DNA of 63,830 nt, counting the filler, from Squatina squatina (taxonomy: Eukaryota): assembly GCA_031763465.1 (NCBI GenBank). It is 4 parts of 4 records of this genome, joined end to end, with 100 filler letters (N's around TTAATTAATTAA, not from the genome) between each part and the next. Parts side by side here need not be neighbours in the genome. Positions count along the whole stretch, not along the records: positions 1 to 16,604 come from JARFOE010000058.1; 3 more parts are not named here. One strand, 5' to 3'. The position numbers were made by a program, and so were the translations under genes. Numbering within the stretch: position 1 is the first letter of the stretch; every line of letters begins with the position of its first letter. The notes under the pieces are model-generated. The model did no database searches and was not told the origin of the DNA. It worked only from the letters and a program-made list of their open reading frames with translations. Shown here in pieces: positions 1 through 63,830 of the stretch.

Positions 1-29
1 TTTCAAACTTTTTTCTCTTTTCTCTCTCT

Positions 30-235
30 CTCCTTTCACTTGCGCTCTGTCTCTCCTTTCTCCTTTCACTTGCGCGCTCTCTCCTTTCACGCGCTCTGTC
101 TCTCTCTCTCTCCTTTCACTTGCGCTCTGTCTCTCTCCTTTCACTTGCGCGCTCTCTCCTTTCACGCGCTCTGTCTCTCTCTCTCCTTTCACTGTCGCTC
201 TCTCTCTCTCCTTTCACGCGCTCTGTCTCTCTCTT
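30..235. repeat. Pyrimidine-rich compound minisatellite (TCTCTCCTTTCACTTGCGC-like units mixed with CT runs)
   Basis: Repeated CTCCTTTCAC(TTG)CGC/TCTCTC units are directly visible. ORFs 40..237 and 116..316 are low-complexity artefacts. Confidence 0.9.
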
Positions 236-1470
236 GATAGATGTGGGAAGTAGCAACAGTGAAGAGACTGCTGACAGCACAAAGATTACCAATAGGTGAT
301 GGGGAAATCCTTTCAAATATAACTTTTATTTTTAAGTGCTCCGCAAGAAGTCACATTTTCCACCACCAAAAATGACACTGCAAACCCTTAATTCAGTCGG
401 CCCTTTCAGCTGGCCTCCCCAGCATTCAGGTTTGAGTGGAGCACTGCACATGCCAGTGAACCTATTGTATCTGTGTCACACACTGCCTGGGAAACCTGAT
501 TTAGCTTCGGGGGGAGGGTAGTGGAAGAAGGCTGTGTGTAATATCAGTTCCCCATGCTTGAGTGGATTGAAAATGTCTAGTAGTTTTTGCTGAACGCATT
601 TTTATGTATACTTTTATAAAAAAAAAACAATCATTGCCATTTTAGACCCTTATAACTGAATCCTAAGTTAGCAGCTGAGGTTTGATCTTCATAGGACAAG
701 TCCCAGAAATATTCCAGCAAGACAACATTCTTCCTCCAATGACGTATAAGATTAACCTGAAGCAAGTCAAAGCCACATCAAAGTGAAATCAGATACAAGC
801 TGGCAAACTCTCAAAAAATATGCGGATCAAAAGTTTTTCCATTTCGGTTTTTTTTTAAGCAACTGAAAATTATTTAGTTGGTCTGCTTATTTAACTGAAG
901 AAAATGGCGGTGTGCATAGAAAGTGTCTTTCAGAAGGACAGGAGCTATCTATAAGCAAATTGGAGCAAAGAGTTTTTTTGTAACACAATCTGAAAGTCGG
1001 CAATACTTGGAATGAAAATAAGTTTCTTTTGAAAAAGTGCAAAGTTCACTTTCAATTTCCCAGAGTCATTCTTCAGCTGATGGGAGAAAGACTCAGAACT
1101 GGAGCTGGGCTTTTTGGAGAAATTCTGAGTAAGTAAGTGGGTGGGGAAATAGTAGTTATTGTAAACAGGAACTTGCTCATGCTCATGAAACCTCGGTCTG
1201 TGAATAGGATGCAAAACAGACACAGTTTCATAAGGCTGTGTAGGACCTTTGTGTACCCAGAATGCTGAGGATGAATCAGAGTTTAACTATCAATCACTCT
1301 AGCTTTGAATGCCCTAACTTCACCTCACTGAGACCGGTGGTATGATCTAAGTTTTATTAGTAAATGGACANNNNNNNNNNNNNNNNNNNNNNNNNNNNNN
1401 NNNNNNNNNNNNNNNNNNNNNNNNNNNNNNNNNNNNNNNNNNNNNNNNNNNNNNNNNNNNNNNNNNNNNN

Positions 1471-1728
1471 AAACAGAAAATCTGTTCGATCGGGAGATGG
1501 ACCCAGGGGACTCCTGCACTACCTGCCTAGTTCTTTTACTCTGTCCAGCAGTCACCCATTCCCTTTCTGCCTGTGCACTGTTTACCTGCGATGTGACCAC
1601 CTCACTAAACATTCTCTCCATGAATATCTCAGCCTTGTGGATGCTCCACAGTGACTCCAGCCGCAGCTCCAGATCTGAAACGCGGATTTCGAATAGCTGC
1701 AGCTGGAGACACTTCCTGCACACATGGC
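1471..1728 (-). mobile_element. CR1 LINE ORF1 fragment (zinc-finger/leucine-zipper region)
   Basis: Minus-strand HVCRKCLQLQLFEIRVSDLELRLESL...EWVT...SNRFSV matches the CxxC + leucine zipper + (L)SNRF motif of CR1 ORF1. Confidence 0.75.
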
Positions 1729-2370
1729 NNNNNNNNNNATACAATAGGGACCTTACTTCACTTTAAACACTACTTAATATAAACTAGTGACCTTATTTTT
1801 ACTATAAAGACTGGACAATAGAAATATGAGAAATGCTCACCAGGTCCTACTTACCAGTCAGCTGCTTCCCCTGCCCCCAGGTCACTTTCTGATTGGTGGC
1901 GTCATTTCTGAACTCCGCCGTCGGTCTCGGTGACTGTCTCGGATAGAGTGCCTCTCGCTGCCGCTTTTAAACTCCCGTCACTGCTGGCCGCTTCCTTGCA
2001 GGTCTGCTGCCTCCAGCCGCTGCTCTCGCTGACTGCCTGACTGCCACTCTGGCTGAGAACTGCTGACACGGCACAAACCACAGATCTTGTGGCCCAATAT
2101 TGAACTGCCTGATGCACTGGGATAGTGTTGGGGGTGCTGGGGCTTCACTATGTCACTGACCTGATTGAGGTAGATTATCAGATGCTGGTCAAAACACCTA
2201 TAATATGATTGAAGAGTGTACAACTATATAACGCTCAAAAGACAATCAATAATAATGTAGCCAGAGTTTAACAGGGGCACTCTCCTCCTGAAAATATGTT
2301 TGGTAAACCTTATTTTCTTTGATAACTATAGCATCCTGTGCAAATAATATGCTGATGTATTTCAACATCA

Positions 2371-2612
2371 GCTGTGTCAGCCTTGGCTCCGTGTACTAGC
2401 CAATATTTATCCCTCAACAAATATCACAAAAAAAAATTATCTGGTTAGTATCACATTGCTGTTTGTGGGAGCTTGCTGTGTGCAAATTAGCTGCTGCTTT
2501 CCTTACATTACAACAGTGGCTACACTTCAAATGTACATCATTGGCTGTAAAGCACTTTGGGATGTCCTGAGATCGTGAAAGGTGCTATAGAAATGTGAGT
2601 CTTTGTTTTTCT
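2371..2612 (+). mobile_element. DeuSINE/SacSINE-like SINE, internally deleted
   Basis: Short head GTCAGCCTTGGCTC is joined to CCAATATTTATCCCTCAAC...GCTGTTTGTGGGAGCTTGCTGTG...GCTGTAAAGCACTTTGGGATGTCCTGAG...GGTGCTATAGAAATG. The same tail recurs many times in the window. Confidence 0.8.
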
Positions 2613-2754
2613 TGCTTTGAGCAAAGGCAAAGAACATTTACCAAATGACTTTTTCAAAAAGATATCATCATCATTGTCCAGGGTTATCAGTTACGTCAGC
2701 ACTTGTGGAATATTGTTCGAAAACATAACATTAATCTCTTTTCTCTTTTTCCAG

Positions 2755-3101
2755 CTGTGGCACAATCTTTGCCTACAAACTCTGGGCAGCCTTTGCCAAC
2801 GCCACCATCCGCCCACTGTGGTATGCGGCTGAACGCCGGCCTTTTGCAGGTGACGTCTCAGAACAATCTTGGATCTGGGATTCCTGCAGTGACTGCCAGT
2901 CAGGGTGATCGGACTATGGGAATTTATCCAAATAATCCTGGCAATCAACAGAACATCTACATACCATCATCTGGCATCAACATGCCTCTCCGGCCAAGCC
3001 AAAGTGCTTTGGGAATGAGATCAACCAGCCAGGCAGTGCCGAGCCAGGCTATAATCCGCCAAAGGACAGCAATCTCAGGGTTTACTGGCTCTGTACCAAA
3101 C
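2755..3101 (+). CDS. Mastermind-family coactivator, start of probable terminal coding exon (likely MAMLD1; truncated by gap)
   Basis: Strong polypyrimidine-CAG acceptor at 2754 and an open Q/P/S/G/M-rich frame. The segment MGIYPNNPGNQQNIYIPSSGIN resembles the MAML2/MAML3 C-terminal exon motif (recalled as MGMYGNLPCNQPNTYSVTSGMN in MAML2). It lies upstream of MTM1, as MAMLD1 does in human. Confidence 0.55.
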
Positions 3102-3800
3102 NNNNNNNNNNNNNNNNNNNNNNNNNNNNNNNNNNNNNNNNNNNNNNNNNNNNNNNNNNNNNNNNNNNNNNNNNNNNNNNNNNNNNNNNNNNNNNNNNNN
3201 NNNNNNNNNNNNNNNNNNNNNNNNNNNNNNNNNNNNNNNNNNNNNNNNNNNNNNNNNNNNNNNNNNNNNNNNNNNNNNNNNNNNNNNNNNNNNNNNNNNN
3301 NNNNNNNNNNNNNNNNNNNNNNNNNNNNNNNNNNNNNNNNNNNNNNNNNNNNNNNNNNNNNNNNNNNNNNNNNNNNNNNNNNNNNNNNNNNNNNNNNNNN
3401 NNNNNNNNNNNNNNNNNNNNNNNNNNNNNNNNNNNNNNNNNNNNNNNNNNNNNNNNNNNNNNNNNNNNNNNNNNNNNNNNNNNNNNNNNNNNNNNNNNNN
3501 NNNNNNNNNNNNNNNNNNNNNNNNNNNNNNNNNNNNNNNNNNNNNNNNNNNNNNNNNNNNNNNNNNNNNNNNNNNNNNNNNNNNNNNNNNNNNNNNNNNN
3601 NNNNNNNNNNNNNNNNNNNNNNNNNNNNNNNNNNNNNNNNNNNNNNNNNNNNNNNNNNNNNNNNNNNNNNNNNNNNNNNNNNNNNNNNNNNNNNNNNNNN
3701 NNNNNNNNNNNNNNNNNNNNNNNNNNNNNNNNNNNNNNNNNNNNNNNNNNNNNNNNNNNNNNNNNNNNNNNNNNNNNNNNNNNNNNNNNNNNNNNNNNNN

Positions 3801-4494
3801 GGGTATGATTTATCTGACCTCCAAGCTGTTGTACATAGAGAGCGCCCATCTACACATTGTGGCATTGGACTAAAGACTATTGAGCATGTGTGTAGGTGTG
3901 GACACTGTAACTTTCCATAAACGAGCAGGTATAGGTCACTGGATGTACCTAGTGCACTGCCTGCAACACTGAGTTTTAAAGTGGCAATACATAAATTAAT
4001 GTATTTGTTCAAAATATTCTGTAAATTATGTTTTCCTAATAAATATTGTATGTCAGGAAGGAGTAATTATACTTTGTTGGATCATTTGTCAATAAATACA
4101 GTATAGGCAAAATCATTGTTTTTATATTAGCAAATTTGTTTATTTTTATTTGGTATAAAATATGCAGACTACATTGTTTGATCAGTAATACTATGTATTA
4201 CAATGTTAAAATACAGGTTGTGTTATTGACATGACATAGGCAGTGCAGTCTTGTGTTGTACAGGTGATTTATTCCTGGTTTCATGGATCTTCATTCGCCA
4301 TCAATCCCATTTTGATTTAAATATGTTACCACAGTGAGCAATCAACTGATGGAATGGCTGTCAATATGAAATTGCTTTCTTTGTAATCTGTCAGCTCATG
4401 TTGACATTCTGTACATTTTATATGTGCATTCTACCAAGATATTATGAACTTCATAATGTGTTTGTTGCTGAAACTTTTTGTGATCTCATGTTTT
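3801..4494 (+). other. Probable AU-rich 3' UTR of the mastermind-like gene
   Basis: AT-rich and repeat-free, with AATAAA at 4038-4043 and 4091-4096. It follows the exon across a sized gap. Confidence 0.35.
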
Positions 4495-4594
4495 NNNNNN
4501 NNNNNNNNNNNNNNNNNNNNNNNNNNNNNNNNNNNNNNNNNNNNNNNNNNNNNNNNNNNNNNNNNNNNNNNNNNNNNNNNNNNNNNNNNNNNNN

Positions 4595-5070
4595 CGACGG
4601 GCCGAATGGCCGACTCCTGCTCCTACTTCTTATGGTTATGGTCTTATGGTTTTATTTGAGGATGTGACGAAGGAGTTTGATCGGGGTAAGGCAGAGGGTG
4701 TGCTGGACTTTTATACAGTTCCAGTGGAAAGGCTGAAAATGAAGAAAGCGGGAATTGGTGGAAATATTTTACAAGGGATACGTGATTGATTGACTGAAGG
4801 AACCCAGAGGGCGGTGGTCCAGGAATTGTCGTCAGCCTGGGAGAATGTTACCCGTGGGGTCCCACAGGGCTCTGTTTTAATACCTCTTTTGTTTAATAAA
4901 TGATCTGGAGCTCGGAGTCACTAGCGCAGTGGTTACATTTACAGATGAAACAAAGCTAATGAAGGTGATAGATTGCAAAGCTGAACAGGATAAGCTGCAG
5001 GAGGATTTGAATATAGTCGGGAATTGGGCAGACAGATGGCAGGTGAAATTCAATGTAGAGAAATGCAAAG
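4595..5070 (+). mobile_element. CR1 LINE 3' tail followed by a degenerate RT fragment
   Basis: GGGCCGAATGGCCGACTCCTGCTCCTACTTCTTATG tail, then GVPQGSVL and FTDETKL...LQEDLNIVGNWADRWQVKFNVEKCKV RT motifs with stops. Confidence 0.8.
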
Positions 5071-6270
5071 TGAAACAGAAAGGGTTTCATGAATTATTCT
5101 CATTAATGCACAGCATGGTATGTTATTGAAGCACACAGCCCAGGTTTGCTCTCCCGTCTGTGGAGAGTCAGTTGATCTCAACTGCAATAACGAGAGTCCT
5201 GCTAAGTGCGGTAGGGAAAAATATGTCAATGTCCCTGCCCACACGTGGTCACTGGTGGGTTACCGCTGTCCGTGGAACCATGCCCCAGTATCTCGCACTG
5301 CCTTTAGGAGAAGCAGAGAAAAGTGGCAGAAATGGGACCTTCATATGCCTGAAAAGTATGACTGTGTCACAGCTTATTTATGGGGACAGAGTCGGTAGGT
5401 TCAACTTTTGCCTGTCGTGCCTATCTATCCAGGTCTGATATTTTCGGGCAGTCGTAGCAAGCACTGTTCAGTTCTGTGTTGGATTCATTTGTTGCTCCTT
5501 CATGCAGGCTGCAGATACACATTTCAGGACATGATGCTTCACATTACGTGAGCATACATTAAGAACTGTTGTAAATTTAAGTTAACAAGTTGTGGAAGTG
5601 CAACCAATAGTTTCTGAAGCATTCCTTGTTGTTTTTGCTTTAGAACAAACTGCTTCAAAACAGGAACAGGCCAAAAGAAATGAGCTGCCATCTTAATTAT
5701 GAATCTGTTTAAAAATTATAGTATGTCTTGCAGAGTTACTCTAATCCTAAACAACTCTATTGTACAATAGTTGTAGTACTCTAGAGATGATTTTATACCA
5801 TTAGGGTATTGTGTCAAACAATAGATATTACCCATGCGATTTCCCCTGAATTACTGTACTGCAACATTAAGATTTCAAACCTCATTAATGATTGGTAGTA
5901 TGCCCTGAACTAGAGACCTGTCCATCATGGGAAGTCAGATTCATGACTTGCACCCTAGAGAGTATTGACTAATCAGCTGGTCCTGGCTAATGTTGTCGTG
6001 AACATTGCNNNNNNNNNNNNNNNNNNNNNNNNNNNNNNNNNNNNNNNNNNNNNNNNNNNNNNNNNNNNNNNNNNNNNNNNNNNNNNNNNNNNNNNNNNNN
6101 NNNNNNNNCATCAGAACTACTGCATCCATATGTGGATTAATCTTTTTTTAAAAAAAAAATGTATTCTCCTACACATTCAGGGTTTTTTTTTAAAAAGAAA
6201 AAAGTAATAGAAATGTACTTTCTTGTTAGCTAGCTTCTGCTAACTAATAGTTCCTTTTCATGCTTCATAG

Positions 6271-6365
6271 AAAAGGATGTGATCTACATTTGTCACTTTA
6301 ATGGACCTAAAAAGGGAGTGGTGTACATTACAAACTACAGACTTTACTTTAAGAGTGTTGAACTG
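6271..6365 (+). CDS. MTM1: Myotubularin 1, PH-GRAM exon (equivalent to human exon 4)
   Basis: AG/GT-bounded 95-bp exon: (x)[41 protein letters not shown] fits MTM1 better than MTMR1/2, and the size matches the recalled human exon. Confidence 0.88.
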
Positions 6366-9300
6366 GTAAGTTCTGATTTTTATTTTCTCACATTGTAGCA
6401 GGTCTTTAGTTTTTATATTCTACTGTGGTGAGAGTTACTGATGGAAGTCCATATCTTCATACCTCAAGTTAAACAACTGTGACCTCTTTGGCTGTATTCT
6501 CACTGACATTCTTGGTGTCACCAGTTCCCCATAGCTTATATAGAAAACTTGGACTCCTATTTAATGCCAGTGGCTTCTTCTCCGCTCAGTAACTTTATGA
6601 AGTCAAACTTTAATCAAGGCTTGAATACTACTCCCACATATGGGGAGGCTCTGTTTCTTTCGNNNNNNNNNNNNNNNNNNNNNNNNNNNNNNNNNNNNNN
6701 NNNNNNNNNNNNNNNNNNNNNNNNNNNNNNNNNNNNNNNNNNNNNNNNNNNNNNNNNNNNNNTAGAGATTCTACCCCAGTGCATTCTATTCAGGAGCATG
6801 ACATTTGAAGAATGAGATATATTTTCATGTAACATCACACTTCACAGTAGGCTTGCTGTTGATCTCTGGGTACACAAATCTAAGCTACTATAAAGTATAA
6901 TGAGGGCTGTTTAGATCAGATTTTTTTTGTAAGAATATGTCAATGTGTTAGTAATGCTAAACTGTTGCCAATGTAGCGGAAGTGAGTGGGGGAAAAAATC
7001 GAAGAAAATTTTCAGTTTCAGAAGCTCCAAAGACTAATGAGAATATTTGCTTAGAAAAATTACCAGGTGTTTTTGGTAGATGCTATGAGAACTTGCCCTT
7101 TTCAATTCTAATTGTATCAGACTTGCAGCTGGTATCCTCAATGATTTTTCTTTGGGATTAGAATGATGAGTGAAAACTGGGACTAATCTGACTGCCCCTT
7201 ATATAATTTACCTGGCATGAGGATAACCTTGGTCAAGCTCGGAAGTCTTTGATCAGCTCTTCACTAATGGAAACGCTTAGATTCATTCAGTCTTTGCTAC
7301 ATGCAATATTGTTGAAATTATGCTATTTTAACTGCCGTAAAACTAGCTGAATTTTAGTAAATGAGACATGACAGTAATACCTAGTGAGAAATCAAACCTT
7401 TTTCAATTCTGCTGAAATGTTGCAGTCTTTTGCCATGATATTTGTAAACTATATGCGGAGCACTGTTGTCCAACTTCCTCAATTTTTTTAATTGGGACTT
7501 TGTTTAATGCTCCATCATATTCTGCTGACCAAGAGTAAATCTGACTTATTTGGGAATGTGTCATACTTGATTTTGTTTTCACGTCATTTTTAATTTTATT
7601 CCGACTTCCCACCTCGTTTTCTGAAGGTGGACTTTCTGTCTGGAGTGAGGCTGCACTTTGGAAACTTACCAAGCACCCATTATTTGTGTGAACCTAGATA
7701 GTGGCAGCCTTTTGAACACGGGAAGGGGTAATGTGGCCAACGCAGTGTTTTCACCTGATGCCCACGTGCACTTTTCCATGAGAGGCAATTGTTTAAAAAA
7801 TCAGCAGGGGAATTCCAGATGACTTTTTTCCCACCCTCTCCCTTGCCAGCATGGGAATGCTGAGGCCAATTAGAATGTCCATGTAACACCACCCTGATTA
7901 AGGTTGACAAACTAAGAATAGGACAGAGATTTAATCCACGGCCTTTCTGGTACGTATAAGCTCTGCTCTATGCCGTGCGATCCTGTGCCCCCTTAGCCAG
8001 TAGATAAACAAATCTGAAATTTTAAACCTATAGAAGTATTCCAGCTTTAATACGCATATGGCTAATAATTTTTATATTGAAGAAAAGTCTGTGGTAAGCT
8101 TTTGGTTCATTTTTTTTAAAAAGCCACTAATCACTAAGAGAAGCTTCCTACTTTGGGAAGAAATCATTGTTTGTGCTGTTTCCTTTTCTGGGTTTGGCAG
8201 ACCAGTTTAGAAATGAGACAAATGCATGTATAGTGTTTTCTTAAAAGCTCACTACTTTGTTGCTTTACTATAGACAGAAGTACTGTTTTAATCGTTGTGG
8301 TTTAAACCGGGGTATTCAAGATATTGTAAATGTTATGCAAATGTAAACTTGGGCAGTATTGAAACTTGGTTCTTGTTCTGGAATGTTATATGTATTCAGT
8401 GTAACTGTAAACTTGAATAGCAAACCGAAATAGCTGAAACATGTATCGTGTGTGCAAGAAATATTTTCAAACCTAAGTAAATATGTTTTCTGGCATTTAG
8501 TTTCATTTATTTTTTGTTTTGTGGTAAACTACGAGCCAAAGTAACATCAACATTTTTACTATCGTCACAGGAGTTTAAAGATATTTAGCAGTATTCCCTG
8601 ATCATTGAATAATTCCATTCTGAGCAGAATTCCCTAGTCCCTGAATAATCCCATGCTGCCAGAGAACATCCACATCCGGGATGTTGTAATGTGCAAAGCT
8701 GCATGAATAACAGGAGACACTTCCTTGCGTTGCTAATGCGGAAACAAATCTCCAGTTCTGAAATGGTGCTGAAAGAACTCTATGCTTACACCATATAAAT
8801 GCATCAAAAGCTGGCACACATCTCTACATTTTGCCCCTGTCCTCTCTGGTTAACTTCTTGCTGGGGTGTCAGTTGCCCTCTGATATTTTGCCCAATTGAC
8901 TATCATTCATGCGTGAGCCAGAACCGAGTGTTTCAACGGGCTATTCAGTCACAAGGACACCCAGTCGAGCCCCTTCTTGGCGTCACCTGACATGTACTTC
9001 CACCATCGTTACTTGGTAATGATCATGAGCAGGGACTGAACCAATTTCTCCCTCCTTAATTAAGTAAAACTAAGGCTAATTTCTAATGCTGTATTGCTAC
9101 CACGTTGAAACCAGATAACATAGCACAGATATGGGAGCAGCCTGGTCTATGGCTCAGCTGGCCACTGGATAAGCTCACTGAGCCATTTCAAGAGTCACAT
9201 TTGATCAGGGCTTAAATTATACTATTTGAAACTTATTCACATAAATATCATTTGTACATTACAGCAGAAATACACTTGCGTAGTCAGGTTGTTTTTAAGA

Positions 9301-9528
9301 ATCTTCAGTCACAGAATTTTAATCTTAAATGTGATAGCACATTTGATTTCCTGTTAAATGCTAATTTCTGAAGAGCTTTTGCCTACAGAAAAACTGTGAC
9401 TACACATCAAAAGTAACTTAAATAAAAANNNNNNNNNNNNNNNNNNNNNNNNNNNNNNNNNNNNNNNNNNNNNNNNNNNNNNNNNNNNNNNNNNNNNNNN
9501 NNNNNNNNNNNNNNNNNNNNNNNNNNNN

Positions 9529-10115
9529 GATGTCATCACATCGCTCACCATTCGCCCGTGACCCCACTGTGAGCCCCCACCCCGGCGCCACTGCTGCTGA
9601 CACCGACAGGTTTCCTCTGGTGGCGCCAGGGGCCCTTAAAGGCACGTGGCCTGCACAGTTGTCCACCATCTTTTCTCATCAGCCGACGTTATTTTCATGC
9701 CGGCACCCTCAAAACATTTTTGAAACTTACCTGCTGGGCCCTCAAACCACTTCTGTTGGGCAAGCCTGTGGCCATTGCCTTTAAGGCAGGGGGCGGGGCT
9801 GTGGCTCGCACATGCGCGTTTGCGCCAGCAGCCTAGCTCACGCCATGCTACTGGCGCACCACGGCTGTGATATGGCATTGGTCGGGTCAGCGCCGGGTCA
9901 GCTCTGTGGCAACGCTGATTCTGCATTGCCACATTACGCTGGCCGGAAACTGCTTCAAAGACCCGAATGCCGCGAAGACACTCGGGGTTAAAGGATCCCG
10001 AATGCAGCACCCGATTGCAGACAGACCAATTGGGCACCCAGTGAGTTTGTGAATTCCAGTTGTTCCCGGTGAATGCTGATCCATGCTGGGGGCACCTAAA
10101 TGGGGAAATCAGCCC
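9529..10115. mobile_element. GC-rich non-autonomous DNA-transposon-like element (partial)
   Basis: Abrupt GC/CpG-rich block ending GAAATCAGCCC, similar to the termini of other GC-rich inserts in the window. No coding similarity recognised. Confidence 0.4.
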
Positions 10116-10139
10116 TCCTTCATCCTTCCAATTTATTTC

Positions 10140-10435
10140 TATCCATCCATATATCCATCCATACATCCATCCATCCATCCATCCCTCTCTCTCCCTTTCC
10201 CTCCCTCTCTCTACCTATCTCTCTTTACCTTTGTATTGCTCTCCCTGTATCTCTCCACCTATCTCTATCTTTGTATCTTTCTCTGTATCTCTCCACCTAT
10301 CTCTATCCTTGTATCTCCCTCTCTGTACCTCTCTACCTATCTCTCTCTATCTTTGTATCTCTCTCTGTATCTCTCCACCTATCTCTCTCTATCCTTGTTT
10401 CTCTCTCTCTCTTTATCTCTCTACCTATTTCTTTA
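10140..10435. repeat. (ATCC)n microsatellite followed by a CT-rich low-complexity tract
   Basis: Directly visible; it explains the three overlapping low-complexity ORFs. Confidence 0.9.
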
Positions 10436-10776
10436 TTTGCCTGAGTGCATCCTTTATATGTTGGGTTTCTTATAGATTAATTCCTGGGCGATTAGGCTCC
10501 TCCATTTGTTATCAAATTAAATGACCCAGATTTTGCTGAAATCAGCCAGCAATCAAAGCAGCTTTGCTGATGGAAAGCACTATCTTCAAACACTGAGTAA
10601 TGCAGCTTGCTGACTCCAACATGGTGTTGATTTTCTCATCTGAACTTTTCAGTTCGACTTTGCCCAGGAGGTCTGATTGGAATATTTCATGAAGTTACAG
10701 CAAGAAGATTTTGTACTTACTGAGGAAATTAACAAATATATTATGTTGTTCTAACAATTACTGTTGTTTCTTTCAG

Positions 10777-10860
10777 CAATTTTTTGCATTTGAAAATAAA
10801 GAAACTTATTGTGAAGATGGCTGGAAAGTTTATGTCCCAATTGAAGAATATAAGAGGCAG
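10777..10860 (+). CDS. MTM1: Myotubularin 1 exon (equivalent to human exon 7)
   Basis: TTTCAG/GTGAGT-bounded 84-bp exon QFFAFENKETYCEDGWKVYVPIEEYKRQ, versus recalled human [28 protein letters not shown]. Confidence 0.9.
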
Positions 10861-10944
10861 GTGAGTTGCTTTATGAATTGATGGTGGTCTGCTCTTGTTT
10901 CAATTGCGTAAGCTATTTTATATTGAATTTGCTTTCCGTATGTT

Positions 10945-11113
10945 TTAGCTTCTGGACGTCGGTCTCCTTTAGGAAAAATTCCAAATTTTCAGACATCCAG
11001 CATCAGTGTCCATCAACATCTCTCATTTGATGGAGTGAGGAATTCTCTCTCAGATCTGAAGAAGAGACTCGAGGAATTCTGTGAGGGGAAATTCAACAAA
11101 ATCCCTCCACATG
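10945..11113 (+). other. Teleost finTRIM/TRIM16-like exon fragment (coiled-coil to PRY linker), foreign to this context
   Basis: Open frame LASGRRSPLGKIPNFQTSSISVHQHLSFDGVRNSLSDLKKRLEEFCEGKFNKIPPH ends in a phase-1 GTAAGA donor. It closely resembles the motif I recall from catfish finTRIM proteins. Confidence 0.7.
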
Positions 11114-13150
11114 GTAAGAGGAGCTGTTCCTGCTGGAGAAACACAATGATGGACGTCTTTACTCGCTCTGTGACGGAGTGATGTCGAGGAGTCAGTCTTT
11201 ATTCCTGAGTTAGTTATAGAGTTGAATATAGACCAAAATTAGAGTATAGAATAAGAAATGCATATAAAAAAAGAAAATGCTGNNNNNNNNNNNNNNNNNN
11301 NNNNNNNNNNNNNNNNNNNNNNNNNNNNNNNNNNNNNNNNNNNNNNNNNNNNNNNNNNNNNNNNNNNNNNNNNNNNNNNNNNNNNNNNNNNNNNNNNNNN
11401 NNNNNNNNNNNNNNNNNNNNNNNNNNNNNNNNNNNNNNNNNNNNNNNNNNNNNNNNNNNNNNNNNNNNNNNNNNNNNNNNNNNNNNNNNNNNNNNNNNNN
11501 NNNNNNNNNNNNNNNNNNNNNNNNNNNNNNNNNNNNNNNNNNNNNNNNNNNNNNNNNNNNNNNNNNNNNNNNNNNNNNNNNNNNNNNNNNNNNNNNNNNN
11601 NNNNNNNNNNNNNNNNNNNNNNNNNNNNNNNNNNNNNNNNNNNNNNNNNNNNNNNNNNNNNNNNNNNNNNNNNNNNNNNNNNNNNNNNNNNNNNNNNNNN
11701 NNNNNNNNNNNNNNNNNNNNNNNNNNNNNNNNNNNNNNNNNNNNNNNNNNNNNNNNNNNNNNNNNNNNNNNNNNNNNNNNNNNNNNNNNNNNNNNNNNNN
11801 NNNNNNNNNNNNNNNNNNNNNNNNNNNNNNNNNNNNNNNNNNNNNNNNNNNNNNNNNNNNNNNNNNNNNNNNNNNNNNNNNNNNNNNNNNNNNNNNNNNN
11901 NNNNNNNNNNNNNNNNNNNNNNNNNNNNNNNNNNNNNNNNNNNNNNNNNNNNNNNNNNNNNNNNNNNNNNNNNNNNNNNNNNNNNNNNNNNNNNNNNNNN
12001 NNNNNNNNNNNNNNNNNNNNNNNNNNNNNNNNNNNNNNNNNNNNNNNNNNNNNNNNNNNNNNNNNNNNNNNNNNNNNNNNNNNNNTGGCTTAACAAATAA
12101 ATTCCTTGAAGAAAGTTTAGGATGACATACCCTCAAAGGCTTCAGACCCAAAGGATTTTTCATTTTTTCCTGTCACAAAGGCCAAGAATGTAACATTAAG
12201 AAATCAAATGCAACTTCAATGAGACCCATACAAGGAGGAAAAAAAGCTGGATCTCCTATGCTGAGAAATGATAATTTTCTACGCTGAGCACATGAAGATT
12301 GGTAATAATGAGCAAGAACAAAGCATGAACAGAATATGTTATGGGGGGGGGGGGAGATGAGTGATTGGGTATATGCAATAGCACAAGAGAACAATATTAT
12401 CCCAAAAATAGAATCAACACCTACTTATGTTGATAAAGATGATGAAGGTCAAAGGTTCTGAATAAGACTCTTTCATTTTCTAACTAATGTGCAAAACACA
12501 ATGCTACTTGTATTAGCCATTAATTGGGTTACATCACTTCTACAATCCATGGAATAGCTACTGTAGGAAATGGGAAGATCATAATGGTTCAGCAGCAGGT
12601 ACCTTTCTGAAACAGAGATTTAGGTGGACTGTTTATTGGTGAAACCATTATACTCATGCAATGTCCGAGCTTGGGAGAGTTTGCTCCCAGAGAGAACACC
12701 AGGGGGGAAAAGTAGTTCAACGCTTGTCCAAGGATTGTATTTTATACTCGAAGTTGAAGTGTTGAGAATGAAGATCTATATTCTGTGAAGCTACAGAATT
12801 AAAACAGAAAGCAGAGATAATCTTTGGGGTAAATTTGGGGTTGAGCTGGTGGACAACCAGATTTTATGGGGTAGTAATTGGACCTTGTTGCACCTTTTAC
12901 AGGCATAAAAGGGGTACAATTAGGCTTAATTTTTTTTTTTTAGCAAAGACCTGTGCTCCAAGGATGTCTGAAAAAGGTCCAACCTGAAACTGCGTTGGCG
13001 GATTCTGCAGGCAGTGGCCAAAAACAGGTGTTCGGCTCCTTACATATGTAAATGAACGGTCTAACACCTGTTTTAGGCCCACCTACAGAAATTCAATATC
13101 ACAGATGCCCTTGTTCAAATGGATAATGAAGATCCTACAGAATTATATAA

Positions 13151-13359
13151 GGAAGACCAGGATCATTCTCCCAATGTCCTGTCCATAATTTATCCCTCAA
13201 CCAACACCATAAACAGCCAACACCATAATGTTAACCAGTCATTTACCTTATTGCTGTTTGTGGGACCTTGTGTGCAAACTGGCTGTCACGTTTGCTTACA
13301 TGAAAACTGTGATTACACTTCAAAATAAATTCATCAGCTGTAAAGCACTTTGGGCTAAG
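13151..13359 (+). mobile_element. DeuSINE/SacSINE-like SINE 3' part
   Basis: TTTATCCCTCAACCAACACC...GCTGTTTGTGGGACCTTG...GCTGTAAAGCACTTTGGG, homologous to 2400-2570. Confidence 0.75.
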
Positions 13360-13748
13360 NNNNNNNNNNNNNNNNTGTCTACCTTTCCCTCTTCCTAAAT
13401 GAAGTTCCACATTTGGGAAAATTCAGGTTTCTGTGGGTCCTTTGTTTCCTCTCCAGTTCTTCAGTTTTTGATGTACTGATTAAAAAGTAAGGTTTCTTTT
13501 TGTTAAATTTCTAATTTTTATTCACTGCTAAAAGGCTTTGAACAACTCCTTTTTTAAAGTTTATTTTTCATTTTGCTTGTAATTCAGGACAAAGAAGGAC
13601 AACATTGAAGTAAAACAGGGATTTGTTATTCATGCAGATTTATTTCAAGGTTACTGGGGAAGGAGGACAACCAGGCCTTTTACCAAATGTATAAGATATA
13701 TTTGTGCTGTCTTAGCTTCTGAATGAATTTCAAGTACTGGTTAATAAT

Positions 13749-14060
13749 CGAATCATAGAATAGTACAGCACAGGAGGAGGCCATTCGGCCCATCGAGTCT
13801 GTGCCGGCTTTTTCTAAGAGCTGTCCAGTTAGTCCTACTCCCCCGCTCTCCCCATATTCCTGCAATTTTTTTCTCCTTCGAGTATTTATCCAATTCCCTT
13901 TTGTAAGCTACTATTGAATTTGTTACCACATTAGGCAATACATTCTAAATTCTAACCACTCCTTGCATATAAAAGATTTTTCCTCATGTCACCTCTGATA
14001 CTTTTGTCAATCACCTTAAATCTGCACCCTCTGGTTATTAACCCATCAGCCATTGAAAAT
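13749..14060 (-). mobile_element. CR1 LINE 3' end
   Basis: Reverse complement reads RELDKY...GPNGLLLCC plus the TTCTATGATTC tail. Homologous to 16705-16905 and 25406-25714. Confidence 0.8.
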
Positions 14061-14407
14061 ATAAATTTAGGGAAATGTAAGACATAGGACCATCATGGGA
14101 TCGAAGATTTTTGAGGGAGGATGAGAGGGGAAGAAATCACTTGGGGTTGCTGTACCTTTAAGAATTTTGATATGTGTAGTATCTTGATTTAAGTGACCTT
14201 CCATATTCAGCCTTATACAAGACCTTGTTCCTGGATATTAAACTTTATTTAGTGGATGGGAGAAGGCCACACTATTAATAGGTAATATAATATTGGGAAG
14301 ACTACCTCTATGGTAGGTACTGTAATGTTTCTATCTGCAGCATACAGAAATGCTAATTCAGAGATAACGTGAATCCTGATGTAGTTTTAATTACTTAATA
14401 AAAGAAA

Positions 14408-14495
14408 TAAAAACAGAAAATGCTTGAAACACTCAGCAGGTCAGGCAGCATCTGTGGAGAGAGAAACAGTTAATGCTTCAGGTCAATGCCTTTTC
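14408..14495. mobile_element. Short dispersed repeat, probably a Penelope-like element terminal segment
   Basis: AAAACAGAAAATGCTTGAAACACTCAGCAGGTCAGGCAGCATCTGTGGAGAGAGAAACAG has an opposite-orientation copy at ~29370-29450. The class assignment is from recall. Confidence 0.45.
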
Positions 14496-14599
14496 ATCAA
14501 TAAAATAAAGTTTATTCCTGTAATTTAGGTAACCTGACTGATGCTTTTGGTTGTCTCTTAGTCACTTCATTTATTTATTTTTGCTTTATATTCTTGCAG

Positions 14600-14755
14600 G
14601 GCTTGCCTGATGAGAAGCGAAAATGGAGAATCACTAACATAAATCAGAACTATGAGCTTTGTGACACATACCCACCCATCTTAGTAGTTCCAGCCAGTGC
14701 CAGTGATGATGATCTGCGAAAAGTGGCAGCCTTCAGGTCCAAGGGTCGATTACCG
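14600..14755 (+). CDS. MTM1: Myotubularin 1 exon (equivalent to human exon 8; start of the phosphatase domain)
   Basis: CAG/GT-bounded 156-bp exon [52 protein letters not shown]. The ASDDDLR.VA.FRS segment is typical of MTM1. Confidence 0.9.
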
Positions 14756-16604
14756 GTGGGCATGGCAAAGATCTATATATACTACCTGGTGATAATTATC
14801 CATTTATCTTTATTTTTTTTTAAAATCAGTATAAATCATTAGGAAATACATTTGAAGATTTTGTGCAGTTTTCACACATCCATCCAGTTCTTTTCTTCAA
14901 CCTAACTTGTTTTCCATTTCCCCAAATTCCAAGTTGAACGGCACAAAATACTTTTTTATTGACCTGTTAATATAAACTGAAATTGTTGCCGTTTTAATAC
15001 CATCCTACTATATTAAATTCAGTGCCTGGGTGTATCATTGAAAACTCATTCCAAGAGCTTTTTGCTTCTGTAGATGGTGCTGCGTTGGGCATTTTCAGTG
15101 TTAAAGGTGCCATGCATCCCTGTCACAGCCTGTGCCAACACACTATCTTTTTTAGAGACAACATATCACCTTGTGATTGCTACTGGGCCCCCATAAATCG
15201 TTCAAAATGCTCTTTTTCATCTGTCTATTTTTCCTTCAGTAACTGTAGTCTTGTGTCTAAAAAAACATAAAATTACATATTTCACAACATGATCAAATTA
15301 ATCCACTGAATTGCCTTTTGTGTTTTCTAATGCTGTCATTAAAGTTTGTATTTGAAGGTTTCAGCTCCTTCTAAAAGCTGGACATAATATTTCTCTCCAG
15401 AGTTGTAATTCTGGTTTCCATTAATGGAATTATTTAAATAGTAATTATTGACCTAAAAAAATTATTAAAAATTTCAGTCGGCAATTCCTTATGAAAATTC
15501 AACTTGCAAGACGTGAAAAAAGTAAGTTTGTTTTGGTAAAATCCCTTGCATGTGAAGAAATGAGCAGTTATTAATTTGAGTGGTCCCTTAATTACTGAAA
15601 AGGGGCAGGAAATGTTTTTCTCCCAGATGGAGGTTCCTGCCTTCAACACTTGTTCATGTCCAGAATAAACAAAGGAATGTAGAATGTATTGTTTTTACTT
15701 TGTTAGAAAACAAGTGAATGTAAGCTATGATTCCCTATGTGCAGTGTCATGATTTGATGATTGGCTTGGACTAGCTACCCTGTTGAGTAAGCCTGCCTGT
15801 ATCTAATCAAAGTTTGTACAACTTTTAGTGCAATAACAACCTTGATATGTTGTTGATCTCGATGCTTTTGGAGTGCAGGTTTAATCTGACCTTATACAAT
15901 GCAGCAAAAGGAATGCTGTCACTTAAATCTAGAATATTATCTAAAATGTTAACAGTTTAAATAGAACAGTCTTTTAAAAATGAACAATGTATCCAATATG
16001 GTTTTGTATCGTTTTTCGCAACTCTTGGTTACAACTGTTGACGTGTACAGGATATTTGTTTCATAGATTCACTGTTCTTTAGAAATGCAGTATCTAAAGT
16101 CCGTAGACTACGCAGACTACAGAATTTATTCAGAAGGGAGGATGGCTCGACAATTTACGTGGGACTTGTTAATTCTTGAGTTACAAAGTTTTCTATTATG
16201 CATTCTGTAATACATCTATTATGTGAATAATGTTTTATTAATGAATTATTTTGATGCATCCATAATAAGTACAAAAATGCATTAAGATTACAGCAGTCAT
16301 AATGAGATGGCCCTCGCCTCTTTCTAGAAGCATGAGATAGTCATCACAAAATTCCCAACACAGTGGCCCTTGCAAGACCAAAATAGAATCTTTGGCACCA
16401 TGTAGTCACACCGCAAAGATGATGTTGAGTCACCGAGTTTTTAAAAAAAAAACTCATCTTGGCTTTGTATACATACGAAACAGAAATAGTAGCAGCATGT
16501 TTTACTTCTGTGCAGTAACTGAACGTGGATTGGAAAAGGCTTTCATGTGCAGTCACGCATCTCATGCCTCCAAGATTGGTGATGCAGCGCTTCAATCTAT
16601 TCCA

Positions 16605-16704
16605 NNNNNNNNNNNNNNNNNNNNNNNNNNNNNNNNNNNNNNNNNNNNTTAATTAATTAANNNNNNNNNNNNNNNNNNNNNNNNNNNNNNNNNNNNNNNN
16701 NNNN
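16605..16704. other. Synthetic scaffold-join linker (44N-TTAATTAATTAA-44N)
   Basis: Exact 100-bp structure repeated three times; the 12-mer puts stops in all six frames. Confidence 0.95.
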
Positions 16705-16905
16705 CACCGCCTGAAAGTGTGGTGGAAGCAGATTCAATAATAACTTTCAAAAGGGAATTGAATAAATACTTAAAGAGGGAAAAGTTGCAGGGCTATGGGG
16801 AAACTGCAGTGGAGTGGGACTAATTGACTAGCTCTTTCAAAGAGCCGGTACAGGCACGATAGGCCGAATGGCCTCCTTCTGTGCTGTATCATTCCATGAT
16901 TCTAT
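16705..16905 (+). mobile_element. CR1 LINE 3' end
   Basis: ESVVEADSIITFKRELNKYL reading followed by GGCCGAATGGCCTCCTTCTGTGCTGTATCATTCCATGATTCTATG tail. Confidence 0.85.
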
Positions 16906-17677
16906 GGTTGCATGGTAATAGACTGTGATGCTGAGGTACAACTTGCTAATTCTGAGGATGAACTTCATTTTGAAGCTACTGTAAGTGAATTTCAATATTT
17001 AGTCTCATTAGAAATAGTGTTAAACATGATTTACGAGCAGAAAACAGCCCAATTCAGGTCCGGATATTGGAGGAAGAGGCCCAAGAGGTTCAACCTCATA
17101 AAGTTGTTAGAATGTATCCTGTGACCCCAGCTTATCGCGCATAACCCAGGCATGGTCTCTTTATATTTTTAGANNNNNNNNNNTAAAGGGAGACTTGGAA
17201 TTAAATAATACCCTGACAATGATGAATTTCACATAAAGAAATGTCTGCCCTGACAATTTCAGTTAAGTTTCTGCAGAGTTCAAAAATGACATGGATAGTT
17301 GCATTTTCTAGTATATCATTATATTTTCATGAAAAGAAATATGAAATGTTTTGAGATGCTGACACATAACTTACTTTCTTACAAGTTTGTCCACCAATGT
17401 CCAAGGATTATGACAAGTTTAAAACAATGGCTGGAATTTTCCCGACTTGGGCGGGTCCAGTGCATGCAGCCACCATGGCGGGTCGCGAGCCCGTTGCCAC
17501 GCCACAAAATTACTTTACATTAATAGGGCCCATTAAGCCCACCCTGCGCATTACCTGGCCCAATTAAATGGTGTGCGNNNNNNNNNNNNNNNNNNNNNNN
17601 NNNNNNNNNNNNNNNNNNNNNNNNNNNNNNNNNNNNNNNNNNNNNNNNNNNNNNNNNNNNNNNNNNNNNNNNNNNNN

Positions 17678-17912
17678 GTTAGGTCTCCCCTCAGCCTCTT
17701 CTGTTCCAAAGAAAACAACCCCAGCTTATCCAATCTTTCCTCATAGGTAAAGTTCTCCAATCCAGGAAACATCCTCTTACATCTCTTCTGTACCCTCTCT
17801 AGTGCCATTACATCTTTCCTATAGTGCGGTGACCAGAACTGCACCCAGTACTCCAGCTGTGGCCTAACCAGTGTTTTATACAGTTTGAGCGTAACCTCGC
17901 TGCTCTTAAATT
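17678..17912 (-). mobile_element. CR1 LINE ORF2 C-terminal fragment
   Basis: LKLYKTLVRPQLEYWVQFWSPHYRKDVMALERVQKR...YEERLDKLGLFSLEQKRLRGDL is the canonical CR1 ORF2 C-terminus. Confidence 0.92.
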
Positions 17913-18500
17913 CAATGGAGGCCCAATTGGTCTGCTGTTGCGCCTGGGTAACGCCGAACAGCGGTGCTACCCAGGCACGAAAGCAGCGTGCGTCAAAATT
18001 TTTTACTTTTCCCCAATTAGGATAAGGCCTTGGCGCTGGAGTAAGACGCGCAACATCATCAAGTCGCGTACCCACCTTCTACGCCAGCCCACGACCTCCC
18101 TCTGCGTCGCTGGCGAGCCGCCTCCGGAATTGGAGGGCGGCTCACCGGCGAGGCCCCAGGCATTGGCAACGACGGGTTTTATATCGGCCGACTTCATTGG
18201 CCACCATCGCCACTGGCCCCTCTTTAGCTTGCTGGGATTTTTTGCCGCCTGGACCCGGCTCCCTGGTTGTAGGTAACCCGGCAGTGCTGCTGCATTGGCC
18301 AGGTCAGCGCTGGGTGAGCACCGTGGCAGCACTTCTTAAGTGACTAAGCCCACAATTCCGGGTCAGCGACCCTCGCTGCCGGCACGGCGTCCCCACGGCG
18401 AGGGGGCCCCGAAAGCAGCGCCTGGTTTGGGCGCTGTCCACTTGGGCCCCCTACGATTCTATAAAAATGGTGCAGCAAGTTGGAACTCCAAAACTCCTCT
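17913..18500. mobile_element. GC-rich non-autonomous DNA-element-like insert
   Basis: CpG-rich block abutting the CR1 fragment; shares the CATCATCAAxTCxCG motif with the GC-rich block at 22888-23350. Confidence 0.4.
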
Positions 18501-18726
18501 GAGGATTATTATTAGGCCAGAATTTGCTGTCAACGTAACTGTGAGGCTCTCCATTATTTATGTGTAAATGGTACAGCAACTTCAGGTGAGGAGCAGATGC
18601 ACGATAAATGCGAATATCTAAAAGTTNNNNNNNNNNNNNNNNNNNNNNNNNNNNNNNNNNNNNNNNNNNNNNNNNNNNNNNNNNNNNNNNNNNNNNNNNN
18701 NNNNNNNNNNNNNNNNNNNNNNNNNN

Positions 18727-18945
18727 GGGGGGGTGAATCTTTGGAATTCTCTGTCCCAAGGGGCTGTGGGTGCTCAGTCGGTGAGTATATTCAAGGCTGA
18801 CACAGACAGATTTCTGGGCTCCAGGGGAATCAAGTGATATGGGGATCGGGCGGGAAAGTAGAGTTGAGGTTGAAGATCATATTGAATGGTGGAGCAGGCT
18901 CGAGGGGCCATATGGCCTACTTCTGTTCCTAATTCTCATGTTCTA
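18727..18945 (+). mobile_element. CR1 LINE 3' end
   Basis: VNLWNSLSQ...IFKA reading and GGAGCAGGCTCGAGGGGCCATATGGCCTACTTCTGTTCCTAATTCTCATGTTCT tail. Confidence 0.85.
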
Positions 18946-19349
18946 AGTTATAGCTCATTCCGGGTCTCTTCCTATTTGAGGGAGAGAAAACCTGGGCGTT
19001 TTAACTGATCCGCAGGAAAGCCCATCCAGAGAACATGCACTCGATGACTTCTGTCAGGCTTCTGGCCTTTCTTCACTTCAGTGTTGTCCAATTTGTCAAC
19101 ATTTGCTGGGTTGCGGTTGTGCTATCGCTGAGAGTGCGTCAGTCACGAGTGCACTTTCCGAATGTTCCAGCGTAATGGATACATTGTCCACAGAGCTGAA
19201 CGTGGTGAAACTTGGTCTGTCAGACACGTGGGCACCTCTACTGCAGTGATGTGTAGGGCTGCTCCAGTCCTGCATTTGTCCCTAGANNNNNNNNNNCTCC
19301 CATTTCCTTGGCAGTGTGCATTGAATCAGAAAGTGACCTCATCCTGTGA

Positions 19350-19520
19350 AAGAAAGACTTGCATTTATATAGCCTCTTTCTCGACCTCAGCACATCCCAA
19401 AGTGCTTTACAGCCAATGAAGCACTTTAGGAGTGTTAAGTCACTTGTAATGTAGACAACATGGCAGCCAATTTGTGCACAGCAGGCTCCCACAAACAGCA
19501 GAGACAATGACCACTTTTTT
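19350..19520 (-). mobile_element. DeuSINE/SacSINE-like SINE 3' part
   Basis: AAAGACTTGCATTTATATAGC...CATCCCAAAGTGCTTTACAGCCAATGAAG...CCCACAAACAGCA is the reverse complement of the SINE tail. Confidence 0.8.
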
Positions 19521-19657
19521 TGTGCTTGGTGTTGCAAAAGAACATAAATAGGAGCAGNNNNNNNNNNNNNNNNNNNNNNNNNNNNNNNNNNNNNNNNNNN
19601 NNNNNNNNNNNNNNNNNNNNNNNNNNNNNNNNNNNNNNNNNNNNNNNNNNNNNNNNN

Positions 19658-20160
19658 CCTATCCTTCCTAAATGTTGAACACCCTTGAATATTCATTGCC
19701 CAGCCTTGGTCACCCTGCAACCACGTGTCCGTAATGGCAATTAGATCATACCCATTCATTTATATTTATACCGTCAATTCATCTACCTTGTTGCGAATAC
19801 TGCGTGCATTCAGATAAAGTACCTTTAATTTTGCCTTTTTACCATTTTTCTGTACCGTGACCCTATTTGCTGCTGGCTTTTGTTTCCTCTGCCTTCCAAA
19901 TTTGCTTAGTAATTTTCTGCCTTCCATTTCCAGCTTTGTTTTTCTCCCTTCTGAATCCACTCAGATTTCCATCCCCCTGCTAAGCTTGTTTAAATCCACC
20001 CTACCAGTACTAGCAAATCCCACTATGAGGATATTGGTCCCGGTCCTGCTGAGGTGTAGCCCATCCGGCTTATACAAATCCCACCTGCCCCAGGAATGAT
20101 CCCAATGTCTCAGAAATCTAAAGCTCTCCCTCCTGCACCAGCTCTCCAGCCACGCATTCA
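19658..20160 (-). mobile_element. CR1 LINE ORF1 end / ORF2 endonuclease N-terminus
   Basis: LKVLYLNARSIRNKVDEL and YDLIAITDTWLQ...FRKDR are APE motifs. DGLHLSR (SGNH esterase-like ORF1 end) is encoded upstream. Confidence 0.88.
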
Positions 20161-20289
20161 GGAGTCAGAGAGGAGAGCGGATCAAGAGANNNNNNNNNNN
20201 NNNNNNNNNNNNNNNNNNNNNNNNNNNNNNNNNNNNNNNNNNNNNNNNNNNNNNNNNNNNNNNNNNNNNNNNNNNNNNNNNNNNNNNNN

Positions 20290-20580
20290 CATTGAATATA
20301 TTCAAGATGGAGTTAGATAGACTTCTAGATATTAAAGGCATCAAAGGATATGGGGAGAAAGCGGGAAGATGGTGTTGAGATAGAGCATCAACCATGATCA
20401 TATTGAATGGCGGAGCAGGCTCGAAGGGCCGAGCAGCCTACTCCTGCTCCTATTTTCTATGTTTCTATGGTTCTATAAAATGGCATTGAGGTAGCAGATC
20501 AGCCATGATCTTGTCGAATGGCAGAGCAGGCTCGAGGGGCTGAATGGCCTACTCCTGTTCCTATTTCTTATGTTCTTATG
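20290..20580 (+). mobile_element. CR1 LINE 3' end with a tandemly doubled tail
   Basis: Two successive CCATGATC..GAATGGC.GAGCAGGCTCGA.GGGC...CTACTCCTG.TCCTATT.(TTCT.ATG)n tails. Confidence 0.8.
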
Positions 20581-21240
20581 TACTACTGCACTGCGTTACA
20601 GTGCCTCCACAGTTATTTCAAAACTGTTCTCTGATGTGATTGACTATTTCCACTGGAGCAGAGAAGGAAGTTCAACAAGAGGTTACTAAGACGAAGCAAT
20701 GTTTTAATAGAGAAAGATTCTGACTGTGATTCAGTGACAAGTTGTTCATCAATTTCAAATTGTCAATAAAGGACTGAGGGGCAAGAATAGGAGCAATCCC
20801 TTTACGCTTTACCAATGAGAGTGATTGAAGCAGTGCGACTTCTGAGGGAAAATTGGAAGACCATTTGAAACCGGAAGAGATAAAGGCCACGTGGGGACAG
20901 TGGGATTAGTTTTGGATCGCTGCAGCAGACAGCCAGCACAGATACGATGGGCCAAATGATCCACTTTGTGCTACGGAACTGTGATCCAACATGAAGTGGA
21001 TAGGCAAAGTCCATCGATTCCTAGATTTAGTCCCCACTCCAATGTTTATAAGGCTGGTTGTGTTGTTGACGTGAGTCTTGTGTCGTTTCCTCTTTCCCGT
21101 CAGATCCTGTGAACTGTTTAATTTGTGTTTTGTGGTTTACCTCCATTACAGATACTGTACCAACTGCAGCAGCTCACAAACCCCGAGACTGCCTTCCCAG
21201 CTCCCTGGTCCCCGAAATACCTCAACACTTTCAGACCCAT

Positions 21241-21516
21241 GGGAACGGTAACATAGTGGTTTTGTTGCAGGACTAGTAATCCAGAGGCCTGGACTATTGA
21301 TCCCAGAGATGTGAGCTCAAATCCCATCACGAAAGCTGGGATATTTAAATTCAGTTAATTAAATAAACCTGGAATAAAAAAGTATTAGTAATGGTGACTA
21401 GTGGATTGTCGTTAAAAAGCCATCTGGTTCACCAGTGTCCTTTAGGGAAGGAAATCTGCCATCCTTAACTGGTCTGGCCTACATGTTACTCCAGATCCAC
21501 AACAATGTGGTTGACT
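21241..21516 (+). mobile_element. tRNA-derived SINE 5' half (MetaSINE-like central domain)
   Basis: tRNA-like head (GGTAACATAGTGG...GAGCTCAAATCCC) and a GGAAATCTGCCATCCTTAACTGGTCTGGCCTACATGTTACTCCAGATCCAC...GTGGTTGACT core. The superfamily name is from recall. Confidence 0.6.
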
Positions 21517-21689
21517 NNNNNNNNNNNNNNNNNNNNNNNNNNNNNNNNNNNNNNNNNNNNNNNNNNNNNNNNNNNNNNNNNNNNNNNNNNNNNNNNNNNN
21601 NNNNNNNNNNNNNNNNACCAGGATGACTTTTTGTCCCCCTCTAGTTGCTTCCCTTCTCTCCTAAAGGCGCTGGAGTATCAATTCAGTTC

Positions 21690-22092
21690 AGAGAAGGTTC
21701 ACTAGATTGATTCCGGGTATGGAAAGATTGCCTTATGAGGAAAGGTTGAGCAGGTTGGGCCTATACTCACTGGAGTTTAGAAGAATGAGAGGCAATCTTA
21801 TTGAAACACACAAGATTCTGAGGGGGCTTGTCAGGGTAAATGCTGTTTCCCCTCGTGGGGGAATCTAGAACAAGGGGGCACAATCTCAGAATAAGGGGTC
21901 GCCCATTGAATATATTCAAGACTGAGATAGACAGATTGTTGAGCTACAGAGGAGTCAAAGGTTATGAGGAACAGGCAGGAAAGTGGAGTTGAGGCCAGAA
22001 TCCATCAGCCATGGTCTTGTTGAATGGCAGAGCAGGCTCGAGGGGCCGAATGGCCGACTCCTGATCCTATTTCTTATGTTCTTATGTTCTTA
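21690..22092 (+). mobile_element. CR1 LINE ORF2 end plus 3' tail
   Basis: QRRFTRLIPGMERLPYEERLSRLGLYSLEFRRMRGNLIET reading and a (TTCTTATG)n terminus. Confidence 0.88.
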
Positions 22093-22887
22093 TGCTCTTA
22101 ATTCATGAGCGTTGCCTGTCCTCCTGTATCTTGCCCAAGTGGCCGCCTGTTGCACGTGAACACTCAGTGTAGGAAGGCTTTTCACCCATGGGTGGGTCGA
22201 ATCTTCTCCTCGCCCACTGTCCATACTTGCATTTTCTAGCAGGAGTGATTGGATAGCAGTGGGAGCCCCTGGGTTTATTGTTCTTCTCAATAGCAGCCTA
22301 GTGGAGGACAAGTGTAGCAGCCATACTGCCAACCTAGCTGGGAATCGACTGACTCAACGTAGAATGGGGGTTGAGGTTGGGACCACACTGCAACCTAACT
22401 GAACTTTCTGCCCAGTTATCTAATGGGGTTTCTTTTCCTCCTTTTGCCGTCCACCCATCCTTCCTCTTGATAATGAAGATCTTGTCCTTTTACTTACAAT
22501 TACATCAAATGTACAACGCAGAAACATTCAGCCCAGCTGGCCCGTGCTGGCGTGTATGCTCCACATGCGCCTCCTCCCACCTCACATCATCTCACCCCAT
22601 CAACATAACCATCTATTCCTTTCTCCCTCGTGTGCTTATCTAGCTTCCCCTTAAATGCATCTGTGCTATTCTCCTCACCTACTGCCCGTGGTAGCGCGAT
22701 CCCATTCTCACCACTCTTTTTGTGGGTAAAGTCGATCACTGGTAACAGTGTGGTGAAGATCAGGGAGTTGATTTTACAAATCGGAGGNNNNNNNNNNNNN
22801 NNNNNNNNNNNNNNNNNNNNNNNNNNNNNNNNNNNNNNNNNNNNNNNNNNNNNNNNNNNNNNNNNNNNNNNNNNNNNNNNNNNNNNN

Positions 22888-23350
22888 TAGGAAGTCAACT
22901 GAAAAATAAAGATGGATGCCGGAGGCGCAGACGCCCTCCCCTTTAAGATGCCCGTTGAAGCGACAGGTTTTCCCATCGTTGTAGCCACCCATGTTGCGGC
23001 CGCCTCCTGTGGGTGAATTTTGCCTGCACGATGCAAACGGAGAGTGAAGGACATTGTGGCTGCGCGGTGTGATTCAGCGCGTGATTTGATGATGTTATGC
23101 GCCGACCCGCCACGAAATTCAGATGGGCAGGCACAAAGGCCTTTGCCCCCCAGCTGAATTTCCTGGGAGACAAGATGGCTGCCTCCTGGCGCCATTTTTT
23201 AACGTCCCATTAGCGCTCCTCAGAGGCACTAATGGGGCAGTACAGGATTACAGGAGCTCTGTTCCGGCCCCATGGCTGTCTTCTCGGCAGTTTCCCCTAC
23301 TTGCTCTGTTGTGATTGGCCGCTGTTTAATTAGCGCTAAATTTGAGCCAA
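22888..23350. mobile_element. GC-rich non-autonomous DNA element (partial)
   Basis: CpG-rich block ending CGCTAAATTTGAGCC with no recognisable protein. Confidence 0.4.
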
Positions 23351-23759
23351 ACATTTGCAATAAATTTACATGTAGGTGTGAGTGAGTGACACAACGCCCA
23401 AAGTGGGAAGTGATGCACATTTTATATACACATATCTTCATCCTATATGTCTTTTCTATGTTTGTTGCACGCTTTAATTTTTCATTTCTTCCTGCCCCGA
23501 GGTTGTTTTTTTTCTCATAAAAAATAACGTGAAGAGGTCCATCAAGATCAATGCGAATCAATACTAACTTGCTTTTTATTTATGAAATCTTACCTTCTCC
23601 TGACCCAGTTTTTCAGTGGCAGCCAGCTATTGATTTAACACTGAATACAGATGGTTGGGACAGCGAGCTGGTGCATTGGTGCATCGACATCCTTGGGCTA
23701 GGGGAGGTAAGGAGGAGGTTAGGGGAGCGATGGGGCAAGGGAAGGGAAATGCACGAGAA

Positions 23760-24250
23760 GCCGGAGTCAGGAAAGGACAGTTTGTGGGTGCGGGGAGTGT
23801 TTAAAGCAGTGGAGGAATTAGAGAGACAAAGAGAGGCAAGGCCATAAAGGAATTAAACACAAGGATGAGAATTTTAATTTAGTGGTGTTCGGAGACTGGG
23901 CACAAATGTAGGGCAGCAAGGACTAATGTAATGGACGAGCAGGACTTGATATCGGATAGAATACAAGCAGCAGGATTTTGGACAAGCTGATGTTTATGGA
24001 GGGTGGACGATGGGAGGCCGGTTAGGAGAGCATTGAAATAATTTAGTCTGGAGGGGACAAAGACATGATTGCTGGTTTCAATGGCCAATTGGCTAAGGTA
24101 GGGGCAGAGGCAGACGATGTTATGGAGTAGCTATGAGGTCAGAAACTGAGCTCTGGGTCAGACTGGACTCCAAAGTTGAGAGCAGTCGAGATCAGCTTGA
24201 GTCAGTGGCCAGGATGGAGAATAGAGTTGGTGGCAGGAGTTGACAGAGTT
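23760..24250 (-). mobile_element. L2-clade LINE ORF2 C-terminal fragment
   Basis: HVFVPSRLNYFNALLTGLPSSTLHKHQLVQNPAACIL...ITLVLAALH matches the L2 motif (HAFVTSRLDYCNALL..LQLVQNAAA..ITPVL..LHWLP). Confidence 0.85.
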
Positions 24251-25405
24251 NNNNNNNNNNNNNNNNNNNNNNNNNNNNNNNNNNNNNNNNNNNNNNNNNN
24301 NNNNNNNNNNNNNNNNNNNNNNNNNNNNNNNNNNNNNNNNNNNNNNNNNNCCGTGTGTGAGAAGTTAGTCATTGCAGCATAGATGAATAGTTGAACACCA
24401 AGTGCAGTCATTATGCCTTACTCATTGATAAGTTAGGCTCTTCTCAGCTGCCAGCAATGACGCCTATATCTCCAGTAAAAGCTGACTGATGTTGATATGC
24501 AATGATGCTGAAACACTGCCATTTCATTTGCAGGCCAACGTCTCTGCTAACCATGTGGAGCACCGGTGGGGGACCACCAACCATTGTGACCCTGACTGGA
24601 AGGAAAGTGTCCTTCAATTAATCAGCTTTCAAGTGGTTGACCCTGTTGCCCAGGGCAATGCCGATNNNNNNNNNNTGAAGGCACCTCACCATCACTGCAT
24701 GAAGCTATATTAATGTCGGTATTACCATTGTGATCAGCCGCGATGCCACATAGGTCCTACCTTTCATTGCAACCATCTCAAGAATGTGTTATTTGTCATT
24801 GCTGATGACTCACAAGTGATGCCTGCACCACCATTATTGGCCAGCAGTGTGACAGGGGAGGGGAAAGAGGGTCACTCATGTACAACTCCATAATCTATAT
24901 TTCATTCCACTTCATATCTTTTTTACACATCGAACAGTAGCATTATGAAATCGTGATGCACAAGGGGCATAAATTGATCCATGCCAGTTTTCAGACGCCA
25001 TGCGTGCCTGAAGAATCCAACCTGAGAACCATCCACAATCTTCCTATCACAGGCCAACTGCCAGCGTCTGTTATGCCTCCAGAAGCAGCTCGTCAACGTC
25101 AAGGGATCTAATTTTCAGGCTAACTGCGTCGGTAGGAACGGTCCTCGGGCAAATACTGTGCTGAAGGAAATTGGAAGGGGAGCGATTGCAGGCCAGACCT
25201 CAGGAGTGCTGTGGAGCTGGGATGAGACCCTCGCTACTCTATATAAAACTTTAAAAATATATTTTTTTACTCACTTGCTGGGCTGCATCCACGCCAGTAG
25301 AAGCTGAATGGAGCAGCCCAATTTCCCAGAGGGCTCCTGAAACAAGTGTTAGACTCCTCATTAGCATATGCAATATTTTGAAACAGTACCATCAATGACA
25401 AATTT

Positions 25406-25714
25406 AAATCATAGAATGATACAGTACAGGAGGAGGCCATTCAGCCCAATATGCCCGTGCTGGCTCCATGAAAGAACTATCCAATTAGTTCCAATCCCCT
25501 GCCCTTTCTCCATAGCCCTGCACATTTTTCTCCTTCAAGTATCTATTCAATTCCCCTTTGAAAGTTATTATTGAATCTGCTTCCACCACCTGTTCAGCTA
25601 GTACATTCCAGACCATAACAACTCGCTGCTAAAAAATTGTATCCTCACCTTGCCTCTGGTCATTTTGCCAATTACCTTAAATCTGTGTCCTCTGGTTACA
25701 GACTCTTCTGCCAT
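25406..25714 (-). mobile_element. CR1 LINE 3' end
   Basis: MAEESVTRGHRFKVIGK reading and a CATAGAATGATACAG tail on the reverse strand. Confidence 0.85.
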
Positions 25715-26149
25715 NNNNNNNNNNNNNNNNNNNNNNNNNNNNNNNNNNNNNNNNNNNNNNNNNNNNNNNNNNNNNNNNNNNNNNNNNNNNNNNNNNNNNN
25801 NNNNNNNNNNNNNNNNNNNNNNNNNNNNNNNNNNNNNNNNNNNNNNNNNNNNNNNNNNNNNNNNNNNNNNNNNNNNNNNNNNNNNNNNNNNNNNNNNNNN
25901 NNNNNNNNNNNNNNNGAGCACTATCCAAGACATCGAGGCCCCTCTGGGAGAGGTTCTGCATGATGCTTACAAGGAGACAGCAAATATAAACAGAGGTCGG
26001 CGGTGGCATGCATCTCACAGTCATCATCATGGCTACTGCGCAGGCTGAGAACAGGCTTCAGCTTTGCTGGCTTGGTGTACCATCTCCTGGTACCTGGGAA
26101 GGACCAACCAGGTTGCTGTTCTTCTATGTTAAAGGTGCTATATATCACT

Positions 26150-26390
26150 TCTATTTGATGTCCAAGGACATGTGCTAGCAGTGCAAGTGTGTGTATAGGG
26201 AAAGGGTGGATAAGCCTCAGCTACCATGCTCCCTCAGTCAAAGTGTCTACAGACATCCCCTCACAAGGCTCAAATATGTGAATGGTCACTTGGGGAAGGA
26301 ACCAGACGACGACCAGTATCTATCGAACTATCCATCAGCAAGAGGTCAATGCCTTAAGGAGCAAATGGGGAGAGAGAAAGTTGGCAAGAG
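26150..26390 (+). mobile_element. Old dispersed SINE-like repeat (family with the GAATGGTCACTTGGG...GCCTTxAGGAG...GAGAAA motif)
   Basis: Degenerate similarity to 5240-5335, 42780-42950 and 53120-53270 (+) and to 8880-9000 and 22110-22270 (-). Confidence 0.45.
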
Positions 26391-27382
26391 AATAAAAACA
26401 ATGGCCATGAACATATGAGGACGCATAACAATTTATTGTTTTCTGTCCCTCGACAGCTAAACTCAATTATTTCTCAAGAGATTGGGTAATACAGTTGTTA
26501 AAATATGGTACTATCACTTCTGGGACTTGAGTTACCTAAGAACATAAGAAATAGGAGCAGGAGTAGGCCATTCAGCCCGTCGAGCCTGCTCCACCATTCA
26601 ATGAGATCATGGTTNNNNNNNNNNNNNNNNNNNNNNNNNNNNNNNNNNNNNNNNNNNNNNNNNNNNNNNNNNNNNNNNNNNNNNNNNNNNNNNNNNNNNN
26701 NNNNNNNNNNNNNNNNNNNNNNNNNNNNNNNNNNNNNNNNNNNNNNNNNNNNNNNNNNNNNNNNNNNNNNNNNNNNNNNNNNNNNNNNNNNNNNNNNNNN
26801 NNNNNNNNNNNNNNNNNNNNNNNNNNNNNNNNNNNNNNNNNNNNNNNNNNNNNNNNNNNNNNNNNNNNNNNNNNNNNNNNNNNNNNNNNNNNNNNNNNNN
26901 NNNNNNNNNNNNNNNNNNNNNNNNNNNNNNNNNNNNNNNNNNNNNNNNNNNNNNNNNNNNNNNNNNNNNNNNNNNNNNNNNNNNNNNNNNNNNNNNNNNN
27001 NNNNNNNNNNNNNNNNNNNNNNNNNNNNNNNNNNNNNNNNNNNNNNNNNNNNNNNNNNNNNNNNNNNNNNNNNNNNNNNNNNNNNNNNNNNNNNNNNNNN
27101 NNNNNNNNNNNNNNNNNNNNNNNNNNNNNNNNNNNNNNNNNNNNNNNNNNNNNNNNNNNNNNNNNNNNNNNNNNNNNNNNNNNNNNNNNNNNNNNNNNNN
27201 NNNNNNNNNNNNNNNNNNNNNNNNNNNNNNNNNNNNNNNNNNNNNNNNNNNNNNNNNNNNNNNNNNNNNNNNNNNNNNNNNNNNNNNNNNNNNNNNNNNN
27301 NNNNNNNNNNNNNNNNNNNNNNNNNNNNNNNNNNNNNNNNNNNNNNNNNNNNNNNNNNNNNNNNNNNNNNNNNNNNNNNNNN

Positions 27383-27975
27383 GTCAGTATCTGAAGGTGG
27401 TCAGTATCTCAGGGACGGGTCAGTATCTGAGGGTGGACAATATCGGAAGGACTGGTCAGTATCTGAGGGACTGGTCAATGTCTGAGGGACTGGTCAGTAT
27501 CAAAAGGTCAGGTCAGTATCGTTAGGTCTGGTCAGTATCTGAGGGACCGGTCAGTATCGGAAGTAACGGTCAGTATCAGAAGGAATGATCAGTATATGAG
27601 AGTGGTCAGTATCTGAAGGTGGTCAGTATCTCAGGGACGGGTCAGTATCTGAGGGTGGACAATATCGGAAGGACTGGTCAGCATCTGAGGGTGGACAATA
27701 TCGGAAGGACTGGTCAGTATCTGAGGGACTGGTCAGTATCGGAAGGAATGGTCAGAATCGGAAGGACTGGTCAGTATCTGAAGGAATGGTCGGTATATGA
27801 GGGTGGTCAGGATCTGAAGGTGGTCAGTATCTCAGGGATGGGTCAGTATCTCAGGGTGGACAGTATCGGAAGGACTGGTCAGTATCTGAGGGACTGGTCA
27901 GTACCGGAAGAAATGGTCAGTATCTGAAGGTGGTCGGTCTCTGAAGGTGGTCGGTATCTGAGGGTGGCCGGTATC
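27383..27975. repeat. Minisatellite of 17-19-bp units with a constant GGTCAGTATC core
   Basis: About 30 visible units, with spacers drawn from TGAAGGT/TCAGGGAC/GGAAGGACT/TGAGGGACT. Confidence 0.92.
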
Positions 27976-30872
27976 TGTTGAGCTGGAGGCATCAGAAATG
28001 AATTTGAGAAATGTGATGGATAAACAGTAACGGTGAGGCGGTGGGGGGATGACAGGAATAGAGTCAGGATGGGAAAATAGCTGGGAAGAAATAATTTTCA
28101 TGACTAGAATAACGATTCAATCTTGCTCTGATATCTGGAGGCTTCATTACTGCGTCTTTAACACGTATAGAAAGGGTTCAGTCACGCATTGCTCGGACTT
28201 GTCAAAATTATCGCAATAATATTCATCCAAATGGAAAAGTGTAGGAAAATTAAATCAAAAGATTAACCCAAATTATATCTGATGCCATAGTATGAAAATA
28301 ATTGTTAAATGGTCTGTGATGGCTGCATTTAGAAACTAGAATAATCTTTTCTCAGTCATTACTTTCAGAAATTACCTGCAGTAACAAGTCAATAATGAAC
28401 AAAAAGGGGTCATTTCAGTTCAATTGGACCTTGCAAAAGATCTTCTTCAATCAATCGCAGTGAAGCTCTGTCTCTGTTACCCTATTTTTCTTTCACTTNN
28501 NNNNNNNNTCCAGCAATTTTAAAAGTTAAATGTGTGTTTAGACAAAACTATGACCCAATCTAATGGAAACACAAGTGACTGCAAAATGAGAAAGCTAGCT
28601 TTGATTGTCAAAAATGGCCTTTTAATAAGAATGAAATGATCTTGTACTTTTGTGTGAAAAATGTGCTGAGATTTTCTACAACAAAGGTTGTCCAGAAAAG
28701 AAACATGAATTCTCCTGGTTGTGATGTGAGTTGAATGATGTGTAATATTATTTTGGGGGTCATTTCTTATAGTTGACCAGGCGGCATTCTGTAATAACAC
28801 TGACAGTTACCCTAACATTGTCCANNNNNNNNNNNNNNNNNNNNNNNNNNNNNNNNNNNNNNNNNNNNNNNNNNNNNNNNNNNNNNNNNNNNNNNNNNNN
28901 NNNNNNNNNNNNNNNNNNNNNNNNACTTTACCAACCATTACAATACAATTGTACTTTTATACAGTGCAGTAGCAGTCTTTCAGGCTAAACGTCCCACTTT
29001 TCCATGTGGAGATGATCCCCTGTGTGTTGTCTTTGAATCACACCAGGTGTAGTAATTAGAGGTGTACTATGTAAACTGTTTTCCTATGCGTGCTTCATGA
29101 TAATCATTAAAAATGTGTTGGGTCAGAAACGGAAGGTCAGAGACTGTTGCAAACGATTTATTTGACTTTTCAACGAACTGAAAAGAAAGATCAATTTCAG
29201 AGGACTCACACAAACATTATTTGATAATATTTAGCACTCCTCGCCTGTTGAATAGCCTGTTCTGCGGGTCGCTACAGCTTTCTCTTTAGATACAAACCCC
29301 CCAAATACTGCGGGTGCTGGAAATCTGAAATAAAACCGGTTACATTTCTAACTGTTCCAGTTCCGACGAAAGCTCATCGACCTGAAACGTTAACTCTGTT
29401 TCTCTCTCCACCTGACCTACTGAGCGTTCCCAGCATTTTTTTTGTTTTTGTTTCTCTTTAGCTGTTGAGCCGAGATGTTAATCGCCCTCCCAAGCCCCAA
29501 CACACCGAATTAAATGCAATGGTTGTATTGCGACTCAGCTCACCCAACGCAACGCAGCGAGCCTCGAGCCGACCCCAGTAGCTGGCGTCCAGCTTCCCAC
29601 CANNNNNNNNNNNNNNNNNNNNNNNNNNNNNNNNNNNNNNNNNNNNNNNNNNNNNNNNNNNNNNNNNNNNNNNNNNNNNNNNNNNNNNNNNNNNNNNNNN
29701 NNNNNNNNNNNNNNNNNNNNNNNNNNNNNNNNNNNNNNNNNNNNNNNNNNNNNNNNNNNNNNNNNNNNNNNNNNNNNNNNNNNNNNNNNNNNNNNNNNNN
29801 NNNNNNNNNNNNNNNNNNNNNNNNNNNNNNNNNNNNNNNNNNNNNNNNNNNNNNNNNNNNNNNNNNNNNNNNNNNNNNNNNNNNNNNNNNNNNNNNNNNN
29901 NNNNNNNNNNNNNNNNNNNNNNNNNNNNNNNNNNNNNNNNNNNNNNNNNNNNNNNNNNNNNNNNNNNNNNNNNNNNNNNNNNNNNNNNNNNNNNNNNNNN
30001 NNNNNNNNNNNNNNNNNNNNNNNNNNNNNNNNNNNNNNNNNNNNNNNNNNNNNNNNNNNNNTACATGAATTCCAGCTGATGTTTCCTCTCCCTAGTAAGG
30101 GAACACCGAAGCCAAGTCATCACCTCCTACTGACAACCTTGCAGAGATCTGCTAACACAGCACACGTCAGACATCAAACCTGCGACCTTGTGGGTCTGTA
30201 ATGTTTAACATCACTATGAACATAATCCTTAGCCACCGGGCCATTGAGTTGAACTCACAGAATCTATACTGTGTTTCAGGACCAGCCATCAATTCAAAAT
30301 GCATTGCTATTCAATAGCTGCGTTATAAATAAAATATATAGACATGGCTTCAGGGTTGAAAATTCTCCATATGAGTGTATGGGTTTGGAAAAGCTCCAAG
30401 CTGAATACACAAGGCTAGCTACAAACAATGCAGGGAGAACAAAGGGGCAGTATCTTTAAAGGACTGACAACCTTGGGTACTGCAGCAAATAGAAATGCTT
30501 CTTTGGCAATATTGTCCATAATGCAGTTAGGGACCCTAGTTCACTTCAAATATTGTGTATGTGTGTTTATTTTATCTGTGTATATGTGTGGTCTGACTAT
30601 TAGAGGCACCTGCATCTTCTGGAGCTCAGTGCTCCTAAGACTATATTTTTTGACTGCTGCTCACAGTTAGATCAGCATTCAATATTAAAGTCAGAAAATC
30701 ATTACAAATGAATAAAGCACGATTTAAAATGATGTGGGCGTTTTAATAAAGATCTCAAATGGAGCCCATTTTNNNNNNNNNNNNNNNNNNNNNNNNNNNN
30801 NNNNNNNNNNNNNNNNNNNNNNNNNNNNNNNNNNNNNNNNNNNNNNNNNNNNNNNNNNNNNNNNNNNNNNNN

Positions 30873-31025
30873 CGGGAACAGAGGCAGCCCCACTCCGAAT
30901 CTCCAACTCGGGGGGGCTGAAGATCACAAACTCTCGTGGATCCAGGACCCTTAGGTAAGTACGTAAATCTTTTTGCGATTGGAGGCATCCGCACGCAGGA
31001 AGCCTCCGATCGCAATTTCAGGCCC
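30873..31025 (-). mobile_element. MITE-like element end with a subterminal hairpin
   Basis: Reverse complement is homologous to 51894-52040. Confidence 0.7.
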
Positions 31026-31339
31026 AATATTTTGGGATACAGTTTATGAGTAATTTGGACACGATGTATGACAAGTGCAGTATGCTTGGAAGGAACAGGT
31101 GACTTTGGACCCATGGTTCCCAAAGCTTTCCAGTGCTGGCCATTTTTTCACTTCATGTCCTGGGTCTGTTGTGGACTAATTGCTAGAGATTGAATGCTAT
31201 GATTAGACAACAACTCTATTATCATTGTATCATGCATCTACCAGGATGGTGGGAGGTAAACTAGATGGACCGTGGTCTTTTTTCATCTAGTAATTCTATG
31301 AAGTGATCCTGTTCCGGTCCCAGCATAAATGTTGTGATT

Positions 31340-32060
31340 TTCTTTCCCTTCCCAGCTGTTCAGTCAGGCTGAACTTTGCTGCGTCCGATTTAACTCTCAG
31401 CTGAATTTCAAACTCCACATCAAGTCGCTCACCTGCCTATGAGCCTAACTCACTCCATCGGCATCAACACCCTCAACTACGCTTTCATCATCTCAAGGCT
31501 TGATTTATTTAACGCTCTCCTCAGCATCACCCTGCAGCTCCAATTGATCCAGACCTCTGTGGCACATATCCTTTTCTGTATTAAGTCCCAAACACCTATC
31601 GCCCATGTCACTGGCTTTAAATGGCTCCCCATTCCTCAGCACTTAGACTTTTAAAGTCCTCATACCCATATTCGGATCCCTTCATAACCTCAATCCACTA
31701 TACAATCTTCTCAATGTTCATTAGCCTCCATTCTAGCATGTGAGAAAAAGAAACATTTACATTTATATAGTGCCTTTCATGACCTCAGGATGTCCCAAAG
31801 TGCTTTACTGCCAATGAAGTACTTTTGAAGTGAGTCACTGTTGTAACGTACCCTCCATTCTTCTGACTCTGGCCTTCTGTGTCTGTCCTTCTCCTTCACC
31901 ATCAGTTCTAGACTCCAGTCATCACAGCCCAACCCTGGAATTTTCTTTCAAAATTATTCTGTATTGTCACCTCTCACTCTCTACATTCAACAGCCTCTGC
32001 AAAACCTACCTGGTACATTCGGCCACCTCCCATAACTGCTCTCTCGCTTCCTGCTAGTGT
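31340..32060 (+). mobile_element. L2-clade LINE fragment interrupted by a SINE tail (~31745-31846, minus strand)
   Basis: YAFIISRLDLFNALL..LQLIQTSVAHIL...KWLPIPQHLDF L2 motif with an embedded reverse DeuSINE-like tail. Confidence 0.75.
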
Positions 32061-32070
32061 CCTCTGATCC

Positions 32071-32170
32071 NNNNNNNNNNNNNNNNNNNNNNNNNNNNNN
32101 NNNNNNNNNNNNNNTTAATTAATTAANNNNNNNNNNNNNNNNNNNNNNNNNNNNNNNNNNNNNNNNNNNN
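32071..32170. other. Synthetic scaffold-join linker (44N-TTAATTAATTAA-44N)
   Basis: Same structure as 16605-16704. Confidence 0.95.
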
Positions 32171-32700
32171 TCTGGGGTGTCTCCATACTACCCAATATGT
32201 ATCTCTATAACCCGAGATGGTGTAGTCGTATCCCCTTGAGATTGGAAGTGGATATGCATGTTTTTTATGTGCGCTGCTTTGATCTCGTCGAAAGCCAGAT
32301 GAGCAACCACTTGGTGAGATGAGCCTTTATTTCATGGTACAGGAACATAAAAACCTTGTGATTGGAGTCCCTTATTTCAATCAGTGTAACTTGTCTTTGT
32401 GGAATGCAAAATCACAAACATTACATGTCCCNNNNNNNNNNCTCAGTCTTAGGCCAAAGTGCTTCAGTCTCCTGAAAATACATGCTTGTGTGGCATCCTG
32501 GCTGAAGTGACAGGACTGCTGGCACTTGTACTTTCAGTAGTCAATGTGTGAGGAAGATAGTAAGTTTAGAATAGGCTTAATGAGACTACCAGCATTTTCT
32601 GAATAGGGAATAGCTTTTGTTGGTGGTTGTGCATATTAGGGCATGGAAACTGCTGTATTTGAAGGACATCTTTGACTAATGTCATGAACTCCTTTCATAG

Positions 32701-32824
32701 GTCTTTGGCTCTGGATGAGAAGCGACGCCTTGAGGCCAGGATTGCTCAGCTGGAGGAGGAGGTAGAGGAGGAGCAGACCAACACTGAAATGGCCAATGAT
32801 CGCTTCAAGAAAGCCAGTCTGCAG
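32701..32824 (+). CDS. MYH9: Non-muscle myosin heavy chain IIA, rod exon
   Basis: TAG/GT-bounded 124-bp exon [41 protein letters not shown]. Confidence 0.88.
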
Positions 32825-33672
32825 GTATATGTCGCTTATTTTGCTAGTGTGGATTACAATGAGAATGTCAAAGCGCAGCTGAGAAACTTCTTAAACTGAT
32901 CTCAACAGACAAGAAATGGGGATTACAGAAAATGTTTCAGTACCCTGGCCAAATAATCCATTTAACTGTGCAGTATTATGGTTGCGTCAGGGAATGTTGG
33001 GCATAATTTTAGTAAACCGATGCTGCTGTGCAAGGTCACTAAACATCAGCGTGGATTAAAAATAAGGCTATAACAGTATATCGCTGGCTCTTTGACCCAC
33101 ACTCACTTCTGTCAAGGTGCCAAAGTGATAGTGAGCCCTGGGAAATGACCTTACTGCGTATATTTCACAGCCAGCCAGTACCCTAGAATATCTTCAATCT
33201 CATTGTAACTTGGAAACTGTTCTTTAATGCGGTAAACTTGTTCTACAAGTAGTCAGAGCATGATTAACAGCGGTATGTGGGTTGCAGAGAGTCCAGACAG
33301 TCAGGCAGACATTGTGAAATGCTCTTTTTAAATAAAAGGATGTTTCACTCTGTGACCCTTGAGTTGTCCATTGGATTTTTAAATTAAAACAATTGTTCTG
33401 AAGCCCTCACTGGGGAATTGGCTTGTGTGATTTACTGAACCTAAACCCTGGGAACTCTGAATTAATATCTATGAAATAACCCTGTACTCCACTACCCCTG
33501 TACTTTGGGGATAACTTGGTAGGAAAGTTGGTTTGTAGGAATATGCTGCTGTAGGGGAGGCGGGGGTGCGGGGGGAGGTTGGTCGAAGGCTTTCACTCCA
33601 TGCTCTCGAAGGAAACTGGGTGCGAGAACTAAAGCTGAAAATGTTTCACATCTCCTAATGATTGTTGAACAG

Positions 33673-33881
33673 GTTGACCAGATAAATGCAGATCTTTCTG
33701 CTGAACGCAGCAATGCCCAGAAGGCTGAAAATGCTCGCCAGCAACTAGATCGTCATAACAAGGAACTGAAAGCCAAGCTGCAGGAGATGGAGAATGCTGT
33801 TAGATCCAAGTACAAGGCAAACCTCACAGCACTGGAGGCCAAAATTGCTCAGCTGGAGGAGCAACTCGATGCCGAAAGCCG
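33673..33881 (+). CDS. MYH9: Non-muscle myosin heavy chain IIA, rod exon
   Basis: CAG/GT-bounded 209-bp exon [69 protein letters not shown](R), in phase with the previous exon. Confidence 0.9.
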
Positions 33882-35724
33882 GTACAAATAGATCAAAACA
33901 ATCGATGAAATATGCCAGGAAAGGGTATTTCAGGATGTGGGTGGGTGGGGGAAGTCCTGGTTTTAAAATGATTTGCAAGCTAAGTGTCCAAAGCAAATAA
34001 GGCCCATAATTTGGCCCAAGTGTAGGCAGCCTCGCTCAAGCTTTAAGGATGGTGGATTTGGGAAATGGAAATATTGCAGTTTAACATTTGGTGCTGTTAT
34101 GAAGTTGGAACGTGTTTTTCGAGCGAAGTTCCCTTTTGTTCTGATGGTGTTTTGGCATCATTGCCTCTGCACCACTTGTTCGGCACGGATGAACCTCTTT
34201 TTAAGCACAGAAATAACACCCAAAACATCAGATTGCTGATATGGTAGTCACAAGAGGGATATACATTTAGCACTGGTAACCAGGTGTATGCCCTTCAGTA
34301 CTGTTGGGGGTCGTCAGTGACAATACCTGGAGCCATTTTGAACAATCGGAATTAAAAGGACGCTGCTTCTGACCGCTGTGCACTCTTCAAAGGCCATTTG
34401 AACCACTTCTCCCCACCCTTTCCACTGCTTTAAAAAAAAACACCAGCAACCCATGGCCCAGCTCAGCTGCTACCCATTGTCCCAAAGCGGTCACTTTTTT
34501 TTTTAAAGATATTCTCGCATCCATGCTCTATCCTGCAGTCTTTCCACAAGAAAGTGACATGTGCAAAGGAATGCGTGGCCTATAGACAGGAAATAAAAGG
34601 CAAGTCATGTAGAACAGGAAAGGGGAAAAAGCTGTGCATGAGATTTTAAAGGCTCACCATTGAAAAAGTAAAAACTGACTTCTGAAGGATACATGTTAAA
34701 ATCACAATGATTGGCTGGTTTTTGCTGAAAGCATCCATCTGGTCTCAGTTGAGTTTGTTGGGCAACAGAAGTGCTCCAAAGCCCTTTAAGCCTTCTAATC
34801 ATAAAGCAAAGCAATAAAAGATGGTTGGAGGAGGCAAGGAGGAAACAGATACAGGTCTACAAGGCCTTGGTCACCAACTGGCAGCAGCCATCAACATTTT
34901 CACTCAAGGTCACAGCACACTTAGAATAACTGCAGAGCCAAAACTAGGAAAACCACCTTGCTTCAAAAGAGAAAAATCAATCAACTGAAAATAGAACGAG
35001 AAGCTGTCCAGGGGAATACCAATGTGCAAGCAAGACAAGCTTAAGATGTACTGAAAGGCAGCAGCAGCTATTTTGGCAGCAGCTTGAAGAGTCAATCCAG
35101 GAGGATTAGTCCGTCAGTTTAAAAAAGGTCTACTCTTGGGTAGAAGAGAAAAGCCTACTACAGAATCTCCAGGACATTATAGCCCACACTGACAGATTGT
35201 CAAAACTTTGAAATTGAGTGTTGCTCATTGCACACTGCAGCCATGCCCAAACTTGAGACGACATACATGATTCTCAAATGTCAATTACCTTTTGTATTTT
35301 TGCCTCAAGGTTCTGTAAACATCTTCCCAGACAGGAAGTATGAGCTGCAGAAGCACTGGGTTCAGTTTAATGGTACAATGACAACATTCTACTGTCTGAA
35401 AGTTGCTGCTTGAAGTTCTAATTTAATATGGATGAGACATTGACTAGATAAATTCATATTAACACCAATACTGAAGATGTAAANNNNNNNNNNNNNNNNN
35501 NNNNNNNNNNNNNNNNNNNNNNNNNNNNNNNNNNNNNNNNNNNNNNNNNNNNNNNNNNNNNNNNNNNNNNNNNNNNNNNNNNNAAGCACTCCAGATTGTA
35601 GGGAATTCAAGGTCCACATGTGAACATGGCCAAGAAAATATCCCACAAGCTTGATAATTTAGTCAGGACTGAATCATCCCTGTTCTGAGGACAAACTTTG
35701 TTTGTTTTCCCTTGAGTTTAGCTG

Positions 35725-36192
35725 TTTGAGGTGGTAATCTAATCGAGATGTTTAAAATGATGAAGGGATTTGACTGGGTAGATACGGAGAAACTATTTCC
35801 TCTGGGAGAATCCAGAATAAGGGAGTGCAATCTTAAAATTGGAACTATGCCGTGCAGGAGTGATATCAGAGAAAACGAAAGACTTGCATTTATATAGCAC
35901 CCTTTATGACCACCGGATGTCTCAAAGTACTTTACAGCCAATGAAGTACTTTTTTGAAGTGTAGTCAGGAAGCACGTTTTCACACACAGGGTAGTGGAAA
36001 TCTGGAGCTCTTTCCCCAAAAGGCTGTGGATGCTGAGTTAATTGAGATATTCGAGACCGAGATCGATTAGATTTTTGTTAGGTATGGGTATCCAGTGATA
36101 TGAAGCAAAGATAGCTAAATAGGATTGAGGTACAGATCCACCGTGATCTAATTGAATGGCGGAGCGGGCTGAATGGCCTACTCGTTCCTATG
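35725..36192 (+). mobile_element. CR1 LINE 3' end with a nested reverse SINE tail (~35870-35967)
   Basis: RGNLIEMFKMMKGFDWVD...FPLGESR reading is interrupted, then resumes RKHVFTHRVVEIWSS. Confidence 0.8.
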
Positions 36193-36633
36193 TGGCATTA
36201 ACTAAATCTCCTGGCCTCCAGTCCACTCAAGTGATGAACAACTGCAAGGAAATGTGGGCACATGTAAATCATGGTAGATGCTGTTTTATTTAACTGACTG
36301 AGGGCTGTGGTCAGTCAGTTCAAGCACCGTCCTTTGGAACTGGCTTTGACTCCAGTCCATGTCATTGATTTTTTTTTTAAATAAATAAATAAATCTGTTG
36401 CCAATTTTATTTAATTTGAGAGTTTGTCTAGTTCTAAACTAATTGCTGGTGGGCACGATTTCATTTGTAATCTGACACAGATGGCGAGAGTGGGGGCTCT
36501 GGCCTCCATTTTATCTGTGCCATAACTAAGCTGGAAGCACAGCATTTTGAAAAAGACCAATCTCCCATTCACAAGCTCTAAAATCGCTTGGCATTAAGTA
36601 CATACAGAAATGTTTACATGTGTTTCTTTGTAG

Positions 36634-36748
36634 GCGTGGAGATCTGCCATTCACTGTGCGCCGCACCACAGGTAGAAAACTGGACGAAATCTCAGATGAT
36701 GATATCGAAGGTCGTAGTGACGCCGGAGATCCCAAAGCTGCTGAATAA
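36634..36748 (+). CDS. MYH9: MYH9 last coding exon (non-helical tailpiece) with stop
   Basis: TAG acceptor; RGDLPFTVRRTTGRKLDEISDDDIEGRSDAGDPKAAE*. The RRGDLPF start and K.AE end are diagnostic of MYH9 versus MYH10/11/14. Confidence 0.9.
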
Positions 36749-38330
36749 TTGCCAAAATGCCAACCTACACTCGCAGTATAAATGCCACCATTGGGCCAAT
36801 TGTTAAGATTTTATAAAATGCATAGCTGTGTATTTTATGCTGCAGCTGGTAACATCAGGCCACTCTCCCTCCTTTTTCCCCCCCCCCCCCTCGGCTTTAT
36901 ATAAATTCTTTCTGAATAATTTTGTAATGTGCTAACAGCGGAGAACAGTTACTGCGTATCAGGAAGAACAAGGCTCATATGTGCAGCAGCGCACCTGGAT
37001 AAGGAGGGGTAAGGTTAAACCCCTACATAGAATTCTTTTTCTTCAAATTAGTCGCAGCTCTGCGATTCTCAGCTTGTGACCAGNNNNNNNNNNNNNNNNN
37101 NNNNNNNNNNNNNNNNNNNNNNNNNNNNNNNNNNNNNNNNNNNNNNNNNNNNNNNNNNNNNNNNNNNNNNNNNNNNNNNNNNNNNNNNNNNNNNNNNNNN
37201 NNNNNNNNNNNNNNNNNNNNNNNNNNNNNNNNNNNNNNNNNNNNNNNNNNNNNNNNNNNNNNNNNNNNNNNNNNNNNNNNNNNNNNNNNNNNNNNNNNNN
37301 NNNNNNNNNNNNNNNNNNNNNNNNNNNNNNNNNNNNNNNNNNNNNNNNNNNNNNNNNNNNNNNNNNNNNNNNNNNNNNNNNNNNNNNNNNNNNNNNNNNN
37401 NNNNNNNNNNNNNNNNNNNNNNNNNNNNNNNNNNNNNNNNNNNNNNNNNNNNNNNNNNNNNNNNNNNNNNNNNNNNNNNNNNNNNNNNNNNNNNNNNNNN
37501 NNNNNNNNNNNNNNNNNNNNNNAATTTTAAAGTTTCCTTTTTCCTATTGATGTGAATTGGCTCAGGAAGCAACAGAAAAGAACGAACTTCTAACTGGAAA
37601 CCTGTCTGTTCAGCTTGCCTTTGTCCATACCTTGTTTGCTGCTCAGCAAGTGTGCTTTCCCCCACACCCTCCTATTTTCAGTGGACTTGATTGTGACAAT
37701 CCTGTTTTTCTAGCCTTAGCTTTTGGGATCTACCACTGGAACGGTCCATTTTCATGGGAAGGGAGAGAAGGGAGTATACCATTTTTTCCGTCAATTAATA
37801 TTTTCAGGTAGTGACCTAGTTTGTAGACTTGGTCAGTCTCCAGAGCAGTGAACATGGGGATTCCTCCTGTTCTAAAAGTAAGGCTTCTAACCAGTACTGC
37901 CAGTTGTCTGTGACACAGCTTTCTGTGGTGCAAAATGCAAAACATTACAACTCTCACCGAAGCCAGTTATTTGTGAAGCTTGGTCCAGAGGGCTGTTTCC
38001 AGCTCCCTGGGCAAGAGGAGTACAGTGCTGGTACTGAGAGGAGACACACGCTCATCTAACAGTGCAAACAATGCAAGGCAAGCACAGCCAGTTCCAAGAC
38101 TTCTCTGCAAATGTTTTAATGTGCAATGGCATCCAAGAAGACTGAGAGAAATAGCATTGATATATATATTCATTTGTATCTAACGAGTATCGCTTCATAG
38201 TTGTATTGGAAACAGTTTTTGATCTGTTAGCTATACTGGATTTGTAAAATGACTTCCTTTCCTGTGATTCTTTTAAGGACCAAATATATATTTAAACAGG
38301 AAAAATATAATCAAGAAAAATTTGTTACTG
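36749..38330 (+). other. MYH9: Probable MYH9 3' UTR (gap-interrupted; end uncertain)
   Basis: Directly follows the stop codon; repeat-free with an AU-rich distal part. Confidence 0.45.
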
Positions 38331-38489
38331 GATTCTCATTTTTATATATATGTATAATGTAACCATTTGCTCTGACCAATCATGACCTTTTTTTCTGAGC
38401 ACTGGCCTCCAATTAAAAAAAAAAGCATTGGAAGAAAAAATCCAGACGGACCACCCGGCATCAGATTCAGACACGACAAAGACACACCC

Positions 38490-38877
38490 AACCCCTGCAA
38501 AGTCCTCCTCACTAATATTTGGGTACTTGTGCCAAAATTGGGAGAGTTGTTCCTCAGAATAGTCAAGCAACAGCCTGACATAGTCATATTCACATAATCA
38601 TACCTATTAGCCAATATTCCAGACTCCTCCATCTCCATCCCTGGGTGTGTCCTGTCCCACCGGCAGGACAGACCCACCAGAAGTGACAGCACAGTGGTAT
38701 ACAGCCGAGAGGGAGTGATCCCGGGAGTCCTCAACATTGACTCCGAACCTCATAAAATTTCATGGCTTCAGGTCAAGCATGGGCAAGGGAGCTTCCTGCT
38801 GATTACCATCAACCACCCTCCCTCAGCTGATGAACGCCACTTGAAAACAGCACTGAGGGTAGCAAGGGCACAGAATG
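38490..38877 (+). mobile_element. LINE ORF2 endonuclease N-terminal fragment (second LINE family, degenerate)
   Basis: LLTNIWVLVPKLGEL...QQPDIVIFT*SYL...IPGCVLSHRQDR...VVYSRE...ISWLQVKHGQG..PPSADE follows the APE domain pattern. Confidence 0.75.
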
Positions 38878-39465
38878 NNNNNNNNNNNNNNNNNNNNNNN
38901 NNNNNNNNNNNNNNNNNNNNNNNNNNNNNNNNNNNNNNNNNNNNNNNNNNNNNNNNNNNNNNNNNNNNNNNNNNNNNGAAAGTCCAGGGTGGGTCAGAGA
39001 CGGTTCTGTTGAGTGGATGAAGATCAGGCTCCTGCACGTATCTGTGATTGATGTCTGATGGTGGACATATGATTGGTATTTAGATGGTGACACTGAAGGA
39101 ACGCATTGAATGTAAAGAGGTTTCTCTCCCAGGAAGGTTGTGGGAAGGATATGGGGTTCATGTGTAGATGTGGTTTATAAGCAGCCTTCCGAGCTGGCTG
39201 ATTGGCGGACGCTGAAACTGCGCTCCGTGTTTGCCGCCCGACAGCGCCAAGCAGGTTCTGTGGCCAAATTCAAGATCAATGTCCAGAGCGACTGATTACA
39301 CGGGCAGCCGGCTGTGTCGTGTCACGGAGGGCAAGGGGGGAGGAAGCCTCTCGTTGCCCCACAGCCCCTGAGTTGCCGTGTCCCCCTGAACTCTTCGCCT
39401 GTCCCGCGAGGGGGGGTGGCACTCCGCCCGGTGATGATGTCTTAAAAACTGTTTTTCCTCTCCAG

Positions 39466-39571
39466 CGAGAGAAGCCCAACGGCGCTGGAGTCGGTGGGTT
39501 TGGGCGCCAGCGCGCGCACAGTGGCGGGCATCTGCATGCTGCCCGTGACCGTGGTGAAGACGCGATACGAG
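39466..39571 (+). CDS. SLC25A38: Mitochondrial glycine carrier exon (3' part of human exon 4)
   Basis: TTTTCCTCTCCAG/GTGAGT-bounded 106-bp exon [35 protein letters not shown], including the SLC25 signature position PxTxxKTR. Confidence 0.88.
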
Positions 39572-40718
39572 GTGAGTTTTCACACCACATCCTGTCTGGA
39601 GGGTTTTAATGGGTGGCAACCCAGCGAGGTGGGTGGGGGGAGGGGGGCACAGGTGGAGATGTGGTTGGTGCAAAGACAATTGGGGCGGCCAATTCGGGTT
39701 TTTAAAGTTTCTCGCGCTAAGTGCTGAATTTAGTGCTGGAAATGGGACTCCGAAAATTTTCAGTGAAGCCCCCAATTAGCCACTTTACAATTTGAGCGTT
39801 CAAACATATGCAAACTTTAGCAGTAAAGGGACCATAGTGAACTGACCTATTCTTGGTGTGGATGCAAATTCCACAGTTTGCTTCCAACCTGAATTCCAGA
39901 GTTTACTTGCAACCTGACAGGCCACTTAAGNNNNNNNNNNNNNNNNNNNNNNNNNNNNNNNNNNNNNNNNNNNNNNNNNNNNNNNNNNNNNNNNNNNNNN
40001 NNNNNNNNNNNNNNNNNNNNNNNNNNNNNNNNNNNNNNNNNNNNNNNNNNNNNNNNNNNNNNNNNNNNNNNNNNNNNNNNNNNNNNNNNNNNNNNNNNNN
40101 NNNNNNNNNNNNNNNNNNNNNNNNNNNNNNNNNNNNNNNNNNNNNNNNNNNNNNNNNNNNNNNNNNNNNNNNNNNNNNNNNNNNNNNNNNNNNNNNNNNN
40201 NNNNNNNNNNNNNNNNNNNNNNNNNNNNNNNNNNNNNNNNNNNNNNNNNNNNNNNNNNNNNNNNNNNNNNNNNNNNNNNNNNNNNNNNNNNNNNNNNNNN
40301 NNNNNNNNNNNNNNNNNNNNNNNNNNNNNNNNNNNNNNNNNNNNNNNNNNNNNNNNNNNNNNNNNNNNNNNNNNNNNNNNNNNNNNNNNNNNNNNNNNNN
40401 NNNNNNNNNNNNNNNNNNNNNNNNNNNNNNNNNNNNNNNNNNNNNNNNNNNNNNNNNNNNNNNNNNNNNNNNNNNNNNNNNNNNNNNNNNNNNNNNNNNN
40501 NNNNNNNNNNNNNNNNNNNNNNNNNNNNNNNNNNNNNNNNNNNNNNNNNNNNNNNNNNNNNNNNNNNNNNNNNNNNNNNNNNNNNNNNNNNNNNNNNNNN
40601 NNNNNNNNNNNNNNNNNNNNNNNNNNNNNNNNNNNNNNNNNNNNNNNNNNNNNNNNNNNNNNNNNNNNNNNNNNNNNNNNNNNNNNNNNNNNNNNNNNNN
40701 NNNNNNNNNNNNNNNNNN

Positions 40719-40870
40719 TGTGGGAGCTTGCTGTGCGTGAATTGGCTGCCACGTTTCCTACATTACAGCAGTGACTACAGTTTTTAAAAAGTACCTACTT
40801 GGCTGTAAAGCGCTTTGGGACGTCCTGAGATTGTGAAAGGCGCGATAGAAATCGTAAGTCTTTTTTTGTT
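40719..40870 (+). mobile_element. DeuSINE/SacSINE-like SINE tail
   Basis: TGTGGGAGCTTGCTGTGCG...GCTGTAAAGCGCTTTGGGACGTCCTGAG...GGCGCGATAGAAAT. Confidence 0.8.
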
Positions 40871-41049
40871 TCATCACTTGGGCATTTCTGTGATAGCTGA
40901 TGAGGTGCTGTGTAAATCTTTCTCACTTTATGAAACCATCACTTCTTTAACTAGATGTGTGTGTGTGTGTGAGGAGGGTGGGGAGAAGAGGGTGTGAATT
41001 CAGGAAACGGAATGAGAAAATGATTCACGGTATGTGTCTGCATCTGCAG

Positions 41050-41218
41050 AGCGGGAAGTATCGGTACGAAAGCGTATTCGGTGCCTTGAGAAATATCTAC
41101 AAGACCGAGGGCACGCGGGCGCTCTTCAGCGGGCTGACAGCTACGCTCCTGCGCGATGCCCCCTTCTCCGGGGTTTACCTGATGTTCTACACACAGACCA
41201 AGAAAGCGGTGCCTGAAG
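41050..41218 (+). CDS. SLC25A38: Mitochondrial glycine carrier exon (equivalent to human exon 5)
   Basis: CAG/GT-bounded 169-bp exon [56 protein letters not shown]. Confidence 0.93.
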
Positions 41219-42354
41219 GTACGTGTGGGTGTCAGTGTTGCTTCGACGAAAGGTACTTTGGGGGGGTGTTTGATATGGACGGCGGTTGAACGCTCCTGCT
41301 TTACAAGGTGTGATATTCCAGCACCATGGGACAAGCAAGGACCCACTTCTCACCGTTGTATCCTGTGCGCCCCCAAAATCTTTAAAGGGGGCAACTGATC
41401 AGTGGAGCCAGTGTTCTTCCTGTCTACCTTTCCATTATAAATTCCTATGTAAACTTGTTATACTGTAATTACACCCTCCTGCCAGGGAGGGTGCTGAGGA
41501 GCCACCAGTGATTAGCAGGTGGAACTGCAGTGTGACATGGGCTGTTTCCATTATAACTGTGGACACAGGAATTTGTGCTGGAAATATGAAAAGAAGGAAC
41601 AGAATGTCTGACATTAAAATGCGTCCGGTTTAAGTCAGCACACCCTGATCCAAATATACCTCCCCCCCCCACCCCCCGCAAACCTTTCGAGACTGAGAGC
41701 GAACTCCAATTTTTTCCTTTTCTCTCCTGAAGAATCTGCCTGTCACTTGAGGTGGGGGGGGGTGACATTCAATGGGGGTAATGTTCACTGAGTTTGTCCA
41801 CATTCACCATCTTGCCCATTCTTGACTCCAGACACTGAATATCAGTGGGCTGTTCGACCATGATCTTACTGTGTGCAAATTGGCTGCTGAGTTGGAAGAG
41901 ACTCACATACTTAGAATGCGCTGCCTGAAAGGGTGGTGGAAGCAGATTCAGTAGTAATTTTCAAAAGGGAATTGGATGTATACATAAAAAGGAAATATTT
42001 TCAGGGCTATGGAGAAAAATGAGGGGGAGTGGGACTAACTGGGTAGCTCTTTCAGAGAGCCAGCACAGACAAAATGGTCCGAATGGCCTCCTGTGCTATA
42101 TGATTCTGTGACTTNNNNNNNNNNGACAGAGAGAAATAGAGTGGGAAATGTTGTCCTAGCAATGTACAATGGGAAATATTGACCAAAAACCTTGACCACA
42201 AGAAGTAGGGTTTGTGAACAGGAAGCGTGCACCCTATACCAATGGCTATAGAGAGGTGGCAGATGTGTTCATTGATTGGGGGTAGTTGGGATCACAGAAG
42301 GGGGTGACTGAAATGCTTTGTGTGGTCATATCTAATCTTGCTTTTATCTTTCAG

Positions 42355-42376
42355 ACCGGTACGACACACCAATTGT
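42355..42376 (+). CDS. SLC25A38: SLC25A38 next exon start, cut by gap
   Basis: Strong CTTTTATCTTTCAG acceptor. The phase matches the previous exon and gives D-RYDTPIV, versus recalled human DQVDATLI. Confidence 0.55.
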
Positions 42377-42476
42377 NNNNNNNNNNNNNNNNNNNNNNNN
42401 NNNNNNNNNNNNNNNNNNNNNNNNNNNNNNNNNNNNNNNNNNNNNNNNNNNNNNNNNNNNNNNNNNNNNNNNNNNN

Positions 42477-42775
42477 CCCTGTACAACTGCAACAAGACAT
42501 CCCTGCTCCTGTACTCGAATCCTCTTGCTATGAAGGCCAACATACCATTTGCCGCCTTAACCGCCTGCTGCACCTGCATGCTTACCTTCAGCGACTGGTG
42601 CACAAGGACACCCAGGTCTCGTTGCCATTCCTGCTGAATTTTGTGATGTTGTCGGTGTCTTCTACTGTGAAGACAGGTACAAAATATTTGCTCGATGCGT
42701 CTGCCATTTTGAGAGTTCCTGCTGAATCTGCTTCGACCGCCCTTTCACTTAGTGCATTGCCGATCATAACAAGTC
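42477..42775 (-). mobile_element. Mosaic of CR1 LINE fragments
   Basis: LKVSMQVQQAVKAANGMLAFIARGFEYRSRDVLLQLYR (RT C-terminus), KMADASSKYFVPVFTVED (EN-RT linker) and ERAVEADS (ORF2 end) are juxtaposed. Confidence 0.8.
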
Positions 42776-45700
42776 TTCCTGTTGGAAGTGTACATGGTGG
42801 GAGGACTCGATCGGGCTGCGCTGTGGTGATAGTCGTGCCGTCTCTTGCTGACACTGTCTTGAGTTGCACACGAAGAGTGGTCACTCGTGTGGGGTACAGG
42901 AGGACTGAATTGGCAGTGGTTGAGGGAAGGAGGGGATTATACTGCGCTGCAGGGGATCCTGCGATTGATTCCAATTTGATACTTTGTGAACAGGTATTTA
43001 TATCATCAATCTGAAGAAGACCTGGGAGAAACTGCTTCTCGCTGCTCGCGCCATTGTCTCGATTGAGAACCCGGCTGACGTTTGCGTCATCTCCTCCAGA
43101 CCGTTTGGGCAGGTGCGTGCGCAAGCAACGATGTTTGAGCTGTGTTTTGTACTCTCTTGTCAGCTGCTGTTATAACTGTGCCGAGTCCGCTAAAACCCGC
43201 ACATTATTAAAGCTTGGGAGCTAGGACCAGTGTCTGGCCAGTGAACTCTTGAGTGTCGGAAATGTGCTACAGTAAACCTGGCAGGTTTTTCGCTAACACC
43301 ACAAGGGTCCGTGGGACCCGATGAGTGGGGTTTGATGGTAATCCTTGCCACAGCTTCTCTCGCTATACTAGACCCAGATTTAGTGATGATACATACAGTG
43401 TTACTGTGAAGTACTGCTTAATGTTTGGAAGCTTAACGTCTGAACATTTTTGGAAGCTGATAACGGCAGCGCATTCAAAGGAGATTAATATGAGGGATTG
43501 GGGGGGGGGAGGGGGCTGGGGGTTCAGCGCCACATGGGCCTCGTGATCACGGACGTTAAAATTGTGTCATGGCACTGGAAACATTACCAGTCACGATTTG
43601 TGCATCTGGTCGGTTTTGCATGGAGTTAAAGTGGTGGTGGGTGGGAATGTGTTCGGAACATGGTGCAAACTTTTCGGCCGCCATTTCAACAACTTGTCTG
43701 ACTCATTTGTACAGGTCGGGCTGGGTTAAAATCCGGGTTATACAATCTACAGCACACAAAGAGGCCATTCGGCCAACTGGTCTGTGCCGGTGTTTATACT
43801 CCACCCATCATCCCTTTATTCCCTTCTCCCTCATGCATACATCAAGCCTCCCCATAAACATACAACTGCTATCTGCTTCAACCATTGATTGTTGCAACGG
43901 GTTCCACATTATCACCACTCCCTGTGCAAATAAATTCCTCCTAAATTCTTTATTTGGCCTGGTAGTGGCTCTGTTTTTGGCTCTGTATTTCTCATTAGAT
44001 GTTACTTCCTGAAAAGCTCAGATTCAAATCACTCCCTCCCCTTCTTGCAGCTTCTGTTTCTAATTACATTGAATTTCTGAATTTGGAATCCTTTCTGTTT
44101 ATATTTGTAAGCTCATGATCAAGTCAGATGATGCACTATTTTCTACTAACCTGAGGGTTAGACCATGAAATGCACAATGCATTATTCTGCAAAGATGGAG
44201 CTGTGCACTTTTAAGGTCACCGAATTCCGTTGTTCTGATATAAACAGAGCCTTGTTTCAATCAGAGTTTAATTGTTTGCCCTCACGCTGTACAGCTCCCT
44301 CTCCATTCACAGTGTAAATATTCTTTAGGTTGCAGGTTAGAAATCTGGTTTTCTTTTTTAAGCATGGTCGATAAGGTTATGTTTTTAAGTCATAGGCTAC
44401 AGACAGTCTGATGTGAATAAAGTGCTTCTGTTGCTGTAAGAGATTTTCTGTAGATTCCAAATGGCTGGCTTTTTTTTAGTGTTATTTAAAGATTGTTGGA
44501 AAAAATTTACATATTAGCTACAAGAAATTTGTCTGGAATAAAGTTGGAATAAATTGTGGCATAGAAGTATGCCACATGGGCCAGGATTTTGCCGGCACTC
44601 AGAGAGCAGGTTCAGCGGCGGGTCTGCTGTCAAAATCTAAAAGATTGACAATGGGGCAGTATCCTGCTCTGAAACCTCCTCCTTGTAAGTTTCCAAGTGC
44701 CGGCTCTGCCTGCGCTTTGCAGATCCAACTTCTCAAGGGCAATTAGGGATAGGCAATAAACGCCTTGCCAGCGACACCCACATCTCATGAATCCATTTTT
44801 TAAAAAGCAGCAGGTGAGCCAACTGAAATACTTAAGAGAGTGATTAAAGGTATTTAAGTAGCATTTTACCAACTACTAGCCATTTTTCCAACTTTTTCAT
44901 GAGCTCCCATCACTCGGGGATCACGTCAGTTAAGTACGTTGGGTTTTCAGTGTCTCTCCACTGCTTTGAATAGCTGACAGCTGCAAAACTGGTAAAAAGG
45001 CTTCCATTTCACAGCTGTTCATTTAGAAGCTGGAGCCTTCAGGATTTGGAAGAGACTTCAGCATTAGGAGGGTTAGAAGTGTTTGGAGTAAATTCTATCC
45101 AGTGTTACCTCTTTGGAGCAACCTCTCTCACCATTGACAGATTGCTTCTGTCATCTCAACTTCAGCTGCCATCTATTTCAGCAGCATCAGTGCCCTTGAA
45201 AACATCTCACCTTGGTTCTCAGAATCCCACCACAATCAGCCCCAACACCAACATCACCAGGCTCACTGGCAGCACCAACACCACCAACCTTTTCCGCAAT
45301 CACCTGATGCTGCACAGGACACAGGGCATCAGCACCTGTCGATATTGCTTGCCGGGAGGCCAGGGATGGTCTCGCCATGGCCAGATTTACTTCACTTCAT
45401 GCTGTACAGCCACATGATGCGCCAAGTTGGCACCACCCCACACCAATACCATAAAGCATTCCTGAAATGACCAAGCCATTCCTTTCACACTCATGACCAT
45501 TGCGGGGCATGCCCTTTTGTCTCACCATTCACCACAACTCACTAAGCCACTTCCAAAGGTGCGCACATATCTGTCCAAGAAGGCAAAGTGTTCAAATTAA
45601 GGATTCCAATTTTTGACAACTCATTAGCAGAAACTCTACATGAGTATTGGCTAAAAGACCCAAGTGCCTACCCTCGTCTGTTGTTAGTTGGTATGATTGG

Positions 45701-46022
45701 ACAAGGATGAGGGTGAGTGTAAGGGGTGGCTAATGAGATGAGGATGTGATAATGTAGATAGTGAGGGATGGGTGGAGGTGCAAGGCAAGTTGGTGTGTGT
45801 GAGGATGTGCGGGAGTAGGGTAAGGAAGACAGAGTGCTGGGGATGTGGCACAGCAGGATGAGGTTGAGTGTGGCTTTGCAGTAACATTTCGTAATCTTCT
45901 GAGATCATTGAAAGGATTGTGCNNNNNNNNNNNNNNNNNNNNNNNNNNNNNNNNNNNNNNNNNNNNNNNNNNNNNNNNNNNNNNNNNNNNNNNNNNNNNN
46001 NNNNNNNNNNNNNNNNNNNNNN

Positions 46023-46860
46023 CCGCTTTCTCCGACAACTGCGGCAAATGACTCGAGAGCAGGTGCTGCGGACAGGCGTTCAACTTCACTACTGGATTTG
46101 GGTGCGTTTTGCTGACGGTGACTTGGGAGGGAGACACGAGGCTGTTGTGGTGTGCGCTGGACTGGGACTGCTGTTTGGTGGGCTGGGCCTGTGACTGGCT
46201 CAATCTCTGTAATCCTGGCTGGTGCTGCTTGGTGGTGCAAGCCACTGGCGGGGCTTTGGGCATCTGCGGCGAAGGTGCAGTGTAGCCGGCAATCAAGCTG
46301 GTCATTCCTGGTCGAGTCCCTTCCTGGGATTTCTTTGTGCCTGAACTGTGACCAAATAATTGACTGAATGTCAAAGGGACAGGAGAAAGGGTGGCTACTT
46401 TTGGCGATGGCGTGGCCACCTTCGGAGTCGGCGTGGCCACTTTTGAAGAAGGCGCGGCCACCCTCGGAGACGGCGCGGCCACCCTCGGAGACGGCGCGGC
46501 CACCCTCGGGGAAAAGACGGCTGCTTTTGGAGAAAGTGTCAGGGGCGTGACCTTGGCTACGACCTTCTTATCTTCCTTCACCACAGGCTGAGGTCGAGGT
46601 GCAGGCAGTACAGAGTTATTTACAACTCTGGCGATCTTGGCTGCGTTGTTGAAGACAGACAATGCATCTGACACCGATTCGAGGGAAGGGGGCTTAAGGG
46701 ACAGGTCTTCATCCAGAGAGTCGTCCAGGTAAATGGTCTCCCGGTTTGGGGTACAACTGGAGCTCGAGATACTGATGGGCGTGACGTTGCTCATTGGCAG
46801 CACCTTCTGGCCTGCACTGGCTGGAATCGACAGTTTCTGCTCCCTCTTGGGGCTTGAATC
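46023..46860 (-). CDS. UBN2: Ubinuclein-2 large S/P-rich exon (3' end lost in gap)
   Basis: Acceptor TTCCTTCAAATAG; DSSPKREQK...ETIYLDDSLDEDLSLKPPSLESVSDALSVFNN matches recalled UBN2 ETICLDDSLDEDLSFHSPSLDLVSEALAVINN. Neighbouring TTC26 favours UBN2 over UBN1. Confidence 0.88.
46387..46533 (-). repeat. UBN2: Coding tandem repeat, 7 x 21 bp, within UBN2
   Basis: SPKAAVF SPRVAAP SPRVAAP SPRVAAP SSKVATP TPKVATP SPKVATL. Confidence 0.92.
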
Positions 46861-47714
46861 CTATTTGAAGGAAAAATGAAAAACTTGTCAAGGCTCAGCA
46901 ATTGCAACAGTTGTTAGATCACCTCACCTCCCGCCCAAATCTCATCGTCACCCTCCTACACAAGAGATAACCCACCCACCACCATACAACGAATTAACTG
47001 TATAATAACATTCATGCCCATACGGATTTGAGTCTCTTCCTGTCTGGGCCAACCATGACCGTATTGCANNNNNNNNNNNNNNNNNNNNNNNNNNNNNNNN
47101 NNNNNNNNNNNNNNNNNNNNNNNNNNNNNNNNNNNNNNNNNNNNNNNNNNNNNNNNNNNNNNNNNNNNTGTTTGATAACGCTCCTGTGAAATGCCTTGGG
47201 ACACCTTACTACGTTAAAGGCAATGTATAAATGCAAGTTGTTGTTGGGTCAAACTCGGGATCTGCTAATCCTGATGACTCAGTGCAACACCAGGTGGGGT
47301 TTTAACACACAAGCTACTGGCACAGTTCCCCAGACAGCTCTGCCATTGCTTGTTTGACATTAGCTGCTCGGAGGGTGTGGGACGAACCCACAATGACTCA
47401 CTTTACAATCTTCGCCGTGGAGAAATGTTTAGCTCCCTTCATAGTGCTACCACATCACACCAAAGAACCACAGGACCGAACTTAACAGTCCAGGGTGAGC
47501 GCGTTGGGACTCCAGAGTACTGCGTTGATCTAAATTATATAGTATAACTCACTAGAAAGTACAGGGGAAAAATACCTCAGGAAAAGTCCATGAGCTCTAG
47601 CCACTTATTTTAGTGGGCATGTCATTCATCGTGGCTTTTATGGCCTCGTACTTGGTGTTTGGGGGAGCACTTGGAAGGAAATAATTGGAAAAGAGGGGTG
47701 AGGGGTACACATAC

Positions 47715-47833
47715 TTGGCAAACCGGGCCTGTGTATGTGCTTGCAGTTCCTCCTGGTATTTTATCAGCTGTGCTGGCATCACGTTTGCCACTGCTTCCTT
47801 CAACTTCTGCGTTGGATCCCGTAACCGCTCGTC
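47715..47833 (-). CDS. UBN2: Ubinuclein-2 middle-domain exon
   Basis: CCCAG/GTATGT-bounded 119-bp exon DERLRDPTQKLKEAVANVMPAQLIKYQEELQAHTQARFA(K), versus recalled human [40 protein letters not shown]. Confidence 0.88.
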
Positions 47834-48044
47834 CTGGGAAGGCAACACAGACAGTGAGAAAAGAATAGAACTCACATTGCTATAGTGCCTTTCACGACTT
47901 CAGGACGCCCCAAAGCGCTTCACAGCTAATGATATATTTTTGAANNNNNNNNNNNNNNNNNNNNNNNNNNNNNNNNNNNNNNNNNNNNNNNNNNNNNNNN
48001 NNNNNNNNNNNNNNNNNNNNNNNNNNNNNNNNNNNNNNNNNNNN

Positions 48045-48175
48045 CTCTGAAATGGTCCAGCAAGCCACTCAGTTGTATAAGGCGGCTCACCACCTTCTCG
48101 GGGGCAATTAGGGGTGGGCAATAAATGCTGCCCTTGCCAGCGATGCCCACACCCTGTGAATGAATAAATAAAAAG
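48045..48175 (+). mobile_element. 3' tail of the tRNA-derived SINE family seen at 21241
   Basis: CTCTGAAATGG...CACCTTCTCGGGGGCAATTAGGGGTGGGCAATAAATGC...GAATAAATAAAAA; a second copy lies at 44727-44805. Confidence 0.65.
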
Positions 48176-48435
48176 ATATAGACATTTGTGTAACGATATC
48201 AAAGGGCTCGACAGCAGGTCAGCCCCACACAGGCCGTACTATTCGGGTCTTATTGTAGTCCAGGATATCTCCTAGCAGCATCTCATCCGTTGGCCCAGCC
48301 AAGAGCTAACCAAACGCGTGGTGTACTGTTGGCAGAAGACAGCAAAAGCGCCGACACTGGCATCTCCAACTGCAGCTATGTGAAAGCACCGCTCTATGCA
48401 AAGAGTCCTGAATTCTAGAGCTATGCTCGACTCAC

Positions 48436-48505
48436 AGCAACGGGCCAGCCAACTGAGGTAAATGTAGTCATTCTTCAGCTTCTCACTCTGAATCAGCTGG
48501 AAAAC
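48436..48505 (-). CDS. TTC26: Intraflagellar transport protein 56 (TTC26) exon
   Basis: TTCCTCAG/GTGAGT-bounded 70-bp exon VFQLIQSEKLKNDYIYLSWLARC(Y), versus recalled human AFLLIQSEKMKNDYIYLSWLARCY. It lies upstream of UBN2 on the same strand, as in human. Confidence 0.88.
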
Positions 48506-48715
48506 CTGAGGAATAATTAACAAAGGCACAAATAAAGAATTGCATGGTAGACTCACAGCTGAGATCGTGCCCTGTGGAGATGTGGGTNNNNNNNNNNNNN
48601 NNNNNNNNNNNNNNNNNNNNNNNNNNNNNNNNNNNNNNNNNNNNNNNNNNNNNNNNNNNNNNNNNNNNNNNNNNNNNNNNNNNNNNNAGCGCTTCTCTTT
48701 TGCTGTCAATTCTAG

Positions 48716-48908
48716 GCCGGTAGTGATATCGCTGAAGTCAACAGGCCGGGTTGAGTCTGAGCTTTTTGAAGAAGTAACCATCTACTTCAGCGACATCGTG
48801 GGGTTCACCACCATCTGTAAGTTCAGCAGCCCCATGGAGGTGGTCGACATGTTAAACGACATGTACAAGAACTTTGACCAAATCCTGGACAATCACGATG
48901 TCTACAAG
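48716..48908 (+). CDS. GUCY2C: Guanylyl cyclase C catalytic-domain exon
   Basis: TAG/GT-bounded 193-bp exon [79 protein letters not shown] is typical of GC-C. Confidence 0.85.
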
Positions 48909-49010
48909 GTACGAAGGGCTAAATGGTCAGACTTCAGAGGTTCCGGCTCTGGCAGAGTTGATCTCTTGTCGCTGAGGTAAATTTCATTCGCACTGATCTT
49001 GGTCAGACCA

Positions 49011-49343
49011 CAGTGTGCACAGTTCTGGTCTCCATATCATACTTGAAGCACTGTGCACAGTTCTGGTCTCCATATCACAGTTAGAGCACTGTGCACAGTT
49101 CTGGTCTCCATATCACAGTTAGAGCACTGTGCACAGTTCTGGTCTCCATATCACACTGAGAGCACTGTGCACAGTTCTGGTCTCCAATTCACACTGAAAG
49201 CACTGTGCACAGTTCTGGTCTCCACATCACACTGAAAGCACTGTGCACAGTTCTGGTCTCCATATCACACTGAGAGCACTGTGCACAGTTCTGGTATCCA
49301 TATCATACTGAAAGCACTGTGCACAGTTCTGGTCTCCATATCA
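49011..49343 (+). repeat. 38-bp minisatellite, ~8.8 copies
   Basis: CACTGTGCACAGTTCTGGTCTCCATATCACACTGAGAG-type units start at 49011, 49049, 49087, 49125, 49163, 49201, 49239, 49277 and 49315. Confidence 0.95.
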
Positions 49344-49443
49344 NNNNNNNNNNNNNNNNNNNNNNNNNNNNNNNNNNNNNNNNNNNNTTAATTAATTAAN
49401 NNNNNNNNNNNNNNNNNNNNNNNNNNNNNNNNNNNNNNNNNNN
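49344..49443. other. Synthetic scaffold-join linker (44N-TTAATTAATTAA-44N)
   Basis: Same structure as the two earlier linkers. Confidence 0.95.
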
Positions 49444-49730
49444 CTCCAATCCCTCGCCTGATATTGTGCTGGAATATAGTTCCAAGGATATCTGGTGATC
49501 CTCCAATACCTCGCCCGATACTGTGCTGGAATATTGTTCCAAGGATATCTGGTGGTCTTCTGATGGGTTGAGTGATATCTTTCTGGAGCATGTTTCCAAG
49601 GATGCTGTTGGTTTTTTGACCTCAACTGGTATCTTGCTGGAGTATACTTTCATGGATGCTGCTGGTCCTCCAATACTTTGCCTAGTATCTTGCTAGAATA
49701 TGATTAGATGCCGGTGGACCTCTGATAACT
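49444..49730. repeat. Degenerate ~57-bp tandem repeat, ~5 copies
   Basis: 49444-49500 and 49501-49557 are near-identical; later copies decay. Confidence 0.8.
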
Positions 49731-50689
49731 TGTCAAGTACCTATTCTTTGTATAAACCATGACAATTTAGCATGCACTAAATCCCGAACTTGTGACCTGT
49801 CAAGTTATGACTTTACAGTTGATCCCCATCAACGGGAAAATACTCGTTGCTGGTGCAGAGTTGGGCTAATTGTTCACCAACTGCCCAGCAGTTATGGATG
49901 AAAATATTACGGTTAGTGAGAGCAGGTGCAGGAGCCTGTTTCATTGTGAAAGCAACCACCTTTCCATTCCTTTGTAGGTTGTTTGTGTTGAAGCTGCGTC
50001 AATGCTGAAAATAATAAGCATTTGCATCCAGCCAGAATCATGTCTTCTCTTTAAAAGTTGGCAACCATGGTTAAAGAATTTAAGGCTGTAAATCCCCTTG
50101 TTCAGCAGCAGCTAAAATGCTTAAAGGAGTGTATTATTTTCATTTATTAAAAGGGTTTTTTTTAATTTTAGACTGGCAGTAAATCATTTGATATATTGAA
50201 TAAGTAAGGCAGCTCGTACTGGAAATTTGACTAATACTTTCAGTATCTGGAATGGTCTGGCATATGTAGTAGTCTGAAACCTGATTTCTTTAATATATGC
50301 GTGTAGAAGACAGCTTGCCTGCTTTCATTTTGTTACACATGTCGCATAATGTAAAATACGTAATTATGTTAATATTATAATTGCCCCTTTAAATCAATCG
50401 TATGATATAAAGAAATCTGAATGGTAATTTTAAAAAGATCGACCATTAATTAAAGTAGCGGTAATGCATTGGGTATTGTATCATAATGAGAGCTAATGAA
50501 GCCCTATAGTTAAATGACTCACAGTAAATTCATGTGTCGGCAGTTGGTTACCAGTGGCAACCTATCTCATTCAGTGGTAAATGTGCAGTAACATTATCTT
50601 ACACCGGGCGATCCAAGCAAATCTTCCTTTGTCTACAGCAAATATGTATAATTGAAGTTTTATGCATTGACATACTTGGTTTTGCATGT

Positions 50690-50882
50690 CAGTACTGCCC
50701 CACTTGACAGTGCAGCATTCTATCAGTACTGCCCCTCCGACAGTGCAGCACATCCTCAATACTGACCCTCGGACAGTGCAGCGCTCCCTCAGTACTGCCC
50801 CTCCAACAGTGTAGCGCTCCCTCAGTACTGCCCCTCCGACAGTGCAGCGCTCCCTCAGTACTGCCCCTCCGACAGTGCAGCG
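50690..50882. repeat. 33-bp minisatellite, ~6 copies
   Basis: CAGTACTGCCCCTCCGACAGTGCAGCGCTCCCT units run into a gap. Confidence 0.93.
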
Positions 50883-51723
50883 NNNNNNNNNNNNNNNNNN
50901 NNNNNNNNNNNNNNNNNNNNNNNNNNNNNNNNNNNNNNNNNNNNNNNNNNNNNNNNNNNNNNNNNNNNNNNNNNNNNNNNNNAGGATTATAAGACTTGTC
51001 CAGAAATCAGTATTGTTTTAATATTTGGGAGAACAATATTGCCTAAGGGTCATCATTTGGTTCAAAACTGGGTTTGGAGGAGTGTTGCGCACTCCTTTGT
51101 CATTGAGTGCGATTACAGAGTGATGTAGCACTCTGCCATCGAGCACAGGAATTATATTCATCCGGCTCCGCAGAAGCCTAATTAAACAGCAGAAAACAAA
51201 ATTTTATTTGTAGGACATTTCTCCAAAGGTAGCAGATAAAAAAAATTACCAGTGTCCTTCCATCGCTGAGAGAAACATAATGAAAAATGGTTTGGTATTA
51301 TTGCAAAACAATTGTCTGTAGTGTAATCAAGTCTGTTTCGCCCTCCAACTACACCAGAATATAATGATACATGTATCATTAAGCAGCTGCCATGGATGCC
51401 TAAGGACACTGGAGAATTTATGATGGGACAGGAAAAGACAAACTAGTTCATCTAGCCTGTACCCATACAGCAACTAAGTGTTATGATTCCCAATGCTCCA
51501 TATCCACCAGCAGTCATGTAAACCCTAGGCAATTCAGAAAAGGAAATAAAACTGGGGAATTCCTCTTCAGCCCCTGATGGCAATCAAAACGAGCTCCAGA
51601 AGACAACAATGGCCAGGAGGCACATCACTCAACAGCCCATCTAGCTTTTGTATGCAGTGATGTCAGTCTTGGCCAGCAACTTGTCCAGTTCCCTTTTGAA
51701 ATTCTTTCCTCTGATATAATCAA

Positions 51724-51887
51724 CCAGAAATTACTGTTGCCAATATTGTGCATGACATTCTTTTGTTTGCAATTTTAGCAGCAATGTTAAACCACAAGCT
51801 GACCCCTGTATCAAAAAAGTGGACATAGGAAGCTCATGCAAATATGTTAAGTGCTCATCTGCTAATATTGCCAACAGCAATTTCTAG
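51724..51887. mobile_element. MITE with 24-bp imperfect terminal inverted repeats
   Basis: CCAGAAATTACTGTTGCCAATATT ... AATATTGCCAACAGCAATTTCTAG (3 mismatches). Confidence 0.6.
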
Positions 51888-51893
51888 AATAAT

Positions 51894-52210
51894 GGCCCTG
51901 ATTTTGCAATCGGAGGCTTCCTGCGTGCAGCTGCCTCCAATCGCAAAAATGTCTACGAGCTTACCTGACAGTCCTGGATCCACGTGAGCTTGCGATTTTC
52001 TGCCCCCACAATTGGGCATTCGGAGCGGGGCTCTGTTCTTTCCTGTCTAAGTCCTGCGGAGAGACTGGAGAGGTCACATGGGAGGCCCCAACCAATCAGG
52101 TAGGAGTACCTCTCATTCAAGCTTTGACAGATCTGTCAAAGCTTGAATGAGAGATACAAAACTACACAAGCACATCCAAAAACATTTTAAAAACGATTGT
52201 AACATTAAAA
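51894..52210 (+). mobile_element. MITE-like element start with a subterminal hairpin
   Basis: Same family as 30873-31025 (opposite orientation) and probably 22763-22787. Confidence 0.7.
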
Positions 52211-52770
52211 NNNNNNNNNNNNNNNNNNNNNNNNNNNNNNNNNNNNNNNNNNNNNNNNNNNNNNNNNNNNNNNNNNNNNNNNNNNNNNNNNNNNNNNNNN
52301 NNNNNNNNNNACTGTCGATGACTTCACGCTGCACACAGGTGATATTTCACACCAGTGAAAAACAATGGGAATGTAACACTCATCTAAAATATCATCTCAT
52401 AATCTGAGGCTTGTGGAACTATTTATAGCAGCAACAACAAATTAACTAGGAAGAAATGTCTCAAGGTGCTTAAACCTCCAACCCCCCTCCCCCCGCCTCG
52501 CACATTAAACAGAAAGTACATCGACTTTCTAAGGATTTTGGTTTGGTACAAAAGGTATTTTCATGCACTTGGCATCTGAACATAACTTTTAACACAGAGA
52601 CTTGGGAAAAATTGAGGTACTTGTACACATGGAGAGCAGGGCTGTCAACATCAGAGAGAAACTCGGAGTGGTATTTACATAATTACATAGAATCTACAGC
52701 ACAGAAACAAGCCATTTTGGTCCAACTGGTCTATGCTGATGTTTGAATTCCACACGAGCTACTGCAGTTA

Positions 52771-52919
52771 CACTGGGACCCCGCTATTGCGGAATCCACA
52801 TTGCGGGACCGCGTTATAGCAAGGTCTTTTTATAGCGCCGGTTTAAATGTGGTCCAAGACAGACCTGCGTTAAACAGAATACTGCGCTATAGCGGGCTGC
52901 GCTGTAGTGGGGTCCAATG
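52771..52919. mobile_element. Tc1/mariner (pogo/Tigger-like) MITE with TA target-site duplication
   Basis: TA|CACTGGGACCCCGCTA ... TAGTGGGGTCCAATG|TA, inserted into a reverse LINE tail (52683-53030). Confidence 0.75.
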
Positions 52920-53680
52920 TACTACTTCTCACCTTGCCCCCCATAACCCTCTCTTCCATTCTCCCACGAGTATGCATCAAGGCTCCCCTTCAATGTGTTT
53001 CAACCACTACATATGGCAGAGAAGTCCACTTTTTTTTTAAAAAGCAAACTGAACCTCCTAAATTTATTCTTTGTCTTTATTTTGTATCACACGCAAGTGC
53101 AAATGGCTTCTGCTTGCTATGCAGTGACACCTGCTAGAAAGGACATATACATGAATGTCAAGTGAGCACAGGTTCAGCTTCAGTTCTGGTGTCTTCCATG
53201 ATCACATACTTGCTGACACTTGTTACCCAGGCTAACTGATGAGTTATTGAAGGAGGACCAGCATCTGTGTCTAACAAGGCCACTCTGCACCAGACAGATT
53301 AGGTAGTTGTGTAGAGCTTAGTCGTGCTGTCACCAGTGATTTCCCACACCACAACATTCTGTTCATCTTTCTTCGAACATCGGTAGCCTAGGAGAGTGGT
53401 TTGTGTGTTTTAAGCATTCACAAGACCACAACATAGACTATCCAGCTTATCCCAGCTCATCCATCCAAAAAGAACCTACGAACCTCTCCATCAAACCATC
53501 TAATTGTAGACTGAGTCAGGGTTTTTGCCTCCAGTTATCCAACCTAGAAGTTAAAATGTCTTTCCTTTGGGAGCAGAGCTGTACATGGGATGACTTGTGA
53601 GTCATCTGTTATTTTGTTGCACTATTTTGGGTCCTCTTCCTCTTTAGTTTCCCCCTCCCCTACAACGCACACATTCCATT

Positions 53681-53746
53681 TGTCAGCCGTGGCTCAGTGG
53701 GCAGCACTCTCCCCTCTGAGTCTGAAGGTTGTGGGTTCAAGTCCCA
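53681..53746 (+). mobile_element. tRNA-derived SINE head (Pol III A and B boxes)
   Basis: TGGCTCAGTGG (A box) and GGTTCAAGTCC (B box); cut by a gap. Confidence 0.75.
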
Positions 53747-56700
53747 NNNNNNNNNNNNNNNNNNNNNNNNNNNNNNNNNNNNNNNNNNNNNNNNNNNNNN
53801 NNNNNNNNNNNNNNNNNNNNNNNNNNNNNNNNNNNNNNNNNNNNNNTCCTAACGTTCACAATCCTGATCACTATCAAGTAAGCCTTGGAACTACGCGTGT
53901 GCGGGTATTGGTTGAGGAACAAAAAGAAGTGCAGCTTATCCTCTTGAAGTGCCTTGGGACATTTTACTTCGTTAAAAGGTGCCATATAAATAAGTTGTCA
54001 TTGTTATGAAGCACTTAATTAGCATTGTCTAAGAAGCTCAGCAGTGACAGGGTTAAGCCATTTTAAAATCTTTGCATGTTTAACATATTCTGTTCTCCAA
54101 TCTTTTGCATGACTTTGGTGCATTCAGCACAATAGCACCAGTAACTTTTGTCCTCCTTTCAGCTATGCTATCTTTGCCAGCAAAGCCACAAGGGATTGGC
54201 TTGCTGCACAGAAACTTCTTTCACTTAATCAATGACCTTGTTGCCATAGCAGTGTAACATAAGGTGCCACAGATGATGACTTGATTTCTTTTCCCATCTG
54301 AAGTGGAAAGGGGAAGACAGACTAAATGAAATCCCATCCATCTTAATGAAATACAATTATTTTGTCCTTATTAATCATTTAAAAATCAATATGTCTCTTC
54401 TCGGGTGAACTCACACCGAAATTCGTCATTTTGCATCAAGTCTCAATACATCTTGTCTTGTGGAGATTTCCCAGGTTTGGTCACCTGAATGCCTTTTCAT
54501 GCAGCCACACTTGCAGCCTAGATTGTGAGTGCGAGAGTAGTTAATGGCAGGGAGAAGGGAGCTGAAACAGCAGCTCATGACAACTATTAGTGCCTCTTCT
54601 ATAAAGCGACATCTGTTGTTGCTAATGGGAACTTATTGATTAAGTTAATAACCTGAATAAGCTACTAAAATTATTTGCCACAGTTCACAATCATTAGGAA
54701 GGTTCCTCATCAGTAACAAGGTGCTTTCATTGTGTTCTTTTTCACAGGAGTGGGATTACCTGGCAAGAAAATAAACTTCACATTTTTAATAGTTAATAGC
54801 AGGTGATTGAAGCAGGAGGGTTAAGAGATGTTAACTTTACATTCTACAGTATCACAGATCCAATGACTGATTTGTGAGGTTCATAACAAAAGTCAGTGTG
54901 CATATTTTACATATACAGTCATTGGTAAACAAATTATTGTAAAAACATTTCCAAGAAAGGATTGGATGAAATATTTATAGAAATTCAAGTAGGGATGTTT
55001 CAAATGTAGTTAGGCAATAATCCTGTAGAACTCATACTGCATAAGTTGCATCTTGTTGAAAGCAGTTATATTATTGTTTAAAAGACATTTGTAATACAGG
55101 CGCCAGAACCCACTTATGTCTGTGGTGCATTGTTTTCCCTAAATCACCATTTTCGGCCGTGTTTCTGCTGTTAATATTCTAAAGGCTCATTTTATGCTTC
55201 CATAGTTGTGGCTTTCCATGGTTGAAAGAAAATTGCTGTGGTACCAGATTGGTGCCTTTCATTTAATCCCTCAAAATTTCCTTGTTAATGATGTTCCTGA
55301 AATTGTTCCACAGCAGTGGCTGAGAGTATTGGATCTAATAGTTAATGTGCGGGAATGAGATGGCACAGATTCAATACCTTCCCCCGCACCACTAATGATC
55401 TGAGCCATAACAAAGGGACTTTGCACAAGCAACCATTAACAAAAATCTGCAAGGCGGCTTCTTACTGTCCTTCTTAGTAATGAAAGCCATGAGTGCCAAT
55501 TAGTGCCAACTTATTTGCCATGTAGAATCACATTAAAATGGAGCACATTTTTGGATATTAGAAGTAAGACAGCAGACTGAATGATTTAGACCTTGTGAGA
55601 TTTCGGTCTTTTTGCAAATAGGTGTAAAGNNNNNNNNNNNNNNNNNNNNNNNNNNNNNNNNNNNNNNNNNNNNNNNNNNNNNNNNNNNNNNNNNNNNNNN
55701 NNNNNNNNNNNNNNNNNNNNNNNNNNNNNCATTTTCGCAGACTCATCACGGTAGCTGTCAGTTTATACGCAGAACCCTTCGCAACCCAAGTTAACAATAA
55801 CAGTGGAGGCTGTGTCTGCACAAGCACGGACCGACGTGCCTCGAGTTTTCACTCGGAGAGTTTTCTTCAATAAAAGGAAATGGCATGCGCCATAAATGAT
55901 GCCTTGTTGCTAGGCAATAACATCCTTGAGTTGGCGAACATTCAAACCCATGTTACAGAGCAAAGGCACTTTAGTGTTACTCCCTACGTGGCTCTGATGA
56001 GGATATTATGTTTGAACAGCTCATAAAGGCTTTGAGGTCAATACAAGATTTGCTCTAACTTGTTCACCCAATGTGCAAGGGACCCCAAAATACATCAAAC
56101 CATCAGACAGCCCAGAATATTGAATGCACAACCTAATCTCCCCTGTGTTTTTAAACAATTTACAGCATTGTAGGCATGGGTGAGGTTTCCAATGATGGAG
56201 AACATTCCAAAGAAACTTCTCTGTCAAACGGAGATGAGATAATTAGATCCAGGTAATACATTGAAGCCCCATTTGGGAGCCCGAGCACAAACAGGTCATC
56301 TTTATTTTGCTAGCTTGGTCTCAGGAAGCCACAGGAAGCTGTTGGTATAATTTGTGCGGAATTCATCAGGCACTGGGAACAGAACTGGAGCAATAAACCC
56401 ATCATCACTGTATCAGACTCATCACCACGAGACCTGACATATCAGGTGTTCCTGAACAGCCAGGAACTTTCCATTGCAAAAGACTTGATGAAAGAGAAAA
56501 CACTTCTAAATACTTAATCAATCAAAACATGCTCTGAAGAAAACAGTGCAATATAATTATTATAATGGAAGCAGTTTTGGATAGGTGAGGCATTTTTTAC
56601 TATCTGGTTAGTGTAACACCTGGTTTGTCTGAATAGGAACAGAAGCTTTTACATATTTGATTTTCTACATGCTACACGTTTGGTACAGGTTATATGATGG

Positions 56701-58160
56701 GGGAGCAGCACTTTATTAGAAAATAAACCAGAGTGCACAGCTGTCAACATTGATGAAATGGTAGAAGTGATATTTATGATCACAAAGAGTAAAACAGATT
56801 GCAAATCCATTTAAACAAATGTTGCAGAGCTGGTTTCTAAGAATGACAAGTAGCAAATGAGTGTTATCCCTAATGATCAAGAATTGACAACTCTTAAGAG
56901 TGGCACTTGATATAATAAATCAGGAAGCCCACAGGCGTTAAGTGAATGAGAGGGCAGGCTGAAAAAGTGCTTCAAGGCCAGACTAACAAAGTGGGCTAAG
57001 TGCAAAGGAAAANNNNNNNNNNNNNNNNNNNNNNNNNNNNNNNNNNNNNNNNNNNNNNNNNNNNNNNNNNNNNNNNNNNNNNNNNNNNNNNNNNNNNNNN
57101 NNNNNNNNNNNNAGCATAACTGCAAATATATACATGCTATCACTAATAAATACAGAAACTGGATTTCCAAATTATGATGCAAATATAAACCACGGTTGGT
57201 GGGGGTTGGGGATTTATGAAACATTTAACGGCATGAATATTTGTAGTTTTACAGCACAATTCCCAGTGAGGCCATTCAACAAGGCTTTGGAAAACAACAC
57301 TCTGACATAAAACAGCGCATTTGGCACCAAGCTGGATTCAAAGGCAAAGCCACCACCCATTGTGCTATTCTCGGTGCGGACAAAAGCGCTGCGGCTTTTT
57401 TTGTGTAATAAAAGTAAATAAACGTAAAACAGCTCAAGGAAAATTGGTGGCCTGCCAATCACTGCCTTATATCAACTGGCAACAGGAAAGTCGCTGGAGT
57501 CAGTAACTCTTCTCTGATTAGGGCTGAAGTTGAATCAGAAAAAGAAATTGGCTGCAGAGTTGGGAGTGCTTGCAAATGGGGCGGAGATCCCAAAATACTT
57601 TCATCCATTGAATACTGAAGGTCCTTTACACTATTTTCTCCCCCACATAATTTAATAATTGTGCTGAGTAAAATCTAGTTTTCATTACTTCTTTTGGGGA
57701 CACATTGGCAATTTAAAAAAAAATCTGTAATGGCAACCATAAAGTAGGTGAATGATTTCTAGATGGCCGATGTGTTCAATTGGCTTGAAAAGGACCTCAT
57801 TTAGGAAAATGATTCGGTTTAGTTTTCTACCTCTGGTAAACCAGCAAAAAAATATTCAAAGGCACAAAATCAAGGGTTTGCGNNNNNNNNNNNNNNNNNN
57901 NNNNNNNNNNNNNNNNNNNNNNNNNNNNNNNNNNNNNNNNNNNNNNNNNNNNNNNNNNNNNNNNNNNNNNNNNNNNNNNNNNNNNNNNNNNNNNNNNNNN
58001 NNNNNNNNNNNNNNNNNNNNNNNNNNNNNNNNNNNNNNNNNNNNNNNNNNNNNNNNNNNNNNNNNNNNNNNNNNNNNNNNNNNNNNNNNNNNNNNNNNNN
58101 NNNNNNNNNNNNNNNNNNNNNNNNNNNNNNNNNNNNNNNNNNNNNNNNNNNNNNNNNNNN

Positions 58161-58527
58161 TATCAAAAGGAAGAGAGCAGCAAAAGTAAATGTTGATCCC
58201 TTAGAGGCTGAGAAATTATTATGGGGAATAAGGAAATGGCAGAAATGTTAAACAAATATTTTGTATCAGTCTTCACAGTAGAAGATGCAAAAAGCATACC
58301 TAAAATGGGTGAGAACAAAATAAAGATGAATGAGGGTGAGGAACTTAATGTAATTAATATAAGTAAAGAAAAAGTACAAAAGAAACTAATGGGATTTAAA
58401 GCTGACAAATCCCCTGGACCAGACAGCCTACTTCCAAGGTTTCTAAAAGAGGTGGCTGGAGAGATAGTAGATGTATTAGTTTTGATCTTCCAAAATTCCC
58501 TTGGTCCCAGGATGGTCCCAGTGGATC
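58161..58527 (+). mobile_element. CR1 LINE ORF2 EN-RT linker / RT start
   Basis: GNKEMAEMLNKYFVSVFTVED...LMGFKADKSPGPDSLLPRFLKEVA...LIFQNSL...VPVD. Confidence 0.9.
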
Positions 58528-61500
58528 AGAATATCGTTTAAGTCCAATCTTCCTCCACAGAAATAGAGGTCATGTATTGCATTAGGATCCCACTATTAAT
58601 ACTGCATAAACACGAAACATAATCGGTATTGTATCCTCGCCAGTAGCATAAAGAGGATTACCAAACCATGCTTGTGGGCATGTCTCTCAAAGCCCACTTT
58701 TCAAACGCAATCTTAATGCATTCGCACCCAGGCTCCTCTGAAAACTCTGCCAAGTTTGATGGATCGTTTAATTGAAAACTTTAAGTACAATAATGGATAA
58801 TTCAGCTCCAGCCACGCATTACAAACACTTTGGCAAGAATTCGAAACATTTTAAGTGGACCGTGCATTTTCCAAAATTAAAACCAAGCAAGACAACCATT
58901 CCTCCCGCTCGTTTACAGTTCTAGTCAGGGTTATTTGTTTACGTGCTTTCTACTCCTTTTATCTGGTAAAACATTTTTTTTAGAAGTAAAACAAGCCCAA
59001 ATTTCATCACCGTTCTGTGAAGCAAATAAAAATAAAGGCAGATTCCATTTAAGTGAGCTTTTTGAGAACACTTTGTACCAACTTCTCAGTTTCCTACCAG
59101 CTATTAGAATGTGGAAATGAGACTTTAAAAAATAAATCCTAAGCCTTTCTCAAATTATAGGTATTTTAAACATATTCNNNNNNNNNNNNNNNNNNNNNNN
59201 NNNNNNNNNNNNNNNNNNNNNNNNNNNNNNNNNNNNNNNNNNNNNNNNNNNNNNNNNNNNNNNNNNNNNNNNNNNNNGAACAGTTTCGAAAATGAAAAAA
59301 ATATATTTTATTTATTTTAATTTGTTCTGTTGCAACCAAGTTCAAATATTTTTAAAACCTGACAATTTATACAGAATGTGATTTGGAAAAAGGTTAGAAT
59401 GCAAAAATTGGATTAAACAAGAAAATAAAATTAGCAGTCACAGTTAAAGCGATTCAGCCAGTGGGTGTAAATAGAACAGGTGCAGGTAGTAAATCATTTT
59501 TCCTTTTTTTGGGAGGGGTGCGATAGTTCCTATCAAACACTCACCTGTTTACTTATCAGCCAAGTTTCCATACTTGTTTTACTCGGCACTTTCATGTGTT
59601 TCTATTTGATATTACCTCACGTCTCACCTAAAGCCAAAAGCTCGTTTCAATCCCATGCTCTCCGCCTTTTGTTCTTTTCTGCATGAAAATGGATCAAGAT
59701 TATAATCATTTATCATGAATAGAATTCTTTTGCCTGTGCGATTGATAGTACTACACAGTGGTTTTCCTCCCCCCACCCCCACCCCTACCCCGCTCCCCCC
59801 TTGCCCTTTTGAAAATAACTTTGGAATAGATTATTGGTGCTGCTTATGTGACAACCCTATTAACTGATGCACATCTGCTATTTAAAGTTGAAAAGAGCTC
59901 TTTGCTAACTTTCACCCATTACTGAAGCTCAGCCAATTATGGGATTAAGTTCAGCCACACTATGGAAGCAGCTCAAGCTGCTGAATTCCATTGTTGCTGT
60001 GGCTTTGGCTTCCGAGAATCATTCATATTTGTAGGATTTGTTTCCCTAAGCTTCCACAGTTTCCCGAGATCCTCATCAATCTCTTTAATGCTGCTCTGAT
60101 CTGATATAAGATGATCCTCAAAATGAAAGACTAACTTATTGCAAAAACGCATTACCCCAGCTGACAGGTAAACAATCAGGCAGCAGGCTGAGACTCGGTA
60201 TTTACCCAACATTAACCTGGATTGGGCAGTGGCAAGGGAGAGAAAGGAAGCTGGGCGAACCTTCTTTTATAAAAACTGCCCGTGTTATGCAAGAGCTAAA
60301 CATCACCTGGACATTAAAAAATGACAATACTTGTTTTGGTGTCTCATCTTAAAAAACAGCAAACATCACAGAAGCACCATGTCTCGCCTGCAACTCATTT
60401 ATTTAACAGCCGCTGGCATTGAATGTTGGTTGTGGAAAACACTGCACCCTCCATGGCATGTCAATCATCCTGCACACACCAAAACGGCGAGATCCGTCAG
60501 CAAATCTGGCAGAAGCTTGGTGAGACATCCAAGGAATGGAGCGAGTCTATCTTTAAGTTACTTCATTAATTGATCGACAAAAATCAATTGCAAACATCAA
60601 AAAAAGGAAATAAACAGTCAACATTCAACTTTAATTTTGAATCGCAAAGGGGTGGAGTGCAGGGGTGGTGAGGAGAGAGAGATTGCCTAGGACTATAAAA
60701 TGAAAAATTGGACTCTGAACTATCTGACTTGTTATGTGAAAAGAGATTGTTCCTTTGCACAATTGCAAGAGATTGTTCAGTGTGCAATAAAAGTACACAG
60801 CTGAAAGGTGCATTACCATGCATGGGCTCCTGATCTCAAAGGGTACGGTCACTATTAGTCAAACACGAAACAAAATTTAACTGTGGATTTTTCTTCCTCT
60901 GGTGAACATCGAAAATCCCAAATTTGTAAGTACCGATGGTTTAGTTTAAAAGGGACTGTAAAAGCTCGTAAAATATTGGTAAATTGTGAGATAGAGTCAT
61001 TGGTAAATGCAAAGATTGTTCTAAATAGAGCCAGCTGATAATTGTGACTTTCATCCACCTAGCTTAAGCTGCTCTGATACTGGTGTTGCTTTAGGGCAGA
61101 TCCCAGGAAAACATCAGCCTGCTCCCAGTGATTATACTACTAAATCCGGCTCTCTCCCAGAAGCAGAATTGTCGACCCATGAACAAGCACTAGCACAGCA
61201 GAGGCTTTACTCTGCCCACAATGAATCACTCTCACCCCTTCCTCTATCTGTAATATCCACCAGCCCTACAAATCTCCAAGATCTCTGCGCTCNNNNNNNN
61301 NNNNNNNNNNNNNNNNNNNNNNNNNNNNNNNNNNNNNNNNNNNNNNNNNNNNNNNNNNNNNNNNNNNNNNNNNNNNNNNNNNNNNNNNNNNNTTATGAAC
61401 TGCCTTTTTTACCCTTGTCCTATAAAGATGCTAGTGATTTGGAAATGGTTCTAATTGAATCCTCAGGGAATGCAATGTAAGATTATAGCCCTATGGCAGG

Positions 61501-61773
61501 TTATTAAAAAAAACAGTTCTTCAGATATAAACAAGTATCTTAGCTAGAACCTAACACTTGACAGTACAACAGGAATTAACCCACTGGCACCTCTAAATGC
61601 CACCTTGAACACAAATAAAGCTAAGTGCATTCTTCCTGGCCCTTTTTATATCCTGCAGCAGCTTTATTTCATAAAACTGTAATTCAATGTAGCAAGATTG
61701 TAACCCTTCTCTCTCTCTCTCTCTTTCTCTCTTGCTCACTCCCGATTGCCACTGATCAACAATAGTCACAAAA

Positions 61774-62023
61774 GCCCCGATTTTAACTCCAGATGGATTC
61801 CCCGCTCAGGTTTGAGTTAAAATGATGTCATCGGGCCACAACATGCCTATGTAAAGAAGGACCCTGCTGACTCCAGGCACGTATCCTTGCTACCTGCTCA
61901 GGAAAGCAGGTTAAAATTGCAGATGTTGTGATCATTGCAGCTTTCGGGCAGGTAAGAGCCAGGGCAGTTTTAACTGCCCACCCGCCAGGTTTCTGTTGAG
62001 CAATTGGTGTTAAAATCACCCCC
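61774..62023. mobile_element. MITE-like element with repeated GTTAAAAT/ATTTTAAC inverted motifs
   Basis: GATTTTAAC (61779-61787) and GTTAAAATC (62009-62017) termini plus internal inverted copies. Confidence 0.55.
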
Positions 62024-63410
62024 AATGTGGCTAAAACAGCCCACAGGACCCAAGTAGTAGCCTGTGGTGAGCCTGCTAACAAACACATTGGAGCCAGTTG
62101 ACGAAATGCAAGTGCTAGATGCAGGGATGGTTTGAGAGCACATCCACATGCATGCTCCCCATTGCCAACCATTAGGAGACAGACATTACAGTTAAACTAA
62201 CATAACAAAATCACTCTCACATGTGCATCCATGCTGCAAAGGGGAAAAGAAAGTAGTGATGTGAACTCCCTTCTGCCTTAATGTCACTAATGTGGTAACA
62301 TTGTAGGGCTCCATTTATTTAATCTGAACATTTTAATTTAATGNNNNNNNNNNNNNNNNNNNNNNNNNNNNNNNNNNNNNNNNNNNNNNNNNNNNNNNNN
62401 NNNNNNNNNNNNNNNNNNNNNNNNNNNNNNNNNNNNNNNNNNNAGCTATTGCAATCCCAGTCTGCACTGAAGAGATCTGTTATGAAATGGCCCTGAATTG
62501 TTTTTCAATGTTGAAATAATTCAGAATTCAGACAACTTTGCAGCAGCAACTCGATGCTTTCTAAAAACTTTGGAAACCCAGCTGCAGGCACTTTCCTTTG
62601 CCTCCTTCTCCCTCACTATGGAATTATGAGTTTGACACCTCATAGTCGTGCAGCACAGCAGAGTGCGTTTTCCTAGACTGCATCTCAGAAGGTAGGAAAC
62701 TGCCTGCAGCTGCCATTACAAATGTGCTCAGTGCCTGTCCCCTAAAACCATCCCTTTTAACTGTTTTTCTGCACTCAATTCAATTTGTTCAACAATTATA
62801 TTTGACTCAATTTGCCTTTAACTTTTCTCATTAAAAAATGTTATACCTTGTGTAAACAAAGCTGCAGACTCCTAATGGGTTTTAATGACTAATTCTGGGC
62901 TCAGCTTTTGATTTTCACATAAATCACCTTGCAGGAGTGTACAGCATTAGCAAATGTACATATGATAGTTACAAACTCCACCATCATTTGGAAATAGCAC
63001 TGATGAAATCCCTACTGATAAATGTACAAGCTTACAGCTGGTAGTATTAGAAATGGGTGTTTTGCATTAGGCTATTATACTTGCAAAAAGGTTGCAGTGC
63101 AGTAAATTTGGAAAGTATTGTACCTTGCAGGACCATAATGGGATATGTGCAATTTGTGTGTGCTGGTTGAGTTGGCAGTATACTGCAGACCTGAGAGTAC
63201 AGTACTGCCATAAAGATGGTTCATGTGAAGAATGAAGTGGATCCCTTTGTTAACTGGAAGCTGGAGTAGCTGTTGTCAAGAAGTAGCCATTCATATCGTC
63301 CAAAACCCAACAACTGTAAACTGGGGTTTTGAAAGTTTCTGTTAGAGGAAACAAAAACATGCATTAATTTGGTTAGTTTTGTTTTCCTTTTTTTTAAGAA
63401 TTGTCCATAA

Positions 63411-63557
<147 letters not shown>

Positions 63558-63830
63558 TAGGAGTGAGCTTTTTAAATAATTTGTGCCATTATCTACATTT
63601 TCTTAAGTTTGTTTTGAGGTGGTCCATTCGTCTTTAATTTTAGCTCTTTTCCTGCTTTCTTGTCTTCATGTCATCCATTTGTCCATTGTTAGTTTATATA
63701 TCTCTAGTTTATGCTTCTTCATCTGTACTTTTTTGCAATTTTTTTAAGCAATGCTATTCAATTACTGTAAAGTCACAAAATGATGTTTACTTGCCTGTTT
63801 AACGTGCCTGTACTACCACATTGCAGTCGT

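Follow-up and report, generated by a model that had tools for sequence, protein, structure and literature searches.

In an assembly of the shark Squatina squatina, a 367-base piece of present-day catfish DNA is joined without a gap to shark sequence, 55 bases into an intron of the myotubularin gene MTM1. This finTRIM piece is most likely not a real feature of the shark genome; with a probability of about 0.9, catfish reads were joined to the end of a shark contig, either via a chance shared word or via a chimeric library molecule. In agreement with the original prediction, we infer that contamination or a chimeric contig is likelier than a transfer, and this preference is inferred rather than observed because the two sides of the junction do not occur together in any listed run. 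The window (the whole stretch of DNA that was analysed, 63,830 nucleotides) is made of four separate records, so that the order across records is meaningless. The features discussed here are the following.

6270..6365, + strand: earlier MTM1 exon, shark type (tblastn of myotubularins P0121 and P0122)
10777..10860, + strand: MTM1 exon of 84 bases, shark type (acceptor and donor located; residue identities)
10861..10915, + strand: first 55 bases of the MTM1 intron (GTGAGT donor at 10861; shark by contiguity with the exon)
10915..10916, no strand: junction of shark and catfish sequence, without a gap (aligned run contigs)
10916..10941, + strand: catfish-like stretch upstream of the exon (covered by contigs of aligned runs)
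10942..11113, + strand: 172-base exon of catfish finTRIM type, with the coiled-coil end and the linker (phase 0 to 1; protein alignments)
10993..11113, + strand: hypothetical cryptic exon, 121 bases (TTTTCAG at 10986-10992, donor at 11114)
11114..11282, + strand: beginning of the following catfish intron (GTAAGA donor at 11114-11119; identity to run X1; read-through of P0107)
11283..12085, no strand: gap of 803 N, which conceals the far end of the catfish piece
14600..14755, + strand: following MTM1 exon, of shark type (Pfam Myotub-related; on a later contig within the first record)
16605-16704, 32071-32170 and 49344-49443: spacers between the four records, each with a 12-base word between two stretches of 44 N

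The catfish exon lies in a frame that is open from 10927 to 11181 and that includes the peptide originally predicted at 10945-11112. In a protein search with the 56-residue frame, 291 of 316 candidates matched at E<=0.01, and the best 120 of these 291 were all catfish TRIM16/TRIM25-like proteins, from eight catfish genera and up to 88% identical, with no chondrichthyan among them. Five Clarias copies share 49 of the 57 residues of the piece. The Pfam model TRIM_CC matches 10942-11113 with an E of 4e-6, its 27.1 bits being below the cut-off of 30. The names given in the sources are TRIM16-like or TRIM25-like, with one "finTRIM family, member 14." These matches bear out the original prediction of an unbroken frame that ends at a phase-1 GTAAGA donor, is followed by intron-like sequence up to the gap, and resembles the linker exon of catfish TRIM16-like finTRIMs.

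Exon borders were set from column counts over 115 catfish copies, and splice sites solely from protein alignments. In catfish proteins the exon starts at 10942 (V/A-L-A-S-G), one codon before the frame first proposed, and at its end (11113), 87 of 112 catfish copies continue with the next exon downstream. The residues that the open frame would encode at 10930, 10936, and 10939 are present in 1, 0, and 0 of 114 catfish copies, which indicates that the stretch is noncoding there; positions 10916-10941 are likely the 3' end of a finTRIM intron. The letters at 10940-10941, where the protein alignments imply an acceptor, are AT and not AG, and among the rows listed the aligned run contigs do not differ from the window at these two positions. 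In this catfish subfamily the acceptor may depart from the canonical AG, or it may have been mis-modelled.

Downstream of the donor, the gene model of Hemibagrus P0107 reads into the intron and matches the window at 19 of 20 residues, which indicates that the intron part is also catfish. Nucleotide evidence comes from record 8 of run X1, which is identical to the window over 11144-11282 (139/139, 0 gaps), extends past the contig end, and has a depth of 18.1, similar to that of other single X1 records. Part of the piece is thus identical to the DNA of a living organism with a catfish paralogue family, and divergence at 11144-11282 is limited to 2.1% (95%). Conservation of intron sequence between sharks and teleosts at such a level is implausible.

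The piece is a fragment of a finTRIM-type gene and not a gene. When the 120 catfish TRIM proteins were compared with the whole window, only this one place was matched and no other TRIM exon was found; nor was a second catfish piece found in the window with these TRIM proteins as sole queries. The RING, B-box, coiled-coil, and B30.2 domains that define a finTRIM when present in one gene do not occur together within the window, while the near relative P0011 carries all finTRIM domains according to Pfam. The piece does agree with finTRIMs in its exon plan (172 bases, same phase, position of the fourth exon) and in the teleost-restricted, multi-copy distribution of its relatives (best 120 of 291 matches, eight catfish genera). 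As a side observation, a metagenome scan with the Clarias protein P0009 gave 595 pattern matches, with one locus confirmed (L001, 42%), in which positions 1251-2345 hold an uninterrupted 364-residue fish TRIM frame, that is, fish DNA in a metagenome record; this locus is uninformative on the catfish intron.

The sequence around the piece is of another kind. The MTM1 exon at 10777-10860, labelled exon 7 in the original prediction, is identical to the myotubularin of Chiloscyllium (P0122) at 26 of 28 residues, versus 11 of 28 for the teleost Scleropages (P0123); the values are 23/28 for an unnamed transcript protein and 14/28 and 12/28 for two frogs. For the exon that follows (14600-14755), with 49 matches from 59 candidates, the identity is 98% with Chiloscyllium and 73% with Scleropages. 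Further upstream in the same record, all 12 matches (of 135 candidates) of a mastermind-like exon at 2757-3101 are from cartilaginous fishes, with 75-94% identity. Their source name is mastermind-like protein 2; the position before MTM1 suggests, by synteny, that the exon presumably belongs to MAMLD1. Together, these identities support a shark origin of the flanks, as had been predicted.

The border between the two kinds of sequence was placed with sequencing runs. A search with 10560-11282 as query listed 24 runs, 20 of which hold part of it, and four of the 24 (X1, X2, X6, and X11) were aligned; the small shares in the other 20, which include every run marked as RNA, carry no weight as evidence. 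Record 9 of X11 agrees with the window from 10916 onward, after 194 letters that are unlike it; X2 has a loose end of 75 letters before 10916, record 1 of X1 starts at 10916, and other catfish paralogues fit from 10929-10930. These fits place the junction at 10915/10916. The original prediction had foreign sequence begin at about 10945, some 85 bp past the MTM1 donor, and this start has to be moved about 30 bases upstream.

Each of the 24 runs has fewer than half of the words in 10560-11282, the best share being 0.24. In all four aligned runs the depth is 0 over 10440-10903, and none of the 32 pieces listed for them, with 346 more beyond the listing, crosses 10915/10916. The catfish family is multi-copy: each of these runs has 79-121 records on the piece, from bin 10904-10932 onward, and 37 of the 120 proteins listed come from one species. 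None of the four covers the shark part of MTM1, and the runs appear to be catfish themselves; they are provisionally taken as such because they hold many paralogues and no MTM1 part. At the visible junction, the far end being in the gap, there is no arm pair, direct repeat, terminal repeat, or target-site duplication. The piece has no word of 14 or 16 bases in common with the rest of the window, and four of 12 bases; the one at 10916 was considered and rejected as chance.

Within the exon, the piece is not identical to run X1. It differs from all X1 contigs in at least four places: none of these contigs has the letter of the window at 10970, 10979, 10980, or 11087, which indicates that the donor was not the individual of X1. 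Among 115 catfish copies, four of its residues are seldom found (in 0, 1, 1, and 3), including the G at 11086, found in none, and the I at 10978, found in one. Its first residue has the form typical of Neoarius (35/36), and at two further residues it has the form typical of Clarias (27/30 and 29/30). A quick tree was built from 107 rows, namely the window and 106 distinct segments of 114 with at least 35 identities and without shark rows. In this tree the piece nests among catfish genera; it is grouped with 24 Clarias rows, with a support of 92 (below the 95 mark) and an end branch of 0.37. The differences in the exon could come from an allele or species outside the sample, from paralogues merged into a mosaic during assembly of sparse reads, from read errors, or from slight decay after a real insertion.

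The assembly of the shark genome is fragmentary. The window holds 49 contigs, with an N50 of 1363 bases and a longest contig of 3446, separated by 29 gaps of exactly 100 N and by several sized gaps of 201-803 N. For residues 71-150 of myotubularin P0122, the best E is 0.18, elsewhere in the window, and about 70 myotubularin residues expected between the exons at 6270 and 10777 (6366-10776) are without a credible match, so that whole MTM1 exons are absent from the assembly. Such an N50 and such absent exons are in line with the low-coverage, fragmentary kind of assembly that a contaminant-derived chimeric contig presupposes. The piece lies in the first record, at the end of contig 9529-11282, a contig without any N. 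This position is a weak argument, as 56% of contig bases are no farther than 367 bases from a contig end.

Several observations concern the other records. In the 17-kb record at 32171-49343, Pfam models identify exons for a myosin tail, a mitochondrial carrier, and a guanylate cyclase; RPSA-like (about 43020-43112) and ubinuclein-like (about 46024-46860) exons are presumably also present, the latter stretch being without a Pfam match. The contigs of this record are likely ordered with collapsed distances, because the number of genes is too high for the length. A perfect 42-base palindrome seen by eye at 52111-52152, either a hairpin element or a fold-back artefact, stands at the end of a repeat, a further copy of which lies near 30873-31030. 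Three minisatellite arrays (27383-27980, 49010-49343, and 50700-50882) each touch a gap or a record end. Finally, a leucine-rich-repeat exon at 63432-63548, for which the Pfam LRR models remain below their cut-offs, is one that we take to be SCRIB/LRRC1-like.

The favored scenario is that trace catfish reads were present in the data, whether by carry-over between pooled libraries, by co-handling, or from prey. A multi-copy family of near-identical copies would be the first to assemble from such traces, possibly as a mosaic of paralogues, and where shark coverage was exhausted, the contig would have been extended into catfish reads. Two routes could have led to the join. The preferred one, which has about an even chance overall, is an AT-rich word, about 21 bases long and shared by chance, at 10916, where 17 of the first 21 bases of the piece are A or T. 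Under a model of independent bases, 1 kb of foreign DNA is expected to share 0.7-2.1 21-mers by chance with a genome whose size is assumed to be 1-3 Gb; a shared word of 31 bases is expected at about 1e-6 per kb, that is, not at all, so this route needs an assembly step with short words, which is assumed here. The other route, somewhat less probable, is a single chimeric library molecule; a length of 367 bases is about that of one short-read fragment. By either route, the catfish piece would be functionless, and nothing would interrupt the true MTM1 intron. Contamination should bring near identity to a living species, and this is found over 11144-11282. Against it, the private letters, the rare residues, and the long end branch also fit decay after a real insertion.

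A real insertion of this kind, in which catfish genomic DNA would have entered the MTM1 intron of the shark germline very recently, through end-joining repair and without a transposon, is improbable. It would explain a gapless join on a single contig, and the AT that replaces the acceptor AG before 10942 could be decay, like the private changes at conserved sites. Published transfers between fishes likewise retain introns; three of the 19 events have catfish donors, and immune genes predominate (Policarpo et al., 2025, PMC12107551). The lack of any run that holds half of the query or bridges the junction is absent support rather than disproof, but the 139/139 identity leaves almost no time, a single exon offers nothing to select, and the published cases are each found in independent genomes, whereas the present one stands on one fragmentary assembly (PMC12107551). 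Two signs by which transfers are recognized are seen here, a divergence far below that of the species split and extending into introns (139/139), and a conflict between trees together with a non-syntenic place (nesting among catfishes, inside MTM1); contamination would produce both.

Slightly less probable still is that the join is real in one cell or class of molecules and not inherited, or that it arose from later gap filling or scaffolding with a contaminant contig. The presence of sized gaps beside the gaps of 100 N suggests a multi-step, probably reference-guided build, which would give room for a later join; at the join itself, however, there is neither an N nor a duplicated overlap. The idea that the piece is the shark's own TRIM16/TRIM25-like exon, or a repeat resembling the catfish form, could draw on the TRIM16- and TRIM25-like sequences that exist in sharks (PMC2657112) and on shark proteins possibly present among the 171 weaker matches beyond the best 120 of 291, but it is very improbable, being refuted in practice by the intron identity, as well as opposed by the nesting among catfish genera, by the read-through of P0107 (19/20), and by the zero MTM1 cover and 94 paralogous records of X1, which make it unlikely that X1 is a shark.

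The original prediction further held that, if the join were real, an internal TTTTCAG could define a 121-bp frameshifting cryptic exon in MTM1. The sequence elements exist as described, but the AG sites at 10948 and 10972 are better placed with regard to their pyrimidine tracts (0.80 and 0.73, versus 0.60 for the TTTTCAG site), and their use would lead to stops within 8 and 22 codons. Any inclusion of the catfish exon would be predicted to truncate myotubularin, which is relevant only if the join is real.

If the piece is an artefact, as we consider most likely, it flags teleost DNA within host contigs of this assembly, which scaffold-level contamination filters would miss, and it makes further fish-like finds from this genome doubtful. 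Were it real, the known cases of gene-bearing transfer, from teleost to teleost, would be joined by one into a shark: part of a gene of an antiviral family, finTRIM, introns included, would very recently have crossed the split between bony and cartilaginous fishes into MTM1 without a transposon, and would be seen before fixation. A literature search, the coverage of which leaves out most subscription journals, found no report of teleost-to-shark gene transfer.

Compared with known systems, the exon of the piece has the same borders, by protein alignment, as the genes of Clarias (P0009, P0011, and P0012) and Hemibagrus (P0107). It differs from catfish TRIM16-like and TRIM25-like genes in being a single exon, without RING, B-box, or PRY/SPRY in the window, and in its rare residues at four conserved columns. 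According to passages of van der Aa et al. (2009, PMC2657112), zebrafish finTRIM (ftr) genes follow a six-exon plan, in which a fourth exon of 154 bases comes after two coiled-coil exons. The exon of the piece has the same position and phase and is 18 bases longer (172 vs. 154). The same passages describe the finTRIM family as teleost-specific and not found in an early elephant shark genome, and they set membership by RBB and B30.2 trees, while the piece carries neither domain set (PMC2657112).

Among transfers, passages of Policarpo et al. (2025, PMC12107551) report 19 events among 242 ray-finned fishes, mostly of immune or pore-forming genes. As in these cases, the present one has a gene of an immune family, a catfish donor, a likeness that reaches into introns, and a non-syntenic place. 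The published transfers, however, are genes found in independent donor and recipient genomes, from teleost to teleost and with 59-95% coding identity in the table rows, whereas the catfish piece is part of a gene, comes from a single assembly of a shark, and includes a stretch of 100% identity (PMC12107551). The word shark is absent from the text of that study. The piece thus has the attributes of a transfer that are common to contamination; the one that separates the two, presence in independent genomes, was not seen among the 24 listed runs.

Among contaminations, passages of a study of 43 arthropod assemblies indicate that contaminants far outnumber transfers (PMC7003083). As here, the contaminating sequence was near-identical to a living species and the assembly fragmentary. 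In that study a gene counts as a contaminant if its scaffold carries no host genes, whereas the catfish piece is on a host contig, so that the synteny test of that study, as those passages give it, would pass the piece as a transfer candidate (PMC7003083).
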